DNA of 64,000 nucleotides from a virus. Its lineage: Duplodnaviria; Heunggongvirae; Uroviricota; Caudoviricetes. Position numbers and translations under genes: made by a program. Below are positions 1 through 64,000 of this stretch, piece after piece. Positions within the stretch are counted from its first letter, which is position 1, and every line of letters starts with the position of its first letter. The stretch is from the IMG/VR virus record IMGVR_UViG_2851955134_000009. One strand, given 5' to 3'. Under the pieces are notes generated by a model, which saw nothing but the letters and a program-made list of their open reading frames with translations, searched no databases and had not been told where the DNA came from.

Positions 1-1374
1 CTTACCCGTGAGACGGTAGGTGGATACTTATGTGGTGTTTATAATGATGAGTTGTACAATGCACAACTTTCTTTAAGAGATGTTGAGACCGAACTAACAA
101 AGAAAGTTACTGAATTAAAAAGTATCTTTACTGTATTAGGTAGATCTGGACAGGCTCCAGATTTACAAGGTATTGATGAGAAAATAAAGCATCTAAATAA
201 ATTGAGAGCTATTGAGAATGTAAAACTAACAAATAGAGCTATTATAACTAATGAAGAAGGGGCTGATTCTGAAAAACGAATGGGTACTATCAGGGAGGAA
301 CTCAATGAAGCTAAAAGGAAATTATCTTCCCTAAAAGATAAAATCCAATCTTTGGATTTTGAAATTTCAGATTCTGATATGTTTATATCAGAATTAAATG
401 AGCGGCTAAAAAACTTAGAACAGTCTCGAGAAACGCGTGCTATATTTGATAGTATGAATTTTGATTTTTGCCCTAGTTGTCTTTCCAAAATAGATAAGGC
501 TCATAATGATCATGTTTGTCATCTATGTAAAGTGGAACAATTAGATGATAAAGCTGAAAATCAGTTATTAAGAATGAAAAATGAATTAACTCTTCAAATC
601 AAAGAATCTCTTCAATTAATGGATAGAAGAAAAGAAGAGTTGGTAAGATTAAAGCGAGATGTTCCTTTAGCTGAGAGTGAATTAAAAAGGCTTGAACAGG
701 ATTATTTCAAAGAGTCACACTATTGGTCTTCACCGCAAGAGTTAGCTGTAGGTAAAATATATAGGGAAATTGGACGGCTTGATGAAGAAATAAAAAGAGC
801 TTATGAAGATAAGAAGCTTATTGTTGTTATTAATGAACTTCAAGAGCGTCGCGATGAACTTCAGGCGGAAAAAAATAGACTTGATGATCTTATTGAACTT
901 TATGAAGAAAAAGAGGAAGTTCTTAAAGATAAAATTTATGCTTCAGTGAGCTCAATAGCACAAGAGCTTTTACAAGAAGATTTGCCTTTGCAAAAAGAGT
1001 TTATGTCTCCTGAAAGTGTGGAGTTTAGTTTTACTGATAATAGCGTTTATGTGAATGGTAGTAAGAACTTTTCTGAAAGTTCAGCTGTAGTATTAAGGCA
1101 TATATTCCATTTGGCACTACTTTCAGCAAGTATAGAGAACCACTCAATGCGACTTCCAAGATTTATGATGTTAGATGGGATCGACGATGGTGGAATGGAA
1201 AAAGAACGGAGTCACAATTTACAGGAAATAATAATTGATGAGTGCTCACGTTATGAACATGATTATCAGTTGATATTTGCAACATCTGAAATAAATCCCA
1301 AATACAGTGAGAGTGAATATATTGTTGGTGAGTATTATTCGCCAGATAATTATTCATTGAAAATAATTGAGTAA
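1..1374 (+). CDS. SMC/Rad50-like ABC ATPase, C-terminal part (5' end outside window); candidate defence cargo
   Basis: Frame 1 is open from base 1 with no stop before the listed ATG at 52. Long coiled-coil region, CxxC...CxxC pair (FCPSC...CHLC), then ABC C-lobe-like motifs (FSESS, RFMMLDGIDD, QLIFATSE). Strongly AT-rich compared with adjacent phage genes. Confidence 0.5.
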   Translation, partial: LTRETVGGYLCGVYNDELYNAQLSLRDVETELTKKVTELKSIFTVLGRSGQAPDLQGIDEKIKHLNKLRAIENVKLTNRAIITNEEGADSEKRMGTIREELNEAKRKLSSLKDKIQSLDFEISDSDMFISELNERLKNLEQSRETRAIFDSMNFDFCPSCLSKIDKAHNDHVCHLCKVEQLDDKAENQLLRMKNELTLQIKESLQLMDRRKEELVRLKRDVPLAESELKRLEQDYFKESHYWSSPQELAVGKIYREIGRLDEEIKRAYEDKKLIVVINELQERRDELQAEKNRLDDLIELYEEKEEVLKDKIYASVSSIAQELLQEDLPLQKEFMSPESVEFSFTDNSVYVNGSKNFSESSAVVLRHIFHLALLSASIENHSMRLPRFMMLDGIDDGGMEKERSHNLQEIIIDECSRYEHDYQLIFATSEINPKYSESEYIVGEYYSPDNYSLKIIE

Positions 1375-1377
1375 TTG

Positions 1378-1411
1378 TATATGTGGCTGCTATTTTTGTA
1401 GCCACATATAA
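1378..1411. terminator. hairpin between convergent genes, possible bidirectional terminator
   Basis: Inverted repeat tatatgtggct...agccacatata with an 11-nt loop, lying between the ATPase stop and the portal stop. Confidence 0.35.
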
Positions 1412-1439
1412 ATTACTGTCTGAACTTTATTGTTTTTGT

Positions 1440-2468
1440 TCAAAGTACGTATGGTCTAAACCTAATTATTTCTATTTCAAGCCAGTCGTTTAATTGATCA
1501 AATCTTTTCTGCATGGGCACCAATTCATTGCGCATAAATACCTTACTAGCCTTCTCCACATCCCCAAACCCCCCAACATTATTCGGCAAAATTCCCATCA
1601 TCTGAGGCGGTACGCGGTGTGCAGCCATCATGTCGTCCCGGCTCACGTTCTTGATGTTCAGAAATTCATCTTTCGCTGCGACTTCTGACAACGGGATAAT
1701 CTGAAGTCCGTCCTTTTTGCCGTTAGGCGAGTACATAAACAGATTGCGGAAGTTGCCTGGACCTTTGGCGCTTTTCATCGCGTTGCGGAGGTTGTTCACA
1801 TCCTCCTGATTCTGCGCGGCGTCGGTCATGTACATGATGAAGCCTGCATGACTACCGTTGATGTAATACTTACGGCGGAACAGCGTGGCGGATTCGTTGA
1901 GCAGGGCGGATGGAATGGCAGAAAGATAGCCGGGCAGGCCGTAGATCTCCTGGTTGATGTCCGGTTCCATCAGATGAAAAATGCTGCCTTTCGTGAACTG
2001 ATACGGCTGGGTTGTCATACCGTATTGCACAAACCAGTAGGTATCCAGGTCTAACCCGCGTCGGGTGTATTTTGCCAGCGCAGGCTCAAGGGCGATAACT
2101 TCACCGAATCGGTTCGTGCGTTTCTCCAGGTAGGCGTTACCAAATACCAGATAGTCCTGCACAAAACGCGAAAAAGCCTGTTGGCTGAGCAGCGGATGAG
2201 GGATATAGGTACTGGTCAGAATGTTGCACTTTACTGCAATCGGGGAACTGTGATGCACGGCAGCGCGGAAGGTGCGCGCCAGTCCGTCAAAGCTGACGGG
2301 AGGCTCATACCAGCGATCTGTCTGAACACATTCCACATAGTCCAGCAGTTCGCGGCGGTCAAGTACTGGAACGGGATCACCGAAGCTGAATGCTTCGGCT
2401 GAAGTCTGGTTTTTATGCTGGATCTGATTCGTCGCCGCAGCGCGGTTTTTCTTACTCTTTCCCATCAA
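1440..2468 (-). CDS. Q: phage portal protein (P2 gpQ-like)
   Basis: 342 aa, size and position as P2 Q, divergent from the O-N-M operon and adjacent to terminase P. The last ~15 codons are AT-rich. Confidence 0.85.
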   Translation of the reverse strand: MMGKSKKNRAAATNQIQHKNQTSAEAFSFGDPVPVLDRRELLDYVECVQTDRWYEPPVSFDGLARTFRAAVHHSSPIAVKCNILTSTYIPHPLLSQQAFSRFVQDYLVFGNAYLEKRTNRFGEVIALEPALAKYTRRGLDLDTYWFVQYGMTTQPYQFTKGSIFHLMEPDINQEIYGLPGYLSAIPSALLNESATLFRRKYYINGSHAGFIMYMTDAAQNQEDVNNLRNAMKSAKGPGNFRNLFMYSPNGKKDGLQIIPLSEVAAKDEFLNIKNVSRDDMMAAHRVPPQMMGILPNNVGGFGDVEKASKVFMRNELVPMQKRFDQLNDWLEIEIIRFRPYVL

Positions 2469-4231
2469 AAAATCTCCACAATATTGCTGGTATTGGCGGA
2501 CTCGCCCTGCAGCGGTTCGTTAAACAGTGCGTGCATTGTTGCCCAGGCCAGATCGGCGTGGCTGGCTTCTTCGCTGCGGCTGGCTTCATAGGTTGGGCGG
2601 TTGCCACTGGCGGTGGTGGCACGACGGATTGCCATGAATGACTGCGCAATGTCGGTGTGCCCGGCGTCAAACTCCAGACGGCGGTGGCTGATAATGTCGT
2701 AGGCCTTGAGTACCAGGGCATTTTTAACGTTGGGGTTGTAGACAAACTCCCGGACGGCAGGAAAGAACGCTTTCACGTTCTCGTAAACTCCGTGACCGAC
2801 ACCTGTCGAGTCGATACCGATATAGGTCACGTTGTACTGTTCGGTCAGTTTTTTGATGGCGTCAGCCTGGGCGCGGAAGTCCATCCCGCGCCACTGGTGA
2901 CGCTCAAGAATGCGAAACTTACCGCCTGGCACGGCTGGCGGTGCCACCACCACGCATCCGGCGCTGTCGCCGTTCTGCGTACCTTTTGCCGGGTCATAAC
3001 CGATCCACACTTCTCGCCAGCCAAACGGGCGCAGGGCCAGTGCATGAAAGTCGGTCCAGACTTCCCAACTGTCCACCATGCATGCCTGCAGCTCGCTGAG
3101 CGGAAATACGGACGCGAGATCGTCCACGAATTCACACATCAGCAGGTTCTGGTATTCGTCCGGGCTGTATTCCATGCGCAACTGGTCAAGGTCGAACAGG
3201 TTACAGCCGCCGCGCACCGCATCTTCCACGGTGACTATCTGGCGGTATTGCCCGTCTGCACACAGCAGGCCTGGAGCCAGATTGCTGTGGGACAGGTCGA
3301 TGTCCACCTTGTCGGCTTTATTGCGCCCACGGTTGAATAGCGCACCGGACCAGAACGGATAAGCACTGTGTGTCAGGCTGGATGGCGTGGAAAAATAGGT
3401 TTGTCGCCATTTTTTGTGAATAGCCATACCGGAAGCCACTTTGCGCAGCTCCTGGAATTTCGGTATCCAGAAATATTCATCCAGATACAGGTTGCCGTGG
3501 TAACTCTGGGCCGTGCGGGCATTGGTGCCGAGGAAATACAGTGTGGCCCCGTTGGGAAGCACCATCGGATCGCCTTTCAGCTCCACTTCCACTTCTTTGG
3601 CGAAGTCGATGATGTACTGCTTAAAGACGTGGGCCTGTGCCTTGCTGGCGGAAAGGAAAATCTGGTTACGTCCGGTAAGCAGAGCGTCAATCAGGGCTTC
3701 ACGGGCAAAGTAAAAGGTCGCGCCGATCTGGCGTGACTTCAGCAGGTTGCGGATGCGGTTGGTTTTTCCGGCTTCCCACCAGTGGCGCTGGTAGTTGAAC
3801 ATGGAGGAATGGAAAATTTCTTCCAGCTTCTCAATCTGTTCATCGGTGAAAACATTCTTTTCAGGCTGACGGCGTGGGCCTTTGTTGCGGTTGGCGACGT
3901 TAGGGTTTAAGTCGGCTTCGTTGCCGCCATTGTTAAACTTGCCGATCCGCGCGTGGCGCTCCGACTGGCGCGCCAGCAGGTCAATTTCTTTAAAGTCTTT
4001 CCCTTCTTTGTGCTCCTTCATAATGAGCTGGCAGTAGCGTGCGGCGGTAGTGAGCTGCATCTGATCCAGCGGCCCATAGTCACCCCACTTGTCGCGTTTT
4101 TTCCAGCTGTGAACGGTTGCAACTTTCTCGCCCAGCATTTCAGCAATGCGGGCGACGCGGTATCCCTGAAAGTACAGCAGCATGGCCTGCCGACGGGGAT
4201 CGAGATCTGCGGGTGTCAGTGTGGTGTTCAT
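2465..4231 (-). CDS. P: terminase large (ATPase) subunit (P2 gpP-like)
   Basis: 588 aa, overlaps the Q start by 4 nt, P2-type synteny. Confidence 0.85.
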   Translation of the reverse strand: MNTTLTPADLDPRRQAMLLYFQGYRVARIAEMLGEKVATVHSWKKRDKWGDYGPLDQMQLTTAARYCQLIMKEHKEGKDFKEIDLLARQSERHARIGKFNNGGNEADLNPNVANRNKGPRRQPEKNVFTDEQIEKLEEIFHSSMFNYQRHWWEAGKTNRIRNLLKSRQIGATFYFAREALIDALLTGRNQIFLSASKAQAHVFKQYIIDFAKEVEVELKGDPMVLPNGATLYFLGTNARTAQSYHGNLYLDEYFWIPKFQELRKVASGMAIHKKWRQTYFSTPSSLTHSAYPFWSGALFNRGRNKADKVDIDLSHSNLAPGLLCADGQYRQIVTVEDAVRGGCNLFDLDQLRMEYSPDEYQNLLMCEFVDDLASVFPLSELQACMVDSWEVWTDFHALALRPFGWREVWIGYDPAKGTQNGDSAGCVVVAPPAVPGGKFRILERHQWRGMDFRAQADAIKKLTEQYNVTYIGIDSTGVGHGVYENVKAFFPAVREFVYNPNVKNALVLKAYDIISHRRLEFDAGHTDIAQSFMAIRRATTASGNRPTYEASRSEEASHADLAWATMHALFNEPLQGESANTSNIVEIF

Positions 4232-4373
4232 GGCACAAACCTACAGCCTTGAATGACGGCTTTCCCCGCCTGCGGTTTGTGTGGTTGTCGGTACAAATAC
4301 CGCGCATTGTTTCACTGCCCCCATCACCGCAACCATAAGGCTCCAGTAAGTTTTTTCTAACGGAGCACGGCTC

Positions 4374-5207
4374 ATGACAGTGAAAGCAAAGCGTTTTCGC
4401 ATCGGGGTGGAAGGTGCCACCACCGACGGACGCGAAATCCAGCGTGAATGGCTGGAACAGATGGCAGCCAGCTACAACCCGGCGGTGTATACCGCGCTGA
4501 TTAACCTTGAGCACATCAAGTCTTATCTGCCGGACAGCACCTTTAACCGCTACGGCAAGGTGACGGCGCTGTTTGCTGAAGAAATCACGGAAGGCCCGCT
4601 GGCAGGCAAGATGGCGCTGTATGCCGATGTTGAGCCAACGGAGTCCCTGGTGGAACTGGTGAAAAAAGGCCAGAAATTATTCACCTCTATGGAAGTCAGC
4701 CCGAAGTTCGCTGATACGGGCAAAGCCTACCTGGTTGGCCTGGCTGCCACTGATGACCCTGCCAGTCTGGGTACGGAAATGCTGACATTCAGCGCCAGTG
4801 CAGCCCATAACCCGCTGGCAAACCGCAAGCAGAATCCTGCCAATCTTTTTACCGCTGCAGAGGAAACGGTGATCGAACTGGAAGAAATCCAGGAGGACAA
4901 GCCGTCCCTGTTTACCCGTGTCACGGCGCTGTTCACCAAAAAAGAGCAGTCCGACGATGCCCGGTTCTCTGATGTGCATAAGGCCGTGGAACTGGTCGCC
5001 ACTGAGCAGCAAAACCTGAGTGCGCGCACCGAAAAATCCCTGTCTGAACAGCAAGAACGCCTGTCTGAGCTGGAGACAGCCATGCAGGCACAGCTGACCG
5101 CCTTTAACGAACTGGTGGACAAGCTGAGCCATGAAGACAGCCGCCAGGACTACCGCCAGCGTGCAACAGGCGGTAACGCCCACGCTGACACTCTGACCAA
5201 TTGCTGA
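4374..5207 (+). CDS. O: capsid scaffolding protein (P2 gpO-like)
   Basis: 277 aa, first gene of the rightward head operon, followed by the major capsid gene. Confidence 0.8.
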   Translation: MTVKAKRFRIGVEGATTDGREIQREWLEQMAASYNPAVYTALINLEHIKSYLPDSTFNRYGKVTALFAEEITEGPLAGKMALYADVEPTESLVELVKKGQKLFTSMEVSPKFADTGKAYLVGLAATDDPASLGTEMLTFSASAAHNPLANRKQNPANLFTAAEETVIELEEIQEDKPSLFTRVTALFTKKEQSDDARFSDVHKAVELVATEQQNLSARTEKSLSEQQERLSELETAMQAQLTAFNELVDKLSHEDSRQDYRQRATGGNAHADTLTNC

Positions 5208-5223
5208 TGGAGCACAAAACCTG

Positions 5224-6282
5224 ATGAAGAAGAATACCCGCTTTGCTTTTAACGCTTACCTGCAGCAGCTGGCGCGTCTGAACGGTGTGGCAGTTGAAGA
5301 ACTGTCCAGCAAGTTCACCGTGGAGCCGTCCGTGCAGCAGACGCTGGAAGACCAGATCCAGCAGTCCGCCGCTTTCCTGACGCTGATTAATGTCACCCCG
5401 GTGACTGAACAGTCCGGTCAACTGCTGGGGCTGGGTGTTGGTAGTACCATTGCCGGAACCACTGATACCACCGCGAAAGAGCGTGAACCCGTCGATCCGA
5501 CGCTGATGGTCGATGTGGAATACAAATGCGAGCAGACCAACTTTGACACGGTGCTGACCTACGCGAAGCTGGATCTGTGGGCGAAGTTTCAGGATTTCCA
5601 GGTGCGTATCCGTGACGCCATCGTGAAACGTCAGGCACTGGACCGCATCATGATCGGCTTTAACGGCGTGAAGCGTGCGAAAACCTCCAACCGTAGCGAA
5701 AACCCGCTGCTGCAGGATGTGAATAAAGGTTGGCTGCAGAAAATCCGTGAGGATGCACCGGATCACGTCATGGGCAGCACCACCACGGGCGGTGAAACCA
5801 CACCGGGCGCGGTGAAAGTCGGTAAAGGTGGCGAATATGCCAACCTGGACGCCGTGGTGATGGATGCCGTTAATGAGCTTATCGACGTGGTCTACCAGGA
5901 CGATGACGATCTGGTGGTGATTTGCGGTCGTGAACTGTTGTCTGATAAGTATTTCCCGCTGGTCAACAAAGAGCAGGAAAACAGTGAAAAACTGGCTGCC
6001 GATATGATCATCAGCCAGAAACGCATGGGTGGCCTGCAGGCCGTGCGTGCGCCGTTCTTCCCGCCGAATGCGCTGCTGATCACCCGTCTGGATAACCTGT
6101 CCATCTACTGGCAGGAAGACACCCGCCGCCGTTCAGTTATCGACAACCCGAAACGTGATCGGATTGAAAACTTTGAATCCGTTAACGAAGCCTATGTGGT
6201 TGAGGACTACCGCTGCGCCGCACTGGTGGAAAACATCCAGATTGGCGACTTCAGCGCCGCCGCAGCAGAAGCCGGAGCGTAA
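5224..6282 (+). CDS. N: major capsid protein (P2 gpN-like)
   Basis: 352 aa, position and size as P2 N. Confidence 0.85.
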   Translation: MKKNTRFAFNAYLQQLARLNGVAVEELSSKFTVEPSVQQTLEDQIQQSAAFLTLINVTPVTEQSGQLLGLGVGSTIAGTTDTTAKEREPVDPTLMVDVEYKCEQTNFDTVLTYAKLDLWAKFQDFQVRIRDAIVKRQALDRIMIGFNGVKRAKTSNRSENPLLQDVNKGWLQKIREDAPDHVMGSTTTGGETTPGAVKVGKGGEYANLDAVVMDAVNELIDVVYQDDDDLVVICGRELLSDKYFPLVNKEQENSEKLAADMIISQKRMGGLQAVRAPFFPPNALLITRLDNLSIYWQEDTRRRSVIDNPKRDRIENFESVNEAYVVEDYRCAALVENIQIGDFSAAAAEAGA

Positions 6283-6285
6283 CCT

Positions 6286-6936
6286 ATGAACCTGAGTCCC
6301 GCACGGCAGCATCGCCTGCGCGTTCAGGCTGAACAGGCCGCCCGCGAGGGCGGCAGTGTTCGCCACGCGTCGGGCTATGACCTGATGTTGCTGCAACTGG
6401 CGGAAGATCGCCGCCGTCTCAAGGGCGTTCAGTCCACGGTCAAAAAAGCGGAAATCAAAGTGGAGCTGCTGCCGAAGTACGCCGCCTGGGCGGAGGGTGT
6501 CCTGGCTGCCGGAGGCACTCAACAGGATGACGTGCTGATGTACGTGATGCTGTGGCGCATTGATGCCGGAGATTATGCCGGGGCGCTGGAGATCGGGCGT
6601 CATGCCCTGCGTCATGGCTGGGTGATGCCGCTGGGTAACCGCAACGTGCAGACCGTGCTGGCAGAGGAAATGGCAGACGCAGCGCAGAGCGCAATGCTTG
6701 CCGCCACCGGCTTTGATGCCGATCTGTTACTGCAGACACTGGAACTAACAGACGGTCTGGATATGCCGGACCAGTCACGGGCGCGTCTGCATAAAGCGAT
6801 TGGCGCTGTCCTGAGTGAAAGCAATCCGGCTTCCGCCCTTAATCATCTCAACCATGCGTTACAGCTCGATCCCCGCTGTGGCGTGAAAAAAGACAAACAG
6901 CAGCTGGAGCGCAGACTGCGCAATGACAGCCGCTGA
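6286..6936 (+). CDS. M: terminase small/endonuclease subunit (P2 gpM-like)
   Basis: 216 aa, immediately after N as in P2. Confidence 0.7.
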   Translation: MNLSPARQHRLRVQAEQAAREGGSVRHASGYDLMLLQLAEDRRRLKGVQSTVKKAEIKVELLPKYAAWAEGVLAAGGTQQDDVLMYVMLWRIDAGDYAGALEIGRHALRHGWVMPLGNRNVQTVLAEEMADAAQSAMLAATGFDADLLLQTLELTDGLDMPDQSRARLHKAIGAVLSESNPASALNHLNHALQLDPRCGVKKDKQQLERRLRNDSR

Positions 6937-7031
6937 CAGAACGTGCCCCCGCGCACGGGCGGCACGGGGTGGCGAAAGGCACTGCCACATCAAAACCCCG
7001 TCCACCGCCCTTTATTTCAGGAGAAAGCAGC

Positions 7032-7496
7032 ATGAAGTTTGTTGCGCCAGAACAGGCACCGGAACAGGCGGAAATCATCAGAAATACGCCGTTCTGGCCT
7101 GATGTGGACCTGTCGGAGTTTCGCAGTGTCATGCGCACTGACGGTACGGTGACGCCGCCGCGTTTAAAGCAGGTTGCGCTGTCGGCAATTTCGGAGGTCA
7201 ACGCAGAGCTGTATGAGTTTCGCAGACGTCAGCAGATGCTGGGGTATGTGTCGCTGGCTGAGGTTCCGGCGGAACAGTTGGACGGCAAAAGTGAGCGCAT
7301 TCAGCACTATTTCAACGCGGTTTACTGCTGGGCACGCGCCATGCTCAACGAACGATACCAGGACTATGACGCTACGGCATCCGGTGTGAAGCGAGGCGAG
7401 GAACTGGCGGAATCCTGCGGTGATTTGTGGCGTGACGCCCGCTGGGCCATCAGCCGGGTGCAGGATGCGCCGCACTGCACAGTGGAGCTTATCTGA
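7032..7496 (+). CDS. L: head completion/stabilisation protein (P2 gpL-like)
   Basis: Start moved to ATG 7032 (MKFVAPEQ...), which has a GGAG-type RBS upstream; the longer track ORF from 6969 begins inside the M gene. Confidence 0.7.
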   Translation: MKFVAPEQAPEQAEIIRNTPFWPDVDLSEFRSVMRTDGTVTPPRLKQVALSAISEVNAELYEFRRRQQMLGYVSLAEVPAEQLDGKSERIQHYFNAVYCWARAMLNERYQDYDATASGVKRGEELAESCGDLWRDARWAISRVQDAPHCTVELI

Positions 7497-7699
7497 TGAA
7501 AGTGCGTGCGCATCAGTATGACACGGTGGACGCGCTTTGCTGGCGTCATTACGGGCGCACGCAGGGTGTCACGGAGCAGGTACTGAAGGCAAATCCGGGG
7601 CTTGCCGAATATGGCCCCTTTTTACCTCACGGGCTGCAGGTGGAGCTGCCGGACATTCCGACCACCACCACCGTGCAGACCGTCCAGCTATGGGACTGA
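7496..7699 (+). CDS. X: tail protein X (P2 gpX-like)
   Basis: 67 aa, same size as P2 X, start overlaps the L stop. Confidence 0.7.
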   Translation: MKVRAHQYDTVDALCWRHYGRTQGVTEQVLKANPGLAEYGPFLPHGLQVELPDIPTTTTVQTVQLWD

Positions 7700-7702
7700 A
7701 TT

Positions 7703-7918
7703 ATGACGCTTGAGCGAATCAGCGCCTTTATCACGTATTGCATCGCCGTTGTGCTGGCCTGGCTGGGGGATTTGTCCATCAAGGATGCTTCAACGCTGGG
7801 CGGCCTGATGATCGGTGTGCTGATGCTGGCTATCAACTGGTACTACAAACACAAAGCCTACCAGCTTCTGCGCGACGGGCAGATCTCGCGGGAGGACTAT
7901 GAATCCATCAATCGTTAA
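7703..7918 (+). CDS. putative holin
   Basis: 71-aa protein with two hydrophobic segments, directly upstream of the endolysin. Confidence 0.5.
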   Translation: MTLERISAFITYCIAVVLAWLGDLSIKDASTLGGLMIGVLMLAINWYYKHKAYQLLRDGQISREDYESINR

Positions 7919-8414
7919 ACGCTGCCTTGTCGGGGCTGTGCTGGCTATTGCTGCCACGCTGCCGGGTTTTCAGCAGCTTCACACCTCCGTGGAGGGACTG
8001 AAACTGATCGCCGATTACGAAGGCTGTCGTCTGCAGCCGTATCAGTGCAGCGCGGGTGTCTGGACCGACGGCATTGGTAATACATCGGGCGTCATTCCCG
8101 GCAAAACAATCACGGAACGACAGGCAGCAGAAGGGCTGATCTCCAACGTGCTGCGTGTGGAGCGGGCGCTGGAAAGGTGTGTGAAGCAACAGCCACCGCA
8201 GAAGGTGTATGACGCTACGGTGTCGTTTGCCTTCAACGTGGGGACGGGCAATGCCTGTAGTTCCACGCTGGTGAAATTGCTCAATCAGCGGCGCTGGGCG
8301 GATGCGTGCCGACAGTTGCCGCGCTGGGTGTATGTAAAAGGTGTGTTTAATCAGGGGCTAGATAACCGCCGAGCGCGGGAGATGGCCTGGTGCCTTAAAG
8401 GAGCTGGACTATGA
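7899..8414 (+). CDS. endolysin, lysozyme-like with N-terminal signal-anchor (SAR-type)
   Basis: 171 aa; hydrophobic N-terminus (LVGAVLAIAATL) followed by a lysozyme-like domain; sits inside the lysis cassette. Confidence 0.7.
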   Translation: MNPSIVKRCLVGAVLAIAATLPGFQQLHTSVEGLKLIADYEGCRLQPYQCSAGVWTDGIGNTSGVIPGKTITERQAAEGLISNVLRVERALERCVKQQPPQKVYDATVSFAFNVGTGNACSSTLVKLLNQRRWADACRQLPRWVYVKGVFNQGLDNRRAREMAWCLKGAGL

Positions 8415-8839
8415 TACGTGCGCTGGCGGTAGTGGCGGCGCTGGCACTCGTTGCGCTGGGCTGGCAGTCGTGGCGGCTTAACAGCGCCAGCCATACCATC
8501 GAAACGCAGCGCGCGGCGCTGAAAAGTAAAGCGCACGAACTAACGAAGAAAAATAGCCAGCTGATCAGTCTGTCCATTCTGGCTGAAACCAACAACCGGG
8601 AGCAGGCGCGGCTCTACGCCGAAGCAGAACAGACCAGCGCACAGCTGAGACAACGACAACGCCGGATCGAGGAACTGAAACGTGAGAACGAGGATTTACG
8701 CCACTGGGCTGATACTCCTTTGCCTGCTGACATTATCCGGCTGCGGGAACGTCCGGCACTCACCGGAGGTGCAGCTTACCGTCAGTGGTTGTCCGCGAGT
8801 GACGCCGTGTCGGCTGGAGCAGGCAGCACCGCGCACTAA
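8411..8839 (+). CDS. lysB: i-spanin (Rz/LysB-like)
   Basis: N-terminal TM segment and coiled-coil-rich periplasmic part; a lipoprotein ORF is embedded in the +1 frame. Confidence 0.65.
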   Translation: MIRALAVVAALALVALGWQSWRLNSASHTIETQRAALKSKAHELTKKNSQLISLSILAETNNREQARLYAEAEQTSAQLRQRQRRIEELKRENEDLRHWADTPLPADIIRLRERPALTGGAAYRQWLSASDAVSAGAGSTAH

Positions 8840-8918
8840 CGGTGATCTGAATGCGTTGCTGGATGAAACGGAGGCCGCCTGGGCGGTCTGTGCAGACAAA
8901 GTGGACATGATTATTTGA
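8682..8918 (+). CDS. lysC: o-spanin (Rz1/LysC-like), 3' end truncated by the Mu-like insertion
   Basis: Lipoprotein-like N-terminus (LLTLSGCG). The ORF stops at the TGA supplied by the first three bases of the inserted element. Joining the flanks restores 18 more codons (96 aa total) that overlap the R start. Confidence 0.65.
   Translation: MRTRIYATGLILLCLLTLSGCGNVRHSPEVQLTVSGCPRVTPCRLEQAAPRTNGDLNALLDETEAAWAVCADKVDMII
8910..8915. repeat. ATTATT direct repeat, left copy (putative target-site duplication)
   Basis: Identical hexamer directly abuts both termini of the Mu-like element (8910-8915 and 46511-46516). Confidence 0.6.
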
Positions 8919-8959
8919 TGCGCCGCGCGATAAATGCGCTCTATCTTGTGCGATAAATG
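8916..8959. repeat. Mu-like element terminal repeat, left-hand copy in window coordinates (putative transposase-binding sites)
   Basis: TGATGCGCCGCGCGATAAATG...GTGCGATAAATGG; matches the reverse complement of 46467-46510 at positions 1-4, 7, 9, 12, 14-21, 33-35 and 37-43. Confidence 0.55.
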
Positions 8960-8993
8960 GCATCCACGCGGCGTTTCATTATTTGAAAAAGAA

Positions 8994-9566
8994 TTACATT
9001 TCAGGTTCCGTTATGACAGTCCCAACAGGGTGATAGCGGTAGATCGTTGACAGTCCAATATCATAGATAATTGCCAGCCGCTTTCTGTCATACCCTTTCT
9101 GGAGCAATCTTGCGATCTGCTCATGCTGCTCCTTCGTCAGTTTCGGGCGACGTCCTCCAACTCTCCCTTGTGCTCGCGCAGCAGCCAGTCCTGCCAGCGT
9201 GCGCTCAACTATCAGTTCACGCTCCATTTCTGCCAGTGCACCCATCATATGAAAAAAGAACCTTCCCATCGGAGTGCTGGTATCGATTGAATCCGTCAGA
9301 CTGCGAAAATTGACACCTTTTGCGCGTAGCTCTTCTGTGAGAGCAATGAGGTGTTTCATTCTTCTACCCAACCGATCCAGCTTCCAGACCACCAATGTAT
9401 CCCCTCTTTTAAGGCACTTTAAAGCGCGTTTCAGGCCTGGTCGTTCCGACTTGGTTCCGCTCATTTTGTCCTCAAAAATCTGTTCACATCCTGCGCACAT
9501 TAATGCATTGCGTTGCAAATCTGTGTTTTGGTCATTTGTTGACACACGTATGTAGCCAATCAGCAT
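8994..9566 (-). CDS. serine DNA invertase (Gin/Pin/Hin family)
   Basis: 190 aa from MLIGYIRVSTNDQ...; catalytic-serine N-terminal domain and C-terminal HTH typical of invertases. Start placed at the internal Met because the longer track ORF overlaps the fibre segment. Confidence 0.85.
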   Translation of the reverse strand: MLIGYIRVSTNDQNTDLQRNALMCAGCEQIFEDKMSGTKSERPGLKRALKCLKRGDTLVVWKLDRLGRRMKHLIALTEELRAKGVNFRSLTDSIDTSTPMGRFFFHMMGALAEMERELIVERTLAGLAAARAQGRVGGRRPKLTKEQHEQIARLLQKGYDRKRLAIIYDIGLSTIYRYHPVGTVITEPEM

Positions 9567-9622
9567 TAAAAATACTCCCTTTTGAGTGGTTAAAGTACTG
9601 AGATAATGTGAGGAGGATTTGA

Positions 9623-9648
9623 GAGATAAACGTTGGTTTGGGGGAAGG
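9623..9648. other. invertase crossover site (hix/gix-like), Mu-like cassette, invertase-proximal
   Basis: gagataaacgttggtttgggggaagg; core AAACCAACGTTT is shared with the sites at 11224, 50937 and 52762, and is inverted relative to 11224. Confidence 0.5.
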
Positions 9649-10099
9649 CTCTGCATTGCCTGTTGGTGTACCGGTTCCATGGCCCACCGCCACACCGCCA
9701 GCAGGCTGGTTACAGTGCAACGGAGCTACGTTCACCAAAGAACAATATCCTGTTCTGGCCAGAGTCTACCCGACCCTCCGTCTTCCCGATTTGCGCGGTG
9801 AGTTTATCCGTGGATGGGACGGTGGTCGCAAGGTTGATACCGGGCGTGCGCTACTTTCATTTCAGGAAGGGACTATCGTATCCGGTTTTGATGATAATGA
9901 TACCGGAGATATCAGTTCGCTCGGCTCTACACAATACGGATTTGGTGACGCTTTAACCTCTAATCAACTGGGGGTCATAAATGGCAAAAAGTGGATATTT
10001 GATGCATCCTCTAAAGGTGCACAAAGATATGACTGGTGGGCTTATGTATCAGCTCGCCCCCGCAATATCGCATTTAACTATATCGTGAGGGCGGCGTGA
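9638..10099 (+). CDS. alternative tail-fibre C-terminal (tip) segment, promoterless inverted cassette
   Basis: Begins with GEGSALPVGVPVPWPTATPPAGW, the same junction peptide found inside the fibre gene at 10720-12489; opposite orientation; ends NIAFNYIVRAA. Confidence 0.6.
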   Translation: MGEGSALPVGVPVPWPTATPPAGWLQCNGATFTKEQYPVLARVYPTLRLPDLRGEFIRGWDGGRKVDTGRALLSFQEGTIVSGFDDNDTGDISSLGSTQYGFGDALTSNQLGVINGKKWIFDASSKGAQRYDWWAYVSARPRNIAFNYIVRAA

Positions 10100-10105
10100 T
10101 ACCGT

Positions 10106-10720
10106 TCAGCCGGCAAGCGCCAGTGGCGCTTCCGGCCAGCTGATTTCAGGTGCCTTGCTGATATCCAGTGCGTTCAGCTCGTCGATATAATCCAGCACGG
10201 CGTTCAGTTTTGCCGTTTCTTCTGGTTTCAGACTGCGACCTGCCCGCAGTTTGAGGTTGATGAGGTCGATGGACTTCATCGCCTGATCCACCCGTTCCTG
10301 GCGTTGCAGTCTGGCAACCTCCAGCTCTGCGGCTCGCTGCCGTTCAGTATCGGTTACCCACGCCTCACCGTTCCAGGTATCCCATGGCGTGGCCGGCTGT
10401 TTTGTGGTGGTGTCCGCCGGGTAATCACCCGGCTGGGTAATCTGAACGGGAGTACCGTTCTCCGTGCTGTATACCGTCTCGCCGCGGTGATCAGGCACAT
10501 GTTCCCACCCGTTCAGCGTGGCAGTCCGGCAAACCACGTAACCCGAAATTGCCTCCGGCGGTGCATCGGCGCACGAATGTGCCGGAGTACCCACCCCAAG
10601 GGCGAGATACTCCACAGAGGATGAGGTGTATTCCCGGGTTTCCTCGTCATAGTGATATACAGTGATATCGCCCGCTACAGTGGCGATACCGTTTTCATCC
10701 AGAACTGCAGTGTTACTCAT
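10106..10720 (-). CDS. tail fibre assembly protein (chaperone)
   Basis: 204 aa immediately downstream of the fibre gene; homologous to the 200-aa protein at 51671-52273. Confidence 0.75.
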   Translation of the reverse strand: MSNTAVLDENGIATVAGDITVYHYDEETREYTSSSVEYLALGVGTPAHSCADAPPEAISGYVVCRTATLNGWEHVPDHRGETVYSTENGTPVQITQPGDYPADTTTKQPATPWDTWNGEAWVTDTERQRAAELEVARLQRQERVDQAMKSIDLINLKLRAGRSLKPEETAKLNAVLDYIDELNALDISKAPEISWPEAPLALAG

Positions 10721-12489
10721 TAAACTGCCCTCACAATGTAATTAAGTGCAATGCTACGGGGTCTGACAGTGATACCCTTCGCATACCCGCTTCTGATAGA
10801 GGTCAGAATAGTAGCCTGCATACCATTGTCTGACATTGCCACGACAGGATCGCTGAATGTTGTCCCGTCCGGCATTTTAAAGCTGCCCTCACGAAGGTCT
10901 GTAATGGAATCTTCATTGTTGAATCCCATGCCGACTATCCCCGAGGTTCCCGTAGTGTCCTGGTTATAATAATCCAGCATTGCTGTTCTTAACAGCGTTG
11001 CCCCTTGTGCGGACAGCAACTTACGTCCTGTATCAACTTTGCGCCCGTCGTCCCATCCACGGATAAACTCACCGCGCAAATCGGGAAGACGGAGGGTCGG
11101 GTAGGCTCTGGCCAGAACAGGATATTGTTCTTTTGTAAAGGCGCGCCCGTCGCACTTTAACCAGCCTGCTGGCGGTGTGGCGGTGGGCCACGGAACAGGC
11201 ACACCAACGGGTAGCGCCGAGCCTTCTCCTAAACCAAGGTAATTGAGGACATCTTTTATACTGCCCTTAGCGATAATAGCGCGACCAATAGCTGTAAGGG
11301 TTGCCAGCGCTGCGCGGTCTGCTCCGGTAAAATAAGGCAACCGATCTGCTGCAGTGGCAAGTCCTGCCAGAGCAGTGAGCGTGGCATCTGCCGGTTGTTT
11401 TCCGTTTGCCAGATCGTATGCAGCCTTGACCGCTTTCGGTGTGGCGGCCAGTATTTCAGACGTGCTGTTGATGGCACTGCTCAGTTGTACGGTGCCTTTT
11501 GCCGTCAGCGAGGCCGCAGGCACTCCCGTTATCTGACTCCACGGGTGAGTGTGGCTGGCAGGCGCCTTGCCGGCTGCCAGGTCGTATGCAGCCTTGACCG
11601 CTTTCGGTGTGGCGGCCAGCGTTTCAGACGTGCTGTTGATGGCACTGCTCAGTTGTACGATCCCTTTACGGGTCGTTGTTGCATCCTGGGCTGTGTATTT
11701 TCCCCGGGCCAGATCATACGCGATTTTCACAGCCTTCGGCGTGGCAGCCTCAGTTTCTGATTGACTGTCCGTGGCGCTGCTCAGTTGTACGGTGCCTTTT
11801 GCCGTCAGTGAAGCCGCAGGCACTCCCGTTATCTGACTCCACGGGTGAGTGTGGCTGGCAGGCGCCTTGCCGGCTGCCAGGTCGTATGCAGCCTTGACCG
11901 CTTTCGGTGTGGCGGCCAGCGTTTCAGACGTGCTGTTGATGGCACTGCTCAGTTGTACGATCCCTTTACGGGTCGTTGTTGCATCCTGGGCTGTGTATTT
12001 TCCCCGGGCCAGATCATACGCGATTTTCACAGCCTTCGGCGTGGCAGCCTCAGTTTCTGATTGACTGTCCGTGGCGCTGCTCAGTTGTACGGTGCCTTTT
12101 GCCGTCAGTGAAGCCGCAGGCACTCCCGTTATCTGACTCCACGGGTGAGTGTGGCTGGCAGGCGCCTTGCCGGCTGCCAGGTCGTATGCAGCCTTGACCG
12201 CTTTTGGTGTGGCGGCCAGCGTTTCAGAGGTGCTGTTGGTGGCACTGCTCAGTTGGGTGAACCCCTTAGCTGTCAGTGTCGCGTCCGGGTGGTTACGGGA
12301 ACGTACGTGTTCAGCCAGTGACTGTGCGGCTTCCTCCGTTTTCTTCTTCAGCCATTTCGTCCTGTTTGCCAGTTGCCGGGGGGCTCGATTTGATATCCCG
12401 TCTGCACCACCCAGAACCGGATCTGATGTCTCCAGTTGATAGATATTTTCTTCCCACTTTTCTGTTTCATTCAGGTTTCCCATAATCAA
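10720..12489 (-). CDS. tail fibre protein with internal tandem repeats
   Basis: 589 aa; Ala/Thr-rich repeats of about 100 aa; C-terminal tip segment begins at the crossover junction (LGLGEGSALPVGVPVPWP). Confidence 0.8.
   Translation of the reverse strand: MIMGNLNETEKWEENIYQLETSDPVLGGADGISNRAPRQLANRTKWLKKKTEEAAQSLAEHVRSRNHPDATLTAKGFTQLSSATNSTSETLAATPKAVKAAYDLAAGKAPASHTHPWSQITGVPAASLTAKGTVQLSSATDSQSETEAATPKAVKIAYDLARGKYTAQDATTTRKGIVQLSSAINSTSETLAATPKAVKAAYDLAAGKAPASHTHPWSQITGVPAASLTAKGTVQLSSATDSQSETEAATPKAVKIAYDLARGKYTAQDATTTRKGIVQLSSAINSTSETLAATPKAVKAAYDLAAGKAPASHTHPWSQITGVPAASLTAKGTVQLSSAINSTSEILAATPKAVKAAYDLANGKQPADATLTALAGLATAADRLPYFTGADRAALATLTAIGRAIIAKGSIKDVLNYLGLGEGSALPVGVPVPWPTATPPAGWLKCDGRAFTKEQYPVLARAYPTLRLPDLRGEFIRGWDDGRKVDTGRKLLSAQGATLLRTAMLDYYNQDTTGTSGIVGMGFNNEDSITDLREGSFKMPDGTTFSDPVVAMSDNGMQATILTSIRSGYAKGITVRPRSIALNYIVRAV
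11224..11249. other. invertase crossover site (hix/gix-like) inside the Mu-like fibre gene
   Basis: ttctcctaaaccaaggtaattgagga, at the constant/variable junction of the fibre protein. Confidence 0.5.
11521..12120. repeat. two identical 300-bp tandem copies within the tail-fibre gene (diverged partial copies flank)
   Basis: Sequence from 11521 onward is identical to that from 11821 onward; a third, diverged copy starts at 12121; in frame (100 aa per unit). Confidence 0.8.
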
Positions 12490-13076
12490 CTGCTCCCGTG
12501 GTTATAACTGCCATCATGGATGGCGGTATTGTTATAGCGAATGGCCACAGACTGATACTCCAGGCTGGCCAGATGGCAGCGGGCCGGTGCAAATGCAGCC
12601 AGCGTCTGACGCAGCATCGCGGCCTGATCGTTAGTAATGGGCTGTTTCAGAATAACGCGATAAACTGCCCAGGCGGCTGCATCTCCATGAACAAACAGTC
12701 CGTTATAGCTGCGATTGCCGTCGTAACTGAGACGACCTGTGCCTTCAATCAGATCCACTTCACCAAAGCCAAAACGGCGGATAACTTCCCGGATTGACCA
12801 CGGCGTCCCTTTATACCGGTGCAGTTCGATGGCTGCTTTTATAAGCATGCGGCGAACATCGTCCGATTCCGCCAGCTCCCAGCCATCGCCAGACAGTGAG
12901 AACTGCTCGCCCAGCCATGGCAGCGCGGAACTGTCGACGATATCGACGAGAAAGACCATCAGTACGCTCAGGTCGATGTTATCCAGCCGTCCTGCCAGTC
13001 TTCCCAGCGTCCTGAGACTGATATCACCCTCAAGCGGTGGCGGGAGTTGTAATGGCTCAGTCATCAGACACTCCAC
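12486..13076 (-). CDS. baseplate protein (P2 gpI-like)
   Basis: 196 aa between baseplate J and the tail fibre gene, as in P2-type baseplate modules. Confidence 0.65.
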   Translation of the reverse strand: MECLMTEPLQLPPPLEGDISLRTLGRLAGRLDNIDLSVLMVFLVDIVDSSALPWLGEQFSLSGDGWELAESDDVRRMLIKAAIELHRYKGTPWSIREVIRRFGFGEVDLIEGTGRLSYDGNRSYNGLFVHGDAAAWAVYRVILKQPITNDQAAMLRQTLAAFAPARCHLASLEYQSVAIRYNNTAIHDGSYNHGSS

Positions 13077-14160
13077 TCATGTTAAGAGTGATTGCCGTAC
13101 AGTTTGCCCATTCGTTTTCTGCCACCACCCGCAGTGCCGGTGTCACCAGTTCAACCTGGTACACCCCGGAAACGGACAATGCACTGATAATCTGGCTGGG
13201 GACAATATCACGCCCCAGCGTGGCGGCACGTGATGCCACCCAGTTCTGTATGGCGCTGTTAGCGGCATCTTTTACAGACCTGGCATCCTGATCACGATAG
13301 ATCGTAATCCTGGCTTCAATGGTGTAATCCACCTTCACTGGTGTTTTAGCCCGCACTGTATCAGTGAGTGGCCTGACTTTCTCATCAGAGCAGAAACTCT
13401 CTACCAGCGTGAGAACACCGCCGTCCGGCAGACCGGTACTGAGCAGCGGATACAGATCTACGGTCCCGGGAACCGGGGAAAGCACAGCAACATCGACAAT
13501 GTTGGGATGGGCCTGCATGGCATGAAAGCGGTATGCGCCACGGCTTCCGGCATTGGTGAATGACTCCGGGGCCAGCCTGATACGCTCCCGGAGCCTGTCA
13601 TCGTCTTCCTGTTCTGAACCGCCGGAACTGGCCGTCAGATTGCTCACCAGCAGGTCGACGTTATCAATCTCATCGAGTAACTGACTGACCTGCGCAGGTT
13701 GCCAGCCGTTACCAGCGGTACCGGGTTCGGTACAGGTGGACGTGACATTGACCAGCAGCAATCCGGCCTTCAGTACCACATCTGTATCGGTGGCAAAAAT
13801 AACGCTGTCGGAAGCGCTGACGCGGGTGCCTGCCGGGATCAGCACATCAATGGCCAGTGCCTCATCTACGGAGAACTGGAGCGTGGTGGTGGCAGGCTGC
13901 GCGGCAAGACGGTATACACCGACCAGTTCACCGAGGTAATCAATCATCGGCTCACGGGCAAAGGCGACCAGATTCTGCTTTGCTGCCTCCTGTACCGCAA
14001 CCCTGACCAGCATTTCGCGATAGGCCCACAGATCAATCAGCAGACGTTCTGCCTGTGCCGGGTACAGCGTTTTGCCGGTATCCGCTTCATACTTCGCAAT
14101 CATTTCTGCCGTGATTTTGTCGGCATCGCGTTCAATAAAATCGGGTTCTGTCAGCGCCAT
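13057..14160 (-). CDS. baseplate protein J-like
   Basis: 367 aa, position between gpW-like and gpI-like genes. Confidence 0.75.
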   Translation of the reverse strand: MALTEPDFIERDADKITAEMIAKYEADTGKTLYPAQAERLLIDLWAYREMLVRVAVQEAAKQNLVAFAREPMIDYLGELVGVYRLAAQPATTTLQFSVDEALAIDVLIPAGTRVSASDSVIFATDTDVVLKAGLLLVNVTSTCTEPGTAGNGWQPAQVSQLLDEIDNVDLLVSNLTASSGGSEQEDDDRLRERIRLAPESFTNAGSRGAYRFHAMQAHPNIVDVAVLSPVPGTVDLYPLLSTGLPDGGVLTLVESFCSDEKVRPLTDTVRAKTPVKVDYTIEARITIYRDQDARSVKDAANSAIQNWVASRAATLGRDIVPSQIISALSVSGVYQVELVTPALRVVAENEWANCTAITLNMSGVSDD

Positions 14161-14498
14161 AGCAGCTCCTGAGTCCGGGTCTGTCCGTCTGAGCCTTTCC
14201 AGCTCACCCGGAGCGTAAGATGTTCGCCGTCGACGGCGGGTTTAACTGACATAAGCTGGCAGCGGGGCTCCCAGCGCCGGATGGCATCGACGGATTCGCG
14301 CACCACATGCGGAATGGCCCGGTCTACAGGCCAGTCGATATAAAGATGCAGATTGCTGCCGAACTCCGGGCGATGCGGGTCGCTGCCGCGGGGAGTCCGC
14401 AGGATAATTTGAATCGCCTGCCGGATATCATCCAGCCCCCGGACAATTTCGCCGGGAGCCTGCAGGGCTGGTTGCCAGAATACTGAGGTCGTTTTCAT
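14151..14498 (-). CDS. baseplate wedge protein (gpW/gp25-like)
   Basis: 115 aa, conserved position before J. Confidence 0.7.
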   Translation of the reverse strand: MKTTSVFWQPALQAPGEIVRGLDDIRQAIQIILRTPRGSDPHRPEFGSNLHLYIDWPVDRAIPHVVRESVDAIRRWEPRCQLMSVKPAVDGEHLTLRVSWKGSDGQTRTQELLWR

Positions 14499-14552
14499 GG
14501 GGGCAGTATTGCCCCCGTGCGGGAACGCTGATATTAAAGGCGTTTAAGAAGC

Positions 14553-15149
14553 TCAGTGGGAGTGGTGGCTGGAGTTTTCGCCATCAGACAGCATACTGCC
14601 CGTGGCATGGGCATTCCCTTTAATCTCGATATTGCCATGGATGGTCGCGGTAACACCTTTACCACCAGAACCCGCCATGCCTCCTTCGTAAATCAGCTTT
14701 CCCCTGACACGCAGATCTCCGGTAAGTTCGGTTTCCGGTGCGTCAATCGTGGCTTTCTGTGTTTTCAATACCACATCAGCACCACACTCAATGACAATAT
14801 GCTCAATGCCGCCCCGGATGGTCAGAGTGTGCGTCTTCCGGTTGTAGCTGTACTCTGCACCATCAGCAAACCGGGTTCCCCGGATATTTTTGTCACTGAA
14901 CGGTGGTTTATCGACGTCTGAATACACCGCGCCCAGAATAACACCATCCTCGCCGTTGGCATCGAGCAGCACCTCAACCTGCTCCCCCACGTCAGGGAGC
15001 CAGTAATCTTTGTTATCCTGGGTATTGCGCTGCAGCACGTTAAGCCAGTTTGTGCGCAGGTTATCGCATTCAGGCAGACGAACGCGGGCCTGAACCCTGT
15101 CGGCATCAACGGCACTGACCGTACCGACCTGACGAGTGACACCAGTCAT
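14553..15149 (-). CDS. baseplate assembly/spike protein (gpV-like)
   Basis: 198 aa, position preceding gpW-like gene. Confidence 0.7.
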   Translation of the reverse strand: MTGVTRQVGTVSAVDADRVQARVRLPECDNLRTNWLNVLQRNTQDNKDYWLPDVGEQVEVLLDANGEDGVILGAVYSDVDKPPFSDKNIRGTRFADGAEYSYNRKTHTLTIRGGIEHIVIECGADVVLKTQKATIDAPETELTGDLRVRGKLIYEGGMAGSGGKGVTATIHGNIEIKGNAHATGSMLSDGENSSHHSH

Positions 15150-16300
15150 TTTTTCTTCTCCTTAATCACCGTCGATGTACTGCCATCCGGGTGATAAACC
15201 GTGAGTTTCTGAGTTTTTTGTTTTTTCCCTCTTGTGACTGGCCCCCGTGCCACTTCCAGCTCTGTGGTGTAGCCGCTGTTACGGTCAAACGCATGGCGGG
15301 CAGTGGTTATGAGCCATGGCCCGGATAACTGCCCAAAACCCACCAGTTCAATTTTGTTGCCTGCTGTCAGTTGAGGTGTTCCCGTCAGCGTCAGGGAGCC
15401 GTTCTGCTGGTATTCGTTATGTCTGGCCAGTGCTGAATCCGCTTTAATCCGGGCACTGTCCGGGTCGCTGACGCGGCTGTTAACTTTAAGTGAGTCAGCG
15501 CTGGTAACCTTACCACCTTTGAGCTTTTTGTCGCTTTCACGGGTACCACCATCAGCTTCGTAGACGATCAGTTTTTTACTGCTGCTTTTCTGGTGTTTTA
15601 CCTTTGCAGATTTATAGACCCGGTTGATGGTGTCACGCAGGGAAAAGCGGGCCACATCCTGCGGTTTTAACTGCCTGACCGGCTCCTGACTGCGCAGTGT
15701 GGCCAGATGAGAAAAAATCAGCTGGTCACTGACCACTTTCACTGCATAACCATACTCGCTGGCCAGCCGGCGCAGAAAACCCACGTCGGTTTCAGCATAC
15801 TGGGTCACCCGGTCGATTCTGATGGACTCAATGCTGCCCACCAGTTTCAGTCGGTGCTTTCTGGCAATCCGCCCCGCAACAGCTGCCAGCGTGGTGTTCT
15901 CAAAACCACGACTGGTTTTAGTCCGCAGAGCACTGTTAACCGAGGTGGCCACCCCACGGATAGAAACAACGGAAGCGGGCGAACTCACTTCGATCTCGTC
16001 TATAGAGAACGTACCGCAGGACAGCAGCTTCTCGCCCTGATAGCCCATTTTCAGCGTCAGCGTGTCACCCTTGCCCGGATACCACTTATCCAGCCAGCGG
16101 CCATCGGTGTCGTCCAGCTCCACCTCAATGGTATCGGACTCATTTTTGATGTTATCGCTCCAGGTCACACGGGTGACATAAGGCGCGATATCAGAGGTGA
16201 TGTTTTTCTGCAGATACCACAGAGTGAACACCGGTGTCAGCACATCGCTGACGCTGGTTAACGCTGATGTGACTTGCGCAGTGCTGTTTATCTCAGCCAT
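15146..16300 (-). CDS. tail protein D-like
   Basis: 384 aa following the X-like and U-like genes, as in P2 T-U-D order. Confidence 0.7.
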   Translation of the reverse strand: MAEINSTAQVTSALTSVSDVLTPVFTLWYLQKNITSDIAPYVTRVTWSDNIKNESDTIEVELDDTDGRWLDKWYPGKGDTLTLKMGYQGEKLLSCGTFSIDEIEVSSPASVVSIRGVATSVNSALRTKTSRGFENTTLAAVAGRIARKHRLKLVGSIESIRIDRVTQYAETDVGFLRRLASEYGYAVKVVSDQLIFSHLATLRSQEPVRQLKPQDVARFSLRDTINRVYKSAKVKHQKSSSKKLIVYEADGGTRESDKKLKGGKVTSADSLKVNSRVSDPDSARIKADSALARHNEYQQNGSLTLTGTPQLTAGNKIELVGFGQLSGPWLITTARHAFDRNSGYTTELEVARGPVTRGKKQKTQKLTVYHPDGSTSTVIKEKKK

Positions 16301-16503
16301 GGGGCAATATCCTCTTCTGTACGGGCTTCTTCAGCCTCAATCACCGGGATCAGTAACAACAGCCCGGAGGGCAGCACCGGCGTGATGGCCACGTGCGGAT
16401 TGGCGGCAATAATCCGGGGATAGCCCAGCGGGTCACCGTAGTACTGCCATGCCAGCGAATCCCAGCGCTCTCCGTCACGGGTAACATGTTCAAGAAACAT
16501 CAC
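16288..16503 (-). CDS. tail protein X-like (LysM-like small tail protein)
   Basis: 71 aa between the U-like and D-like genes. Confidence 0.55.
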   Translation of the reverse strand: MMFLEHVTRDGERWDSLAWQYYGDPLGYPRIIAANPHVAITPVLPSGLLLLIPVIEAEEARTEEDIAPWLR

Positions 16504-17384
16504 ACACTCCTCGTCAGTATTCTGGCGGCCATTGCACTTAATCCCGGAGACATGCGGTTGAATGCTGTGCTGGCGGCGTTAAGCTGCCCGGAAACGGTAT
16601 CCAGAGCACCTGCAATATTTCTTTTGTCCACACCACTCAGCGCAGACTGTGCCTGCTGTACATACGTGGCTGCTTCGCTGGCTGTTCTGGCCAGACTGAT
16701 GGCATCGGGCATGGATTCAGAGAGTGCGTTAAACGCCGGAACACTTTTCCCCAGAGCCCCGGAGATATTACCCAGTCCGCTCATCAGCCCCGGCACACGG
16801 GTCAGTGCGACAACGGGGTTATCCTTCATTTTCTGTGTCACCCGAACGGCGCTGATAGTGGTCTGGAGTACAGACTGCGCCTGTTTCGCATAGTTGACGC
16901 CGTTGCGGATGAACTGCGCCACCCCTGAAGGTGAAGGAATGGCACCGGAGACCGCCCCGACACCCGGGAGCTTCGTGCGTATTGCCGGTGGTTGCAGAGG
17001 ATTTTTCGGATCACCGGTGTATTCCCGGAGAGACACGGTGGCACTGACAGCCAGCACGTTACCGGTGCTGTCTGTCTGCTCGCTGGTTGCGGTCACATCG
17101 GTAATCACGAACCAGCCACGATAGTCACCGTTGCCGAAGACCAGCGCCAGTGCCTGATGGGCTTTCATGGTTGTTCGCAGTCTCGCCAGCTCCACATCGG
17201 GTGCACAATAATGCTGATGGAAGACCAGACTTATCTGGATTTCGTCCAGCCTGTCGCCGACGAACTGCAGGCCAGGCTTACCCCCGATGCGGGCATGCTC
17301 CGCATAATCGACGCCGAACGTGGCCTCGAAGCCGTCCCAGTAGGTAATCAGATCAAACTCAATATCACCCAGTACGGCAAACAT
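16500..17384 (-). CDS. tail protein with gpU-like N-terminal domain and Ala/Ser-rich extension
   Basis: N-terminus MFAVLGDIEFDL resembles the P2-like U protein in this window (MMMVLGLYVFML); follows the tape measure gene. Confidence 0.55.
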   Translation of the reverse strand: MFAVLGDIEFDLITYWDGFEATFGVDYAEHARIGGKPGLQFVGDRLDEIQISLVFHQHYCAPDVELARLRTTMKAHQALALVFGNGDYRGWFVITDVTATSEQTDSTGNVLAVSATVSLREYTGDPKNPLQPPAIRTKLPGVGAVSGAIPSPSGVAQFIRNGVNYAKQAQSVLQTTISAVRVTQKMKDNPVVALTRVPGLMSGLGNISGALGKSVPAFNALSESMPDAISLARTASEAATYVQQAQSALSGVDKRNIAGALDTVSGQLNAASTAFNRMSPGLSAMAARILTRSV

Positions 17385-20335
17385 CAGCGGTACTCCTTAC
17401 GTTGTTTCTGAGCCAGCAGACGCTCCAGCATTTTTTCCAGCTCATGCAGACTCATATTCAGGGCACCAGTCAGTCCTGCAGGCGCTGTGGTTTCCCTGCC
17501 ATTGAGGAAAAACTGAGGATTAAAGCTGACCTGGATACCACCAGACGTTCCACCGCCGGTTGCAGCTGCACCACGGCCTGAATATCCGGCAGCCAGGATT
17601 TCAGGCGAGGGGATACGGGGAACATCCGGTGTCATCTCATTTGCCAGACGTTGACCTGGTAAAGTCGATGCCCGGGTGGAGATCGGAATAGCGGGCATGG
17701 AAGACAAACTATTGATTACGGATCCGATCGCATTTTTAGCAGACGACATAAACCCGTTGATATCGGGCAACGGCATACTGAAGCGAACACCTGAAGTGTT
17801 ATCCCGTATTTCTGGCCCCTGAATGCTCACGGGCATTCTGGGGAGCAGTTCACTGGCCATTCGCTGCCCGGCCAGAGCTGCAATCGGAGTGCTCCGCTGC
17901 AGGCCAATGGCGGCCCCCTGCGCGATATTGTCACCAAAGCCCATAAACACGCGGCTCGGCGAATGAATACCCAGCTTTTCACTGAACCAGCCACTGATGC
18001 TGTCACCCATTCCGGTTACACTGGATTTGAGCGACTCCCATTTGTTTTTGATACCGTTAATCAGACCGTCGACAAGATGGCCACCGAAGTCGGTGAACTT
18101 TGCCGGCAGATCAACACCAAGATATTTCAGCGCAGCTGCAAAGGCTTTATAGAGCAGACCTGCCGGCGACCAGTTAATCAGCAGCTTACCAGTTCCCGCG
18201 ATACCGCCGTTAAAGGCCTCCTGAATGTCAGACCAGCACTGTTTAAACCAGCTACTGATGCTGTCACCCATTCCGGTTACACTGGATTTGAGCGACCCCC
18301 ATTTGTTTTTGATACCGTTAATCAGACCGTCGACAAGATGGCCACCGAAGTCGGTGAACTTTGCCGGCAGAGCAACGCCGAAATATTTCAGCGCAGCCGC
18401 AAAGGCTTTATAGAGCAGCCCTGCCGGCGACCAGTTAATCAGCAGCTTACCAGTTCCCGCGATACCGCCGTTAAAGGCTTCCTGAATGTCAGCCCAGCGC
18501 TGTTTAAACCAGCCACTGACTGTCCCCCAGTTGCGGTAGATAAGGTAAGCTGCTGCCGCGACAGCGGTGATAACGAGACCGATGGGATTCATCATCAGCG
18601 CTCGCCCAATCCAGAGAACGGCACGTGCAGCGCTCATAAAACCGCGAACGAGGCTGCCCGCCAGAACTTTGCTGAGTTTCAGTCCTCCGCTGGTCAGTCG
18701 GCTAAATCCAGTGACAAGCCAGCGTAATTTGCCACCTTCTCCTAGTGCGGTAGTCAGTCGATGCCAGTTGGTCCGGAGTAAAACAGCAGTTTTCCAGACG
18801 TTCACAAAGGGGGAAATAAGGAGATTCAGCCCCAGTTTGAGACCAACAGTCGCTATCTTAATCGCAAGGAGCGCACTGATGAGCTTAAAAGCCCCACTGA
18901 CAAATTGCGGGTGAGTCGCCACCCAGTGTTTTGCCCCCTGAATGAGTGGGATCAGCTCCTGAGTCAGAGAAATAAAAGAGGGGGCGAGCTGATCGCCCAG
19001 CGTAATAGCCAGATCGCGACTGCTGACCATAAGCGCTTTAGTGGCTTCAAGGGGAGATTTCAGCCGCTGATCGTAAGCACTGGCAAGCAAATCGTTATCC
19101 GCAGCCCTGAGAGCACCGGCACGGATCTCGCGATATCTGTCCATGTTGGCCAGCATCGGGCGGATAAATGCCATGACCTGCATATCCGCGAACATATCGC
19201 CCAGACCAAAGTTTTTCGCCAGAGCCTGAAGTGCCTCATCTCTTGCCGTATCATTCTTTATTTTCATGGCGGATTTGAAGCCGGCCAGCGCTTCGGGGCT
19301 TTTGGCATTGAGGTAACGTTCTATAACACTCAACATCCCTTCAATCGGAGAGATCCCCGCAGCCTTATAACTCGCAACAGAACCCTGCAAATCAATACCC
19401 AGATCAGCAAACTGTTTCTGAGTATCGCGGGCAAAAATTTTGGTAAGAAAGTTTTTAAAATTATTGGCTGCTTCGTCGGTGGAGCCCGCACCGATTTTTG
19501 CTATCTGGAGACTGGCCCCGATTTCAGCAACAGCCTCTTTTCCACTGGCAATACCCGCCATCATTGGGGCCAGGGACTGCATCCACTTGACCTGATCCGG
19601 GATTTCAAATGACCCCTGGTCACCGGCATAAGCCATAATATTCTGGACGGCACTAAAATCTCTGGCCGCACCTTTCAGGGAGTTTTGCCAGACTGCGGCC
19701 ACTTTTGCCCAGTCCTGAGATGACGTGCGTGTTGCCGTTGCCGCGCGGGCAATATCCGGCATCAGAAAACCGATATCTGACAAGTTATCAATATTGTCGC
19801 TGATGAGCGAACCCACCGCCTCCTGCAGTTCATCCTGATACTGATTGTATTTTTGCGCCCAGCCTTTTATCTGTCCGGCAAGTGCATCCCGCGTTTTATT
19901 GTCATATTTTGCGGTGATCGACATATCAATCATTTTGTCCTGAAAAGACATGGACTGCTGAACGGCAGGGGAAACCGTATGATAAACAGTCTGTGCCATG
20001 CCATACGCTTCAATCCCCTGACCATACAGCGCCATGCGGTTAGCTTTCAGCGCATCACTGGTGGCTGATGCCGCTGACAGACGGCGCTGCTGGCGCTCAA
20101 TTTGCTCCATGGTGCGGCTTACCCGCAGCAGCTCGCTGTTGAGATGCTGCATCCGGGAAGAGCCCAGTTGACCATAACGTTCTGTTGCACGGGTTAAAGC
20201 GTTCTGACGTTCCTGCAGGCGGCGTGAGGTATCGCTCAGGGAATCAAGCGCACGGCGGGTACCGCTCATTGCAGAACGGAATGTGCTGCCAATCATCCCG
20301 CCGATAACAACGCCGACTGAAAACTGTCCCGACAT
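17384..20335 (-). CDS. tail tape measure protein
   Basis: 983 aa, largest tail gene, located after the chaperone pair; contains an internal tandem duplication. Confidence 0.8.
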   Translation of the reverse strand: MSGQFSVGVVIGGMIGSTFRSAMSGTRRALDSLSDTSRRLQERQNALTRATERYGQLGSSRMQHLNSELLRVSRTMEQIERQQRRLSAASATSDALKANRMALYGQGIEAYGMAQTVYHTVSPAVQQSMSFQDKMIDMSITAKYDNKTRDALAGQIKGWAQKYNQYQDELQEAVGSLISDNIDNLSDIGFLMPDIARAATATRTSSQDWAKVAAVWQNSLKGAARDFSAVQNIMAYAGDQGSFEIPDQVKWMQSLAPMMAGIASGKEAVAEIGASLQIAKIGAGSTDEAANNFKNFLTKIFARDTQKQFADLGIDLQGSVASYKAAGISPIEGMLSVIERYLNAKSPEALAGFKSAMKIKNDTARDEALQALAKNFGLGDMFADMQVMAFIRPMLANMDRYREIRAGALRAADNDLLASAYDQRLKSPLEATKALMVSSRDLAITLGDQLAPSFISLTQELIPLIQGAKHWVATHPQFVSGAFKLISALLAIKIATVGLKLGLNLLISPFVNVWKTAVLLRTNWHRLTTALGEGGKLRWLVTGFSRLTSGGLKLSKVLAGSLVRGFMSAARAVLWIGRALMMNPIGLVITAVAAAAYLIYRNWGTVSGWFKQRWADIQEAFNGGIAGTGKLLINWSPAGLLYKAFAAALKYFGVALPAKFTDFGGHLVDGLINGIKNKWGSLKSSVTGMGDSISSWFKQCWSDIQEAFNGGIAGTGKLLINWSPAGLLYKAFAAALKYLGVDLPAKFTDFGGHLVDGLINGIKNKWESLKSSVTGMGDSISGWFSEKLGIHSPSRVFMGFGDNIAQGAAIGLQRSTPIAALAGQRMASELLPRMPVSIQGPEIRDNTSGVRFSMPLPDINGFMSSAKNAIGSVINSLSSMPAIPISTRASTLPGQRLANEMTPDVPRIPSPEILAAGYSGRGAAATGGGTSGGIQVSFNPQFFLNGRETTAPAGLTGALNMSLHELEKMLERLLAQKQRKEYR
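17985..18506. repeat. tandem duplication of about 261 bp inside the tape measure gene
   Basis: ctgatgctgtcacccattccggttacactggatttgagcga... occurs at 17994 and again at 18255; the encoded 87-aa units are near-identical. Confidence 0.6.
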
Positions 20336-20492
20336 AGTGGTTAACCTCCGGGGAAGGTGAAAAGACGTGAGGGGATAACGCAGAACAGCCGCTACTGGCG
20401 GCTGTCTGTACTATGATTTGTCGCCGTACTCGCTTTTTATTTGCTCTTCAGCCTGCTCCAGCCACATCTCCAGATCGTCAGTATCGAGGGCA

Positions 20493-20828
20493 TCAATCTC
20501 CCCCGGCTGAAACCGGAACCATCTCGCCAGCAGCCCCTGCGCCTGCGTCAGCGCCTTTGTCGCTCTCACCCATCCCCGTGATGAGCTGAAATCGTTTCTG
20601 TAACTGCAGGTAATCAGCCAGATCCATATTGTCGAGATCTTCCGGGAGAAGACCAGTACTGCGGGCAATCAGCGGTTCGTCCCAGTCTGCCGGGTTTTTG
20701 CTGATTTTGCGCACCTGCTTCAGGTCTTTTACCGTCAGGCGTTTCAGTTCAACCAGCTCAATTCTGGTGCCTGCAGCAGTGGTGAAGGGATAAGACAATT
20801 TAAAAGTATCGGATGGGGTCTGTGACAT
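20493..20828 (-). CDS. tail assembly chaperone (gpE-like)
   Basis: 111 aa directly upstream of the tape measure gene; an overlapping ORF (20411-20668) in another frame could be the frameshift extension. Confidence 0.55.
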   Translation of the reverse strand: MSQTPSDTFKLSYPFTTAAGTRIELVELKRLTVKDLKQVRKISKNPADWDEPLIARSTGLLPEDLDNMDLADYLQLQKRFQLITGMGESDKGADAGAGAAGEMVPVSAGGD

Positions 20829-20925
20829 GATTGTGCTCCTGTGTAAGTTCAGGGCAGTATGTCGGGAGAAGCGCGTGACGGATATTAAAGGAGATTAAGA
20901 AGAAGGGGCCGGAGCCCCTGTGATG

Positions 20926-21207
20926 TCAGCAAGTGCGAAACCCCTTGCAGTTACGCAGGAAAGCGATGAGAAGCGTCTTTCCCTCAGATTTGCCGGTGCC
21001 GGAGAACCAGTGGTCGGGAGGCTCCCATGCTTCAATCAAATCCGCCAGTCTGCGGGCCTTTGAACGTGTGCAGTCAATCGGGTCATTGGTTTTACGGGTA
21101 TTAAAAAGGGTTTCCACCCCCGGAATATCAAGGAGGGTAAACCACGTACCATTTGACATGCCCAGTGCCGCACATCGTCCTCCTTTATCCGTCAGTTCAA
21201 CACTCAC
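20926..21207 (-). CDS. hypothetical protein
   Basis: 93-aa ORF between tail tube and chaperone genes; no recognisable motif. Confidence 0.3.
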   Translation of the reverse strand: MSVELTDKGGRCAALGMSNGTWFTLLDIPGVETLFNTRKTNDPIDCTRSKARRLADLIEAWEPPDHWFSGTGKSEGKTLLIAFLRNCKGFRTC

Positions 21208-21209
21208 CG

Positions 21210-21731
21210 TCAGCCCCCGATATTGATACGGTAGTCAGTCAGTTGATCAACACCGCCGACCCGGAAGATGTTGGCCAGATAGTCCAGTTGCAGCAGCTCT
21301 TCACCATCCAGTACCTGTCTGATATACGTGCATGTGAAGCTACTGGAGAACTCGGCGTTCTCGTGCTGTTTGAACGTCCCCAGCGGGTTCTTCTTGAACA
21401 TAATCGTCAGGAAGGTGACCAGCGGGATTTCGTCAATCAGCCCCTGCGAGCTGTAGCGCTGGACGCTGGAACGACACTGCAGTGCCAGCGACCTGTACGG
21501 GTTCGCGGCAGACAGCATCGCATCGCGGTAAAAGCTGTTCCATTTGATTTCGCCTTCCAGTTTGTCAAAACCAGCCGGGAGTTCCACCTTACCCACCATC
21601 CCCAGCGCCTTGTGTTCCTGCATAATCATGGAGACATCGGGGAGTTTAACTTCCTCAGCCCGTCCCAGCAGGTTAGTACCATCCAGATAGATGTTGGCAT
21701 TCGTGATGCGGTTTATCTCAATCTTTGACAT
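21210..21731 (-). CDS. tail tube protein
   Basis: 173 aa immediately after the sheath gene. Confidence 0.8.
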   Translation of the reverse strand: MSKIEINRITNANIYLDGTNLLGRAEEVKLPDVSMIMQEHKALGMVGKVELPAGFDKLEGEIKWNSFYRDAMLSAANPYRSLALQCRSSVQRYSSQGLIDEIPLVTFLTIMFKKNPLGTFKQHENAEFSSSFTCTYIRQVLDGEELLQLDYLANIFRVGGVDQLTDYRINIGG

Positions 21732-23158
21732 CAGTTGCCCCCTTTCAGGGTTAACAGGTATTCCGAGGTGATCTCAGTCTCAAACGTCAGTCGCTCCAGC
21801 GGCGGTGGTGGCGTATATTTGTAGCTCAGCAACAGGTGCCCGGCGGCCAGCTCCGTCTCCGGATTGCGGGCCGGATCAAACCAGCAACGGAAGCCCAGTA
21901 CCGCACCATCACCAGTCATTTTGCGACCGTAGGCGTTGACCGACTCCGTCAGTGCATCAATCAGCGCCTGAGTAATCGGCATGTCGATGTACTGCTGGCT
22001 GAAATAACGAATGGACTCGTTGATCACATCACCGGTGCGGCGAACGTTCTCAAAGTTACGCATATGGGTGACCGTTGGCCATGCTGCCGTCCGGTTACCC
22101 CACAGACGAAGGCCGCTGCCGTAACTGCTGAATACCGTGGTGATCCCCTGTTCGTTAAGCAGGTTCACCTCACTCTGCGGGTCATCAATCATCGCGGACA
22201 GCTGGCGCTCCACGCCGGTGATCCCCAGAATCTCCTGATTGGAGGATGACCACCAGTAGCCCTTGTCCAGATCGACTCTGGCACGCAGACCTGCTGCACG
22301 CTGGCTGAGCGGCTCCAGACGCTCCGTGTTTGTCACCGGGTCATATACCTTCACATGCGGATAGCACAGACGGACGCGGTCGGAGCTGGTATTGAAGTTA
22401 ATGGTGCCTTCCGGGCCACGACCTGCCAGAGCCTGTGCAAAGGTGGTACCGACAGGCGCATCAATGTAGGTTACCGCGCCCAGCTTCTCTGTCATGGCGA
22501 TAAGCTCAACTGCTACACTCTTCTGGGTGCAGAACACCGGCGCAATCAGAATTTTGGCAAAATAGCCGTACAGGTTGAAGCTGTCGTTAAGCAGCTTCAT
22601 GCCGGTTCGGTTTCCGGCGCTGTTCACCCCGCCGATGATGTCCGCCGCAGTCACCTTCGACGGGTCCGCGTACTCATAGCTCACCTTCACGCTGCCACCG
22701 GCCTCAATAGCCTTGCCCAGGTTCGTGAGCACACCCGCCTGCGCATCAACACGGTAGTCCGTGTTCGCCGTGTGGGTGGTGCTGCCTTCACTGTTTTTCA
22801 CCACCACATTAGCGACAACCGGATGCGCAAGTCTGGCCTGCCCTGTCGATTTGTCAAAGGTAACCACTTCACCCTGGATCGCCGTTTTATGTTTCGCCGG
22901 GTCGAGGACGTTAATGACCAGAACGGTGCCTGCACCATGGTCATAAATCGCATCCAGCGCCTGCGGAATGGTAAAGCCGGTGAACTGGCTGCCAAATGCC
23001 GCTGCGTCTTTCTCAGACAGGCACTGTACCAGCGTATTGACGTCCCCCATCGGGGCGGTACCAATCAGGCCAATAACGGCAGATTTCACCGTTTTAACCG
23101 GGCGGGCACCGTTTTCCACCTCAATGGTTTCGGGACCATGCAGATAGTTAGCTGCCAT
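21731..23158 (-). CDS. contractile tail sheath protein
   Basis: 475 aa, followed by the tube gene; typical sheath size. Confidence 0.85.
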   Translation of the reverse strand: MAANYLHGPETIEVENGARPVKTVKSAVIGLIGTAPMGDVNTLVQCLSEKDAAAFGSQFTGFTIPQALDAIYDHGAGTVLVINVLDPAKHKTAIQGEVVTFDKSTGQARLAHPVVANVVVKNSEGSTTHTANTDYRVDAQAGVLTNLGKAIEAGGSVKVSYEYADPSKVTAADIIGGVNSAGNRTGMKLLNDSFNLYGYFAKILIAPVFCTQKSVAVELIAMTEKLGAVTYIDAPVGTTFAQALAGRGPEGTINFNTSSDRVRLCYPHVKVYDPVTNTERLEPLSQRAAGLRARVDLDKGYWWSSSNQEILGITGVERQLSAMIDDPQSEVNLLNEQGITTVFSSYGSGLRLWGNRTAAWPTVTHMRNFENVRRTGDVINESIRYFSQQYIDMPITQALIDALTESVNAYGRKMTGDGAVLGFRCWFDPARNPETELAAGHLLLSYKYTPPPPLERLTFETEITSEYLLTLKGGN

Positions 23159-23402
23159 GGGTGTCCTCCGTTTTCACTTCGCTGTCACTGCTGCTTCTGC
23201 GCTTTGGTGACTGCACAGCCGGTGTGCCGGCGAGTTTAGTCTCTTCAGGTACCGGCGTCAGATGTTTCAGCGCCACCAGTACCTTCACGTAGTCATGCTC
23301 CTCCGGCAGGGAAAACGTCTTCCCCGGCCAGAGCAGGATTTCGGTTCCGTCCGACAGCGTGACGCCGCTGGCCGGGCCGGAATAGCGGTATGCTTTCATC
23401 AC
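23148..23402 (-). CDS. hypothetical virion protein
   Basis: 84-aa ORF between head-completion genes and the sheath gene. Confidence 0.35.
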   Translation of the reverse strand: MMKAYRYSGPASGVTLSDGTEILLWPGKTFSLPEEHDYVKVLVALKHLTPVPEETKLAGTPAVQSPKRRSSSDSEVKTEDTHGS

Positions 23403-23863
23403 TCGCTTTCCTCATAGTTCACTTCGGTTAACAGCGGGCCGGACGGTAAATCGCTGTCTTCGATAAAGACGCTTTCAGTCGCGAAGTCGAGGGCGTATTG
23501 CCACAGCCCCCTGACTTCACCGATAAACACCTCGCGGGTCAGCCAGATACGACGGCGGCAGCCGGGCGGGGTGTAGCCACCGAGAATGCGGCGGACAGCA
23601 TCCAGGACATTAATCGCCCCTTTTTTACCGTTGAGCTGGCGGAAGACCACCGTGACGCAGAGCTGGATAGTCTGAGGCTGGATCACCGCACCGGTATCAT
23701 CCGGCCTGTCAAAGCGCGAACCGGCATAGCTCAGCAGCAACGCGCCAACCGGATGGTTCAGGCGATATTCAGCCGGTTTCTCCGGGAAGTACTCCACCTG
23801 CAGTTGCGGCAGGTTCTCGCGTAACCGGGCCAGTACCGCATCAAGGACGGGCAGAACGTTCAT
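23399..23863 (-). CDS. Mu-like virion morphogenesis/tail-completion protein
   Basis: 154 aa; position between head and tail modules. Confidence 0.4.
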   Translation of the reverse strand: MNVLPVLDAVLARLRENLPQLQVEYFPEKPAEYRLNHPVGALLLSYAGSRFDRPDDTGAVIQPQTIQLCVTVVFRQLNGKKGAINVLDAVRRILGGYTPPGCRRRIWLTREVFIGEVRGLWQYALDFATESVFIEDSDLPSGPLLTEVNYEESE

Positions 23864-24309
23864 CAGTATTTCTCCAGTAAACCGTCACGACCGCCGAAAG
23901 TGGCCGGGCGACTGCGTACACGAAACTCTCCTGGCTCAGGCACATCTTTCTGAGTGGACGGCAGCCCCAGCGTGAGCCTGTTATCACGTAACTCCCTGAG
24001 TTGCCGCAGCGCTTCTTTGTGGTCATCCTTCACCGTATCCGGGAGGTCACCTTCCGGGCGGCGGGCGTAGAGCCGGTAACGGACCAGCGTGATGGCAATG
24101 TCCCGCAGAACGGTCGGTATCTCCGCCAGCGGCAGGATATAGCGTCCGCGCAGATGGGCATCAATCAGCTCGTCGGCATAGCGGATACAGCTGTCCACCA
24201 CACGGGTATTCACTGTTGCAGGCGAGTCGAAGTCCATATCTTCACTGGTGAGCTCGATCAGCGTTCGTTCCGGCACCTGCGCAAGCAAATCCTCCAGGGT
24301 GCAGTACAT
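23863..24309 (-). CDS. Mu-like head-tail joining protein
   Basis: Start placed at the internal Met (MYCTLEDLL) to avoid a 160-bp overlap with the upstream gene. Confidence 0.4.
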   Translation of the reverse strand: MYCTLEDLLAQVPERTLIELTSEDMDFDSPATVNTRVVDSCIRYADELIDAHLRGRYILPLAEIPTVLRDIAITLVRYRLYARRPEGDLPDTVKDDHKEALRQLRELRDNRLTLGLPSTQKDVPEPGEFRVRSRPATFGGRDGLLEKY

Positions 24310-24310
24310 C

Positions 24311-24646
24311 TCACACCCCGCGCAGGATACGGATGATGTCGCCTTCGGCCTTTGCCTCATCCAGTGCAATGCCACAGGATTTACCACTGTCAGCCTGAGG
24401 AACAGCCCTTGATTTGGCATCAGACTGTACCAGTGCCCCTCTGGAAACTGCCGCTCCCGTTTCAACTGCAAGGATCCCGGTCACACTCACCGGGGTCAGA
24501 TCACCTGCACGGGCATCCACCTGGGCGACACCGACGGCAACGGCACCCTGCTTACATGCGCCGTTATCTGCTCCCACAAACCTCTGCTGAGTAAGTGCAG
24601 TACTGGCTGTGACTGTCATGGTCAGAGTGACCTGCTGTGTAGTCAT
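24311..24646 (-). CDS. small head-associated protein
   Basis: 111 aa, Ala/Val/Gly-rich, immediately after the major capsid gene. Confidence 0.4.
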   Translation of the reverse strand: MTTQQVTLTMTVTASTALTQQRFVGADNGACKQGAVAVGVAQVDARAGDLTPVSVTGILAVETGAAVSRGALVQSDAKSRAVPQADSGKSCGIALDEAKAEGDIIRILRGV

Positions 24647-24656
24647 AGACTTCTCC

Positions 24657-25610
24657 TTACTTCACTATATTTGTAACGAGATAACCGGCATCCCCGCCCA
24701 CGACCGCCACCTTATAGATGTCGGTATAACGGCAGTACTTCACCTTTCCGCCCACTCCATCGTATTTATCTGCCACCGGCATCCCCTTACGTCGCAGGGT
24801 ATACCCGAACGATGGTTCATTTTCGTCGGCACTTTCGGCACCTTCTCGCGGTGGAGTGACATAGAAGAGCATGAGATTATCTCCCCAGATGTCCACCGGA
24901 TATTTGTTCCGGTTGCCTGCATCAGTCATGGATGCCATGGAAACAGGCTCACCCACAATGACCTTGTCCAGACCAAAAAGCTCCCTGAGGATTTGCGGGG
25001 TGATCCGTTTTCTCTCATTAAGTCCCAGAGCAGTGGTGATGGCTGGATGATATCTCAGCAGGGGCATCACACTGGCTCCCATGACCATCAGATTGGGTCT
25101 GACCCCGATCTTACTTCGCACAGCTTCAATGCCTCCCTCAATGACCTCAACAGGATCACCATGGCCTCCTTCCCAGCGTTCAACAGACGTCATCGTCTTT
25201 ACCGAAGATGCCGGGTACACTTTTTTGTCCTGCGCAAGACGGGCAGCAATAAGCTCACGGCGAAGATGAATGCCATTTGTCACCCGCCGGATTGCCTTGG
25301 CCTCTTCGTTGAACATTGACTCCGTCTGTTCACGGTAGTCCACAGGTGCAGCAAGATCGTGCTCATGCAACACCAGATCCAGCGTACTGCTCTTTTCCCT
25401 GATCAGAACATTACTGTCTGCCCCCACAGCACGGACGGTATCAACTTCCACAAACGCTGATCTCCCGAAAACGGGGACCGTTACCGCTTCTCTGTCCGTA
25501 TACACAACCGGAAATATATGTTCTCCGATGAAGGCTGCATTCCTGTAGCCACGCGCGATGCTGGTCATAACAGGATCAACAACGCGTTTATTTTTTAAGT
25601 AATCAGACAT
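24657..25610 (-). CDS. major capsid protein (Mu gpT-like)
   Basis: 317 aa following the protease/scaffold gene, Mu-type head gene order. Confidence 0.7.
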   Translation of the reverse strand: MSDYLKNKRVVDPVMTSIARGYRNAAFIGEHIFPVVYTDREAVTVPVFGRSAFVEVDTVRAVGADSNVLIREKSSTLDLVLHEHDLAAPVDYREQTESMFNEEAKAIRRVTNGIHLRRELIAARLAQDKKVYPASSVKTMTSVERWEGGHGDPVEVIEGGIEAVRSKIGVRPNLMVMGASVMPLLRYHPAITTALGLNERKRITPQILRELFGLDKVIVGEPVSMASMTDAGNRNKYPVDIWGDNLMLFYVTPPREGAESADENEPSFGYTLRRKGMPVADKYDGVGGKVKYCRYTDIYKVAVVGGDAGYLVTNIVK

Positions 25611-25619
25611 GCTTTCTCC

Positions 25620-26735
25620 TTACAGGCAGCGTGTGACAGCAGCCTCATAGCTGATGCCTTCTTTTTTCGACAGTTCCACAGCCTTCTGGTGCAGTGCCAG
25701 ACGGTCAGGGTCGGCTTCTGCAAACTCCGTCACATCCACTTTCACCGTGTCGCCGACACGCTCCTTCGTGGCCTGTTCGGCGAAGTTCATCACCGGCTCC
25801 CCGTCGGAGAGCAGCGAACGGAAGGCGGTGGCCAGCGGTGTGCGGCTTTCCCCCTCAGCAAACTCCACCGGCTTGTCGCCACCGGCGACGGCATCCAGCA
25901 GGGCAACCACCACGGAGGAGGCGCGGGGAGCCAGACGGCCCTCTGCGACCAGTTTTTCTGCAAAGGCCACATTGTCCTTATGCAGTTGCTCCTGTCTGAC
26001 CTGTGCATCACGCGCATCGCGATCAGCAGCCTGCTGCTTCAGGCGGCGGTTCTCCGCCTGAAGGGCTTCAATCTCTTCTTTTGTCATCGATGATTCCTCG
26101 TTACTTGCGGAAGACGGCACCTGGCCTGTCTCACTGAATTGCGCACCTGCTGCATCCTGCGACGGTGTGTCGCGGTACGCCTCTTCGCGCAGACTGTTGA
26201 GCTGCCATTCCGGCAGAACTTTTTCTGCTTCGTCCAGACTGAAGCGGGCGATCAGAAAATCGCGCAGCTTTCCCCACAGTGAGGCATTCGTGATGGCCTG
26301 CCAGTCGGCGAACTCCACCACACCTTCTTCCTGCTCACTGAAGGACACCTGTTTCAGTCCTTTGACGGAAGGTGGCTGTGCCCCAAGAAAGCCCACATGG
26401 CGCAGGTAGAGCACGCCGGGCTTCGGATTGGACGGTGAATCCGGGAGGTAGAAAGAGGCAGACACTTTTTTGAATCGTCCGTCGGTGACCATCTCAGCAA
26501 ACTGCGGGTCCAGCTGGGCAGGCTCTGCCATCAGATCGACGCCGCTGAGCGACAGGGCTTTCACCCAGCCCCACGCCGGGTCTTCCGTTCTGGGATGACC
26601 AATCACGAGTGGTGCTTCATGGACGGACGGGTCATAGGCTTTCACGCAGGCGGCAAGATCGTCTGGCGTGAACGGCAGTTTTTTGCCGTGCATATCGGTA
26701 TGAGTACCGGCTTTAAAAATGTGAATGGCTGACAT
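25620..26735 (-). CDS. head maturation protease/scaffold (Mu gpI-like)
   Basis: 371 aa with an acidic, coiled C-terminal half; position before the capsid gene. Confidence 0.6.
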   Translation of the reverse strand: MSAIHIFKAGTHTDMHGKKLPFTPDDLAACVKAYDPSVHEAPLVIGHPRTEDPAWGWVKALSLSGVDLMAEPAQLDPQFAEMVTDGRFKKVSASFYLPDSPSNPKPGVLYLRHVGFLGAQPPSVKGLKQVSFSEQEEGVVEFADWQAITNASLWGKLRDFLIARFSLDEAEKVLPEWQLNSLREEAYRDTPSQDAAGAQFSETGQVPSSASNEESSMTKEEIEALQAENRRLKQQAADRDARDAQVRQEQLHKDNVAFAEKLVAEGRLAPRASSVVVALLDAVAGGDKPVEFAEGESRTPLATAFRSLLSDGEPVMNFAEQATKERVGDTVKVDVTEFAEADPDRLALHQKAVELSKKEGISYEAAVTRCL

Positions 26736-26949
26736 TTTGCTGTCCCGCGTTATGTTGTCGGAGACAGTTTGTGAGAAATGCGGGCCCGGCGATTTTAATC
26801 TGCTTTAGAAAACATCAGGGGAGAAGGACAGGGAAAGCAATGTGGTGAACCGGAGGCAGTTATAAAACAGAGGCTGTAAAGCCTTTATAAAGGTAATACA
26901 GCCCCTCATTCGCTGGCAATGATAAATCACCCGCCTGAAGAGAGAAAAC

Positions 26950-27408
26950 TCAGCGACGGGCCGCTGCTTCAAGATGGCGGACAATGGTATCGAGGATGGG
27001 GACTACCACTTCAGGCTGTAGCTCTCCATCCTCCGTCACCGGCAGGAACGGGCGGGCCGGAAGTTCAACAGACTCATTACGCCCCGTTTTACCCCCGAAC
27101 TGGTGAATGGCACCGTAAACAACGTTGGTCCCCACAACAGCCTGCCGGTCGTCATGCTCGGTTGATACTGACCCCATCAGACGCCCGGTATCCTGCAGTG
27201 TCTGTCCGTTACGTTCTTCCGCTGCCAGCGAGGGCATCCACCCCGGACGCCCCTCATCAAGAAAGTTAAACTGTGTTTCCGCCAGCAGGGTTCCGGCGAT
27301 TTTGCGCATCGCAGGCTCCATGTCTGTGGCAGCCAGATCCAGCGCACGGAGGCTCCGGCGCAGGGATTTATCATTAATGGTGACACTGACCAGGTTATCG
27401 GAAGCCAT
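26950..27408 (-). CDS. virion morphogenesis protein (Mu gpG-like)
   Basis: 152 aa after the F-like gene. Confidence 0.55.
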   Translation of the reverse strand: MASDNLVSVTINDKSLRRSLRALDLAATDMEPAMRKIAGTLLAETQFNFLDEGRPGWMPSLAAEERNGQTLQDTGRLMGSVSTEHDDRQAVVGTNVVYGAIHQFGGKTGRNESVELPARPFLPVTEDGELQPEVVVPILDTIVRHLEAAARR

Positions 27409-27410
27409 TG

Positions 27411-28259
27411 TTATCCTCTCAGTTCCTGTTGTGCCAGTGGCTGAAGCGTACCCTGATAGCGGGCCAGGTCGGGACGGTATGCTGCCCCCGGTGCATAAGA
27501 CCAGCCGACGTCGGTGGTCACCTTCGTGGTGCCGGTATTAAAGGTGGCCACGTTCCACATTTCGCCGGTTTTCTCTGAGACCAGTTTCAGTTCCTGGCCC
27601 ATGGCAGAGCCGGAGCTGATAACCTTCAGGCCACGGGCACGTACATCCGCCGCACTCAGGGCAATCACACTACAGCGGCAGCGCCAGCCGTTCGGCGGGT
27701 AAAATGCCTGCCAGAACGGGTCATCCCAGCGCAGCACCAGACCATGCAGCGCCAGATGGCTCCTGCGGGTATGGCTGTCGTTGATGCCGGTATACATCCA
27801 GTACGGCCTGTCGTCGACGTTTTCCATCTGCTCCGCCCAACGACCGGCGCTGTAGAGTACGGACATATTGGTGCGAAAGATGGTATCGAGCCGCCACGGA
27901 CTGCCCTGCTGAATGGTGACCGGCTCACCCGTTACCGGGTCAGTCGTGTCACGCGGTCCCCACCATCCCCTGCGCTTCAGCGCCGGCTCCAGCTCCTGCC
28001 GGAACCAGCGATCGGTTTTTCCTTCATCAACAGCCTGCTGCAGTGTCCCGCGAATATCTTCCAGAATATCCAGGCGGGTCACTTTAGCGACGGTAAAGGC
28101 GCGGGCATGGGCGTCCTGCCACATTTCTTCCTGGTCCCAGGTAATCTGATACCCTTTGGACTTCAGGTAGCTGACTGCCCGCTTCGGGGGAAGCGTCATG
28201 CAGTACGCCAGTTCAGCCGTTGTCACGCTCATGCAGCTGCCCCCAGATATTTGCCACAA
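27411..28259 (-). CDS. minor head protein (Mu gpF-like)
   Basis: 282 aa directly after the portal gene. Confidence 0.65.
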   Translation of the reverse strand: MWQISGGSCMSVTTAELAYCMTLPPKRAVSYLKSKGYQITWDQEEMWQDAHARAFTVAKVTRLDILEDIRGTLQQAVDEGKTDRWFRQELEPALKRRGWWGPRDTTDPVTGEPVTIQQGSPWRLDTIFRTNMSVLYSAGRWAEQMENVDDRPYWMYTGINDSHTRRSHLALHGLVLRWDDPFWQAFYPPNGWRCRCSVIALSAADVRARGLKVISSGSAMGQELKLVSEKTGEMWNVATFNTGTTKVTTDVGWSYAPGAAYRPDLARYQGTLQPLAQQELRG

Positions 28260-29709
28260 AGAGAATACGGGCCAGCCGCTCCTGCAGATCGTCCGTGTTC
28301 ATCTGAGGGTAGAGCTCCGCCAGTTCGCCCAGCAGCTCAGTCGGGTTAACCCCGTTTTCGACCCGTCTGAACAGAGGTGCCAGGACGGGTTCCAGCGTGC
28401 CATTTAACACACCTCCGTTCATCAGAATGTCCAGCGCGTCGTCAAGCTGCTGCTGAGCCTGAATATCGGCATCAATCGCCTCGGCAAATGACAGCGGCAG
28501 CATGTTCTTCTCGCATTCTGACGGTGGTGTCTCGTCAATATCGCCGTCCTGCAGCTGGTACTCACGCTTGAAGTATTGCGGGGTCAGACGCAGACCCGCC
28601 CGGGTGAGTTTTTCATCGCGGGTGGCACGGGTGTCATCAATGGCCTCCTGTTCCCACATGGCCCAGACCGGACACGGCACATCGCCGAAGTTCAGGGTGA
28701 CCACCGTTCTTATGACCTGATTCACTGCCGCCTGAATGATGTCCGCATCCGCATCGCGGATATCAGCCGTCACCTCCAGCCCGGCCTGTGCAGAGGCCTT
28801 GTTACTGTTCGCTTCCGTGGTCTGATTCTGACCGAGTAATGCAATGGAGATCTCACTGCGTGACAGTGTGATCAGCTCGCGGAATACCTCGCTGCTGTCC
28901 GCCTTGCCATCCGCTGCTTTGAGTTCGATGCTGCTGTCATCAGGGATGGCGGCCACCGCGTCCTCCACCATCTGCTCCATGGAGTCCAGCAGTTTTTCAA
29001 TCTCTGCATCATTTGCACCCCTCGGGTGCTTACCGATGACCCAGGGGGAGCCAAACTTTTCGGCAAAGCGGAGCCAGAATTTCATCCCGCCTTTCTTGAA
29101 GGCGACCGGCCAGAAGCACATGGACAGGTCCGGGAAACCGTAAGGATTGTCATACGAGGCATCCTGTGCCGGCACCACGAATTTTGACGGTGACAGCAGC
29201 TCACCCTCCACACCCGCATCACGAGCCCGGAAGCGCAGGCAGTTGTCCGTATCAAACTGAAACCACTCAGGCGGTTTGCCGACAATATCCGTCACCGCCC
29301 ACGCCCTGACCGAACGGCCCCACATGATTTCACAGGGCTGATACCCGTAGAGCACGGCATCGCTCATCTCACCGATGATGCGGGACAGATCCAGATCGTC
29401 GAGCATGTCGCGGATGAAACGGAAGACCCGGGCAGAAGCGTGACCGCGCTCCAGTCCACGTTCCAGCGATTTGACCGCTGCTTTACGTCTGCGGATACAG
29501 CCCCCGACCAGCGGGTCGGTGCGCAGTTCGCGGTAGATACGGATATCCCGTCCCTGAGCCTTGAGAATGGGATCAGGGTTGGGCAGGTACATTCCCAGAG
29601 CGTAAAAGTCGATGGCGCGGCTGCGGGAGGCAATCTGCGCGGTCAGTGACTTTTTGGGTTCGGCAAACGCCACGAACTCATCGGGTGAAACCCAGATACC
29701 TTTTGCCAT
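28213..29709 (-). CDS. portal protein (Mu gp29-like)
   Basis: 498 aa immediately after the terminase large subunit gene. Confidence 0.7.
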   Translation of the reverse strand: MAKGIWVSPDEFVAFAEPKKSLTAQIASRSRAIDFYALGMYLPNPDPILKAQGRDIRIYRELRTDPLVGGCIRRRKAAVKSLERGLERGHASARVFRFIRDMLDDLDLSRIIGEMSDAVLYGYQPCEIMWGRSVRAWAVTDIVGKPPEWFQFDTDNCLRFRARDAGVEGELLSPSKFVVPAQDASYDNPYGFPDLSMCFWPVAFKKGGMKFWLRFAEKFGSPWVIGKHPRGANDAEIEKLLDSMEQMVEDAVAAIPDDSSIELKAADGKADSSEVFRELITLSRSEISIALLGQNQTTEANSNKASAQAGLEVTADIRDADADIIQAAVNQVIRTVVTLNFGDVPCPVWAMWEQEAIDDTRATRDEKLTRAGLRLTPQYFKREYQLQDGDIDETPPSECEKNMLPLSFAEAIDADIQAQQQLDDALDILMNGGVLNGTLEPVLAPLFRRVENGVNPTELLGELAELYPQMNTDDLQERLARILFVANIWGQLHERDNG

Positions 29710-31232
29710 CAGAATCCCTCCAGCATACGGGCCGCCTGACGACGACGTCGTGAGCTTGCCTTCACCGGCCCTTTGTTAATTTCACGGCTGGCGAAATACG
29801 CCAGCGCCAGTGCGATGGCTGAATCCCCGTGGCGTTTACCACCATCAGCCTTTGCTTTTGAGCGTTGTTCCGGCACGCGGGGGACACCGTTCACCACCTG
29901 AACGGCCCGCAGGTCATCCAGTGTGTCTTCATCTTTTGGTAAGTCCAGCAGGTTACCGTCTTCCAGTGCAGCTTTGACCGGAGGCATATGCTCCCGGTAC
30001 CAGCCTTCGGTTGGCATCACCTGCTGAACCCGGCTGGAGCCGTAGCGCTGCATGGCGTATTCAGCCAGATAGGCACCATTACCACGGGCATCAAATGCTG
30101 CACCCAGCAGACCGGGCAGGCCATCCATCAGATACCAGGTGATTTGCTCCTGCTGTCTGAACGGCACGTTACGCAGCTCCAGTACGAATGGCACGCGTCG
30201 TACCAGGTTCTTCTCCTGCAGCAGGGGATAGTCCACCGACAAATCACCGCTGCGACCAAAGTCGCGCCCCAGGAAAGAGCGGGCATCAGTGGGGAGTGCC
30301 TCCAGCAAGGGTTTCAGATGCTCATCAAGCCAGTCCTGTGTCTCGTGGAAGCGAACCTCATCAGACAGCAGTTCATAACCTTCCTTGCAGGTCAGACGCA
30401 ATACTGGCGTATCAGCGGACATTCGGGACTCTATCAGGGCACGGGACAGCCAGGCACCGCCACCGTTGGCCGGAATACAGTCAAGCTCTTCGGATGCGCC
30501 GGCACCGTAGAATTTGTACACCGACGCCATCCAGGCCAGCTCGGATGCCTCCGACCATTCCTTCCCGGTGCGCAGACAAACGCGCTGGAACAGCCCCTCA
30601 GATACGGCTTCCCGGAAAGTGATGCGATGTACGCTGCCTCCCTGACGTCCGGCACGGATATCTCCGATAAGCGTACTGAATGGATTGTCGTCACCGTCAT
30701 GGGTGGAGATAACGCGTACCTTGCCCCCCCAGATAAGCATCGCCAGCGCCGCTTTCAGCAGTTCGTCCAGTTGCTCATGGAACGCCGCTTCGTCGATAAC
30801 AATAATACCCTGACGGCCACGCAGGTTAGACGGGCGGCTGGAGAGCGCGACAATGCGAAAGCCGGAGTCAGGAAATTTGATGGTGTAAGTCCTGATGTGT
30901 TTGTCGTCGTCGTCCTCTTCCCAGAATCCTTCTTCAATTTCACTGGCCGCATAGTTGAATGCCCGTGCCCACATCGCACACGCCTGAATGTATTCGACGG
31001 TCATGTCCTGGTTATAAGCGATGTAATACACATTCATCCCGCCTGCTGGCGCAGAAGAGGCGGCGGTCAGTACGTTATCGGATGCCTCAGCCCATGTAAT
31101 ACCGGTACGACGGCTCTTTTCTATCACCTTAAGCGGAGAGGCATCTGCCACCCAGCGCTGCTGGTAGGGCAACAGAACGGGAGGGGCATCATAACCGGAA
31201 GTGTCTGGTATTACCGGCGTGAACTGGCTCAT
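29709..31232 (-). CDS. terminase large subunit
   Basis: 507 aa; Walker A-like region near the N-terminus; followed by the portal gene. Confidence 0.75.
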   Translation of the reverse strand: MSQFTPVIPDTSGYDAPPVLLPYQQRWVADASPLKVIEKSRRTGITWAEASDNVLTAASSAPAGGMNVYYIAYNQDMTVEYIQACAMWARAFNYAASEIEEGFWEEDDDDKHIRTYTIKFPDSGFRIVALSSRPSNLRGRQGIIVIDEAAFHEQLDELLKAALAMLIWGGKVRVISTHDGDDNPFSTLIGDIRAGRQGGSVHRITFREAVSEGLFQRVCLRTGKEWSEASELAWMASVYKFYGAGASEELDCIPANGGGAWLSRALIESRMSADTPVLRLTCKEGYELLSDEVRFHETQDWLDEHLKPLLEALPTDARSFLGRDFGRSGDLSVDYPLLQEKNLVRRVPFVLELRNVPFRQQEQITWYLMDGLPGLLGAAFDARGNGAYLAEYAMQRYGSSRVQQVMPTEGWYREHMPPVKAALEDGNLLDLPKDEDTLDDLRAVQVVNGVPRVPEQRSKAKADGGKRHGDSAIALALAYFASREINKGPVKASSRRRRQAARMLEGF

Positions 31233-31777
31233 GTGGCAATCCCCAGAATCTCGCGACGAAGTGCCTGTACTGCGTCGCTTGACAATCCGCCCTTACGGGC
31301 AATTTTCTCGGCCGCATTCGCTGCAAGTTCTGCTTTTTCCTTGACCTCACTCTGAAAACGCTTGAGATTGACAGAGGCGCGGGTCAGGGTCGCAATATTG
31401 CGGGAAGCGGTGGCCAGCAATTTCGCCCGATCAGTCGGATCATTCTCGTCACTGACTTGTTGCAGACGCATCAGGATGTCGATCATCTCCGTCTGGATCA
31501 ACGTCATCAGTCCCGCAGAACGGTCATCCGCATCATCCCCCGCTTCACGAGCCATCAGCCTGGCTGCTTCAGTTGCCGCACGAACACGGGCCAGTTGCTG
31601 CTCCATTTTGTAGCCGAACCGCTGCAGGGAGGAGCGGGTTATCACATATCCCCTCTCTTTTAACAAACTTTCAAGTTCAGCATAGCCGGTGAAATTATTC
31701 TCCGTCAGCGCCCGCTCCAGCCAGCGGCGGACATCCGTCGGCAGAGAATCAATGCTGCTGCGACGTCCCATAATCAC
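31229..31777 (-). CDS. putative terminase small subunit
   Basis: 182 aa directly upstream of the large subunit with a 4-nt overlap. Confidence 0.5.
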   Translation of the reverse strand: MIMGRRSSIDSLPTDVRRWLERALTENNFTGYAELESLLKERGYVITRSSLQRFGYKMEQQLARVRAATEAARLMAREAGDDADDRSAGLMTLIQTEMIDILMRLQQVSDENDPTDRAKLLATASRNIATLTRASVNLKRFQSEVKEKAELAANAAEKIARKGGLSSDAVQALRREILGIAT

Positions 31778-32085
31778 TCACTCCAGTATTTTTCCGGTCG
31801 GGCAATACCCGGGCCGCATTCCACGGTGTATTCCACAATATCCACACCAAGGCGACTCAGATCGGCAAACCAGTCACCGGACGGTCTCTTCTCCAGCTCC
31901 ACCATTTTGCGATCTGCCAGATAATCAAGCTCCCGGCGCAGCTCCAGTTGCGTGGTGTCCGGGTAGATGGCGCGGGACACGTCCAGCAGCAGCGTCTCGC
32001 TGGCGGTGTAAGGGCGGGTTTTGTTCAGGGCAACCAGCAGACTCCAGCGCAGGGATTCACGGCGTACCCGGGTAATATCGACCAT
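31774..32085 (-). CDS. hypothetical protein
   Basis: 103-aa ORF in the late operon between lysis and terminase genes. Confidence 0.35.
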   Translation of the reverse strand: MVDITRVRRESLRWSLLVALNKTRPYTASETLLLDVSRAIYPDTTQLELRRELDYLADRKMVELEKRPSGDWFADLSRLGVDIVEYTVECGPGIARPEKYWSE

Positions 32086-32411
32086 TATTGACCTCCGGTA
32101 TTGCGGTACTGCTGTACCACTTCCAGTTTGTTGTAAAGCGCGTCCAGTTTGGCCTCGATGACTGTCTGGCCACGGATATAATCCTCGCGACGGACATAAT
32201 TCAGCGGTAAATCCGCTTTAAATCGCATAAATTCTTTTTCCAGCTCGCCCCAGTTGGATGCAGACTGTTGCAGGGCCTGTTCAAGAGAGGCGAATCGTGC
32301 CGCCTGGCGTTCTTCTGTTTTACTGAACAACCATTTGGCGAGCCCTCCCACAAACCCCATGAAGGTGAGCAAAAAACTCACCACCGTCCAGAATTCAACC
32401 TGCAGTGTCAT
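32085..32411 (-). CDS. small membrane protein
   Basis: 108 aa with an N-terminal TM segment (VVSFLLTFMGFVGGLA). Confidence 0.35.
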   Translation of the reverse strand: MTLQVEFWTVVSFLLTFMGFVGGLAKWLFSKTEERQAARFASLEQALQQSASNWGELEKEFMRFKADLPLNYVRREDYIRGQTVIEAKLDALYNKLEVVQQYRNTGGQ

Positions 32412-33058
32412 TTCTGTAATCCTTCCCGTTCATCCAGTAGCGCGTTTATCTGGTTCCGCCAGCGACGACATTGCCCTGCGTTGTCGATGATGTTGGCGAG
32501 AACGTCACGCTGGGAGACGCCTGAGTCGCGTAGCCAGGCGTCAGCGGTTTCAGGTTGCCCGGTCGCTGTGCCAGAGCGGGTGCCAGTGGCGGCAACTGAG
32601 TCTGAATGACCGCTGTCGACGGATGCGTTGTCATATCCGAGTGCGGCGTTGTACTGGCGCACGAAACCGCGAGTAAACACGCACTCAATGGGATGGCTCT
32701 TACCTTTTTCATCAATCCAGCGCTGTGTGACATCGTTAATTTGCCCCTGTAGTTGTTTATTCCGGCTCTCCAGTTGAGCAATCTGCTCAAGGTAACTGGC
32801 TTCAGCCTGCTGCCCGGCGGCCACCTGCTCCTGATACCGTTTTGCCCAGGCCCGCAACGCAGCGTTCTCAAGCGTTGCCTGCTCCGTTTTGTATTTGTCG
32901 AATGCTGACTGCAACTGACTGAGCGCGGTATTACCGTCACGCTTTGCAGAGTCATGACCACTGCTGTATCCCATGGCATACAGGCCGACCAGAAAGGCAT
33001 TGATAAGAATGGCCAGCAGAATGCCGCGCCACGGCAGCTTTTTAACCAGATGCCACAC
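32408..33058 (-). CDS. putative i-spanin
   Basis: Proposed GTG start at 33058 with a GAGG RBS; N-terminal TM segment followed by a coiled-coil-rich region; a lipoprotein ORF is embedded in another frame. Confidence 0.45.
   Translation of the reverse strand: MWHLVKKLPWRGILLAILINAFLVGLYAMGYSSGHDSAKRDGNTALSQLQSAFDKYKTEQATLENAALRAWAKRYQEQVAAGQQAEASYLEQIAQLESRNKQLQGQINDVTQRWIDEKGKSHPIECVFTRGFVRQYNAALGYDNASVDSGHSDSVAATGTRSGTATGQPETADAWLRDSGVSQRDVLANIIDNAGQCRRWRNQINALLDEREGLQK
32446..32712 (-). CDS. putative o-spanin (embedded lipoprotein)
   Basis: MKKVRAIPLSACLLAVSCAS signal/lipobox-like N-terminus, Pro-rich, fully embedded in the i-spanin gene. Confidence 0.4.
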   Translation of the reverse strand: MKKVRAIPLSACLLAVSCASTTPHSDMTTHPSTAVIQTQLPPLAPALAQRPGNLKPLTPGYATQASPSVTFSPTSSTTQGNVVAGGTR

Positions 33059-33782
33059 AACTGCTGCCTCCCCATGTGAGATATCGCGGTGCCAGCTCGC
33101 GCAGGATGCGTTGTGGATAATGGCGGTTCTCCCGCCAGCTGGCAGCATTGCGTCCGGCATTCACCGTGGCGACATGTCCGAACCAGCGCTGACTGTCCAG
33201 CCCCAGATATGCGGCGAGCCGCTGGTCACGGCGCACCCAGCCCGGGCCACCGTTATAGCCCGACAGTGTCATGGCCATACGCTCGCAGTCGCTGGCGGCA
33301 CTGATGCGCTGCCACAGCCAGCGGTCATAACTGACCAGCGCCCGGATAGCCCATGCCGGATTAAACGGCTCTCGACTGCTCAGCGCCGGCATCAACTGGC
33401 TTATCCAGTCGGCAGTGGCAGGCATAAACTGCGCCAGTCCCTGAGCCCCCACCGGCGAGATCGCATCAGGTCGCCAGCCGCTTTCCTGATGCAGTTGCGC
33501 AGCGAAATCAGCCACCGGCGCAGACAGTCCCCATTCAAGCCGGGCATTACGGATCACATCATCGCGATACTGCAGGGCAGCCCGCGGGGGCTGTGCTGCG
33601 GATGCCTGACTGAAAAAGCCACCACACCAGAGCAACATTGCGACAAAGAATACCCATGCCATATGAACCAGAAAGGTCCCGGCGCGGACTGACAGGCGTT
33701 CGGTTCTGATGAAGACCCGAAAGGCTTCGAAAGCCAGTTTCAGGGACATGCATACAATCCAGGTGATCTGCGGCCAGTTCAT
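33042..33782 (-). CDS. endolysin, lytic transglycosylase-like with N-terminal membrane anchor
   Basis: 246 aa with a hydrophobic N-terminus; sits between holin-like and spanin genes at the start of the late operon. Confidence 0.55.
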   Translation of the reverse strand: MNWPQITWIVCMSLKLAFEAFRVFIRTERLSVRAGTFLVHMAWVFFVAMLLWCGGFFSQASAAQPPRAALQYRDDVIRNARLEWGLSAPVADFAAQLHQESGWRPDAISPVGAQGLAQFMPATADWISQLMPALSSREPFNPAWAIRALVSYDRWLWQRISAASDCERMAMTLSGYNGGPGWVRRDQRLAAYLGLDSQRWFGHVATVNAGRNAASWRENRHYPQRILRELAPRYLTWGGSSCVASG

Positions 33783-33784
33783 GA

Positions 33785-34135
33785 TTAAAGCCCCATCGCA
33801 ACAGCCAGACAGACAGCTGCAACAATCAGTGCACGACGAAGCAGGGCGGCAGCAAACACCAGATGAAGCCCGGTCTGTACGGGCCAGCGCCCCTCAGCCA
33901 TGAGGCGCTCGTCATGCTTCAGGTACTGCCCCGGGCGGGCCTTCGGGAAGAGCGAGCGGTCCAGCCAGTAGCCGAGAACGGAGGCGAGGGAGATGAGAGA
34001 GAGCTTGTACACCACCACCGGCAGCTGCTGGGGCGAGACCAGCGCGATGATGAGGAGCAGCAGTACGGCGGCAACAAGCCAGCCACGCAGGCGGGTTTTT
34101 TGTACGTCTGCGATAAGGGAGGTGAGTTTTTTCAT
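33785..34135 (-). CDS. putative holin/membrane protein
   Basis: 116 aa with two to three TM segments; first gene of the leftward late operon. Confidence 0.45.
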   Translation of the reverse strand: MKKLTSLIADVQKTRLRGWLVAAVLLLLIIALVSPQQLPVVVYKLSLISLASVLGYWLDRSLFPKARPGQYLKHDERLMAEGRWPVQTGLHLVFAAALLRRALIVAAVCLAVAMGL

Positions 34136-34267
34136 AAAGATGTCTCCTTGTGTAGTGGAGACAGCATCACAAATACGGGGCGCGAAGGATTTTAAAGCGC
34201 GTTAAGAGAGCCGGGGATACGGGATGCGCAGAATAAACGATGAATTATTCACAGAGGAGAATACGAT

Positions 34268-35011
34268 ATGACGCACACACTGAATCCGGTCATCACTGTC
34301 ACTGTGTCCGGTCCTGTGGGCAGCGGTAAAAGTTACGTACTGGCGCGGATAGAAGAGATGGTGAAACAGGAACTCGGAAACAGCGTCATTGTCGATGCTG
34401 CTGACGTGGAGAATGAGCGCCGTATGAGTGGCGATGATCTGACGACCTGGCAGAAGCCACGGGCTGGCACAGTGATCAGGCTGGAGGAATACACGGGACA
34501 GGGCCTGTTGTCATACGGCGAGGAGCGTATCTGTCGGACGAATGAGCTGCTGGATGTTATATGCCCCGCGGGCCGGCAACCCTGGATACTGCCCGATGCA
34601 CTGCATGCCACCATTGCGGCACTGATGACAGTTTACGATCAGGAACTGCTCATGAAGGAGTTACGTAAACTCACCGGTCAGCCAACAGAATGTTTTTCGG
34701 CCCCGAAGTACGGGAAGCAGGAACACATCCCGGTGAACACAATCCCCGTTAACCAGCCTCCCCGGTTCTTCGACGAATACATTCTGACACCGGAAAATAA
34801 AGCTGAGCATGAAGAGATCAAAGAGGCGTTGTTCCGGGAAATCAGGAAGATTGCTGAAATGCAACTGGGGGGCGGGCTGGACAGAGTGATGGCGAGAGGA
34901 GAATGGGAGTCGCTGTTTGAAAGAGTTTCCCCGGAATTACTGCCCCTCGCACTGGCTATCGGGATTATGCAGACAGCAGATAAACCTCACTTACGTTCAT
35001 CAAACACGTAG
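34268..35011 (+). CDS. P-loop NTPase/kinase-like protein of unknown function
   Basis: Walker A motif GPVGSGKS near the N-terminus, followed by VIVDAAD; no further recognisable domain. Confidence 0.4.
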   Translation: MTHTLNPVITVTVSGPVGSGKSYVLARIEEMVKQELGNSVIVDAADVENERRMSGDDLTTWQKPRAGTVIRLEEYTGQGLLSYGEERICRTNELLDVICPAGRQPWILPDALHATIAALMTVYDQELLMKELRKLTGQPTECFSAPKYGKQEHIPVNTIPVNQPPRFFDEYILTPENKAEHEEIKEALFREIRKIAEMQLGGGLDRVMARGEWESLFERVSPELLPLALAIGIMQTADKPHLRSSNT

Positions 35012-35064
35012 CGCAGAATATTTTGCCGGTGAGTACATAAAAATCATCATTTAAGGAGTGCATC

Positions 35065-35280
35065 ATGAATCCCCGATTAACGTTAACAGAACATCAGCGC
35101 CGTGCTGAAGCAGTGAACAATGTTCTGGAAGATATTATCCGGTTACATCGCGGAGAACTGAGTGTCTGTCGTGCCGCTTTTCATTTTCAGGGAATACAAA
35201 AGCAGTTTGATACTTCTGTTTTTGCAGAAGGTATTACTTATGCCCTGGACCGGATAAGGTCAGAAAATCGCCCCGGATAA
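35065..35280 (+). CDS. hypothetical small protein
   Basis: 71-aa ORF with an RBS-like AAGGAG upstream, between the P-loop gene and the methyltransferase. Confidence 0.3.
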   Translation: MNPRLTLTEHQRRAEAVNNVLEDIIRLHRGELSVCRAAFHFQGIQKQFDTSVFAEGITYALDRIRSENRPG

Positions 35281-35471
35281 TCCCTAAACCACATTAACAG
35301 AAATCCCACTATCCCTGCCGCATCATGAAAGAACGACCAGCCCGGTGCTTCGGACCCACCGGGCTGGCCATCGTCCCACAGAAGTGGCTGTGAGCCGACC
35401 GAGGTTCAGTCAGTCTCGCGAGACCAGACTAGCCTGCCATATTTTTAATAATTGTAAAAGGCTTACAGATT

Positions 35472-36236
35472 ATGAAAATGCAGACATTACCCATCGTTCC
35501 ATGGATTGGTGGCAAACGCCGCCTTGCAAAACACATTCTGCCGCTGTTTCCGGCGCATGAATGTTATGTGGAGCCGTTTTGTGGGGCAGCAGCGCTCTAT
35601 TTTCTTAAGACACCCGGCAAGATCGAAGTCATCAATGATATCAACGGTGAACTGGTGAATCTGTACCGGGTGGTAAAGCATCACCTGGAAGAATTTGTCC
35701 GCCAGTTCAAATGGGCGCTGGTCAGCCGTCAGATCTACAAATGGCTGCAGATCACCCCGGAAGAAACACTGACGGATATCCAGCGTGCGGCACGGTTCTA
35801 CTACCTTCAGAAGCAGGCGTTTGGCGGCAAGGTGGCAGAGCACAGCTTCGGTACCTCCACCACATCCCCGCCACGCTTCAACCTGCTGCGTATTGAAGAA
35901 GAACTGTCAGCGGCACACCTGCGGCTTTCCAGAACAGTCATAGAACACATGGACTGGCAACAGTGCATTGAGCGTTATGATCGTCCGCACACGCTGTTCT
36001 ACTGCGACCCACCGTACCTGGGTACGGAAGGCTATGGTGTGGATTTTCCTGAAGGGAACTACTCGCGGCTGGCAGAGCTGGCCCGGTGCATCAGAGGAAA
36101 AATGATAATTTCGGTGAACGACATCCCGCAGATGCGCGAGGTGTTCACTGGACTGAACATACAGACAGTGAATATCAACTACAGTCTGGCGGGTAAATCC
36201 ACGCCGCGCCGTGAACTGCTAATCTGCAACTTCTGA
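35472..36236 (+). CDS. DNA N6-adenine methyltransferase (Dam/D12 class)
   Basis: AdoMet-binding motif EPFCGAAALYF near the N-terminus and catalytic DPPY motif; 254 aa. Confidence 0.8.
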   Translation: MKMQTLPIVPWIGGKRRLAKHILPLFPAHECYVEPFCGAAALYFLKTPGKIEVINDINGELVNLYRVVKHHLEEFVRQFKWALVSRQIYKWLQITPEETLTDIQRAARFYYLQKQAFGGKVAEHSFGTSTTSPPRFNLLRIEEELSAAHLRLSRTVIEHMDWQQCIERYDRPHTLFYCDPPYLGTEGYGVDFPEGNYSRLAELARCIRGKMIISVNDIPQMREVFTGLNIQTVNINYSLAGKSTPRRELLICNF

Positions 36237-36247
36237 AACAAAACCGG

Positions 36248-36270
36248 AAAGCACAATGCTTTCCGGTAAA
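36248..36270. terminator. hairpin downstream of the methyltransferase gene
   Basis: ccggaaagc/gctttccgg inverted repeat, located between convergent genes. Confidence 0.35.
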
Positions 36271-36352
36271 CCAAACAACTTCCACTATGTCACTGGCGAT
36301 GTTTTCTGAAATCATCCAGATCAACCACCTGTCTTTTGTGTCCGGGTCAGTA

Positions 36353-36700
36353 TCAGCCTGCGATTTTTCCTGGTTTTGGCTGAGTATAGAAGCGCCCAAC
36401 CTCAAGAAATGAGCGTCGTTGCTCCGGAGTCATTTCATCAAATGCGTCCATTAATTTCTGTTTGTCTGGTGACATTTTTGGGATAGCGTTGGTAGTTGCA
36501 TCCCCTCTCTGTCCCGTAACAACGTAAAGCACGTCAAGCCCCAAAGTAGCCCAAATTGCCAAAGCATCTGCTCCGGGAGCGGATTCATCCTTTTCCCACC
36601 GCAATTGGCTTTTATAGGATGCCCCCACCAATTCAGCAAACTCAGACTGACTAAATCCTAGGCGGTTTCGTTCTTCTTTTAATCGTGAACCAAGTGACAT
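36353..36700 (-). CDS. HTH (XRE-type) repressor, Mu c-like position
   Basis: N-terminal HTH (LKEERNRLGFSQSEFAELVG); divergently transcribed from the Ner-like gene. Confidence 0.6.
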   Translation of the reverse strand: MSLGSRLKEERNRLGFSQSEFAELVGASYKSQLRWEKDESAPGADALAIWATLGLDVLYVVTGQRGDATTNAIPKMSPDKQKLMDAFDEMTPEQRRSFLEVGRFYTQPKPGKIAG

Positions 36701-36793
36701 TTTTGTCCCAATATCTATTTACATATCCCATTATTGGGATAATAATCTAACAAATATAAAGCAAACATCATTGCACTAAACAAGGAGACAACA
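36701..36793. promoter_or_regulatory. divergent early control region with operator-like inverted repeat
   Basis: Intergenic region between repressor and Ner-like genes; contains atccca-ttat-tgggat (36725-36740) plus a related half-site upstream. Confidence 0.3.
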
Positions 36794-36982
36794 ATGACTG
36801 CAGACCAGGTCAAAGCTCATTTCCGTCGCAATGGGATCACTTTTACCCAGTGGGCAAAACAGAACAACTACACCAGAGCGGAGGTTTACCGCGTACTGAA
36901 TGGCCAGGTAAAAGCGAACTACGGCAAAGCCCATGAAATCGCTGTCAAGCTGGGATTAAAAACCATCACTGACGCCGCTTAA
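36794..36982 (+). CDS. Ner-like DNA-binding protein
   Basis: 62 aa; the segment GKAHEIAVKLGL resembles the Ner/Nlp family; first gene of the rightward early operon. Confidence 0.6.
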   Translation: MTADQVKAHFRRNGITFTQWAKQNNYTRAEVYRVLNGQVKANYGKAHEIAVKLGLKTITDAA

Positions 36983-37035
36983 AAAGATACAGCATACGAA
37001 AAAGATTATCACATATTGAAAAAAGAGGTGTGCAG

Positions 37036-37344
37036 ATGAGTAAGACGAATGTTTCAAGCTCCGGCAGTCGCATCCTCCGGGTACTAAAAGCGCTGCGTGG
37101 TCATGCTCTGAACGGTATTTCCAACGGTGAACTGGCAGCAGCACTGCACGAGTCACCGGCGAACATCAACCGGGCACTCAACACCCTCATTGAAGAAGGG
37201 CTGGCTCTGAAACTGGAGAACGGACGTTTCGCACCGGGCATTCAGTTGCTGCAGATCGCCATGGCCCACAGTAACGAGATGGCACGTGCACAGGATCGTA
37301 TTAACGAAATTAACCAACGTGTTATTTCAGGAAGTCGTTTGTAA
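37036..37344 (+). CDS. putative winged-helix transcriptional regulator
   Basis: About 100 aa; HTH-like segment (ISNGELAAALHESPANINRALNTLIEEGL). Confidence 0.35.
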   Translation: MSKTNVSSSGSRILRVLKALRGHALNGISNGELAAALHESPANINRALNTLIEEGLALKLENGRFAPGIQLLQIAMAHSNEMARAQDRINEINQRVISGSRL

Positions 37345-37354
37345 GGAGTAATCA

Positions 37355-38272
37355 ATGGGACGCACCAAATCACCGGTTAGCACTGAACTGAACGTCGAGG
37401 TACCGCTGTCGGATGATCTCAATGTCAGTCTGAACGCCATGACACAGCATCGCATGGAAATCATGCAACAGTTCGGCGATGGTCTGCCCTATGAGCGCGA
37501 TCGTGTTGTCCATGAGGCACGCTTTTATATGGCACAGAGCGCTGAGGCCATGCTGGAGGCAGGTAAACGGCTAATAATCCTTAAGGAAAATGAACCACAC
37601 GGGGAGTTTATAAAGATTCTTGAAAGTGAGTTGGGGCTGGCATACCGGACATCTGTGAGAATGATGCAGGCATCGACAAAATACTTATCCCCGGCGCTGA
37701 AACCAAATGTGCCAACGTTGGCACATTTGGGAAAAGCCAAACTTTTCGAATTAATGACAGAAGACGACGAAGAGCTTGCCGAACTGGCCGACGGCGGTAC
37801 GGTTGCCGGCCTGACGCTTGACGATGTTGATCGCATGTCAGTACGTGAACTTCGTCAGGCCCTGCGCGAAGCGCGCGAAACCAATGCAGCACAACAGCGT
37901 GTTCTAGCCGACAAAAATGAAAAAATCGACTCACTCTCCACCAGGCTGGAGAAAAAATCCCGTATTCAACCGCCTGAGCCTGATGAAGAGGTGAAGAAGC
38001 TGCGGGCGGAAGTGACCGCATTAGCGGTTGAGGCGGAATCTGCCATCGCCGTCCGGCTCTCCGGTGCCTTTGAAACCCTGTGTGAATACTGCAGTAAAAA
38101 CATGATTGATACCCCCAGAGATTTCATGGCCGGTCTGGTCTGCCAGATTGAACGCAGTGTTCATGCATTGCGTGAGACGTTCGACCTTGATGCCGCACCA
38201 TCGGGTAACGATGTCCCCGCATGGCTGACCGAACCGGAGCCTGAAATCAACCGACCGGAGGGCATGCGTTAA
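37355..38272 (+). CDS. hypothetical protein (early region)
   Basis: 305-aa ORF with a coiled-coil central region, between Ner-like and transposase genes. Confidence 0.35.
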   Translation: MGRTKSPVSTELNVEVPLSDDLNVSLNAMTQHRMEIMQQFGDGLPYERDRVVHEARFYMAQSAEAMLEAGKRLIILKENEPHGEFIKILESELGLAYRTSVRMMQASTKYLSPALKPNVPTLAHLGKAKLFELMTEDDEELAELADGGTVAGLTLDDVDRMSVRELRQALREARETNAAQQRVLADKNEKIDSLSTRLEKKSRIQPPEPDEEVKKLRAEVTALAVEAESAIAVRLSGAFETLCEYCSKNMIDTPRDFMAGLVCQIERSVHALRETFDLDAAPSGNDVPAWLTEPEPEINRPEGMR

Positions 38273-38589
38273 TGAACACGAATAATACACAAAATATCCT
38301 GATGGACAGCCCGGAAGCACTGGGGCACGCACTGTGTAATCTGCTGCCGGAGATGGTGCAGGGTTTCCGCGTGGTGACACCTTCCGGTGAAATCTGCGTA
38401 CCCGCACAGGAGGCGCATCCGTTTGTACTGACGATGGAAGTGATGCTGATGCAGCAGATAAGACGTCTGCAGCATCAGTCAGCATTGCGCCCGGCAGTTG
38501 CGCCGCAACCGGTAAATAACGTGGTGAAAACCTGCGATGGCGAAACCCTGCGCGACCGTGCCAGAAAAATTGCCGCCAGAATCGGATAA
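38272..38589 (+). CDS. hypothetical protein
   Basis: 105-aa ORF whose start overlaps the upstream stop. Confidence 0.3.
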   Translation: MNTNNTQNILMDSPEALGHALCNLLPEMVQGFRVVTPSGEICVPAQEAHPFVLTMEVMLMQQIRRLQHQSALRPAVAPQPVNNVVKTCDGETLRDRARKIAARIG

Positions 38590-38604
38590 CAGGGAAGACA
38601 AGCT

Positions 38605-40374
38605 ATGACCCCGGCACTGACTGAAAAACTTGTTGAAACAGCCCGCGCGGCACGTAATGCGGGGCATGGTAAACGCGGTGCAATATACGACGCTGCCTGT
38701 GCTGAACTTGGCATGTCCCGCGCCACTCTGCTGCGCAGGCTGAAGGAGGTCTCTGTGACTGATAAACGCAAAAAACGCGCCGATGCCGGACGCAGCACCC
38801 TGACCCGCGACGAAGCCGCGCTGATATCTGCCACACTACGTGAGGCCACCCGCAAGAACGGTAAGCGTCTCTATTCCATCGCGGATGCAGTGGAAACCCT
38901 GCGGGCTAACGGCTTTATCTCCGCAGGCAGAACAGATGAAACCACCGGTGAGTTTTTCCCGTTGTCCGAAGATGCCATCAGTCGTGCCCTGCGTAACTAT
39001 GGCCTGCACCCGGAACAACTGGATGCCCCTGCACCGCATACCGAAGTGGCCAGTCTGCACCCCAATCATGTCTGGCAGATTGACGCCTCACTCTGCACGC
39101 TTTACTACCTGAGCAATGGACATAAAGGGCTGCAGGTGATGGACAGCGCGAAATTCTACAAAAACAAGCCCGCTAACCTTGCCCGTATCGCCAGTGACCG
39201 CGTGTGGAGTTACGAGATTACCGACCATGCCAGCGGCTGGATTTACGTTGAGTATGTGACGGGTGCGGAATCCGGTGAGAACCTGTGTTCTGTGCTTATC
39301 AACGCCATGCAGGAGCGTGGCGGCGCAGACGTGCTGCACGGCGTGCCAAAAATACTCTATCTCGACCCCGGCTCGGCAAACACCGCGGGTATGACGAAAA
39401 ACATGTGCCGCTCACTGGGCATCGACCTGATAGCGCACAAGCCGCATAACGCCCGCGCCACCGGACAGGTGGAAAAGGCGCGTGACATTATCGAACGCAA
39501 GCTGGAGCCGGGTCTGAAGTTCCGGCCGGTTCACAGTCTGGAAGAACTCAACGCGCTGGCCGCGAAATGGCGCAGCCACTTTAACGCCACGGCTGTTCAC
39601 AGCCGCCACGGTAAAACCCGCACGGATATCTGGCTGAAGATTACTGCTGAGCAGCTGAAAAAAGCGCCTTCCGTTGAGGTATGTCGTGAACTGGCTGTGG
39701 CGGCACCAGAACTCCGCAAAGTCACGCCAAAACTTCGTGTCTCGTTCCGGGGCACTGAATTTGACGTATCAACGGTACCGGGCGTACTGGTCGGTGAAAA
39801 ACTGATGATTACCCGTAACCCGTGGCGCAGCGATGTGGCACAGGTGGTTCTGACCGGTGAGGACGGCCACGAGACGTTCTTCCTGGTCGAAGAGGTCAGA
39901 AAGAACGAGTTTGGCTTTGCTGAAGGCGCGGCGGTATTTGGCGAAAGTTACAAAGCCCTGCCGGAAACCCCGGCGCAGATGGCGGCAAAAGAAACCGAAG
40001 CGCTGGTCACCGGTACAGACAACGCCGCAGATGCAGCTGCCGCACGCAAGGCGAAGGCGCTGCCGTTCGGCGGGCGGCTTGACCCGTATAAACATATTGA
40101 TGACGCCACACTTCCGGCCTGTATACCGAAGCGTGGTCAGGCCTCTGACGTACGCGGACCGCGCACTGAACAGCGTCCCATGACTCATGTGGAGGCCGCG
40201 AAAGCCCTGCGCGGGAAGTTTAGCGCAAACGGCCTGACCTGGACGCCGGAACATTACCGCCAGTTAACAGCACAGTACCCGGACGGCGTACCGGAAGCCG
40301 CACTGGATGAAGTCATGGCCACGCTGACCACGCCGGCCCGCAGCAGCGTTATCAGCATTGTTAACGGCAACTGA
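38605..40374 (+). CDS. DDE transposase (MuA-like)
   Basis: 589 aa; rve-type catalytic core with candidate DDE residues (WQIDAS, YLDPGSANT, downstream E); followed by a MuB-like ATPase. Confidence 0.75.
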   Translation: MTPALTEKLVETARAARNAGHGKRGAIYDAACAELGMSRATLLRRLKEVSVTDKRKKRADAGRSTLTRDEAALISATLREATRKNGKRLYSIADAVETLRANGFISAGRTDETTGEFFPLSEDAISRALRNYGLHPEQLDAPAPHTEVASLHPNHVWQIDASLCTLYYLSNGHKGLQVMDSAKFYKNKPANLARIASDRVWSYEITDHASGWIYVEYVTGAESGENLCSVLINAMQERGGADVLHGVPKILYLDPGSANTAGMTKNMCRSLGIDLIAHKPHNARATGQVEKARDIIERKLEPGLKFRPVHSLEELNALAAKWRSHFNATAVHSRHGKTRTDIWLKITAEQLKKAPSVEVCRELAVAAPELRKVTPKLRVSFRGTEFDVSTVPGVLVGEKLMITRNPWRSDVAQVVLTGEDGHETFFLVEEVRKNEFGFAEGAAVFGESYKALPETPAQMAAKETEALVTGTDNAADAAAARKAKALPFGGRLDPYKHIDDATLPACIPKRGQASDVRGPRTEQRPMTHVEAAKALRGKFSANGLTWTPEHYRQLTAQYPDGVPEAALDEVMATLTTPARSSVISIVNGN

Positions 40375-40384
40375 GGAGGGAAAC

Positions 40385-41551
40385 ATGCTGGTACTGAAGC
40401 AGCAACTGAAAGAGGCCCGTATTCCACAGGCGGTGGCGGCGAGAGCTGTCGATGTTTCTGAGGCCACGCTGGCCCAGATTGTGAATCATAACGCGTGGCC
40501 CCGCACCAGCCCCGGAGAAGTGCGCCGGCGTCTTGCGTCCTGGCTGGAAAGTCAGGGGATTGATACAACGAAGAGTTTTGATGCTGTACAGGGCGCGGCC
40601 ACGCCCCGTACAGCGGGTACCACAGATAAAACGAGCCTCAGTGAGGAAGAGAATATGTTACTCAAAAAACAGGTGTTATTTCCAGCAACCAAAAAAGCGT
40701 TTGGTCTTTTCCGTGACCCGTTCGCCGATGAAGCCATGCAGGGTTCTGATGATGTGTTCACCACCCCGGACATTCGCTACGTGCGTGAGGCGCTGTACCA
40801 GACAGCCCGTCATGGTGGGTTTATGGCCGTCATCGGTGAGTCCGGTGCGGGTAAATCCACGCTGCGCCGCGACCTGACTGAACGTATTAACCGCGAGAAT
40901 GCGCCGGTAATTGTTATCGAGCCATACATCATCGCTATGGAAGACAACGATGTGAAAGGGAAAACCCTGAAGGCAGCAGCTATTGCCGAAGCCATTATCA
41001 GTACCATCGCACCACTGGAAAGCATCAGACGCAGTCAGGACGCCCGCTTTCGCCAGTTGCATCGCGTCCTGAAAGACAGCAGCCAGGCGGGGTTCAGCCA
41101 CGTTCTGGTGATTGAGGAGGCCCACAGTCTGCCCATTCCGACACTGAAACACCTCAAACGCTTTTTTGAGCTGGAGTCCGGTTTCAAAAAACTGCTGTCC
41201 ATCGTGCTGATTGGCCAGCCGGAACTGGCGACAAAACTGTCTGAACGCAATATGGAAGTCCGTGAAGTCGTTCAGCGCTGTGAGGTGGTCGAACTTCTGC
41301 CTCTGGACAATAACCTTGAAGAATTTCTGACGTTCAAACTGCAACGGGCCGGTAAACAACTGACGGACATTATGGACGCCAGCGCAGTGGATGCCATACG
41401 TGCCCGCCTGAGCAATCCGGGAAGTCATCGTAAAAATATGGTCAGCCTGCTGTATCCGCTGGCCGTCAGTAACCTGGTAATAGCCGCCATGAATCTGGCC
41501 GCTGAAATCGGGGTTCCACAGGTCAACGCTGACGTTGTCAAAGGAGTTTAA
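40385..41551 (+). CDS. transposition ATPase (MuB/TniB-like AAA+)
   Basis: Walker A GESGAGKST, Walker B-like HVLVIEEAH; immediately downstream of the transposase. Confidence 0.65.
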   Translation: MLVLKQQLKEARIPQAVAARAVDVSEATLAQIVNHNAWPRTSPGEVRRRLASWLESQGIDTTKSFDAVQGAATPRTAGTTDKTSLSEEENMLLKKQVLFPATKKAFGLFRDPFADEAMQGSDDVFTTPDIRYVREALYQTARHGGFMAVIGESGAGKSTLRRDLTERINRENAPVIVIEPYIIAMEDNDVKGKTLKAAAIAEAIISTIAPLESIRRSQDARFRQLHRVLKDSSQAGFSHVLVIEEAHSLPIPTLKHLKRFFELESGFKKLLSIVLIGQPELATKLSERNMEVREVVQRCEVVELLPLDNNLEEFLTFKLQRAGKQLTDIMDASAVDAIRARLSNPGSHRKNMVSLLYPLAVSNLVIAAMNLAAEIGVPQVNADVVKGV

Positions 41552-41553
41552 TA

Positions 41554-41823
41554 ATGAAATCCACCACAGGTATCAACCAGCAAATCAGCAAAGTGCAGTC
41601 AGCCATTATGGCGCTTAAGGCGACGAACACGGATGTACAAAGCATCACCATCAGGGGTAACAAACCTGTCATCCGCGTTTCCCGGAGTGCGCATTGCATG
41701 CGCATGCTTGAGCAGGGAAAGGCCTGTTATCTGTATACCGGACATGACCACAGGGGATATTTCCGTCAGGGCGTTTTCGAACTGCACGGCTGTCGCGTCG
41801 TGTGGCCGGAATCTTTGTGGTAA
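41554..41823 (+). CDS. hypothetical protein
   Basis: 89-aa ORF directly after the ATPase gene. Confidence 0.3.
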   Translation: MKSTTGINQQISKVQSAIMALKATNTDVQSITIRGNKPVIRVSRSAHCMRMLEQGKACYLYTGHDHRGYFRQGVFELHGCRVVWPESLW

Positions 41824-41850
41824 TCAGCACAACCGGAGAAATCATAAAAT

Positions 41851-42381
41851 ATGGCAAAAAGTACAAAAGGGGCAAAACGTATCAAGGCCGCAGCGGCACT
41901 CTGGGTACCAGGGACACGCGAAGAGGTCATTGAGGGAATCAGACTACTCGGTGACGCACAACGTGAACTGGTCAGGGCTGAAACAGAAATGAATGACGCC
42001 ATTGGCGATATCACCGCACGTTATGCCCCGCTCACCGAGAGCCTGAAAAAACGCATGGCCGAACTGCAGTCCGGTATCCAGACATGGTGTGAGGCGCACC
42101 GTGATGAACTGACCGGCAACGGGAAGGTGAAGTTCGCTAACCTTACCACCGGCGAGGTGCAGTGGCGAAACCGTCCGCCATCAGTCAGTATCCGTGGGGC
42201 GGATAATGTTATTGAATTACTGAGACGTCTGGGGCTTGAGCGCTTTATTCGTGTAAAAGAGGAAATAAATAAAGACGCTATCCTGAATGAAAAAGAGGCC
42301 GTGAAAAATATTCCCGGTATTTCCATTAAAAGCGACATTGAGGATTTTTCAATAATTCCTTTTGAGCAGGATGTGCAGTAA
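41851..42381 (+). CDS. Gam-like host-nuclease inhibitor protein
   Basis: 176 aa; position after the B-like gene as in Mu. Confidence 0.5.
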   Translation: MAKSTKGAKRIKAAAALWVPGTREEVIEGIRLLGDAQRELVRAETEMNDAIGDITARYAPLTESLKKRMAELQSGIQTWCEAHRDELTGNGKVKFANLTTGEVQWRNRPPSVSIRGADNVIELLRRLGLERFIRVKEEINKDAILNEKEAVKNIPGISIKSDIEDFSIIPFEQDVQ

Positions 42382-42478
42382 ACACACCACGTTAATTATT
42401 TAATAAAAACATTTTCTTTTTTATTCCGGCGTCAGCGCCGCGGGCTTCTGCACGCCGGAAACAGAGGAGAATTAAATC

Positions 42479-42673
42479 ATGATATTTAAATGTATTCAGT
42501 GCGAGAGGGATATAACAGCCCTGCGTTTTCACAGCGCCATCGCCGTGATGTCCGGTAAATACCACATCCCTGCGGTACGCGTCACCCTGGTCTGCCCGTA
42601 CTGCAGCCAGCATTTTTCGGCGGACGTGCCCGTCATGGAATTCTCCCGCCCTGACAGGGAGGACGCGCAATGA
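42479..42673 (+). CDS. zinc-ribbon small protein
   Basis: 64 aa with CIQC...CPYC. Confidence 0.3.
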   Translation: MIFKCIQCERDITALRFHSAIAVMSGKYHIPAVRVTLVCPYCSQHFSADVPVMEFSRPDREDAQ

Positions 42674-42942
42674 TTACCCCACAGGAAGCACGACAGCGCA
42701 CCCGAACCCTTGTTGAACACTATGTCAACGAGTGTGAATGCCGCAACCTCACCGATGTGAAGCACGTCCTGACGGCACTAATCAGTATGGCCGCTCAGGC
42801 CATTGTGGCAACCAACGGAAAGGCGGCTGCCCTGCAGGTACTGGTGAACACACTCACCCACACGGCAGAGCATGAGGTGCCGTACCGGATGGAAACCACT
42901 GCAGAAGGCGGCCTGCACATCACCGTCAGCCGGAAGCACTGA
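42670..42942 (+). CDS. hypothetical protein
   Basis: 90-aa ORF in an operon-like run with overlapping start/stop codons. Confidence 0.3.
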   Translation: MITPQEARQRTRTLVEHYVNECECRNLTDVKHVLTALISMAAQAIVATNGKAAALQVLVNTLTHTAEHEVPYRMETTAEGGLHITVSRKH

Positions 42943-42951
42943 GGGCGCGGC

Positions 42952-43248
42952 ATGACACGGAACACCATACTCACCCGCACCGCCCTCTACCGTCTGGCCC
43001 TGCAGCGTTTCGGGCCGGACGCACAGGCCCTGAAACTGACAGAAGAGGCCGCTGAACTGGCGGCCAGTGCTGCCCGCAATCTGAACGGACAGGGCAGCGA
43101 AAGTGACCTCGCGGCAGAGCTGGCAGACGTGGAAATCATGACAGAGCAATTGCGCCTTCAGGGAATGGACCGGCTGATTGACTTCCACAAACAGAAAAAA
43201 CTGGAACGTCTGGCTGCACGACTGGGCGTGATTTACACGAACGAGTAA
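42952..43248 (+). CDS. hypothetical protein
   Basis: 98-aa ORF, early region. Confidence 0.3.
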   Translation: MTRNTILTRTALYRLALQRFGPDAQALKLTEEAAELAASAARNLNGQGSESDLAAELADVEIMTEQLRLQGMDRLIDFHKQKKLERLAARLGVIYTNE

Positions 43249-43262
43249 CCGGGAGGCATTCA

Positions 43263-43478
43263 ATGGCTGACATACTCAGGGAAATCACCGCATGGACACT
43301 GATTCTTACTGGCCTGGCGACATGCCTCAGTGCGGGAGCAGCCCTGGCTGCCCTGCTGATGCACATAACAACACAGTGGTTATGGGAAAAGCTTAAAGCA
43401 GCATACAGCCTGAAAGAGCTGTCCGACGCTGTCCGGGCATGGAAACGGCAGAAAAATACCGGAGATACAGAACAATGA
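43263..43478 (+). CDS. small membrane protein
   Basis: 71 aa with one TM segment (ITAWTLILTGLATCLSAGAALAALLM). Confidence 0.3.
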   Translation: MADILREITAWTLILTGLATCLSAGAALAALLMHITTQWLWEKLKAAYSLKELSDAVRAWKRQKNTGDTEQ

Positions 43479-44158
43479 CAGACCAGAATAAACACATTGA
43501 GAAACTGAAAAAGTTGCTGGCGCTGGCCGCATCCGGCAACCCGCACGAGGCCGCTCTGGCACTGCGCCGAGCCCGTAAACTGATGGATGTTCACGGCATC
43601 ACACATTCCGACATTGCTATGAGTGATATTGATGAAACCATCAGTCATTACTGGCCGACAGGCAGTCTCCGTCCACCGCGCTACATGCTGGGCCTGATGA
43701 ACATCATCCGCGAGGCATTTGGTGTTAACTCCATCATTCACCCCGGCACGCATCCGTCTGTGGGGTTCTACGGTAACCGGGAACGAGCGGCACTGGCTGC
43801 GTACACCTGGGAAGTGCTGGTCCGCCAACTGAAAAAGGCGCGTCAGCAGTATATCAGCGCACAGAACAAAAGAATAAAAAACGCCACCCGTACCAGCCGT
43901 GGAGACCAGTTTGCTGAAGGCTGGGTACTGGCCGTTATCAGTGAAATACAGTCCTTTGCCCTGACCGATGATGAGCGTGAACTGATGCAACAGTGGCTGG
44001 AACATAAATACCCGCAAACGCAAACCACCAGGGCGCGTAAACCGGGAAGAAGCCGCAATGGCGACGTCTCGCGCTATGCGGGGTTTCGTGAAGGGCAGAA
44101 CGTCAGACTGCACCGCCCGGTCAGTGGGCAGGAACAGCAGAAACTGGAGGCCAGATGA
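43476..44158 (+). CDS. hypothetical protein
   Basis: Start placed at MTDQNKHIEKL; about 227 aa. Confidence 0.35.
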
Positions 44159-44375
44159 TTACGTTATCAGGTAACAGCCGGAAATTAAAAGCCTGCCGAA
44201 TATCTCCCAGATACCTTTTTGCCCGCGCCTTTTTTAAGAACGTCAGGCCGGGGATCACAATTGGTGTTATTGCCGGACGCGAACAGGTTGAAAAATACAT
44301 GTCAGGTGCATGGTGGAATAAAGACCCTGTCATTGCTGCCCGTAATATTCATATCAGTTGGGGGGATATTCAGAA

Positions 44376-44590
44376 TGACTGCTGAATCTGTTGTATGTGC
44401 CCTGTTCTGGTATTGTTTTGTCGGTTGGTGTACTGCTGAACTGCACCGCCGTTCAGGGTTTTATTCACGTTACAGTGGTGCCGGTTACTGGATTAGCTGG
44501 TCGGTGATGTTCCTGTGCTGGCCTGTGGCATTTCCTTTATATGTCTATTATATCAGTGATGCAGGCAGAAGGAGCAACGATGATGACTAA
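44376..44590 (+). CDS. small membrane protein
   Basis: About 70 aa with two hydrophobic segments; overlaps the longer track ORF 44219-44590. Confidence 0.3.
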
Positions 44591-45032
44591 ACAACGTCTT
44601 ATCCAGCTTATCCATATTGCCCGTAATGAACTGGGTATGGATGAAGACACCTACCGCCAGATGTTACAGGGGCTGACCGGTAAAGCCTCAACCAAAGGAA
44701 TGGATACCACACAACTAAACTGCGTGCTGGAATCCATGAAAAAGAAAGGCTTTCGCGTTAAACCAGCCAGAAAAGCCAGCTCCGGTTTACCGCTGGATAA
44801 CCATCCGCAGTCCAGGAAAATTCGTGCGCTATGGCTTGAAATGGCTGCTGCCGGCATTGTTCGTGACCGTTCAGAAAATGCATTAGCGAGGTGGATCAAG
44901 CGGGAAACGGGCATCAGCGCCCTGCGCTGGCTCAGTACTGAACAGGCAGGCAGTGTTATTGAGAAACTGAAGAAGTGGCAGCACAGAGCTGCGGGAGTAA
45001 AACATGAGCGACCTGAATCAGTTTCGAAGTAA
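44580..45032 (+). CDS. GemA-like regulatory protein
   Basis: Start placed at MMTKQRLIQLIHIARNELGMDEDTYRQ; position immediately upstream of the Mor-like gene as in Mu. Confidence 0.55.
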   Translation: MMTKQRLIQLIHIARNELGMDEDTYRQMLQGLTGKASTKGMDTTQLNCVLESMKKKGFRVKPARKASSGLPLDNHPQSRKIRALWLEMAAAGIVRDRSENALARWIKRETGISALRWLSTEQAGSVIEKLKKWQHRAAGVKHERPESVSK

Positions 45033-45402
45033 AGGGCCGGAACTCCTGGTGGAACTGGCACAGCATACCTCTGAGACCGTTCGCGAGATTATTGATATTG
45101 AGCCCGCAATTGCCGACCAGATTGGTCAGGCCGTCGCGAACCGCATGATGCAGGTCTGGGGCGGGCAAAACGTTTATTTCCCGATGGGCATGGTATGGAA
45201 GGTCAGTCAGCGCGACCGGGAAATCTTCAGGGAGTTTAACGGACGTAACCACCATGAACTGGCCCGCAAATTTGGTGTTTCGCTTCAGTGGGTCTACAGC
45301 GTGGTTAAGCGGGTAAGAAAAGAAGAACTGGATCGGATGCAGGGCAGGTTGTTTGATGAAGATCTGCCAGAGGAGACGAAAGACGTTAACAAATCCAGAT
45401 AA
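45004..45402 (+). CDS. Mor/C-family transcriptional activator
   Basis: 132 aa; C-terminal HTH (HELARKFGVSLQWVYSVVKR) typical of Mor/C. Confidence 0.65.
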   Translation: MSDLNQFRSKGPELLVELAQHTSETVREIIDIEPAIADQIGQAVANRMMQVWGGQNVYFPMGMVWKVSQRDREIFREFNGRNHHELARKFGVSLQWVYSVVKRVRKEELDRMQGRLFDEDLPEETKDVNKSR

Positions 45403-45447
45403 TTCCTGCTTGTTAAAGTCCTTTCAAAAATCTCCTTATTGTATAAA

Positions 45448-45479
45448 AGCACGGTAGACCCCTTACCGTGCTTTTTTTA
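45448..45479 (+). terminator. rho-independent terminator after the Mor-like gene
   Basis: Stem agcacggta/taccgtgct with a 7-nt loop followed by a T7 run. Confidence 0.6.
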
Positions 45480-45516
45480 TGCTCTCTCTTTAGTATTCAG
45501 GATGCAGGGAGAAAAT

Positions 45517-46149
45517 ATGTTTGACGTTTCGTTGTTAAATCTGCCATGGGCAACACTGGTGACCCTGACCAGTGGCTATATTGGGTATTTTATTGCGAAT
45601 GTGGGACTGAAGGATCACCACAAGCCCATTGAGGTGACTTTTTCTTCGCTGATTTTTGGCCTGACAGCAATGATGGCTTACCAGGCTGTTATGTGGGCAG
45701 GTCTGAATGCCTGGCTGGCAACACCACCAGCACTTCTGTGTGCCGTTACATGCGGTGCGTGGTGGCGCAGGTACGGTCGCAAATGGATGTACAGATTACT
45801 GTGGAATAATGATATTTCATGGTCTGACGATACCAGCTCAGCATGGCAGGCAATGTTTGATCAAACAGGCTTCAGCGTTACCGAGGTCAGAGTGATTCTT
45901 CGCGATGGTTCCGGTATGATGTCACGGCTGCCAGGGAACTTTGAAGAGTGGCCTAACGGTCCGTTTACCCTGGGGAATAAAGGCGATATGGTTCTTTACG
46001 TCACGCACAGCAGCCCTTCAGGCAGTAACGAATGGGAAGAGTATAAAGGCGTGGTTGATAAGTACTGGGGAGCTCTGGCAACCTATATTCCAGCAGATCA
46101 GATTGCCAGAGTGGAGATCAGGCGCGTTCGTGCAACGAACGATGAATGA
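45517..46149 (+). CDS. membrane protein of unknown function at the element terminus
   Basis: Start placed at MFDVSLLNL; three to four N-terminal TM segments and a C-terminal soluble domain; isolated between a terminator and the element end. Confidence 0.4.
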   Translation: MFDVSLLNLPWATLVTLTSGYIGYFIANVGLKDHHKPIEVTFSSLIFGLTAMMAYQAVMWAGLNAWLATPPALLCAVTCGAWWRRYGRKWMYRLLWNNDISWSDDTSSAWQAMFDQTGFSVTEVRVILRDGSGMMSRLPGNFEEWPNGPFTLGNKGDMVLYVTHSSPSGSNEWEEYKGVVDKYWGALATYIPADQIARVEIRRVRATNDE

Positions 46150-46466
46150 TGTTTATTTTTTCCCTGGGGCAGGGGCTGCCGGCATAGTGGTTTTATTGGC
46201 AGAGGAAGACGATTCTCCTTTTCTACCGGAATCGCGCTCGAACGTCACGATGTGCTTGCTTTTGGGCTTTTCTGAGTAATCCAGGCTATCATGCTTATTG
46301 TTTTGAGTAGTCATTGGAATCATCCTTTTTGTTGCGGGTCATGTTTCAGCAAACTCGATTCTAAGTTGCCAGGAAGGATGATTTCAATGCCCGACTTATC
46401 TATCGTATAGCGGAAAAGAATTTCAGTTCTGTTCACCAGAACCCATGTTAACCCACTCCAATTCGT

Positions 46467-46510
46467 TATTTATCTCACGGATCCCCCTTCATTTATCTCA
46501 TGTCTGATCA
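46467..46510. repeat. Mu-like element terminal repeat, right-hand copy in window coordinates (putative transposase-binding sites)
   Basis: Reverse complement reads TGATCAGACATGAGATAAATG...GTGAGATAAATAA, matching the end at 8916. Confidence 0.55.
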
Positions 46511-46516
46511 ATTATT
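46511..46516. repeat. ATTATT direct repeat, right copy (putative target-site duplication)
   Basis: Identical to 8910-8915. Confidence 0.6.
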
Positions 46517-46535
46517 GCGTGTCAGGAGCGAAACA

Positions 46536-46967
46536 GTGAACAAACCACAATCCCTGCGCCACGCCCTCAATAAAGCGGTGCCTTATGTCCGCAATAACCC
46601 GGACAAACTGCATCTGTTTGTGGATAACGGTTCGCTGGTTGCCACGGGGGCCAGCTCCATGTCATGGGAGTACCGCTACACCCTGAACGTGGTGATTGAG
46701 GATTTCAGCGGCGACCAGAATCTGCTGATGGCCCCGGTTTTGCTGTGGCTGCGTGATAACCAGCCCGATGCCATCAATAACCCGGCGTTACGGGAAAAGC
46801 TATTCACCTTTGAGGTGGATATTCTGCGCAACGATGTCTGTGATATCAGCCTCAACCTGCAACTGACGGAGCGTGTGCTGGTCAGCACTGACGGCAGTGT
46901 GTCGAGCGTTGAAGCTATAGCGGAACCTGATGAACCTGAAGAAATGTGGACGGTGAAACGTGGCTGA
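46536..46967 (+). CDS. R: tail completion protein (P2 gpR-like)
   Basis: GTG start at 46536 with an AGGAG RBS; the upstream ATG of the track ORF (46500) lies inside the Mu-like terminus. Confidence 0.65.
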   Translation: MNKPQSLRHALNKAVPYVRNNPDKLHLFVDNGSLVATGASSMSWEYRYTLNVVIEDFSGDQNLLMAPVLLWLRDNQPDAINNPALREKLFTFEVDILRNDVCDISLNLQLTERVLVSTDGSVSSVEAIAEPDEPEEMWTVKRG

Positions 46968-47406
46968 ACTGCAGAAAGTGGACGACTGGCTGAGTGCCTT
47001 GCTGGCGAATCTGGAGCCAGCCGCAAGAAGCCGCATGATGCGCCAGCTGGCGCAGGAACTACGCCGGACACAGCAGCAAAATATCAGAATGCAGCGCAAT
47101 CCAGATGGCAGCAGTTATGAACCGCGACGGGTAACAGCACGCAGTAAAAAAGGCCGTATCAAACGTCAGATGTTTGCAAAGCTGCGCACCACAAAATACC
47201 TGAAAACTTCCGCCAGCGCCGACTCTGCCAGCGTGCAGTTTGAAGGCAAGGTGCAGCGCATTGCCCGCGTTCACCATTACGGCCTGCGAGATCGCGTCAG
47301 TCGTAAGGGACCGGAGGTGCGTTACGCAGAGCGTCGCCTTCTGGGTGTAAATGATGATGTTGAGGCAATGACCCGCGACATGATTCTGCAATGGCTGGCG
47401 GGGTGA
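46960..47406 (+). CDS. S: tail completion protein (P2 gpS-like)
   Basis: 148 aa overlapping the R stop, as in P2. Confidence 0.7.
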   Translation: MAELQKVDDWLSALLANLEPAARSRMMRQLAQELRRTQQQNIRMQRNPDGSSYEPRRVTARSKKGRIKRQMFAKLRTTKYLKTSASADSASVQFEGKVQRIARVHHYGLRDRVSRKGPEVRYAERRLLGVNDDVEAMTRDMILQWLAG

Positions 47407-47474
47407 TCTTTGTATCAGCACTGATACAAGTTGCAGCACTGCCGCCTTTCTTCCCCTGATGGCAACCTTTCCCT

Positions 47475-48053
47475 ATGAACGCACAATTAACCGAAATCAT
47501 GCGCCTTATCACCAACCTGATCCGCACAGGGGTAGTCACCGAAGTGGACAGGGAAAACTGGCTTTGCCGGGTGAAAACGGGCGAGCTTGAAACCAACTGG
47601 ATCAGCTGGCTGACGCTGCGTGCCGGGAATGCCCGTACATGGTGGCGACCATCGGAAGGTGAGCAGGTGGTGCTGCTGAGTCTGGGCGGCAATCTGGAAA
47701 CCGCCTTTGCGCTGCCCGCTGTCTATTCGAATCAGTTCGCACCACCGTCGACGTCGGCGGACGCCTGCGTGACAGAACATCCTGACGGTGGCTGGTTTGA
47801 ATACGAACCCGCCACCGGGCGCTGGTATGTCAGGGGCATCAAATCAATGGTCATTGAGGCTGCTGACAACATCACCATGAAAACCAGTGAGTTTGTACTG
47901 GAGGCTGACCGCACGCGCATTAACAGCGAAGTGGTGATCAATGGTGGCGTTACCCAGGGCGGCGGAGCGATGAGTTCTAACGGGATCGTGGTTGATGCGC
48001 ATCAGCATACTGGCGTCCTGAAAGGCGGCGATACAACCGGAGGCCCGGTATGA
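47475..48053 (+). CDS. V: baseplate assembly/spike protein (P2 gpV-like)
   Basis: 192 aa, first gene of the V-W-J-I-H-G cluster. Confidence 0.8.
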   Translation: MNAQLTEIMRLITNLIRTGVVTEVDRENWLCRVKTGELETNWISWLTLRAGNARTWWRPSEGEQVVLLSLGGNLETAFALPAVYSNQFAPPSTSADACVTEHPDGGWFEYEPATGRWYVRGIKSMVIEAADNITMKTSEFVLEADRTRINSEVVINGGVTQGGGAMSSNGIVVDAHQHTGVLKGGDTTGGPV

Positions 48054-48409
48054 CGCTTTATAGCGGGATGAACAATACCAGCGGCAAAGTCATTACTGAT
48101 ATTGATCATCTGCGCCAGTCGGTGCGGGACATTCTGCTGACACCGCAGGGTAGCCGTATTGCCCGCCGGGAATATGGTTCCCTGCTGTCGGCACTGATAG
48201 ATCAGCCACAAAATCCGGCATTACGCCTGCAGGTCATGTCGGCAGTGTATGTGGCGCTGAGTCGCTGGGAGCCACGGTTGACGCTGGATTCCATCACCAT
48301 CAACAGCAATTTTGACGGTTCAATGGTGGTGGAGCTGACCGGGCGGCGGAATAACGGTGTGCCTGTGTCCCTTTCCGTATCAACAGGAGCAGAGAATGGC
48401 AGTGATTGA
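48050..48409 (+). CDS. W: baseplate wedge protein (P2 gpW-like)
   Basis: 119 aa. Confidence 0.8.
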   Translation: MTLYSGMNNTSGKVITDIDHLRQSVRDILLTPQGSRIARREYGSLLSALIDQPQNPALRLQVMSAVYVALSRWEPRLTLDSITINSNFDGSMVVELTGRRNNGVPVSLSVSTGAENGSD

Positions 48410-49304
48410 CCTTTCGCAGTTGCCTGCACCGCAGATTGTGGATGTGCCGGACTTTGAGACGCTGCTTGCCGAACGCAAGGCAGAATTTGTGGCGCTTCAT
48501 CCGAAAGATGAGCAGGAAGCAGTGATCCGCACGCTGGAACTGGAATCTGAACCCGCCACTAAATTGTTGCAGGAGAACGCTTACCGTGAGTTGCTTCTGC
48601 GCCAGCGCATTAACGAAGCCGCGCAGGCGGTGATGGTGGCTTACGCGATGGGCGGCGATCTTGACCAGCTCGCTGCCAACTACAACGTGACACGCCTGAC
48701 GGTGACGCCTGCTGATAATGATGCTGTGCCGCCCGTTGCAGCTGTGATGGAAAGCGATGAAGCGTTGCGCCTGCGTGTGCCTGCAGCCTTTGAAGGGCTT
48801 TCTGTTGCGGGGCCAACTGCAGCTTATGAATTTCATGCCCGAAGCGCCGACGGTCGGGTGGCGGATGCCAGTGCAACCAGCCCGGCACCTGCAGAGGTGG
48901 TGCTGACTGTCCTTAGCCGCGAAGGCGATGGAACTGCAGAAAAAGACCTGCTGGACGTGGTGGAAAAAGCTCTGAACAGTGAGAACGTCCGCCCGGTGGC
49001 TGACCGTCTTACGGTTCGCAGCGCAGAAATCATCCCGTATCGCGTGGAAGCCACCATTTTTCTCTATCCTGGACCGGAAGCAGAGCCGGTAATGGCAGCG
49101 GCAAAAGCCAGCCTGCAGAAGTACATCGCCAGTCAGACGCGTCTTGGTCGGGATATTCGCCGTAGCGCCATCTTTGCCGCCCTGCATGTTGAGGGGGTGC
49201 AGCGTGTGGAGCTGGCTTCTCCTCTGGCGGATGTGGTCCTGAACAAAACACAGGCGGCATCATGTACGCAGTGGAGCGTAACCAACGGAGGAACGGATGA
49301 ATAG
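48396..49304 (+). CDS. J: baseplate protein (P2 gpJ-like)
   Basis: Start at MAVIDL (48396), overlapping the W stop. Confidence 0.8.
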   Translation: MAVIDLSQLPAPQIVDVPDFETLLAERKAEFVALHPKDEQEAVIRTLELESEPATKLLQENAYRELLLRQRINEAAQAVMVAYAMGGDLDQLAANYNVTRLTVTPADNDAVPPVAAVMESDEALRLRVPAAFEGLSVAGPTAAYEFHARSADGRVADASATSPAPAEVVLTVLSREGDGTAEKDLLDVVEKALNSENVRPVADRLTVRSAEIIPYRVEATIFLYPGPEAEPVMAAAKASLQKYIASQTRLGRDIRRSAIFAALHVEGVQRVELASPLADVVLNKTQAASCTQWSVTNGGTDE

Positions 49305-49902
49305 TCTGCTGCCACCGGGTTCAACACCACTGGAGCGCCGACTGGCGCAAACCTGCAGCGGGATTTCTGATCTGCAGGTGCCGCTTCGTGATTTGTGGAA
49401 TCCGGCAACCTGTCCGGTCAGTTTCCTGCCTTATCTCGCCTGGGCGTTCTCTGTGGATCGCTGGGACGAGGGCTGGACAGAAAGCGTCAAGCGCCAGGTG
49501 GTGAAGGATGCTTTTTATATTCATCAGCATAAAGGGACCACCAGTGCCGTGCGGCGGGTGGTGGAGCCGTTCGGATTCCTGATCCGCATTATTGAGTGGT
49601 GGCAGACCGGAGAAACACCGGGCACGTTTCGCCTGGATATCGGCGTGCAGGACCAGGGCATCACTGAAGATACCTATCTGGAACTTGAGCGACTGATAAG
49701 CGATGCCAAACCATGTAGCCGCCACATGATCGGCATGTCCATCAATCTGCAGACCAGCGGCCCGCATTGGGTGGGAGCCGCCAGCTATCTTGGCGAAGAA
49801 ATCACGATCTATCCGTATATCAACGAAACGATTATTTCCGGTGGCACCGCGCATGAAGGCGGGGCGGTCCATGTTATTGACACAATGAGAGTGAATCCAT
49901 GA
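49297..49902 (+). CDS. I: baseplate protein (P2 gpI-like)
   Basis: 201 aa. Confidence 0.75.
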   Translation: MNSLLPPGSTPLERRLAQTCSGISDLQVPLRDLWNPATCPVSFLPYLAWAFSVDRWDEGWTESVKRQVVKDAFYIHQHKGTTSAVRRVVEPFGFLIRIIEWWQTGETPGTFRLDIGVQDQGITEDTYLELERLISDAKPCSRHMIGMSINLQTSGPHWVGAASYLGEEITIYPYINETIISGGTAHEGGAVHVIDTMRVNP

Positions 49903-51257
49903 GCACAAAATTTTATACCCTGCTGACGGATATTGGCGCGGCGAAACTTGCCAGCGCCGCCGCGCTCGGTGTGCCGCTAAAAATTACCCATATGGCGGTG
50001 GGCGATGGCGGTGGAGTATTGCCAACGCCGGACGCAAAGCAGACGGCACTGGTAAATGAGAAACGCCGGGCTGCGCTGAATATGCTTTATATCGACCCGC
50101 AGAACAGCAGCCAGATTATTGCCGAACAGGTGATCCCTGAAAACGAGGGCGGTTGGTGGATACGTGAAGTGGGCCTGTTTGATGAGTCAGGGGCATTGAT
50201 TGCCGTGGGCAACTGCCCGGAAAGCTATAAGCCGCAACTGGCTGAAGGTAGCGGGCGCACTCAGACCGTGCGCATGGTGCTGATTACCAGCAGCACGGAC
50301 AATATCACCCTGAAAATCGACCCTGCTGTAGTGCTGGCAACCCGCAAGTATGTGGATGACAAGGCACTGGAGCTGAAGGTGTACGCGGATGATCAGATGG
50401 CAAAACATCTTGCCGCACCGGACCCGCATTCACAGTACGCGCCAAAAGCCAGCCCGACATTTACCGGAACCCCCAAAGCGCCAACGCCAGCGGCGGGGAA
50501 TAATACCACGCAGGTTGCGACCACTGCGTTTGTACAGGCGGCACTGACGGCCCTTATTAATGGTGCGCCAGCCACGCTGGACACGCTGAAAGAAATAGCC
50601 GCAGCCATTAACAATGATCCGAATTTCAGTACCACCATTAACAATGCGCTGGCACTAAAAGCACCGTTGTCGAGTCCGGCACTCACCGGAACGCCAACAG
50701 CCCCCACGGCGGCGCAGTCGGTCAACAATACACAGATTGCCACTACGGCTTTTGTGAAATCGGCGATTGCAGGAATGGTGGGTTCTGCACCTGCTGCACT
50801 GGATACACTGAACGAACTGGCGGCGGCACTGGGGAATGATCCGAACTTTGCCACGACAATGCTTAATGCGCTGGCAGGTAAACAACCGCTGGACAATACG
50901 CTTACCAATTTGAGTGGAAAGGATGTAGCTGGTCTTCTCACATACCTTGGTTTAAGAGCAAGCGGGCAGTACACCGATAATTTGTTATTTACAGGTCCTG
51001 ATGGTCTTAAGATTCAGGTGTTTCGCCGGACGCTCGCAAATTTGACTACTGTCGGTGTAGTAAATTCTGTGCCAGTGACTTTCCCTGTCCCGTTCCCTGT
51101 TAATTGCTGGGGCGTTTTTTCTACCAAATTAACATGGGTTCAGATAACTAACTCATGCGAGTGGGTAAGCAATACAGGATTTACCGCTCAGGTCATGATG
51201 AATATTGCTGTAAATACAAACACCTCAGACGCTATGTTTTTAGCTATAGGATATTAA
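49899..51257 (+). CDS. H: tail fibre protein (P2 gpH-like)
   Basis: 452 aa; N-terminal part conserved with the Mu-like fibre, C-terminal tip differs beyond the junction peptide (LLTYLGL). Confidence 0.8.
   Translation: MSTKFYTLLTDIGAAKLASAAALGVPLKITHMAVGDGGGVLPTPDAKQTALVNEKRRAALNMLYIDPQNSSQIIAEQVIPENEGGWWIREVGLFDESGALIAVGNCPESYKPQLAEGSGRTQTVRMVLITSSTDNITLKIDPAVVLATRKYVDDKALELKVYADDQMAKHLAAPDPHSQYAPKASPTFTGTPKAPTPAAGNNTTQVATTAFVQAALTALINGAPATLDTLKEIAAAINNDPNFSTTINNALALKAPLSSPALTGTPTAPTAAQSVNNTQIATTAFVKSAIAGMVGSAPAALDTLNELAAALGNDPNFATTMLNALAGKQPLDNTLTNLSGKDVAGLLTYLGLRASGQYTDNLLFTGPDGLKIQVFRRTLANLTTVGVVNSVPVTFPVPFPVNCWGVFSTKLTWVQITNSCEWVSNTGFTAQVMMNIAVNTNTSDAMFLAIGY
50937..50962. other. candidate invertase crossover site inside P2-like H (diverged)
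   Basis: Reverse complement cttgctcttaaaccaaggtatgtgag shares the AAACCAAGG core with the other three sites but is less conserved. Confidence 0.35.
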
Positions 51258-51258
51258 T

Positions 51259-51699
51259 ATGAATCGTTTTGTGTTCAGTCCATCTGAGTCCCGTTTTTAT
51301 GCCATCGAGTGGCAGGCTGATTATGTTGATAATAATTGTTGGCCACATGATGCCATTAACGTTAGTGACAGCATTTATTATGAGTTTTCCGGCACTCCCC
51401 CTACAGGTAAGCAACTTATAACTTTAAATAACATGCCAGCATGGGGTGATATTCCTCCACCTACACGAGAAGAATTAATTGTCGCTGCTGATGTGGAGAA
51501 GCAAAAAAGAATAGATTTAGCCAATGATTACATGAACGGTAAGCAATGGCCTGGTAAAGCAGCTATTGGTCGTCTGAAAGGTGAGGAACTGGCACAATAT
51601 AATTTGTGGCTGGATTATCTGGACGCACTGGAGCTGGTCGATACCGCCAGTGCGCCAGATATTGAATGGCCTACGCCTCCGGCAGTTCAGGCCAGATGA
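51259..51699 (+). CDS. G: tail fibre assembly protein (P2 gpG-like)
   Basis: 146 aa immediately downstream of H. Confidence 0.7.
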   Translation: MNRFVFSPSESRFYAIEWQADYVDNNCWPHDAINVSDSIYYEFSGTPPTGKQLITLNNMPAWGDIPPPTREELIVAADVEKQKRIDLANDYMNGKQWPGKAAIGRLKGEELAQYNLWLDYLDALELVDTASAPDIEWPTPPAVQAR

Positions 51700-52273
51700 C
51701 ATCTGGCGCGGTGCTGGTATCAGTTGCCGTCACCGCGTCAATGTAATCCAGTACAGCGTTAAGGCTGGTTGTTTCTGCCTGCGTCAGTTTACGTCCGGCC
51801 TGCAATTTCAGCTGAATCAGACTGATTGAAGCCATTGCAGTATCAATCAGTGACTGGCGCTGTGCTTCTGCTGCATCTACTGCGGCGCTATGCTGTGCTT
51901 CGGTATCCGTCACCCATTTCTCACCATCCCATTTATCGTATGGCGTTAACGGGGCGATAGTGGTTGTATTATCAGGGTAATCACCCGGAGCTGTGATTTC
52001 TTTTGATTCTCCTGTTTCGGTGCTAAAGACGATTTCACCGCGATGGTCTGGCACATATTCCCATGAGTTAAAATCTACAGATCGGCAGATTGCATAACCA
52101 GCTTTGTATGTGCCAGGGGCATCTAAACAGGAATATGCAGGGATACCGACACCAACGGCAAGATATTCAGTTGATGTGGAAATATATTCCCGTGTTTCGC
52201 CATCATAGTTATAGACGGTAATATTCCCCGCCTTTGTAGCAATAAACTCGCTATTTAATACAGCGTTATCCAT
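51671..52273 (-). CDS. alternative tail fibre assembly protein (inverted cassette)
   Basis: 200 aa, convergent with G; roughly half of its residues match the Mu-like chaperone at 10106-10720 by visual alignment. Confidence 0.7.
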   Translation of the reverse strand: MDNAVLNSEFIATKAGNITVYNYDGETREYISTSTEYLAVGVGIPAYSCLDAPGTYKAGYAICRSVDFNSWEYVPDHRGEIVFSTETGESKEITAPGDYPDNTTTIAPLTPYDKWDGEKWVTDTEAQHSAAVDAAEAQRQSLIDTAMASISLIQLKLQAGRKLTQAETTSLNAVLDYIDAVTATDTSTAPDVIWPELPEA

Positions 52274-52815
52274 TATGCAGCCCTCACGATATAGTTAAAT
52301 GCAATATTCCGTGGACGGGTTTCATTTATCCCATATGCTGTTGTTCTCTGATTCCCGACAAAATATCCATTTGGATTAGAAGATACAGAATAATCATCAA
52401 AATCAAGTGGGCTATCAGCACCCGGCGTCAGGCTTGCAATATATCCTCTTCCCATAACTTCTGATGCTGGTATTTCTTTTGTACGATAATCACTAACTCT
52501 GAAGAGCTGCCCTTGGTGGGTGTGTGATTCCACTCCTCCATTCTGAAGACTTAGCAAGGCACGTACAGCATCAATACCACGCCCGTCATCCCAGCCACGA
52601 ATAAACTCACCACGTAAATCAGGCAATTTATTTGTCGGATAAGCCTTTGCCAGTTCCGGGTATTCTTCAGCAGAAAAAGCGGCACCGTTGCATTTCAGCC
52701 AGCCTGTTGGCGGAGTGGCTGAAGGCCACGGAACAGGCACCCCAACCGGTAATGCAGAGCCTTCTCCCAAACCAACGTTTATGAAAATGCAGAGATAACG
52801 GCTAACTGGCATCAT
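52273..52815 (-). CDS. alternative tail-fibre C-terminal (tip) segment, promoterless in current orientation
   Basis: Contains GLGEGSALPVGVPVPWPSATPPTGW junction peptide and NIAFNYIVRAA C-terminus; homologous to the Mu-like fibre tips. Confidence 0.6.
   Translation of the reverse strand: MMPVSRYLCIFINVGLGEGSALPVGVPVPWPSATPPTGWLKCNGAAFSAEEYPELAKAYPTNKLPDLRGEFIRGWDDGRGIDAVRALLSLQNGGVESHTHQGQLFRVSDYRTKEIPASEVMGRGYIASLTPGADSPLDFDDYSVSSNPNGYFVGNQRTTAYGINETRPRNIAFNYIVRAA
52762..52787. other. invertase crossover site (hix/gix-like) adjacent to the P2-like invertase
   Basis: ttctcccaaaccaacgtttatgaaaa, 26-bp imperfect dyad. Confidence 0.5.
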
Positions 52816-52836
52816 CCCCGGTTTTTATTCAGGGGA

Positions 52837-53409
52837 TTGATCATGCTTATTGGCTATGTACGCGTGTCAACAAATGACCAGAACACCGATTTGCAACGTA
52901 ATGCACTGAACTGCGCGGGATGTGAGCGGATTTTTGAGGACAAAATCAGTGGCACTAAGTCCGACAGACCGGGGCTGAAAAAACTACTCAGGACACTATC
53001 GGCAGGAGACACGCTGGTTGTCTGGAAGCTGGACAGGTTGGGGCGCAGTATGCGGCATCTTGTTACGCTGATAGAAGAGTTGCGCCAGCGTGGTGTGAAT
53101 TTCAGAAGCCTGACTGACAGTATTGATACCAGTACCCCAATGGGCCGTTTCTTTTTTCATGTCATGGGTGCCCTGGCTGAAATGGAACGCGAACTGATAG
53201 TTGAACGTACCAGGGCAGGGCTGGCTGCAGCTCGTGCCAAAGGCAGAGTAGGTGGACGCCGTCCTAAGTTGACCACCGAACAGTGGGCACAGATTGGGCG
53301 TTTACTCGAGGCCGGAGAATCAAGACAGCGTATTGCACTGATTTTTGATGTAGGCGTTTCTACCATTTATAGAAAATTTCCGGCAAATAAGATCAATGAA
53401 TCCCCCTGA
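52837..53409 (+). CDS. serine DNA invertase (Gin/Pin/Hin family)
   Basis: 190 aa, MIMLIGYVRVSTNDQ...; most residues match the Mu-like invertase at 8994-9566 by visual alignment. Confidence 0.85.
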   Translation: MIMLIGYVRVSTNDQNTDLQRNALNCAGCERIFEDKISGTKSDRPGLKKLLRTLSAGDTLVVWKLDRLGRSMRHLVTLIEELRQRGVNFRSLTDSIDTSTPMGRFFFHVMGALAEMERELIVERTRAGLAAARAKGRVGGRRPKLTTEQWAQIGRLLEAGESRQRIALIFDVGVSTIYRKFPANKINESP

Positions 53410-53551
53410 ATCAGCATTATGTTGATTATCCCTGCAAGCAGACAAATACCGTTATTTTGTGTGAATAACGACACAACTGCGCTTAGCTGTTTGTCAGGCA
53501 CAATCACTTCAACATAGGGCGAAGCCTAATCCAATCAGGAGGTTCGCCACT

Positions 53552-54724
53552 ATGGCTCAGGATTACCACCACGGGGTGCGCGTTGTTGAAGTCAACGAAG
53601 GCACCCGATCTATTACCACGGTGAGCACCGCCATCGTGGGTATGGTCTGCACGGGCGATGATGCCGATGCAAAAATGTTTCCTCTTAATAAACCCGTGCT
53701 GATCACTGATGTGCTGACTGCCAGCGGTAAAGCGGGTGAGTCAGGTACTCTGGCCCGTTCGCTGGATGCCATCGCTGACCAGGCAAAACCCGTGACCATT
53801 GTTGTGCGTGTGCCGCAGGGTGAAACGGAAGACGAAACCACGACCAATATCATCGGCGCAGTGACCGCTGAAGGTAAAAAAACAGGTATGAAAGCCCTGT
53901 TATCTGCCCAGTCACAGCTCGGCGTTAAACCGCGCATTCTCGGCGTGCCAGGCCACGACACCAAGGCGGTAGCTACTGAGTTGCTGAGCGTGGCGCAAAG
54001 CCTGCGTGGATTTGCTTACCTGTCAGCGTATGGCTGCAAGACAGTGCAGGAGGCGATCACTTACCGCGAAAACTTCAGCCAGCGCGAAGGGATGCTGATC
54101 TGGCCTGACTTTACTGGCTGGGACACGGTGCTGAATGCCGAAGCAACGGCATATGCCACCGCCCGTGCGCTTGGTCTGCGCGCCAAAATTGACGAGCAGA
54201 CCGGATGGCACAAAAGCCTGTCCAACGTGGGCGTGAACGGTGTCACCGGAATTTCTGCAGATGTGTTCTGGGATCTGCAGGACCCGGCAACCGATGCAGG
54301 TCTGCTGAACCAGAACGACGTCACCACGCTTGTGCGTAAAGACGGTTTCCGCTTCTGGGGTTCCCGCTGCCTGAGTGATGACCCGCTCTTTGCCTTCGAA
54401 AACTACACCCGCACGGCGCAGGTGCTGATGGACACGATGGCAGAAGCACACATGTGGGCGGTGGATAAACCGCTTAACCCGTCGCTGGCCCGCGACATTA
54501 TCGAAGGTATCCGCGCCAAAATGCGCAGCCTGGTCAGTCAGGGCTATCTCATTGGTGGTGATTGCTGGCTGGATGAGTCGGTGAACGACAAAGACACGCT
54601 GAAAGCCGGAAAACTCACCATCGACTACGACTACACGCCAGTGCCGCCACTTGAAAACCTGATGCTGCGTCAGCGCATCACCGATCAGTACCTGGTGAAT
54701 TTCGCCAGCCAGGTCAGCGCGTAA
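53552..54724 (+). CDS. FI: contractile tail sheath protein (P2 gpFI-like)
   Basis: 390 aa followed by the tube gene. Confidence 0.85.
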
Positions 54725-54733
54725 GGGGACAAC

Positions 54734-55249
54734 ATGGCTTTACCACGCAAATTAAAACACCTGAACCTGTTTAACGACGGGAACAACTGGCAGGGGATCG
54801 TTGAGTCGCTGACGCTGCCGAAATTTACCCGCAAATATGAGAAGTATCGCGGCGGCGGAATGCCGGGTGCGGTGGATGTGGATCTGGGGCTTGATGACAG
54901 TGCGCTGGACACAGAATTTTCCATTGGTGGTACTGAATTGCTGCTGTTTAAACAGATGGGTAAAGCCACGGTGGATGGCATCCAGCTGCGCTTTACCGGC
55001 TCTATTCAGCGTGACGATACCGGGGAAGTGCAGGCCGTGGAGCTTGTCGTGCGTGGACGTCACAAAGAAGTGGATTCCGGCGAGTGGAAGACGGGCGAAA
55101 GCAACACGACCAAAGTGACCAGTACCAACAGCTACGCGAAGCTGACCATCAATGGTGAGGTGCTCTATGAAGTGGACCTTATCAACATGGTGGAAATTGT
55201 GGACGGTGTGGACCTGATGGAAGCGCACCGCAACGCCCTCGGCCTCTGA
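54734..55249 (+). CDS. FII: tail tube protein (P2 gpFII-like)
   Basis: 171 aa. Confidence 0.85.
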   Translation: MALPRKLKHLNLFNDGNNWQGIVESLTLPKFTRKYEKYRGGGMPGAVDVDLGLDDSALDTEFSIGGTELLLFKQMGKATVDGIQLRFTGSIQRDDTGEVQAVELVVRGRHKEVDSGEWKTGESNTTKVTSTNSYAKLTINGEVLYEVDLINMVEIVDGVDLMEAHRNALGL

Positions 55250-55303
55250 TATATCTGAACGGCGCGGGATACCGCGCCAGAACCCAATTGACAGGACAGT
55301 AAA

Positions 55304-55606
55304 ATGAGCGATAAGCAGACTGAAAAGACCATTCAACTGGATACCCCCATCAAGCGCGGTAAAACAGAAATCACCGAAATTGTGCTGCGTAAACCGCAGT
55401 CTGGTGCGCTACGCGGTACACGCCTGCAGGCCATTATGGATATGGATGTGAACGCGATGATGACCGTGATCCCCCGCATCTCCAGCCCGGCACTGACTGC
55501 ACAGGAAATTGCAGAGATGGACCCGGCAGATCTCACTGCCATGTCGGTTGAGGTTGTCACTTTTTTGTTGAAGAAGTCGGTGCTTGCCGGTTTACCGACA
55601 GCCTGA
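55304..55606 (+). CDS. E: tail assembly chaperone (P2 gpE-like)
   Basis: 100 aa; contains the slippery heptamer TTTTTTG at 55561-55567. Confidence 0.7.
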   Translation: MSDKQTEKTIQLDTPIKRGKTEITEIVLRKPQSGALRGTRLQAIMDMDVNAMMTVIPRISSPALTAQEIAEMDPADLTAMSVEVVTFLLKKSVLAGLPTA

Positions 55607-55741
55607 CGGTTGACGATCTGGTGGCAGATATCGCCACCATTTTTCACTGGCCGCCATCCGTTACTGACGTTATGCCGCTGACCGAAGTGCTGGAATGGCG
55701 GTATAAAGCGATTCAGAGAAGCGGGGCCAACGATGAGTGAT
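55304..55741 (+). CDS. tail assembly chaperone E+E' (predicted -1 frameshift product)
   Basis: A -1 shift at TTTTTTG (55561-55567) extends translation to the TGA at 55739-55741, overlapping the tape measure start, as in P2. Confidence 0.55.
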
Positions 55742-58700
55742 AACAACCTGCGTCTGCAGGTCATTCTTAATGCGGTTGACAAACTCACCCGCCCATTCCG
55801 TGCTGCACAGGCCAGTTCGAAAGAGCTGGCTGGCGCAATTCAGAATACCAGAAACAGCCTCAAAGAACTGAATAAGCAGGCTGGCAGAATTGATGAGTTT
55901 CGCAAGACGCGCTCGCAACTAGCCATAACAGCCAACAACCTGAACGCAGCCCGCGAAGAGGCGGCAAAACTCGCCACACAATTTGCTGCCACTAACAGGC
56001 CAACCGCCGCGCAGGCAAAGTTATTCAGTCAGGCCAAAACACGAGTACAGGAACTTCAGCAGACCTATAACGGCTTGGTGGGGGCGGTCCAGAGACAACG
56101 TCAGGCACTTAAAGAATCAGGGATTGATACCAGGCAACTCAGTAGTGCCCAGCGAGAACTTAAGAAAAATGCTGAAGAAACAAGGCAGGCACTGGAGGGC
56201 CAGCAAAAAGCACTTAAACGTCTGGGTGAGCAACAGGCACGGATGAACGCTGCCAGAGAACAATACTCAAGACGGCTTGAAGTGCGCGATCGCATCGCAG
56301 GAGCCGGAGCCACTACCACGGCTGCAGGGCTGGCAATGGGTGCGCCAGTGATGGCGGCAGTAAAAAGCTATACCAGCATGGAAGATGCCATGAAAGGTGT
56401 GGCAAAGCAGGTCAATGGTCTGCGTGACGATAATGGCAACCGCACTGCACGTTTTTATGAAATGCAGGATGCCATCAAGGCTGCCAGCGAACAGTTGCCG
56501 ATGGAAAACGGTGCGGTGGACTTCGCTGCACTGGTTGAAGGTGGTGCGCGCATGAACGTCGCAAACCCTGACGACAGCTGGGAAGACCAGAAACGTGACC
56601 TGCTGGCCTTCGCCAGTACGGCAGCAAAGGCGGCAACAGCCTTTGAGCTGCCAGCGGATGAACTGTCAGAAAGTCTGGGGAAAATCGCCCAGCTCTACAA
56701 AATACCTACCCGCAATATTGAACAGCTCGGCGATGCGCTGAACTATCTGGATGATAACGCCATGTCGAAAGGGGCGGACATCATTGATGTGATGCAACGT
56801 CTGGGCGGTGTGGCTGACCGTCTGGATTATCGTAAAGCGGCGGCACTGGGTTCCACCTTTCTGACACTGGGTGCTGCGCCGGAGGTTGCAGCCAGTGCAG
56901 CAAACGCGATGGTGCGTGAATTGTCCATTGCCACCATGCAAAGCAAGAGTTTCTTTGAAGGGATGAATCTGCTGAAACTCAATCCTGAAGTGATTGAAAA
57001 GCAGATGACGAAGGATGCGATGGGAACTATCCAGCGTGTGCTGGAGAAGGTGAACGCACTGCCGCAGGACAAGCGTCTGTCTGCCATGACCATGTTGTTT
57101 GGTAAAGAGTTTGGTGATGATGCAGCGAAACTGGCAAACAACCTTCCGGAACTGCAGCGCCAGCTAAAACTGACAGCGGGCAATGATGCGCTCGGTTCCA
57201 TGCAGAAAGAATCCGACATCAACAAAGACTCACTTTCCGCTCAGTGGTTGCTGGTCAAAACCGGAGCGCAGAACACCTTCAGCAGCCTGGGCGAAACGCT
57301 GCGCCAGCCGCTGATGGATATTCTGTACACGGTGAAAAGCATTACGGGGGCGTTGCGCCGCTGGGTGGAAGCTAACCCGGAACTGACAGGCACACTGATG
57401 AAAGTAGCGGCTGTTGTGGCTGCGGTTACCGTAGGCCTCGGCACCTTAGCGGTGGCGCTGGCTGCAGTGCTGGGGCCGCTGGCAGTGATCCGTCTGGGAT
57501 TCTCTGTGCTGGGTATCAAAACGTTACCTTCCGTTACGGCAGCAGTAACTCGAACCAGCAACGCGTTGTCCTGGCTGGCTGGCGCTCCACTGGCACTGCT
57601 GCGACGCGGGCTTGCTTCATCGGGCAACGCCGCAGGTTTACTTACTGCGCCGTTGTCGTCTTTGCGCCGCACGGCATCACTGACGGGAAATGTCCTGAAA
57701 ACTGTAGCAGGTGCGCCAGTTGCACTTTTGCGGTCTGGATTATCCGGTTTACGTGCTGTTGCTGTGATGTTTATGAATCCTCTGGCGGTACTGCGCGGTG
57801 GACTGGCAGCCGCAGGTGCGGTGCTGCGAGTGCTTGCATCTGGTCCGCTGGCGATGCTGCGCGTTGCCCTGTATGCCATATCTGGTCTGTTAGGTGCTCT
57901 GCTCAGTCCGATAGGTCTTGTGGTTACTGCACTGGCGGGCGTGGCGCTGGTTGTCTGGAAATACTGGCAACCCATTACCGCATTTCTCGGTGGCGTGGTG
58001 GAAGGATTCAAAGCGGCGGCAGGTCCCATCAGTGCAGCGTTTGAACCACTTAAGCCCGTGTTCCAGTGGATTGGCGACAAAGTGCAGGCGCTGTGGGGCT
58101 GGTTTACTGATCTGCTGACGCCTGTTAAGTCGACCTCTGCCGAACTGCAGAGCGCAGCGGCAATGGGGCGACGATTCGGGGAGGCACTGGCGGAAGGGCT
58201 GAATATGGTCATGCATCCGCTGGACTCCCTGAAATCCGGTGTTTCCTGGTTGCTGGATAAACTCGGCATTGTCAGTAAAGAGGCTGCAAAGGCGAAACTG
58301 CCGGAAAGCGTGACGCGTCAGCAACCTGCGACGGTGAATGCAGACGGTAAAGTGATGATGCCATCGGGTGGTTTTCCGTCATGGGGATATGGCTTTGCGG
58401 GGATGTATGACAGCGGCGGCTATATCCCGCGCGGGCAGTTTGGCATCGTCGGTGAAAACGGGCCGGAAATTGTCAACGGCCCGGCAAACGTGACCAGCCG
58501 GAGAAATACCGCTGCACTGGCTGCGGTTGTTGCCGGAATGATGGGCGTTGCTGCCGCGCCTGCAGAGCTTCCACCGTTACATCCTTTGGCACTTCCCGCG
58601 AAAGGCGGCGAAGCGATGGTGAGTCGTGCAGCCACTGTGCCGCCCGTTCAACAGCTTGAGGCACCGACGCAGATCATCATTCAGACGCAGCCAGGACAAA

Positions 58701-58810
58701 GTGCGCAGGATATTGCGCGGGAGGTTGCACGCCAGCTTGATGAACGTGAACGCAGGCTGAAGGCAAAAGCCAGGAGTAACTACAGCGATCAGGGGGGATA
58801 CGAAGCATGA
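55733..58810 (+). CDS. T: tail tape measure protein (P2 gpT-like)
   Basis: 1025 aa, coiled-coil-rich N-terminal half and hydrophobic segments. Confidence 0.85.
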   Translation: MSDNNLRLQVILNAVDKLTRPFRAAQASSKELAGAIQNTRNSLKELNKQAGRIDEFRKTRSQLAITANNLNAAREEAAKLATQFAATNRPTAAQAKLFSQAKTRVQELQQTYNGLVGAVQRQRQALKESGIDTRQLSSAQRELKKNAEETRQALEGQQKALKRLGEQQARMNAAREQYSRRLEVRDRIAGAGATTTAAGLAMGAPVMAAVKSYTSMEDAMKGVAKQVNGLRDDNGNRTARFYEMQDAIKAASEQLPMENGAVDFAALVEGGARMNVANPDDSWEDQKRDLLAFASTAAKAATAFELPADELSESLGKIAQLYKIPTRNIEQLGDALNYLDDNAMSKGADIIDVMQRLGGVADRLDYRKAAALGSTFLTLGAAPEVAASAANAMVRELSIATMQSKSFFEGMNLLKLNPEVIEKQMTKDAMGTIQRVLEKVNALPQDKRLSAMTMLFGKEFGDDAAKLANNLPELQRQLKLTAGNDALGSMQKESDINKDSLSAQWLLVKTGAQNTFSSLGETLRQPLMDILYTVKSITGALRRWVEANPELTGTLMKVAAVVAAVTVGLGTLAVALAAVLGPLAVIRLGFSVLGIKTLPSVTAAVTRTSNALSWLAGAPLALLRRGLASSGNAAGLLTAPLSSLRRTASLTGNVLKTVAGAPVALLRSGLSGLRAVAVMFMNPLAVLRGGLAAAGAVLRVLASGPLAMLRVALYAISGLLGALLSPIGLVVTALAGVALVVWKYWQPITAFLGGVVEGFKAAAGPISAAFEPLKPVFQWIGDKVQALWGWFTDLLTPVKSTSAELQSAAAMGRRFGEALAEGLNMVMHPLDSLKSGVSWLLDKLGIVSKEAAKAKLPESVTRQQPATVNADGKVMMPSGGFPSWGYGFAGMYDSGGYIPRGQFGIVGENGPEIVNGPANVTSRRNTAALAAVVAGMMGVAAAPAELPPLHPLALPAKGGEAMVSRAATVPPVQQLEAPTQIIIQTQPGQSAQDIAREVARQLDERERRLKAKARSNYSDQGGYEA

Positions 58811-59292
58811 TGATGGTGCTGGGATTGTACGTGTTTATGCTGCGCACCGTGCCGTATCAGGAGCTGCAGTATCAACGCAGCTGGCGACATGCGGCAAACA
58901 GCCGGGTAAACCGACGTCCGTCCACGCAGTTTCTGGGACCGGACAACGACATGCTGACGCTTTCCGGTGTTCTTATGCCGGAGATAACAGGTGGCAGGCT
59001 GTCGTTGCTGGCACTGGAGCAGATGGCAGAACAGGGGAAAGCATGGCCCCTGATTGAAGGCAGCGGCACGATTTATGGCATGTATGTGATTGAGGGACTG
59101 AATCAGACTAAAACGGAGTTTTTCCGCGACGGTATGCCGCGCCGGATTGAGTTCACCCTGTCGCTCAAAAGGGTGGATGAATCATTGTCCGATATGTTCG
59201 GTGATCTCAGTGCGCAACTGAATAATCTGCAGGACACGGCAACGTCTGCCTTAAGCGATATCAGTAAAACGGTGGGAGGGCTGCTGTCGTGA
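58807..59292 (+). CDS. U: tail protein (P2 gpU-like)
   Basis: 161 aa. Confidence 0.8.
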   Translation: MMMVLGLYVFMLRTVPYQELQYQRSWRHAANSRVNRRPSTQFLGPDNDMLTLSGVLMPEITGGRLSLLALEQMAEQGKAWPLIEGSGTIYGMYVIEGLNQTKTEFFRDGMPRRIEFTLSLKRVDESLSDMFGDLSAQLNNLQDTATSALSDISKTVGGLLS

Positions 59293-60389
59293 ATTTCAGC
59301 TCTGAACTGCTTAACAAAGGCAACAAAACTCCCGCATTCAGCATCAGTATTGAGGGCAGGGATATCACCACTGTGCTGGATAACCGCCTGATGAGTCTGA
59401 CGCTGACGGATAACCGGGGCTTTGAAGCGGACCAGCTTGATCTGGAGCTGGACGACGCCGATGGAAAAATAGCGCTGCCGCGCCGTGGTGCGGTCATTAC
59501 GCTGGCGCTGGGCTGGAAGGGGCAGCCGCTTTTCCCGAAAGGGGCATTCACGGTGGACGAGATTGAACACACTGGCGCACCGGACCGCCTGACTATCCGG
59601 GCGCGAAGTGCTGATTTTCGGGAAACGCTGAATACCCGCCGTGAAAAGTCGTGGCACAAGACCACTGTCGGGGAAGTGGTGAAGGAAATAGCTGTGCGGC
59701 ACAAACTGAAGATGGCACTGGGTAAAGACCTGTCAGATAAACCCGTGGAACATATAGACCAGACTAATGAGAGTGACGGCAGTTTTCTGATGCGGCTGGC
59801 GCGCCAGTACGGTGCTATTGCGTCGGTGAAAAATGGCAATCTGTTATTCATCCGGCAGGGACAGGGTAAAAGCGCCAGCGGTAAACCACTACCGGTTATC
59901 ACTATCACACGTAAGGACGGCGACAGTCACCGCTTTACCCTGGCAGATCGCGGAGCCTACACGGGCGTAATTGCCAGCTGGTTGCATACCCGCGAACCCG
60001 CGAAGAAAGAAAGCACCACGGTGAAGCGTAAGCGCAGGACTAAGAAGCAGAAGAAAGAGCCGGAAGCGAAGCAGGGCGATTACCTGGTGGGTTCAGATGA
60101 AAACGTGCTGGTACTTAATCGCACTTATGCCAACCGGAGCAACGCTGAACGGGCTGCGAAAATGCAGTGGGAACGCCTGCAACGCGGCGTTGCGTCATTC
60201 TCGCTACAACTGGCGGAAGGGCGGGCAGAACTCTATACGGAAATGCCAGTGAAAGTCAGTGGCTTTAAACAGCCGATAGATGATGCGGAATGGACCATTA
60301 CGACTCTGACACATACCGTCAGCCCGGATAATGGTTTTACGACCAGTCTGGAGCTTGAAGTGAGGATTGATGATTTCAAAATGGAATGA
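59289..60389 (+). CDS. D: tail protein (P2 gpD-like)
   Basis: 366 aa. Confidence 0.85.
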   Translation: MNFSSELLNKGNKTPAFSISIEGRDITTVLDNRLMSLTLTDNRGFEADQLDLELDDADGKIALPRRGAVITLALGWKGQPLFPKGAFTVDEIEHTGAPDRLTIRARSADFRETLNTRREKSWHKTTVGEVVKEIAVRHKLKMALGKDLSDKPVEHIDQTNESDGSFLMRLARQYGAIASVKNGNLLFIRQGQGKSASGKPLPVITITRKDGDSHRFTLADRGAYTGVIASWLHTREPAKKESTTVKRKRRTKKQKKEPEAKQGDYLVGSDENVLVLNRTYANRSNAERAAKMQWERLQRGVASFSLQLAEGRAELYTEMPVKVSGFKQPIDDAEWTITTLTHTVSPDNGFTTSLELEVRIDDFKME

Positions 60390-60479
60390 TTCTTCGCAAT
60401 GGAGAACTTTTAAGTTTGCAAAATGGAATAATGCGGTATCATTATTGTGAATTTAGCAAAAATGGGGAGAACTCGAAAA

Positions 60480-60698
60480 ATGATGATTTGCCCACTGTGT
60501 GGAAGTGCCGCCCATACTCGCAGCAGTTTTCAGGTATCTTCATTGACCAAAGAGCGTTACAACCAGTGCCAGAACATTAACTGCAGCCATACTTTTGTTA
60601 CCCATGAAACTTTTGTTCGTTCGATTGCAACGCCAAAAGAGTCAAATCCGGTTCAGCCGCATCCAATGAAATCAGGACAGGTGGCGCTCTCTCTTTGA
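60480..60698 (+). CDS. ogr: Ogr/Delta-type zinc-finger late-gene activator
   Basis: Start at MMICPLCG; CxxC...C...C zinc-finger pattern (CPLCGSAAH...CQNINCSH); last phage gene before the host flank. Confidence 0.8.
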   Translation: MMICPLCGSAAHTRSSFQVSSLTKERYNQCQNINCSHTFVTHETFVRSIATPKESNPVQPHPMKSGQVALSL

Positions 60699-60774
60699 CT
60701 CTGCCGCCAATTTGTCGCCATCGTTAAAAAGCACTGCTTCTAACATCATGATTTTAAAAGGCATAAATTTTAGG

Positions 60775-60811
60775 CAACAAAAAACCCATCAACCTTGAAC
60801 CGAAATGGCGG
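60775..60811 (-). terminator. hairpin with T-run on the minus strand, probable ybjL terminator
   Basis: cccatcaacc...ggttgatggg stem; the A-run upstream on the plus strand is a T-run after the stem on the minus strand; the loop is long (17 nt). Confidence 0.35.
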
Positions 60812-60933
60812 GGTTGATGGGCTCCACAAAATGGGGACATCAAAGAAAAGCAGTGGCACTAATTAAGACTGATGCCCTGCGGAAAAGTTCTGCGGTTGTG
60901 CAAAAAAATTTCATTTTCAGGGCAACTTCAGTT

Positions 60934-62619
60934 TTATCCTAATCCTGGCCATACCATGACGATGATTGTCCCTGCCAGCGTCAGCAGGACGTTGGCGATT
61001 GCATAGGTGCCCGCATAGCCCAGCGCCGGGATGTTACTGCGAGCTGTATCACTGATGATCTCCATTGCCGGCGCGCAGGTACGTGCGCCCATCATTGCGC
61101 CGAACAACAGCGCGCGGTTCATTCGCAATACATAAGCACCGAACAAGAAACAGATAACCACGGGCACCAGACTGACAATCAATCCGGCAATCAACATCTG
61201 ACCGCCAATCGCGCCCAGGCCGTTATTAATACCGCTACCGGCGCTCAGACCAACGCCTGCCATAAACACCATCAAGCCGAACTCTTTCACCATGCTTAAT
61301 GCACCCTGCGGAATGTAACCGAAGGTCGGGTGGTTAGCACGCATAAAGCCCAGCATAATTCCGGCGAATAACAACCCGGCAGCGTTCCCCATGCCGAAAC
61401 TGAATGTGCTGAACTGGAAGGTGATCATCCCGATCATCAGCCCAATAACAAAGAAGGCGCAGAATGCCAGCAGGTCAGTGACCTGGCTGTGAATCGAGAT
61501 AAAGCCGATGCGATCGGCGATGGTTTTTACGCGGCGGGCATCGCCGCTGACTTGTAAAACGTCACCTTTGTTAAGCACGACGTTGTCATCTATCGGCATC
61601 TCAATCTGGCTACGAATGACGCGGTTAAGGAAGCAACCGTGATCGGTCAACTTCAGTTGTGCGAGACGTTTACCTACAGCGTTATGGTTTTTAACGACCA
61701 CTTCTTCAGTGACGATACGCATGTCGAGAAGGTCACGATCGAAAACTTCTTTACCGTTACGGAAGCTGGGATCGAGTCGGGCATGGGCGTCGGGATAGCC
61801 TACCAACGCTATTTCATCGCCCATTTGTAGCACGGCATCACCGTCTGGATTTGCCAGAATCCCGTTACGTCGAATACGTTCAATGTAGCAGCCGGTTTGT
61901 CGATAAATACCCAGTTCACGCAGATTTTTGCCGTCGGTCCAGGCCACCAGTTCCGGGCCGACGCGATAGGCGCGGATCACCGGTAAATAAACCTTACGGT
62001 TGGCATCAGTGTCCAGGCCACGTTCGCGGGCGATTTGCTGGGCGCTGGTCTGTAAGTCCTGATGCTGCAATTTCGGCAAGTAACGCGCACCAACAATCAA
62101 ACTCACCAGACCGATTAAATAGGTTAAGGCATACCCGAGGCTCAGATTATCCAGTGCCAGTGAGAGCTGCCTGCTTTCCATGCCGGAATGACGCAGTGTA
62201 TCGCCAGCACCGACCAGAACCGGTGTCGACGTCATAGAGCCTGCTAACATACCGGCCGTCAGGCCAATATCCCAGCCAAACAGCTTACCTAACCCTAAGG
62301 CGATCACCAGCGCACTGCCAACCATCACCAGTGCTAACATTAGGTAATTTTTCCCATCGCGAAAAAAAATGGAAAAAAAGTTCGGTCCGGCTTCGACCCC
62401 GACGCAGAAAATAAACAGCATAAAGCCAAGATTAAGCGCATCGGTGTTAATGCTGAAATGTTGTTGGCCTAATAACAGCGATACGACTAAAACGCCAATG
62501 GAATTACCCAGTTGGATCGAACCAAGTCGTAACTTTCCGAGACATAGCCCAAGCGCGAGGACCACAAATAATAACAGAATGTAATTCCCATTTAACAATT
62601 CGGCGACGTTTATATTCAC
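60934..62619 (-). CDS. ybjL: putative transport protein YbjL (AAE-family transporter)
   Basis: 561 aa polytopic membrane protein; recognised as E. coli YbjL from sequence and from the ybjL-ybjM-grxA-ybjC gene order. Confidence 0.85.
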
Positions 62620-62888
62620 GGAGGCTAACTTCTTGTTTACTAGTAAGCTGTTGAAAGAAATGGTAATTTACGATAATGTTTTTTACCAGAATTCAGGGCG
62701 CAGATTCATTCAGCGCACCTAAACGATAGTAAAGTAACAATATATTTTACTAGTGTAATCACATTAGGTATCAACGGCTATATGAATTGCGTTGGCCTAT
62801 ATTAGCATGGAATGCGAAGCGGCTTTATCTTACTGAACGCCACACTGGCGAAAAATGTGTTCGATAGACGCAGTGTCAGGAGGAACGA

Positions 62889-63266
62889 GTGAAACATAAA
62901 CAACGTTGGGCGGGGGCAATCTGCTGTTTTGTCCTCTTCATTGTGGTGTGCCTTTTTCTGGCGACGCACATGAAAGGCGCTTTTCGGGCTGCCGGGCATC
63001 CTGAAATCGGCTTGCTATTTTTCATTCTTCCTGGAGCAGTCGCCAGCTTCTTTTCACAGCGTAGAGAAGTCCTGAAACCTCTGTTTGGCGCAATGCTGGC
63101 GGCACCCTGTTCGATGCTCATTATGCGGCTGTTTTTTTCACCGACGCGCTCATTCTGGCAAGAGCTGGCATGGTTACTAAGCGCGGTGTTCTGGTGTGCG
63201 CTGGGGGCACTGTGTTTCTTATTTATCAGTAGTTTGTTTAAACCACAGCACAGAAAAAATCAGTAA
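62889..63266 (+). CDS. ybjM: inner membrane protein YbjM
   Basis: 125-aa hydrophobic protein at the expected position between ybjL and grxA. Confidence 0.7.
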   Translation: MKHKQRWAGAICCFVLFIVVCLFLATHMKGAFRAAGHPEIGLLFFILPGAVASFFSQRREVLKPLFGAMLAAPCSMLIMRLFFSPTRSFWQELAWLLSAVFWCALGALCFLFISSLFKPQHRKNQ

Positions 63267-63295
63267 AGCCCTCAACGCGAGGGCTTGTCAGACGA

Positions 63296-63553
63296 TCAGG
63301 CGTCCAGATTTTCTTTCACCCATGCAGCAAAATCGGTATAGCCGCCGATATGTTGCTGATCGACAAAAATCTGCGGCACGGTTTCTACGGGTTTACCTGC
63401 CTTTTGTTGTAGATCTTCTTTAGTGATCCCTTCCGCACGAATATCTACATACTGATACTGAAAATCATCGCGTTCATTGCTCAATTTCTCAGCCAGATCT
63501 TTTGCACGCACACAGTAAGGGCAACCCGAACGACCAAAAATAACGGTTTGCAT
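63296..63553 (-). CDS. grxA: glutaredoxin 1
   Basis: Start at MQTVIFGRSGCPYC (CPYC active site), 85 aa; the track ORF has a short upstream extension. Confidence 0.9.
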   Translation of the reverse strand: MQTVIFGRSGCPYCVRAKDLAEKLSNERDDFQYQYVDIRAEGITKEDLQQKAGKPVETVPQIFVDQQHIGGYTDFAAWVKENLDA

Positions 63554-63712
63554 TATTTCTCTCCTCATAGATTTATGCCTGTAATGATCACGCTAAAATG
63601 TATTCGCTGAAAGTAGGTTTAACCTGTTGCATTAATTGCTAAAAGCTATAACTGTTAAACACAATACAGTGAAAAGTTTTAGACTGAAGGCTCACTTTGC
63701 AGAGGGAAGCGT

Positions 63713-64000
63713 ATGCGCGCGATCGGTAAATTGCCTAAAGGCGTGTTGATACTGGAATTTATCGGAATGATGCTACTGGCGGTGGCGCTGCTGTCGGTAA
63801 GCGACTCCCTGTCGCTGCCTGAGCCATTTTCTCGGCCAGAAGTGCAGATTCTGATGATTTTTCTCGGTGTTTTGCTCATGCTTCCCGCTGCGGTGGTGGT
63901 TATTCTTCAGGTGGCAAAACGTCTTGCCCCACAGCTGATGAACCGTCCACCGCAATATTCACGTTCAGAAAGAGAAAAAGATAATGACGCCAACCATTGA
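63713..64000 (+). CDS. ybjC: inner membrane protein YbjC
   Basis: 95 aa with the stop codon at the last three bases of the window; expected position after grxA. Confidence 0.7.
   Translation: MRAIGKLPKGVLILEFIGMMLLAVALLSVSDSLSLPEPFSRPEVQILMIFLGVLLMLPAAVVVILQVAKRLAPQLMNRPPQYSRSEREKDNDANH

Follow-up and report, generated by a model that had tools for sequence, protein, structure and literature searches.

The stretch of viral DNA analysed here (the window; 64,000 nt, IMG/VR record IMGVR_UViG_2851955134_000009) holds a transposable prophage of BcepMu/B3 type, and two genes at the head of its early (transposition) operon, which encode an IclR-type winged-helix protein (wHTH) and a protein of the DUF3102 family, are on comparative evidence obligatory companions of the BcepMu/B3-type transposase and not cargo. 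The explanation that best accounts for the whole, and which we hold to be reasonably probable, is a core module in which the DUF3102 protein acts as a site-specific binder of a palindrome inside its own gene, the two together constituting a phage-private cis/trans identity module.

The prophage was read from the sequence as a 37,595-bp element (8916–46510) with the ends TGAT...ATCA, bordered by the 6-bp target duplication ATTATT (8910–8915 and 46511–46516). Two repeats of the form GNGATAAATR were identified at each prophage end, with a spacing of 23 bp and in inverted orientation (5 matches versus 0.55 expected). The TG...CA termini, repeated transposase-binding motifs and 6-bp target duplication by which BcepMu/B3-type elements are recognised were accordingly all present, and a 6-bp footprint is known for the B3/Tn552-type transposase family (PMC8705779). 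The joined prophage flanks give the empty site, an uninterrupted P2-like lysB/lysC sequence that many E. coli genomes contain with 100% identity. PhiKM, classified as Bcepmuvirus, is 92.8% identical to the prophage. Related DNA was detected in 643 of 5426 complete E. coli genomes, BcepMu/B3-type transposable prophages being present in about 12% of these genomes, and such prophages were also found in Salmonella, Klebsiella, Burkholderia, Pseudomonas and insect symbionts. Up to three of them, with nearly identical transposases, reside together in one E. coli genome, and two or three were counted in roughly 60 E. coli genomes.

The early operon runs in the order pE, Ner-like gene, wHTH, DUF3102, p105, transposase and AAA ATPase. 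A 115-aa XRE-type immunity repressor (36353–36700, minus strand; HTH_3/HTH_31 and phrog_4836/8 matches) is encoded divergently from it, in a slot that is occupied by at least 17 repressor clusters in related elements. An operator-like inverted repeat, CCCAATA...TATTGGG (36706–36746, plus strand), overlaps an early-promoter candidate, TTTACA-17-AATAAT, which gave 10 of 12 matches in a promoter scan, repeat and promoter both being assigned by match to consensus. The first gene of the operon (36794–36982, plus strand) encodes a small Ner-like HTH protein of the BcepMu gp16 family (TIGR04111, 95.5 bits against a cut-off of 34; phrog_925). The 589-aa DDE (rve) transposase of B3/Tn552 type (38605–40374, plus strand) has its Pfam rve core at residues 152–282, with only about 150 residues before it; its alignment to phrog_310 begins at profile position 130, and it is 67% and 57% identical to the BcepMu and B3 counterparts, respectively. 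A counterpart of MuB follows, i.e. an AAA_22 (ExeA/TniB-like) transposition ATPase (40385–41551, plus strand) identified by profile matches, the start of which was set by the RefSeq annotation of a 99.7% identical locus. A BcepMu/B3-type early operon is marked by an rve-type transposase of about 590 aa with an AAA_22/ExeA-like ATPase right behind it, by a gp16-family Ner-like gene in first position and by wHTH and DUF3102 right before the transposase, and this is the arrangement present here.

An earlier, sequence-only reading had placed three same-strand genes between the Ner-like gene and the transposase, encoding an HTH protein of about 100 aa, a 305-aa coiled-coil protein and a 105-aa protein, and these ORFs proved to be real: wHTH (102 aa, 37036–37344), DUF3102 (305 aa, 37355–38272) and p105 (105 aa, 38272–38589), all on the plus strand. 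The overlapping stop and start codons ascribed to them are confined to the DUF3102/p105 junction, where one base is shared (TAATG), whereas wHTH and DUF3102 are separated by 10 nt, and p105 and the transposase gene by 15 nt. The genes had been called extra in comparison with Mu, in which ner (1099–1326) is indeed directly followed by the transposase gene A (from 1328). The term holds only when measured against Mu, which on protein comparison is the wrong reference for this element and not a close relative. BLASTP shows no similarity between the transposase and MuA (E 0.2), Pfam finds rve in the transposase and neither HTH_Tnp_Mu_1 nor HTH_Tnp_Mu_2, and the Ner-like protein showed no similarity to Mu Ner and gave no alignment. 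A Mu (Muvirus) early operon, defined by ner immediately followed by A and by HTH_Tnp_Mu_1, HTH_Tnp_Mu_2 and DDE_2 in the transposase, was ruled out on these grounds and because three genes intervene.

Across about 150 loci, ranging from Enterobacterales to Spirochaetia, the genes for wHTH, DUF3102, transposase and AAA ATPase follow one another in this order almost without variation, and wHTH and DUF3102 therefore belong to the core of the lineage. All four genes occurred in this order in approximately 70 of 74 genome loci seeded on DUF3102; among viral contigs seeded on the transposase, DUF3102 was directly upstream in 80 of 80, and wHTH was also present in every contig with enough upstream DNA (74/74). 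The orthologous pairs of BcepMu (gp12/gp10), B3 (ORF14/ORF13) and phiE255 (gp42/gp41) likewise stand as wHTH and then DUF3102 right before the transposase, and the pair also adjoins the transposase in PM105, phiSHP3, JBD25, KP12 and PhiKM. The E. coli lineage differs from B3, BcepMu and phiE255 in having no CII-like gene upstream of the pair and, in two thirds of its members, in having the 105-aa gene between DUF3102 and the transposase. Such a CII-like gene is found immediately before wHTH in the elements of beta-proteobacteria and non-enteric gamma-proteobacteria, whereas in the enteric elements it has been lost and the pair kept.

This synteny bears on the proposal that the three genes add to this phage a layer of its own for regulation or host interaction. 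Such a role is a fair suggestion for the accessory 105-aa gene, as this gene is optional and mobile within the operon, and early-operon accessory genes of Pseudomonas beetreviruses cause superinfection exclusion (PMC9936078). For wHTH and DUF3102 the proposal is refuted, both being universal in the lineage and tied to the transposase genes rather than to this phage, and neither matched a complete anti-defence system in PADLOC; for the three genes taken together it is quite improbable. The sequence-only reading had itself named homologues that are core early genes with known roles as the outcome that would speak against it. The homologues are core early genes; as to roles, no published function for either protein was found in the literature on DUF3102 and on IclR with transposable phages, and in the Fc02 RNA-seq study no ORF of the pE operon apart from A, B, gemA and mor had an assigned function (PMC9936078).

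Profile searches and structure prediction, both recommended by the sequence-only reading, placed wHTH in HTH_IclR (27.3 bits, cut-off 22) and phrog_1368 (E 9e-45), DUF3102 in phrog_1748 and p105 in phrog_5446 only. The start of wHTH was set at the ATG behind an AAGAGG ribosome-binding site, an alternative GTG at 37030 giving 104 aa. wHTH resembles the IclR-family regulators in its N-terminal winged helix, which exceeds the Pfam cut-off, but ends at residue 102 without the C-terminal effector-binding domain; a full IclR family regulator was rejected for this reason, the fold alone being shared. The DUF3102 protein belongs to the Pfam family DUF3102 (PF11300; 30.4 bits over residues 65–172, cut-off 24.4) and to phrog_1748 with E 4e-140, and its tblastn identities are 50.5% to B3 ORF13, 39.5% to BcepMu gp10 and 56.2% to phiE255 gp41. 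AlphaFold2 with a deep alignment (pLDDT 92.5) predicted an all-alpha fold with HTH helices at 82–92 and 97–110 and a long antiparallel helical hairpin (163–204 against 209–248), which roughly agrees with the coiled coil noticed earlier. Searches of PDB sequences by profile produced only weak coiled-coil or MafG-like matches, DUF3102 and p105 returned nothing in PADLOC or NCBIfam, and the Cys-rich N-terminal extensions of long DUF3102 variants had no Pfam match.

Within the DUF3102 gene, at 37703–37730, lies a perfect spacer-less palindrome of 28 bp (14+14 nt), CCAAATGTGCCAAC|GTTGGCACATTTGG, which is the putative DNA target of the DUF3102 HTH. It occurs only once in the window, where no other perfect palindrome has arms of at least 10 nt, and further half-site copies within the window did not exceed chance. 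About 0.9 kb separates it from the start codon of the transposase gene on its downstream side and about 1 kb from the operator region on its upstream side, and the nearer prophage end is 8.8 kb away. A palindrome in the same place, with at least 11 of 13 symmetric Watson-Crick positions, was present in 121 of 155 homologous genes and perfect in 71, when codon-shuffled genes never had more than 10 of 13 symmetric positions. The genes of B3 (locus L004, 5350–5375) and BcepMu (locus L003, 5375–5404) contain it. The palindrome is absent from the gene in 34 of the 155 homologues, including those of PM105, JBD25 and other divergent N-domains, and in two loci (L075 and L162) a same-frame palindrome is located elsewhere in the phage, outside the operon. 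No description of the palindrome in BcepMu-type phages was found in the literature.

Covariation was calculated from 68 sequences picked for complementarity of at least 11/13, a selection that favours structure, and 95.9% of the cells were paired in comparison to 73% in shuffles (0 of 500 reached 95.9%), with a covariation score of 0.565 versus 0.157 and with changes on both sides in 9 of 13 pairs. In the control with the partner shifted by 1–3 columns, at most 45% were paired. The symmetry spans the centre, where ACG|TTG alternates with GCG|CTG (the T/C change gives a synonymous Leu codon), and G.T was not favoured among the mismatches (12 G.T versus 18 A.C). Central symmetry and the lack of G.T preference therefore indicate symmetry of double-stranded DNA rather than a hairpin. 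A hairpin in RNA or DNA unrelated to DUF3102 binding, e.g. a terminator or attenuator, RNase III site or cruciform, with the protein variability as a passive by-product, would be in line with the folding energy (-15 kcal/mol, z = -4.3), with the GC-rich stem bordered by CAAA and TTTG, of which the A-tract/T-tract flanks resemble a bidirectional terminator, and with a location upstream of the transposase gene that would suit attenuation. Nevertheless, this explanation is very unlikely, as complementarity and covariation include the central four bases, which are unable to pair in a hairpin, G.U wobble is not preferred, Rfam gave no match, and a hairpin would not predict the one-to-one match of protein residue 101 with base pair 7 that is described below. 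An intrinsic (Rho-independent) terminator was rejected specifically, being unflagged by the terminator scan due to a too short T-run and having central bases that co-vary as pairs.

In 74 unique combinations of residue 101 with the base at position 7 from the dyad, Q occurred with C (38/38), R with G (19/19) and V, A, H, F or T with T (16/16), with one S-G combination outside these classes and a mutual information of 1.48 bit, an association that is inflated by linkage and cassette transfer, the recognition helix being encoded only about 50 nt from the palindrome. The Q, R and hydrophobic classes could stem from a few ancient cassettes. The protein of this prophage has V101, with T:A at base pair 7. 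Coupling was also seen between residue 96 and base pair 5, 98 and 6, 99 and 5, and 102 and 4, and AlphaFold places all the coupled residues at the start of the recognition helix (97–110). Where two proteins shared no more than 65% identity in their other parts, identity in the turn and recognition helix was 71% if the half-sites matched and 51% if they did not. These patterns suggest that DUF3102 is a site-specific DNA-binding protein with its site within its own gene, and that recognition helix and site are swapped together as a cassette, with at least 41 specificities.

Allele clustering delimited the hypervariable cassette to DUF3102 residues 83–135 (37601–37759, plus strand), i.e. the HTH and the palindrome-encoded loop. 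In 58 enteric elements the cassette forms 14 alleles at 85% identity, when the other DUF3102 segments, wHTH and the transposase core form one or two clusters. wHTH is a single cluster at 85% identity in these elements despite their differing palindromes and repressors, and it therefore cannot be the reader of the variable palindrome core. In a separate covariation test, wHTH and the N-termini of the transposase and the ATPase were also rejected as partners of the cassette, all three being nearly invariant. Taken with the synteny, the comparisons support a DNA-binding, regulatory-type activity of DUF3102 that is part of the transposition module and not an add-on.

The mutual information between HTH alleles and repressor types was 1.61, versus at most 1.42 in permutations, yet the relation is many-to-many: allele 0 was found with 6 repressor types and allele 5 with 7, and the HTH alleles reassort freely. 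Operator binding, with an HTH specificity that tracks the immunity type as in MuA domain I-alpha, was rejected on this basis. The same result weighs against wHTH and DUF3102 as ordinary lysis-lysogeny transcription factors, which, jointly with the CII-like protein known from B3 and BcepMu, would act on promoters at other sites, the palindrome being one operator. HTH motifs in both proteins and the CII-like gene that directly precedes wHTH outside the enteric elements are consistent with that explanation; it is still unlikely, since the HTH alleles do not follow immunity type, the enteric elements keep the pair after loss of the CII-like gene, and the site, present once in the window, does not coincide with a promoter. 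In prophages of Symbiopectobacterium and Arsenophonus, the gene in the repressor slot consists of the N-half of DUF3102 fused to an XRE repressor, with the same HTH allele as in the resident DUF3102 gene, and the fusion of one locus (L036) has a second copy of the palindrome; this domain fusion speaks in favour of the main explanation.

According to the mechanism proposed, the DUF3102 HTH would bind the dyad-symmetric 26–28-bp palindrome in its own coding sequence, and the bound palindrome would serve as an enhancer-like or operator-like element, which either licenses the transposition complex to assemble on DNA of the phage itself or gates transcription into the transposase and ATPase genes. 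The likely role of the palindrome is accordingly phage-private cis-acting control of transposition or of transposase expression. DUF3102, as a separate protein, would then do the job of the MuA N-terminal enhancer-binding domain in Mu. We tentatively put forward, as a possibility, that DUF3102 and the palindrome, probably with wHTH, are a separately encoded, hypervariable transposition enhancer or licensing system, and that some prophages have fused this module to the repressor as an immunity weapon. If the licensing reading is true, the site would confer a private cis identity, and the nearly identical transposases of co-resident prophages would replicate their own DNA only. Alternatively, DUF3102 may have no part in assembling the transposition complex and bind the palindrome solely to act on transcription, as a roadblock or an auxiliary operator, so that expression of transposase and ATPase would come under negative feedback or a control resembling immunity. 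The palindrome is within the operon upstream of the transposase gene, the lysogeny-expressed repressor of the fusion prophages has the same DNA-binding half, two palindromes in these prophages bracket the promoter, Ner and wHTH region in a manner resembling repressor looping, and diversification of the cassette could be an escape from cross-immunity. We consider this alternative rather doubtful, because the universal coupling to transposase and ATPase and the conserved wHTH partner exceed the needs of a simple autoregulator, and because the same-frame palindrome of L075 and L162 is outside the operon.

The enhancer (IAS) of Mu and its reader, MuA domain I-alpha, appear analogous to the proposed licensing pair in combining an internal cis-acting site with a winged-helix or HTH reader beside the transposase, and the specificity of the reader differs between the related phages Mu and D108. 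In Mu a DNA-binding module, in the repressor its N-terminal domain, is also common to the repressor and the transposition machinery, as seen here in the Arsenophonus-type fusions. The putative DUF3102 reader differs in being a separate protein without sequence or fold relation to MuA, and its site is one perfect palindrome in a gene, distinct from the operator, with alleles that do not track repressor type. The Mu enhancer is about 1 kb from the end, unlike the DUF3102 palindrome with its 8.8 kb to the nearer prophage end. Strict identity with a Mu-like enhancer/operator was rejected, as the operator region lies about 1 kb before the palindrome and the HTH alleles stand in a many-to-many relation to the repressor clusters. 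A second likeness is to lambda O and ori-lambda, where the binding sites of the initiator are inside its own gene and are passed between related phages jointly with its DNA-binding part; the putative DUF3102 site is similarly embedded in the coding sequence of its presumed binder, and the specificity cassette seems to move as a unit. However, ori-lambda consists of four iterons and an AT-rich region, when DUF3102 has one dyad, the proteins are non-homologous, and BcepMu/B3-type elements replicate by transposition and need no origin.

BcepMu/B3-type transposition has so far been interpreted via the Mu model, for which the L-R-E three-site framework is available (PMC3820752, PMC5977238). DUF3102 now has a concrete candidate target, a co-varying palindrome with a simple residue-to-base code, and the family of over 2000 sequence clusters would thereby become an experimentally tractable family of DNA-binding proteins. 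The palindrome/DUF3102 pair suggests how phages might distinguish their own DNA from that of relatives, and the at least 41 natural, apparently non-cross-reacting protein/site pairs are potential genetic tools. For annotation, wHTH and DUF3102 should be assigned to the core transposition module instead of cargo.

The 105-aa gene p105, in turn, is to judge from its distribution an accessory insert that is optional in the lineage. It matched phrog_5446 (E 1.6e-67) and had no match in Pfam, and the homologue search gave only 11 close relatives. The gene is missing from KP12 and Phi06_2974 B, and was detected in 409 E. coli genomes versus 627 with DUF3102. Among the loci compared, it was present in 22 of 165, in two alternative slots.

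The early region runs from a Ner-like ORF at 36794-36982 (+) through a 102-aa winged-helix gene (wHTH) at 37036-37344 (+), a 305-aa DUF3102 gene at 37355-38272 (+) and a 105-aa ORF at 38272-38589 (+) to a 589-aa DDE transposase at 38605-40374 (+) and an AAA_22 ATPase at 40385-41551 (+). The wHTH ATG lies 8 nt behind an AAGAGG ribosome-binding site, and a start at the alternative GTG upstream (37030) would lengthen the protein to 104 aa. When the junctions were read directly, the overlapping stop and start codons claimed in the sequence-only reading were found between DUF3102 and the 105-aa gene (one base, TAATG), and the wHTH/DUF3102 and 105-aa/transposase junctions proved to be gaps of 10 and 15 nt. 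In domain searches, wHTH matched Pfam HTH_IclR (27.3 bits, cut-off 22) and phrog_1368, and the 305-aa protein matched Pfam DUF3102 (30.4 bits, cut-off 24.4) and phrog_1748; the 105-aa protein matched phrog_5446 over its full length and nothing in Pfam. Upstream, an operator-like inverted repeat (CCCAATA, 19 nt, TATTGGG; 36706-36743) overlaps the best early-promoter match (TTTACA-17-AATAAT, 36718-36746), and a DNA adenine methylase gene (35472-36236, +) is located between the lysis genes and the repressor, in a slot occupied by other cargo in related elements, e.g. lipoproteins or a 328-aa protein. An intact transposition ATPase is encoded here (40358-41551); the annotation of the prophage of strain LR-31 (NZ_AP027520.1), 99.7% identical, makes its counterpart a pseudogene interrupted by an internal stop.

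Using the 305-aa protein, tblastn identified BcepMu gp10, phiE255 gp41, B3 ORF13, PM105_13, phiSHP3 orf17, JBD25 gp15 and others, and each of these annotated phages has a winged-helix gene of about 100 aa before DUF3102 and a transposase after it. With DUF3102 as seed, 74 genome loci were drawn from Enterobacterales, Burkholderiales, other beta- and gamma-proteobacteria and Spirochaetia MAGs, and HMMs of the neighbouring genes recovered the order wHTH, DUF3102, transposase, ATPase in about 70 of them. In the reverse test, with the transposase as seed (60-100% identity), all 80 IMG/VR contigs carried DUF3102 directly upstream of it, and wHTH was present in all 74 with sufficient upstream DNA. 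Since the synteny holds in both seeding directions, wHTH and DUF3102 are core genes of the lineage. The 105-aa gene is not core but an accessory early gene: KP12 and Phi06_2974 B lack it, 409 E. coli genomes carry it versus 627 with DUF3102, and it was present at 22 of 165 fetched loci, in either of two slots, DUF3102/transposase or CII-like gene/wHTH. A literature search on the three genes returned no published function, and the Fc02 transcriptome paper leaves all pE-operon ORFs besides A, B, gemA and mor without an assignment (PMC9936078).

Once joined, the flanks of the element are 100% identical to uninterrupted P2-like lysB/lysC in many E. coli genomes, which identifies it as a transposable phage of the B3/Tn552 type integrated in a P2-like prophage. 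It extends from 8916 (TGATGCG...) to 46510 (...TGATCA), 37,595 bp, with two GNGATAAATR repeats at each end, and is flanked by a 6-bp target duplication, ATTATT (8910-8915 and 46511-46516), the footprint reported for its transposase family (PMC8705779). P2-like genes lie at 1440-8839 and 46500-60400, and the insertion has broken the Rz/Rz1-like lysB/lysC of the host prophage; the match of the joined flanks to intact P2-like prophages thus gives a prophage within a prophage. Escherichia phage PhiKM, which is placed in Bcepmuvirus, shares 92.8% identity with a 5.3-kb region, and of 5426 complete E. coli genomes 643 contain related DNA. TIGR04111 assigns the Ner-like protein to the BcepMu gp16 family, with no similarity found to Mu Ner, and the transposase showed none to MuA by BLASTP; its sole domain is rve (residues 152-282), whereas MuA has HTH_Tnp_Mu_1, HTH_Tnp_Mu_2 and DDE_2. 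That A follows ner directly in Mu was confirmed in Mu itself. Mu is nevertheless the wrong yardstick, and of the proposal that three extra genes separate the Ner-like gene from the transposase the observation largely stands and the Mu framing falls, two of the three being core in both-way synteny. wHTH and DUF3102 are core components of a widespread transposition module distinct from that of Mu.

A first structure model of DUF3102 from a shallow alignment was useless (pLDDT 53); with 125 diverse homologues, pLDDT reached 92.5 and pTM 0.68. In this all-alpha model, helices 82-92 and 97-110 make up a helix-turn-helix, segments 163-204 and 209-248 pack antiparallel as a long hairpin with helix 255-275 as its cap, and several short helices are also present. 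Among 58 enteric elements clustered at 85% identity, wHTH, the transposase core and DUF3102 residues 1-83 each formed essentially one cluster, and residues 84-135, the hypervariable cassette, formed 14. No covariation of the cassette with wHTH or with the N-termini of transposase and ATPase was found. Its association with repressor type exceeded permutation but was many-to-many, six repressor types being found with HTH allele 0 and seven with allele 5, which disfavours an operator reader in the Mu sense. At the DNA level, divergence among E. coli prophages is far greater in DUF3102 than in the flanking transposase region (only 60-80% identical in 393 of 627 genomes, flanks mostly 90-95%), and the gene is a recombination mosaic centred on residues 84-135 and the C-terminal 60 residues, of which the C-terminal variant tracks presence of the 105-aa gene. 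Long homologues of 430-545 aa (P0206, P0230, P0290, P0193, P0236 and P0242) have N-terminal extensions of 150-260 aa without a Pfam match, and three of them contain repeated Cys/His-rich motifs resembling zinc ribbons.

A repeat search within the DUF3102 gene identified a perfect, spacer-less 28-bp palindrome at 37703-37730, with arms CCAAATGTGCCAAC and GTTGGCACATTTGG, which forms the codons of residues 117-126 in the middle of the cassette. It is the sole perfect palindrome with arms of at least 10 nt in the 64-kb window; shuffled windows gave arms of 10-12 nt in 3 of 50 cases and of 14 nt in none of 50, and no additional half-sites above chance were found in the window. At the homologous position, at least 11 of 13 symmetric positions were complementary in 121 of 155 DUF3102 genes (71 perfect), against a maximum of 10 in codon-shuffled genes, and the palindrome is also present in B3 ORF13 and, as a 30-bp version, in BcepMu gp10. 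Its frame is CAAA-W-S-N5-R-C|G-Y-N5-S-W-TTTG (bar, dyad), the outer four pairs being essentially invariant and the inner nine each taking 2-4 Watson-Crick types. In 68 unique sequences, pre-selected for complementarity, 95.9% of cells were paired versus 73.0% after shuffling (0 of 500 shuffles as high), the covariation score was 0.565 versus 0.157, and both sides had changed in 187 cells versus 56; controls with partners slid by 1-3 columns gave at most 45% pairing. Symmetry of double-stranded DNA is favoured over an RNA or single-stranded hairpin, because even the two innermost pairs are complementary and covary (ACG|TTG alternates with GCG|CTG, the T/C change giving a synonymous Leu codon) and G.T mismatches are not commoner than A.C (12 versus 18). 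A terminator scan did not flag the palindrome, and an Rfam search with it gave no match.

HTH sequence and half-site were compared in 74 unique combinations, which are not a count of independent co-changes and to whose association linkage contributes, recognition helix and palindrome lying about 50 nt apart. Residue 101 paired with the base 7 bp from the dyad as Q-C (38/38), R-G (19/19) and V/A/H/F/T-T (16/16), with one S-G combination outside these classes and a mutual information of 1.48 bit. Coupling was also seen between base pair 4 and residue 102, between base pair 5 and residues 96 and 99, and between base pair 6 and residue 98. In the predicted recognition helix the coupled residues make up the N-terminal half; the remaining cassette columns gave background values only. 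In pairs at most 65% identical elsewhere, turn and recognition helix were 71% identical with matching half-sites and 51% with differing ones. wHTH is ruled out as reader of the variable core, because it is almost invariant while the palindromes vary: between the window and PhiKM it differs by one residue, and the palindromes are unlike at most inner base pairs. Alongside the observed synteny, palindrome, covariation and coupling, we infer with good confidence that DUF3102 is a site-specific DNA-binding protein and the palindrome its site. The simplest reading of the sequences is that a DUF3102 dimer would bind within its own gene, protein and site travelling jointly as a specificity cassette of which at least 41 half-site variants exist. 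For wHTH, the probable role is that of a conserved partner binding a conserved site or protein.

In prophages of Symbiopectobacterium (L036, 4202-5200, -) and, twice, of Arsenophonus (L043, 1175-2314, -; L048, 4201-5343, -), the repressor slot holds a gene divergent from Ner that fuses the N-half of DUF3102, comprising HTH, palindrome-encoded loop and the beginning of the coiled coil, to an XRE repressor with homology to window 36353-36700. Over 166-170 aligned residues in L043 and L048, fusion N-half and resident DUF3102 are about 82% identical; in L036 the HTH cassette is nearly identical and a longer alignment of 257 residues gives 63%. Fusion and resident share their HTH allele in all three loci, an agreement that gene conversion between them could also explain. 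A second palindrome in L036 (4844-4869) is so placed that the two bracket the promoter, Ner and wHTH region. Degraded fusion copies were seen in a Sodalis MAG (L044, L068). In Mu, repressor and MuA have a DNA-binding domain in common; likewise, the repressor of the fusion prophages shares its DNA-binding module, here with DUF3102.

With lower confidence, DUF3102 and palindrome may constitute a phage-private cis-acting element, a role that fits because of the strict transposase linkage, the many specificities and the repressor fusion; that the linked transposase is devoid of any MuA-like enhancer-binding domain would support it. The palindrome might be an enhancer-like site that licenses the phage's own DNA for transposition-complex assembly, which we propose tentatively; slightly less likely is an auxiliary operator or roadblock controlling transcription into the transposase and ATPase genes. 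No description of such a palindrome-reader pair was found in the literature, and the region offers a conserved, covarying palindrome with an inferred reader, a pairing that is directly testable. Two loci, L075 (2392-2417) and L162 (2075-2098), carry a perfect palindrome in the CAAA...TTTG frame outside a DUF3102 gene that itself has none, in L075 at the junction of two lysis-region genes; the presence of this frame-matching sequence elsewhere in the phage suggests that the site may function outside the DUF3102 gene.

Follow-up and report, generated by a model that had tools for sequence, protein, structure and literature searches.

Nine small genes between the B-like ATPase and GemA/Mor genes of a BcepMu-type Escherichia coli prophage

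Nine tightly packed ORFs on the + strand occupy positions 41554-44590 of the window, i.e., the whole 64,000-nucleotide stretch of viral DNA that was analysed (IMG/VR record IMGVR_UViG_2851955134_000009), and are flanked by the gene of a B-like ATPase and the genes of GemA and Mor. They are real and conserved genes, and they probably constitute the accessory ("semi-essential"-type) distal half of the single early operon of a BcepMu-type E. coli prophage.

The element extends from 8916 to 46510, has terminal inverted repeats and a 6-bp target duplication, and is 97.7% identical at the nucleotide level to Escherichia phage PhiKM (PQ738613, Bcepmuvirus) over 94% of the region. Prophages of this family were found in 632 of 5426 complete E. 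coli genomes (about one in nine), UPEC and APEC strains included. The Mu-like prophage of the window sits inside a P2-like prophage.

Layout of the region and reality of the genes

The genes, their boundaries and one conserved intergenic element are as follows.

40385-41551, + strand: upstream boundary, B-like ExeA/AAA ATPase (PGAP 'ExeA family protein'; 59% identity to BcepMu gp08)
41554-41823, + strand: orf1, 89 aa, basic
41851-42381, + strand: gam, 176 aa
42395-42478, + strand: conserved intergenic element, an AT/U-rich tract and a GC-rich hairpin followed by the Shine-Dalgarno (SD) sequence of orf3
42479-42673, + strand: orf3, 64 aa, C5xxC8...C39xxC42
42670-42942, + strand: orf4, 90 aa, soluble
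42952-43248, + strand: orf5, 98 aa
43263-43478, + strand: orf6, 71 aa, single hydrophobic helix
43475-44158, + strand: orf7, 227 aa, basic, pI 10.1
44155-44385, + strand: orf8, 76 aa, basic
44375-44590, + strand: orf9, 71 aa, two hydrophobic segments
44583-45032, + strand: downstream boundary, GemA (PF06252, E 2e-40; PGAP 'gp16 family')
45004-45402, + strand: downstream boundary, Mor (PGAP 'Mor transcription activator family')

All genes lie on the same strand, close together or overlapping (by 4-11 nt with the next gene in most cases), and each of the nine is preceded by an SD-like sequence, which speaks for one early operon. A promoter-like site at 36718-36746 adjoins the divergently oriented gene of an HTH repressor, and no other was found on the + strand between 36746 and 46600. 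The strongest terminator-like site of the + strand, a hairpin with a 13-bp stem and a T-run, is located at 45445-45475, just past Mor, and weaker matches occur inside the operon, including 41787-41808 and 42189-42205 (+ strand) in the region itself. All these sites are consensus matches, and the scans gave in total no more promoter- and terminator-like sites than in shuffled sequence.

The first-pass annotation had placed about nine short ORFs between the B-like ATPase and GemA/Mor genes, and the nine lie exactly where it put them. That some of them are open frames arisen by chance in a spacer without coding function is extremely improbable. Several are shorter than 80 aa and have no Pfam family, and the annotators of PhiKM left out orf3 and called an antisense ORF in its place, but the comparative data already refute this explanation. 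All nine have full-length PHROG matches (E 1e-12 to 1e-77), their SD sequences and overlaps indicate translational coupling, and the cysteines of orf3 are conserved across genera. Purifying selection was found in all seven ORFs tested against one relative (locus L005), with pN far below pS. In comparison with an 83%-identical relative, dN/dS is 0.12-0.29 for orf3, orf5, orf7, orf8 and orf9, and orf1 has pN 0.20 and pS 0.80 (saturated); pN/pS is about 0.48, i.e., still below 0.5, for orf4 and orf6. A look-up of the seven small unnamed ORFs (the set without gam and orf7) found all of them in a public collection of 5.8 billion proteins, five as the exact sequence on at least 1000 contigs.

Predicted gene products

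The earlier statement that no ORF has an obvious function holds for six of the nine proteins, which lack an informative homologue, and fails for Gam, orf5 and orf7, which can be assigned to families. They comprise the HI_1482-family protein of orf1, the 4-Cys zinc ribbon of orf3, the small soluble proteins of orf4 and orf8 and the membrane peptides of orf6 and orf9. Nothing of use came from scanning all ORFs with PADLOC and NCBIfam.

The Gam-like gene noticed earlier matches PF07352 (E 9.9e-41, 139.6 bits against a cut-off of 28.3, profile positions 1-148 of 149) and phrog_491 (E 5e-73), labelled 'host nuclease inhibitor', and its product is 62% identical to Mu Gam by tblastn. As judged by these comparisons, it is a clear orthologue of Mu Gam and a predicted member of the Ku-like family of DNA-end-binding host-nuclease inhibitors. 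The Gam protein of Mu forms a dimer, binds the ends of double-stranded DNA and blocks RecBCD and its loading (PMC12407980).

The product of orf5 matches phrog_2245, 'nucleoside triphosphate pyrophosphohydrolase', with E 2.8e-34, and PGAP gives the same label to orf5 alleles. The Pfam match to PRA-PH is sub-threshold (14.5 bits against a cut-off of 21.3), as is the score for every family of the MazG clan; seven of ten homologues match PRA-PH and one matches MazG, also sub-threshold. Neither orf5 nor its profile gave a meaningful match in a PDB sequence search. The metal-binding motif of the MazG-like family is EXXE(12-28)EXXD, and orf5 contains E32-A-A-E35, 20 residues and E56-L-A-D59. In an alignment of ten sequences E31, E61 and E65 are invariant and E56 and D59 nearly so, and E32 and E35 vary in one or two members each; dN/dS is 0.14. 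The product of orf5 is predicted to be a MazG-like (all-alpha) NTP pyrophosphohydrolase whose EExxE...ExxD motif is intact. Atd1, a MazG-like enzyme from a phage, depletes (p)ppGpp and gives protection from the toxicity of TIR-STING (Ho et al., bioRxiv 10.1101/2022.06.09.495361). Atd1 and orf5 both comprise a short phage MazG-type catalytic domain with twin acidic motifs and are encoded amid accessory genes, a likeness drawn from their descriptions; orf5 is sub-threshold for the Pfam models of the clan.

In orf7, scanned as a 239-aa form of the ORF, two Pfam domains follow each other from the N- to the C-terminus, both above threshold: DUF2786 (PF10979, 42.9 bits, cut-off 23.9, residues 20-56) and DUF7168 (PF23771, 92.1 bits, cut-off 25.5, residues 58-201). 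Structure prediction was run on orf7 and orf1, and the predicted model of orf7 has a possible KH-like core, KH domains being marked by a beta-alpha-alpha-beta-beta-alpha fold with a GXXG loop. No functional study of DUF2786 or DUF7168 was found in the literature. Directly after B comes orf1, kept more widely than any other gene of the module, and PGAP calls its homologue 'HI_1482 family'. The G[GS]...[DE]x[DE] catalytic motif of the nucleotidyltransferase fold of the Pol-beta type is absent from its product, and PDB sequence searches with orf1 and orf7 gave no meaningful match.

The gene orf4 (phrog_3691, E 4e-55) is variable, being present in only 3 of 50 related loci, and fast-evolving: it is 77% identical in locus L007, against 95-97% for its neighbours. 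The product of orf8 matches phrog_3681 over its full length (E 2e-52), has no Pfam, NCBIfam or PADLOC match and shows a dN/dS of 0.14. The two membrane-peptide calls of the earlier annotation stand. The variable orf6 (phrog_3958, E 1e-41) encodes a predicted single-pass membrane peptide with a hydrophobic helix at about residues 12-33. The product of orf9 (phrog_6436, E 1e-12; 'Prophage membrane protein' in one source) has hydrophobic segments at about residues 3-21 and 44-60 and is probably a two-pass membrane peptide.

A role of orf6, orf9 and perhaps orf4 in lysogenic conversion or superinfection exclusion, to the benefit of the lysogen and not in the lytic cycle, is quite unlikely. The short membrane proteins encoded by orf6 and orf9, the absence of orf6 from loci L005 and L007, the replacement of the orf9 allele in PhiKM (38% identity, against 93-98% for its neighbours) and the relaxed constraint on orf4 and orf6 would suit such a role. 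On the other hand, orf6 and orf9 lie within the early operon under repressor control and overlap other genes of it, with no + strand promoter-like site downstream of the one at the repressor, and the small membrane proteins gp19 and gp20 of Mu are also encoded close to the early region, just downstream of Mor.

The intergenic hairpin and the orf3 zinc ribbon

In the intergenic element the stem at 42424-42435 pairs with 42448-42460, and the SD of orf3, GAGGAG, is located at 42465-42470. The RNA fold has an energy of -29.5 kcal/mol (z -4.3), and in the MFE structure the U-tract pairs with the SD. The element is about 90% identical across relatives with saturated dS in the flanking genes, and it was found in 14 of 55 loci and on 75 IMG/VR contigs, with compensatory changes (UA<->AU and UA<->CG). 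In phage Mu, too, a hairpin follows gam at the corresponding position, and its AT-rich and GAAACAG flanks are similar. No Rfam family was found in 36000-47000 at E<=1. An intrinsic terminator was rejected, as the T-run precedes the stem and neither strand has a U-run after it. Strict coupling to the zinc ribbon was rejected too, some variants preceding unrelated genes and the hairpin of Mu preceding gp11, and the long-stem model is not universal: the relatives from Pectobacterium and Serratia keep the 5' half and break the long helix.

The ribbon reported earlier at 42479-42673 is encoded by orf3 and has the pattern CxxC-30-CPxC (phrog_3401, E 1e-40). All 13 true homologues in the alignment retain the cysteines C5, C8, C39 and C42. 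The family is narrow (10 cluster representatives among 1.84 billion), dN/dS is 0.29, and the minimal modules of Photorhabdus and Brenneria retain no ORF but orf3. In size and in the 4-Cys CxxC...CxxC ribbon beginning at residue 5, orf3 is like Com of Mu, a 62-aa zinc-ribbon translational activator. The cysteine spacing is 30 residues in orf3 and 16 in Com, and no Pfam Com match was obtained at E<=0.1, just weak matches to unrelated zinc fingers. According to PMC6483171, Com binds an mRNA hairpin upstream of mom. Similarly to this setting, orf3 adjoins a conserved mRNA hairpin able to occlude an SD; unlike the target of Com, the hairpin precedes orf3 itself and also unrelated genes, and it occurs in Mu. 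The likeness of orf3 to Com is a resemblance only.

Mosaicism among relatives and possible functions

In 50 related loci with conserved A, B, GemA and Mor, the interval between B and GemA ranges from 309 to 4306 bp and contains about 55 protein clusters; the shortest ones, in Photorhabdus, may come from prophages undergoing decay, a remnant of Gam being seen in locus L033. Every gene of the module is absent from some relative; slots are swapped (Gam or DUF3164), and alleles of orf4 and orf9 are replaced. Across families, orf1 is kept in 24 of the 50 loci, always directly after B, orf7 in 24 as well and the orf3-type ribbon in 20. Other E. coli copies lack orf6 or have an extra 127-aa gene. The gene order in PhiKM is the same, with all genes except Gam annotated as 'hypothetical'. 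It seems that the module behaves as a dispensable, mosaic accessory region, as does the semi-essential (SE) region of Mu.

The equivalence to Mu proposed earlier is correct as to position, from B to GemA/Mor, and does not extend to homology. The SE region of Mu (kil, gam, E5-E15) lies at the same point of the early operon, with the B ATPase before it and GemA/Mor after it, and likewise consists of many short, tightly packed genes, mostly of no assigned function. The two regions share an orthologous Gam; the other eight ORFs have no detectable homologue in Mu (tblastn, E<0.1), and the SE region has no DUF2786/DUF7168 gene, MazG-like gene or zinc ribbon. Unlike Mu, the phage studied here has a BcepMu-type backbone, and its early operon reads toward the genome end. 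BcepMu itself shares the genus-level Bcepmuvirus backbone (identities of 68% for the transposase, 59% for B, 43% for GemA and 56% for Mor) and has an accessory interval, gp03-gp07, in the same place, between gp08 (B-like) and gp02 (GemA). Its gene content is entirely different, comprising DUF3164 (gp05), HU (gp04), DUF2528 (gp03) and two unknowns and none of the nine ORFs. Since no ORF but Gam is homologous to an early gene of Mu or BcepMu, the equivalence to Mu is positional and not by descent.

As an accessory part of the early operon, the module would act as follows. On induction or infection, transcription would probably start at the promoter-like site by the repressor (about 36.7 kb), run through the transposase A and B genes, the nine genes, GemA and Mor, and stop at the putative terminator at 45445-45475. 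With one early transcript through A, B and the nine genes, their products would be made at the same time as the transposition machinery, within minutes of the onset of lytic growth, and would condition the host, not build the virus. The predicted activities differ: Gam, as a Ku-like dimer, would cap free phage DNA ends and keep RecBCD off; the MazG-like enzyme would hydrolyse a nucleoside polyphosphate (NTP, dNTP or alarmone), blunting a starvation or suicide response of the host; the DUF2786-DUF7168 protein with its putative KH-like core and the 4-Cys ribbon might bind nucleic acid as regulators or protectors; and orf6 and orf9 would be inserted into the inner membrane.

It is possible, but on the whole not probable, that orf1, orf3, orf5, orf7 and perhaps orf8 and orf9 are instead auxiliary factors of replicative transposition or of early gene regulation, with possible roles in handling of target DNA or the transpososome, in the transition to replication or in post-transcriptional control of early mRNA. 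The constant place of orf1 after B, the wide retention of orf1, orf7 and the ribbon, and the strong purifying selection noted above are consistent with this, as are the basic orf7 with its predicted KH-like core, the Com-sized ribbon just after a hairpin that could occlude its SD, and the lack of anti-defence homology. However, BcepMu and Mu transpose without any of these genes, and orf1, orf5 or orf7 is missing from many relatives whose A, B, GemA and Mor are intact. For orf1, orf3 and orf7, kept across genera, a helper role in transposition or replication fits as well as host takeover.

Apart from the PHROG label of Gam, no known anti-defence family was found among the nine ORFs or among the representatives of 20 protein clusters that fill the corresponding slot of relatives by general Pfam and PHROG annotations, a screen that distant or newly described families could escape. 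Only Gam, by RecBCD antagonism, and the MazG-like enzyme, by the precedent of Atd1, appear linked to host defence in the literature, and an anti-defence role for the module is plausible by analogy.

In relatives, Gam and DUF3164 occupy the same slot after orf1 and never co-occur. Distant homology of the two was rejected (hhalign probability 0.7%), and no functional study of DUF3164 was found in the literature. It is rather doubtful that the module is an arms-race cassette, in which this alternation is combined with a cis-acting RNA element and the hypervariable orf4, orf6 and orf9 are new counter-defence or exclusion effectors. In such a cassette, the slot may have undergone repeated swaps between Gam and the unrelated DUF3164 across the B phylogeny. 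As the two alternate and are never found together, DUF3164 would be a non-homologous DNA-end protector or RecBCD antagonist, and a swap of Gam could permit escape from defences such as Gabija, licensed by GamMu. The U-tract and hairpin may be the RNA element, as an SD-occluding or processing site, and it would gate the downstream accessory genes, possibly with the Com-like ribbon.

Beyond its Gam protein, no anti-defence role is shown for the module, and the region ranks for now as an ordinary case of a familiar type of phage locus. The prophage family is found in about one complete E. coli genome in nine, so that its early accessory genes rank with the most frequent phage genes of the species that still await characterisation. 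Cheap and concrete targets for experiments are the alternation of Gam with DUF3164, the MazG-like enzyme, the conserved hairpin and the three hypervariable genes. If any of the early accessory genes encode counter-defence or host-takeover factors, they would affect the spread of Mu-like phages and the interplay of prophage induction and host immunity.

Gene layout of the early module

Nine ORFs lie between the B-like ATPase gene and GemA/Mor where the first-pass annotation had placed them, which confirms the nine-gene cluster that it described. In the ORF list of the window they belong to an unbroken run of plus-strand genes across 37-48 kb:

40385-41551, +, B-like (ExeA/AAA) ATPase gene
41554-41823, +, orf1
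41851-42381, +, gam
42479-42673, +, orf3
42670-42942, +, orf4
42952-43248, +, orf5
43263-43478, +, orf6
43475-44158, +, orf7
44155-44385, +, orf8
44375-44590, +, orf9
44583-45402, +, GemA/Mor

An SD-like sequence precedes all nine ORFs, overlaps of 4-11 nt occur at five junctions, and all nine are also predicted by the NCBI pipeline in an E. coli chromosome with 99.9% identity. All nine match PHROG families over their full length (E 1e-12 to 1e-77). The seven small unnamed ORFs (those other than gam and orf7) all have entries in a public protein collection, annotated "hypothetical protein", and for five of them the exact sequence occurs on at least 1000 contigs. In comparison with an 83%-identical relative (L005), pS is 0.39-0.80, near saturation, and pN is 0.08-0.29; dN/dS is 0.12-0.29 for orf3, orf5, orf7, orf8 and orf9, and orf1 follows the same pattern. 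For orf4 and orf6, both lacking in L005, pN/pS against other relatives is about 0.48. The PHROG matches, the copies in the public collection and the excess of pS over pN rule out chance ORFs.

Upstream are an HTH repressor gene in divergent orientation and, at 36718-36746, a promoter-like site, and the strongest plus-strand terminator-like site (45445-45475, a 13-bp stem and T-run) directly follows Mor; both sites are consensus matches only. The terminator scan gave weaker matches inside the operon, two of them in the region, and its total was not above that of shuffled sequence. The position of the two sites suggests that the nine genes probably make up the distal portion of a single early transcript, the part that does not encode the transposase.

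Predicted proteins and the gam slot

The first-pass annotation found no ORF with an obvious function, which does not hold for three of them. The gam product is unambiguously Gam by its sequence (PF07352, E 1e-40; 62% identity to Mu Gam). The orf5 product is MazG-like, as judged by a match to phrog_2245 "NTP pyrophosphohydrolase" (E 3e-34) and by the motif E32xxE35...E56xxD59, with E61 and E65, kept across homologues. PGAP calls some orf5 alleles "nucleoside triphosphate pyrophosphohydrolase family protein", and 7 of 10 homologues have a sub-threshold Pfam PRA-PH match; orf5 itself is below the Pfam cut-off and had no match in a PDB sequence search. The third, orf7, carries DUF2786 and DUF7168, each above cut-off. 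Its confident AlphaFold model (pLDDT 86) is a lead, not proof, pointing to nucleic-acid binding; the list of structure matches also includes some SGTA/Sgt2 N-terminal dimerisation domains.

The previously noted zinc ribbon and membrane peptides were also recovered. The orf3 product has C5xxC8...C39xxC42, with the four cysteines kept in 13 of 13 aligned homologues, and its family is narrow (10 cluster representatives in 1.84 billion proteins); orf6 encodes one strongly hydrophobic helix and orf9 two hydrophobic segments. PGAP assigns orf1 to the "HI_1482 family"; its structure model is good (pLDDT 87), and all its viral structure matches are uncharacterised proteins. Searches of Pfam, PHROG, NCBIfam and PADLOC gave no informative match for orf4, orf6, orf8 and orf9. 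Protein clustering at 90% identity groups orf4 (90 aa) with the unrelated orf5 (98 aa), probably as an artefact caused by some fused or wrongly called sequence.

Among 50 related loci, Gam was found in 14 and DUF3164 in 23, together in none. They share one slot after orf1 (window 41851-42381; L005 2957-3568; BcepMu locus 1928-2545), and each B-identity band has examples of both, a pattern that implies repeated exchange among close relatives. Homology between them is not detectable (hhalign probability 0.7%), and those papers in the library searched that mention DUF3164 give no function. GamMu blocks RecBCD loading and licenses Gabija (PMC12407980), so an arms race is a reasonable hypothesis for this non-homologous replacement, and DUF3164 may be functionally analogous to Gam.

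A conserved element (42395-42478) lies in the 97 bp that separate gam from orf3. It consists of an AT/U-rich tract, followed by a GC hairpin (42424-42460) and then by the orf3 SD, with which the U-tract is predicted to pair. It folds far better than shuffled sequences (z -4.3), is present in 75 IMG/VR contigs and is about 90% identical across relatives, whereas the flanking genes, saturated at synonymous sites, are less conserved. Two stem pairs of the hairpin show compensatory changes, and in Mu a hairpin whose flanks resemble those here follows gam in the equivalent place (Mu locus 6350-6415). No Rfam match was found, and a terminator was rejected. More divergent relatives retain the 5' half only, so the structural model of the hairpin is provisional; the element likely serves in SD occlusion or as an mRNA processing site.

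Prophage context and variation among relatives

Escherichia phage PhiKM (PQ738613), classified in Bcepmuvirus, shares 97.7% identity with the region. Of 5426 complete E. coli genomes, 632 carry the region, in nearly all cases with 95-99% identity. Identity to Burkholderia phage BcepMu is 68% for the transposase, 59% for B, 43% for GemA and 56% for Mor. The prophage extends over 8916-46510. The inverted repeats at its termini are imperfect (TGAT...G.GATAAATG), and its boundary stretches (8910-8918 and 46505-46540) show a flanking 6-bp direct repeat, ATTATT. The reconstructed empty site matches, at 100% and in a single piece, the P2-like lysB-lysC-tail junction of many E. coli genomes; therefore, the Mu-like phage transposed into a P2-like prophage. 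On one side of the insertion point is lysC (Rz1-like) and on the other the tail-completion gene; the insertion clips the lysC 3' end and splits the P2 late genes.

A Gin/Hin-type serine invertase gene (8994-9695, minus strand) adjoins 229-nt inverted repeats (9630-9858 and 11012-11240, 86% complementary) bracketing tail-fibre C-terminal segments, which looks like an invertible host-range switch similar to the G segment of Mu. A 210-aa gene (45517-46149) with a hydrophobic N-terminal half is found past the terminator-like site of the early operon and before the prophage end; present in E. coli FDN-4 and absent from PhiKM, it is possibly cargo or a moron. In FDN-4 (L001 11139-15037) the prophage abuts an SPI-7-type island (dnaB-PI, ParB) holding its own DUF2786-domain gene beside parB, so such proteins recur on unrelated mobile elements.

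By tblastn, Gam is the sole match in Mu among the nine ORFs, and none was detected in BcepMu, whose own interval contains DUF3164, HU, DUF2528 and two unknowns. The proposed equivalence with the Mu semi-essential region is therefore positional (B to GemA/Mor), and does not extend to homology beyond Gam.

With B protein as the query, 48 loci were fetched from different species, and the B-GemA interval was measured where both genes were located. It is shortest in Brenneria alni (309 bp) and longest in Eikenella (4306 bp), with eight Photorhabdus species at about 720-790 bp, and its ORFs form about 55 clusters. Pfam matches of 20 other cluster representatives are DUF3164, DUF5420 and HU only, with no known anti-defence family among them. 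Clustering placed orf4 in 3 loci, orf6 in 1 and orf9 in 17; orf8, not scored by clustering, was found in 8 of 55 loci by tblastn. Among E. coli copies, some have orf6 and others lack it, and orf4 is 77% identical against 95-97% for its neighbours; PhiKM orf9 is 38% identical to that of the window. E. coli HN68 (L006 3067-3450) has an extra 127-aa gene between the MazG-like gene and orf6, with no Pfam match. Variation of this kind is characteristic of an accessory module that is mosaic and dispensable, with the caveat on dispensability that the shortest intervals may be those of decaying prophages, since one locus (L033) holds a Gam fragment.

Possible role of the module

The main alternative concerns the conserved members, namely orf1 and orf7 (24 loci each), orf3-type ribbons (20) and orf5 (18), which would assist transposition or early regulation. 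Best supported is a reading in which the module is an accessory part of the early operon and conditions the host. It would act in the first minutes of lytic growth, with Gam protecting ends, the MazG-like enzyme hydrolysing nucleotides or alarmones, for which Atd1 is a precedent (bioRxiv 10.1101/2022.06.09.495361), and orf7 and orf3 binding nucleic acids; two membrane peptides also belong to it. From the initial interpretation, an early accessory module in a Mu-type position stands; the anti-defence role, plausible for the hypervariable genes, draws no support from homology. The region represents a well-known kind of phage locus, of which this is a new, uncharacterised member.

Follow-up and report, generated by a model that had tools for sequence, protein, structure and literature searches.

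In the stretch of DNA analysed here (64,000 nucleotides of the Caudoviricetes record IMGVR_UViG_2851955134_000009, hereafter the window), the right end of a Mu-like transposable element carries an accessory pair of abutting, convergent genes, one for a predicted inner-membrane protein (gene 1) and one for a small proline-rich protein (gene 2), and the two recur together in other prophages. We propose, with a probability of about 0.4, that they form a mobile two-gene cassette (a 'moron') occupying a position of variable content between mor and the transposase sites at the right end of the element, and that the product of gene 1 is a conditional effector restrained by gene 2. We favour for this cassette a putative role in phage conflict or exclusion at the level of the membrane. 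The features of the locus are collected in Table 1.

Table 1 Features at the right end of the transposable element (positions in the window).
Feature	Position	Strand	Basis
Target duplication ATTATT	left copy 8910-8915; right copy 46511-46516	.	Empty-site comparison
mor, final early-operon gene (activator of the Mor family)	45004-45402	+	Pfam PF08765, E = 1e-43; so annotated by RefSeq at identical E. coli loci
Candidate Mor box GTTAA-AGTCCT-TTCAA (5-6-5 imperfect dyad)	45412-45427	+	Resemblance to the late-promoter motif only
Intrinsic terminator closing the early operon	45445-45478	+	Fold energy, z-score, hairpins at the same place in other lineages
Candidate -10-like hexamer CACGGT, in the left arm of the terminator	45450-45455	+	Inferred only; 22 nt after the box, A2 and T6 present
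Gene 1: inner-membrane protein, 210 aa, predicted 3 TM (N-out, C-in) and cytoplasmic Sm-like beta-barrel, DUF6338-like	45517-46149	+	
Gene 2: hydrophilic, proline-rich protein of 53 aa (MTTQ...PAAPAPGKK), 3 nt from gene 1, convergent	46153-46314	-	RefSeq CDS; PHROG 15726
Predicted long-range pairing between the gene 2 SD and AUG (46309-46327) and the -35/spacer region (46374-46391)	46309-46391	-	-21.9 kcal/mol, z = -2.2
Sigma-70-type promoter of gene 2, TTGAAA-18-TAGAAT	46358-46387	-	10/12 consensus matches
Transposase-binding repeats of the right end (ATTTATC, 46468 and 46491) with terminal ...TGATCA	46464-46510	.	Repeat comparison

A BcepMu-like transposable prophage of 37.6 kb, the element lies within a P2-like prophage; it encodes a DDE transposase, an ExeA-type ATPase, Gam, GemA and Mor, and its close relative, phage PhiKM, is classified as Bcepmuvirus. 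Its bounds, 8916-46510, are set by TG...CA termini (8916 TGATG... to ...TGATCA 46510). The hexamer ATTATT stands on both flanks, yet occurs singly in the uninterrupted site of the related phage Cartapus, which provides the empty site. The repeat pair of the right end is present at the left end in inverted orientation (8929, 8952), with the same 23-bp spacing and the same 20 nt to the tip at both ends. Matches in E. coli (113 genomes) break off at 46510-46516, and different host genes flank the element in each full-length E. coli match listed (113 genomes overall). The sequence-only reading had placed a Mu-like terminus here; the locus carries both marks of a BcepMu-type end, namely i) TG...CA termini with a target duplication and an empty site, and ii) inverted terminal repeats with varied insertion sites. 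Within the P2-like prophage, the element ends 4 nt upstream of the gpR TTG start annotated in phage Cartapus.

Inside this end, the early operon is predicted to be closed by the canonical rho-independent terminator that the sequence-only reading had also recognised after the Mor-like gene. Its stem, GCACGGTAG/TTACCGTGC at 45449-45471 with a core of 9 bp, is followed by a T7 run at 45472-45478; the fold reaches -17.9 kcal/mol (z = -6.2), and none of 200 shuffles was as stable. The structure combines a G+C-rich hairpin, a U-run, above-chance stability and a position at an operon end. Hairpins with other stem sequences occupy the equivalent location in at least six further lineages. With AAAA on the 5' side and T7 on the 3' side, the terminator is possibly bidirectional.

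Gene 1 starts with an ATG preceded by GGGAGA. AF2 predicts transmembrane helices at residues 11-28, 37-60 and 65-97, and the hydropathy profile likewise has three peaks; of the three to four helices proposed earlier, three stand and the fourth does not. The positive-inside rule gives an N-out/C-in topology. The soluble C-terminal domain that had been assigned to this open reading frame of about 210 aa is borne out by an AF2 prediction of a folded domain of 120 aa, which may form a cytoplasmic Sm-like barrel. Conserved residues of this putative barrel include S101, D104, D157, H164 and R202. MscS channels carry an Sm-like beta domain after three transmembrane helices; an MscS-like channel was considered for gene 1 and set aside, there being no MscS chain among the listed fold matches.

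Searches of Pfam, NCBIfam and PADLOC with the proteins of gene 1 and the small gene returned no usable match (PADLOC none at E <= 1), PHROGs matched them to 'unknown function' families only, an alignment profile found nothing below E = 0.5 among PDB sequences, and a search of the literature for the RefSeq accession of the gene 1 protein found no mention of it. The nearest described family is DUF6338 (PF19865), whose members, proteins of about 200 aa with an N-terminal transmembrane region, resemble the gene 1 product. The product itself has no match to DUF6338 at E <= 1, whereas 19 of 34 gene 1 relatives do match the DUF6338 HMM at this threshold. Relatives are matched over TM2, TM3 and the linker at E ~1e-5 and score 22-25.9 bits, those scanned individually 22.5-25.9 bits (E 1e-4 to 1e-5), slightly short of the gathering cut-off of 26.5 bits that defines membership. 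We treat the gene 1 protein as a sister or divergent branch of DUF6338 and as no formal member. The gene 1 family comprises 521 cluster representatives; across Alpha- and Gammaproteobacteria, its open reading frames are intact, constant in length and share 24 invariant residues.

Downstream of gene 1, the sequence-only reading had seen about 360 bp of non-coding DNA. This does not hold: the interval contains a RefSeq-annotated, conserved gene for a protein of 53 aa, its promoter and the transposase-binding repeats. A convergent small open reading frame abuts gene 1 at 29 of 36 distinct loci, as compared to 12% at random positions, and in most of these small frames the C-terminus is a common proline-rich, PxPxKK-type tail. 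Outside the tail, the small protein is poorly conserved and is without arginine richness. Its promoter retains at least 9 of 12 consensus positions in eight of the nine enterobacterial loci examined. No terminator separates the two genes. Ribosome stalling on polyproline was considered as a role for the small frame and dismissed, as no run of PPP occurs in the E. coli protein.

A similar association has been reported from P. stutzeri, in which three proline-rich proteins of <60 aa were detected by mass spectrometry beside the DUF6338 gene Pstu14405_RS12030 and were described as species-specific (PMC10433244). Two of the three, whose sequences were read, end in ...PPPPKK(GG) (PMC10433244). The arrangement differs from that described here: the three P. 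stutzeri genes lie downstream on the same strand, whereas the small gene of the element is convergent and abutting. Antisense control is therefore not universal to the association.

The same study pointed to the presence of DUF6338 in biosynthetic gene clusters and raised an antimicrobial role for its proline-rich small proteins (PMC10433244), which brings into view a pair in which the proline-rich protein is the active party (antimicrobial, toxic or signalling) and the membrane protein exports it or protects its producer. Bacteriocin-immunity loci likewise place a small peptide gene next to one for a multi-pass membrane protein, and gene 2 owns a strong promoter. We nevertheless consider such a pair very improbable: the small protein lacks a leader or signal sequence, no processing or transport genes lie nearby, and this protein, hydrophilic and conserved poorly beyond its tail, is unlike the known arginine-rich proline-rich antimicrobial peptides. 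A toxic peptide would, moreover, demand a constitutive promoter for the immunity gene, and none is visible for gene 1.

That the two genes are accessory cargo, and no core early or late genes of the phage, is supported by their distribution. The gemA-mor segment of this element is present in 639 of 5426 E. coli genomes and gene 1 in only 131 of these; about 80% of sister elements are without the cassette, and in the close relatives strain U13A and phage PhiKM, mor leads directly to the element end. Where present, the order mor-[gene 1]-[small gene]-end is constant in Klebsiella, Salmonella, Proteus, Serratia and Citrobacter, including lineages in which Mor identity is down to 32-40%. Distant copies in Alphaproteobacteria, again with a small partner, reside in unrelated prophages, in head or tail clusters (as read from the order and sizes of the open reading frames) or beside a resolvase or IS21-type transposase. 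Gene 1 homologues are also found outside recognisable prophages. A tblastn search against 50,697 phage records yielded one distant, unannotated open reading frame (in a 'Synechococcus phage' record), and a plasmid search yielded one full-length weak match plus Bradyrhizobium fragments. The gene following mor in KP12 was considered as alternative cargo and set aside; its sequence suggests a structural gene of the late class, in a record that is incomplete. Among complete E. coli genomes, about 2% carry the cassette, including ST131 and ABU 83972 strains.

A comparison of cargo at this terminus among related Mu-like elements had been proposed with the sequence-only reading; conservation of gene 1 as an essential early or late gene, which would have spoken against that reading, is not what the relatives show. 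Patchiness among close relatives and presence in unrelated phage contexts are defining traits of a moron in Hendrix's sense, and the cassette has both. As to the promoter, terminator and composition traits of morons, there is an upstream terminator, gene 1 has neither a sigma-70 promoter nor a downstream terminator, and the GC content is slightly low (0.50 and 0.47 for the cassette against 0.546 for the element).

The accessory gene pair could also be decaying passenger DNA picked up by the element, and degraded copies do exist in symbiont genomes (Phlomobacter, Pantoea persica). We find this hardly credible in view of the intact, constant-length frames with their invariant residues, of the size of the family and of the conservation of the partner gene, promoter and terminator alike; this conservation itself speaks for purifying selection and expression. 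Identity reaches at least 99% among 91 of the 131 E. coli genomes, and the copies sampled there carry annotations as intact CDS.

It had been proposed that gene 1 is transcribed from its own promoter in the lysogen. The sequence around it does not support this: a sigma-70 scan found no promoter on the + strand between mor and the gene 1 ATG, the T-run is only 38 nt from that ATG, and the element upstream resembles the late promoters. The strong, conserved promoter of the constitutive type belongs to gene 2, on the opposite strand.

The four late promoters of the element have in common CTTAA-N6-TTAA(A/T), 22 nt and then xAxxCT; the strict motif occurs seven times in the element against 0.47 expected. 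They cleanly match the geometry published for the Mor sites of Mu, a 16-bp 5-6-5 dyad centred near -43.5 with a recognisable -10 and no -35 (PMC4390567). By this standard, the candidate box ahead of gene 1 is a weak match, with eight of ten half-site bases, a spacer that is A/T-rich as against G/C-rich in the late promoters, and a poor -10. The full 44-nt position weight matrix (PWM) ranks the site only 2017th of 75,104 positions because the spacers differ; with a reduced PWM comprising the half-sites and the -10, it scores 9.0 bits, equalled or bettered by 47 of 225,294 position/spacing combinations, a result that we regard as suggestive. In other lineages, the boxes upstream of gene 1 score 11-17 bits, with the better ones (13-17 bits) in five; the Klebsiella and Symbiopectobacterium lineages have no Mor box before gene 1. 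Both box and hairpin are missing from cassette-less elements. The terminator dyad itself was considered as the Mor site and discarded, its stem sequence varying between lineages.

It is plausible, then, that a late-promoter-type (Mor-box) element overlapping the terminator drives gene 1. Since this element resembles activator-dependent late promoters, expression of gene 1 may follow Mor and not lysogeny. Mor control is not general to the cassette, as the distant copies lie in prophages in which no Mor was detected.

These findings weigh upon the view that gene 1 is a superinfection-exclusion or lysogenic-conversion gene, expressed in the lysogen from a constitutive promoter of its own and acting alone at the membrane to block phage DNA or to alter the envelope. 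Exclusion proteins already described (T4 Imm, P22 SieA and HK97 gp15, for example) are small and reside in the inner membrane, and the membrane location of the gene 1 product, the accessory distribution and moron-like spread of its gene and the position at the element end behind a terminator would all suit such a role. It is nonetheless rather unlikely in our estimate: the required + strand promoter is absent, the gap before the gene is short and the upstream element looks activator-dependent, neither PADLOC nor the phage-collection search finds homology to a known Sie or defence protein, and gene 2, a nearly constant partner, is left out of account.

If Mor instead turned on gene 1 along with the late genes and the small protein served as modulator, the function of gene 1 might belong to the lytic cycle (holin-, antiholin-, lysis-timing or exclusion-type). 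The upstream box resembles the appropriate type, and Mu mom shows that an accessory late gene can be terminal and under the control of an activator. Three transmembrane helices in an N-out, C-in topology are also the plan of class I holins, and Foldseek returns weak matches of the transmembrane part to phage holins (E 0.02-1). A lytic-cycle function is, however, distinctly unlikely. The element already owns a holin/SLT endolysin cluster at 32.4-34.1 kb, 11 kb away, most sister elements do without the cassette, and homologues occur outside recognisable prophages. A holin would be expected to have <150 aa, a short charged C-terminus and a place beside the endolysin gene; the gene 1 protein shows none of these, being twice holin size with a folded domain of 120 aa, and the holin matches reflect generic three-helix similarity.

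Returning to the cassette with a restrained effector, a mechanism can be outlined. The terminator would stop early-operon transcripts, and a Mor-box promoter overlapping it would start transcripts inside the hairpin, with a predicted start near 45462 that would leave the transcript without the left hairpin arm. With such a start, gene 1 would be made mainly when Mor is present, either upon induction or upon infection by a Mor-encoding relative. Gene 2 would be expressed constitutively from its own sigma-70 promoter and would restrain gene 1 by convergent overlapping transcription, by binding of its tail to the barrel, or by both. The membrane protein, probably oligomeric, would act at the inner membrane in conflicts between phages or between phage and host (by exclusion or in an abortive manner) and would play no part in the core phage cycle. 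Both the tail-to-barrel binding and the oligomerisation of the membrane protein are conjecture.

The DNA upstream of gene 2 may add a further layer of control. The -35/spacer region of its promoter can pair with its own SD and AUG, and the leader made from this promoter is unstructured; the fold-back would be possible only in transcripts entering from outside the element. Its support comes mainly from conservation, with few compensatory changes, at only three pairs. Fold-back inhibition in IS10 and IS50 is alike in that upstream sequence pairs with the SD and AUG, silencing only transcripts from flanking host DNA; it differs in its target, as gene 2 is no transposase gene.

The closest precedents for the cassette as a whole share parts of its plan. 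Mu com-mom is likewise non-essential, situated at the extreme end and insulated from the main operons, and its promoter, of the Mor/C-family type without a -35 and with extra control layers, is apparently similar to the putative Mor-dependent promoter of gene 1. Mom, in contrast, is a cytoplasmic DNA-modification enzyme, C-dependent and encoded at the end distal to mor, whereas the gene 1 product is a membrane protein encoded beside mor; the layout of the element is inverted relative to Mu, in the BcepMu manner, and there is no sequence similarity to com-mom. The two-component exclusion modules lambda RexA/RexB and, from mycobacteriophages, Butters gp30/gp31 and Sbash gp30/gp31 are, like the cassette, dispensable prophage cargo in which a multi-pass protein of the inner membrane is paired with a small soluble partner. 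Those modules are co-transcribed in the lysogen; the cassette differs in its convergent genes, with no visible constitutive promoter for the membrane gene and no homology to these systems.

Many new systems of defence, exclusion and toxicity have come from prophage accessory cassettes, and the one described here, always the same gene pair, recurs in prophages of Alpha- and Gammaproteobacteria. It connects DUF6338, an orphan family, with small proline-rich proteins that form a conserved class and had been seen once before, by proteomics. A bolder generalisation, which we advance as speculation and judge improbable, is that DUF6338-like and PxPxKK proteins constitute a widespread, unrecognised two-component phage-conflict module, in which an Sm-ring-type effector would be fired only by a late activator, arising from induction of the element itself or from an infecting relative, and held by a constitutively made partner that binds its barrel; the module would travel as a moron in unrelated prophages and, in Mu-like elements, would use a Mor-box promoter set in a terminator. 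The locus also yields regulatory predictions, which concern the nesting of a promoter within a terminator, the abutment of two convergent genes, and the protection by fold-back of whichever gene lies closest to the element end. Should the Mor-dependence of gene 1 prove true, it would join Mu mom as the second terminal accessory gene placed on the late-activator circuit of a transposable phage.

Similarity to the region of mor and the membrane-protein gene always ends at window positions 46510-46516 in megablast comparisons against phages and 5,426 complete E. coli genomes; full-length matches were present in 113 E. coli genomes and, among those listed, a different host gene adjoins each. P2-like lysis genes end at 8915 and Mu-like sequence begins at 8916, with P2-like sequence (gpR, gpS, baseplate) from 46511 onward. 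The element tips read TGATG...TGATCA, each end carries two ATTTATC repeats spaced 23 bp apart with the outer repeat 20 nt from the tip, and ATTATT lies on both flanks and occurs as a single copy where lysB and R adjoin without interruption in phage Cartapus. On the basis of these match limits, tips, flanks, and repeats, the element is a 37.6-kb transposable prophage inside a P2-like prophage, and the terminus placed by the sequence-only reading at the outer side of the membrane-protein gene is real. Its layout is BcepMu-type, and PhiKM, a close relative, has been assigned to Bcepmuvirus; genes for tail, head, and lysis occupy the minus strand, and the plus strand carries, toward the right end, the repressor region, a DDE transposase, an ExeA-type ATPase, Gam, GemA, and Mor. 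The insertion point lies 4 nt upstream of the gpR TTG start as annotated in Cartapus. In P2 late operons, the R-S tail-completion genes belong with the upstream late operon; by analogy, the element would part them by 37.6 kb and may have disabled the P2-like prophage. The membrane-protein gene points outward toward R-S with no terminator between. At the left end, inverted repeats enclose alternative tail-fibre and assembly genes and adjoin a serine recombinase gene, an arrangement that, by analogy, constitutes a Mu G-segment-like invertible host-range switch. A second cargo-like block between a late promoter and the repressor encodes a DNA adenine methylase and two hypothetical proteins, of 247 and 71 aa.

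Features of the nested element and its right-end cassette
Feature	Position	Strand	Remark
P2-like prophage	1-8915 and 46511 to ~60400		interrupted between lysB and gpR
Transposable prophage	8916-46510		BcepMu-like
Serine recombinase gene	8947-9519
Near-palindromic box copy	9408-9424	both	inside recombinase gene; 17-21 bits each orientation
Inverted repeats	9630-9858 / 11012-11240		229 nt, 86% complementary
Late promoters	34206, 26809, 20899, 14548	-
Second cargo-like block	34268-36236	+
mor	45004-45402	+	Pfam Mor, E = 1e-43
Candidate Mor-like box	45412-45427	+	GTTAA-AGTCCT-TTCAA; 22 nt upstream of CACGGT
-10-like CACGGT	45450-45455	+	terminator left arm
Terminator stem	45449-45471		GCACGGTAG/TTACCGTGC, 5-nt loop
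Terminator T7	45472-45478
Membrane-protein gene	45517-46149	+	210 aa; ATG preceded by GGGAGA
Small gene	46314-46153	-	53 aa, MTTQNNKHDSLDYSEKPKSK...MPAAPAPGKK
Small-gene promoter	46387-46358	-	TTGAAA-18-TAGAAT
Predicted fold-back	46309-46391	-	-21.9 kcal/mol, z = -2.2

The strong rho-independent terminator noticed 3' of mor was borne out (-17.9 kcal/mol, z = -6.2; as good in 0 of 200 shuffles), as was the ~210-aa open reading frame following it. A hairpin and T-run precede the ATG by ~40-50 nt in most lineages with differing stems (GCGCAATGG, ACACAGTGG, GGGCAGA, GATGAGCA, GCACGGTGGA); the terminator is conserved as a structure, with stem sequences varying between lineages. Three to four transmembrane helices and a soluble C-terminal domain had been proposed for the product. 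An AlphaFold2 model (34-sequence alignment, mean pLDDT 84.7) places helices at residues 11-28, 37-60, and 65-97 and a beta-rich domain at 119-205, and hydropathy likewise gives three, moderately hydrophobic, segments; the fourth helix is thus dropped. Because loop 1 carries KDHHK and five K/R residues lie past helix 3, the predicted topology is N-out/C-in with a cytoplasmic C-terminal domain.

The membrane protein has 72 close homologues, and searching 1.84 billion cluster representatives with a profile returned 521 at E <= 0.001, nearly all ~200-220 aa long. The product itself is without a Pfam match; of 34 relatives, 19 hit DUF6338 (PF19865) at E <= 1, with a top score of 25.9 bits against a cut-off of 26.5 and coverage of TM2-TM3-linker. 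DUF6338 with its proline-rich small proteins is the closest family, and, the HMM score being sub-threshold, we call the product DUF6338-like rather than a formal member. The 24 invariant columns include LPW (9-11), H35 in the cytoplasmic HHK loop, S101/D104 (ISWSD), D157, Y161, T163, and R202. The order of three transmembrane helices and then an Sm-like barrel recalls MscS, and MscS chains are absent from the fold matches listed. PADLOC and all annotation libraries returned no functional match for either cassette protein. At best, the transmembrane part matches generic three-helix holins in the viral library, with E >= 0.02. A role in lysis timing, or another membrane function in the lytic cycle, is a rival reading.

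The ~360 bp tail described as non-coding is not wholly so: a 53-aa minus-strand gene, RefSeq-annotated in identical E. coli loci and matching PHROG 15726, ends 3 nt from the membrane-protein stop codon. Its strong sigma-70-type promoter retains 9 or more of the 12 consensus positions in eight of the nine enterobacterial loci compared, including loci where protein identity is down to 55-65%. Among distinct loci with enough downstream sequence, a convergent 30-100-aa open reading frame whose stop lies -10 to +30 nt from the membrane-gene stop is present at 29 of 36, as compared to 12% at random positions; at one of the seven others, locus L074, the same frame is called longer. These partners, without Pfam domain or name, are mostly hydrophilic and proline-rich with a PxPxKK-type C-terminal tail (PAPGKK, PPPSPKKK, PPAPLGKK, PPPAPDKD, VPPPPKK). 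In Bradyrhizobium and Afipia, a conserved gene for a ~156-183-aa protein precedes the small partner on the same strand (loci L009/L033, 8802-9272, and L031, 4791-5342, all minus; the L009 copy has no recorded Pfam hit), and the cassette there may have a third component.

In Pseudomonas stutzeri, a proteogenomic study using direct-sequencing mass spectrometry found three abundant proline-rich proteins of <50 aa whose genes follow immediately downstream of one for DUF6338; two of the proteins end ...TAPPPPKK and ...PPPPPKKGG; they were described as species-specific and unconserved beyond P. stutzeri (PMC10433244). Their similarity to the cassette partners exceeds composition-matched shuffles (z up to 4.8), short of proven homology, and a similar C-terminal tail recurs across Proteobacteria. 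These sequence likenesses suggest that the association of a DUF6338-type gene with a proline-rich small protein is general. A peptide-plus-immunity or exporter pair is a rival account of the two genes. In P. stutzeri CP036186.1 (2646334-2667116), the DUF6338 gene and its three small genes lie ~14 kb from a DUF1156 methylase and a SNF2-type helicase for which a second annotation gives a phospholipase D-like domain protein; the combination looks DISARM-like to us, hinting at a defence-island setting.

The membrane-protein gene lacks the conservation as an essential phage gene that would have refuted the sequence-only reading: the gemA-mor segment occurs in 639 of 5,426 E. coli genomes and the gene in only 131, and it is absent from the relatives strain U13A and phage PhiKM, where the element ends ~160 bp past the mor stop with neither strong hairpin nor upstream Mor-like box. 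Homologues at 55-100% identity occur in Klebsiella, Salmonella, Proteus, Serratia, Citrobacter, and insect symbionts; the Enterobacterales order is almost always gemA-mor-membrane gene-small gene-end, even with Mor only 32-40% identical. Some lineages carry one or two extra small genes in the slot after mor, as before the cassette gene in IMG/VR contigs L053, L063, L066, and L060, and the stretch from mor to the element end is therefore a cargo hotspot. One such gene encodes a ~80-aa protein ending PPPPPPKC; another encodes a ~85-aa protein with a GWISCQNxLP...THWMPLP motif, which we take to be DUF551-like. Alphaproteobacterial homologues, 37-46% identical, occupy quite different settings: beside a resolvase or IS21-type transposase, beside a DUF4411/Peptidase_M78 pair, or, in unrelated prophage contigs, within a head-tail or tail module, for example following portal, protease, capsid, and connector genes or following the tape-measure gene (roles read from gene order and sizes). 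Cassette GC, 0.50 and 0.47, is slightly lower than the 0.546 of the element. The cassette behaves as a moron.

An own promoter had been proposed for the membrane-protein gene in the lysogen, as befits the rival reading of a classical lysogen-expressed exclusion or conversion gene; no sigma-70-like plus-strand promoter was found, and the T-run ends only 38 nt short of the ATG. The element's four late promoters, upstream of lysis, head, tail, and baseplate gene blocks, share a CTTAA-N6-TTAA(A/T)-ATC box, a G/C-rich 22-nt spacer, and xAxxCT; the strict CTTAA-N6-TTAA(A/T) box occurs seven times in the element against 0.47 expected. Mu Mor sites are 16-bp 5-6-5 dyads centred at -43.5 that replace the -35 (PMC4390567); the box geometry matches these sites and Mu Pm, and the box itself is probably this phage group's Mor box. 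A near-palindromic copy inside the recombinase gene might be a promoter for the invertible segment's plus-strand tail-fibre genes or for transcripts antisense to the recombinase gene itself. Upstream of the membrane-protein gene, the candidate box scores 9.0 bits with a reduced matrix of half-sites and -10, a score reached by 47 of the element's 225,294 combinations of position and spacing (expectation ~0.05 for the intergenic region). Boxes in other lineages score 11-17 bits, their -10 falling just upstream of the hairpin arm, within it, or past it; no upstream box is present in the Klebsiella and Symbiopectobacterium lineages.

Taken together, we are highly confident that the verified end of this transposable prophage carries a mobile accessory cassette of two genes, one for a DUF6338-like inner-membrane protein with a predicted Sm-like domain in the cytoplasm, the other for a small proline-rich protein. 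With moderate to low confidence, we propose that the membrane-protein gene is turned on via a Mor-type promoter nested in the terminator: transcripts from it would start inside the hairpin and evade termination, and early-operon transcripts would stop. With the two genes 3 nt apart and no terminator between, their transcripts must overlap; at the same moderate to low confidence, the small gene would be constitutive and restrain its neighbour by antisense overlap, tail-to-barrel binding, or both, and the cassette would act in membrane-level phage conflict of exclusion or abortive type. For function, the nearest analogies are to com-mom of Mu, an accessory gene at the phage terminus under activator control, and to two-component prophage modules of RexAB type. 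The -35 and spacer of the small-gene promoter are complementary to the gene's own SD and AUG, with compensatory change in three pairs of the stem, a thin covariation; the leader from its own promoter is unstructured. The folding model predicts silencing only of small-gene transcripts that run in from flanking host DNA, a read-through protection resembling IS10 fold-back inhibition that fits a randomly inserting element. While a moron at a phage end is a known layout, the conserved gene pair, its spread over unrelated prophages, and the proposed promoter-in-terminator wiring are new.
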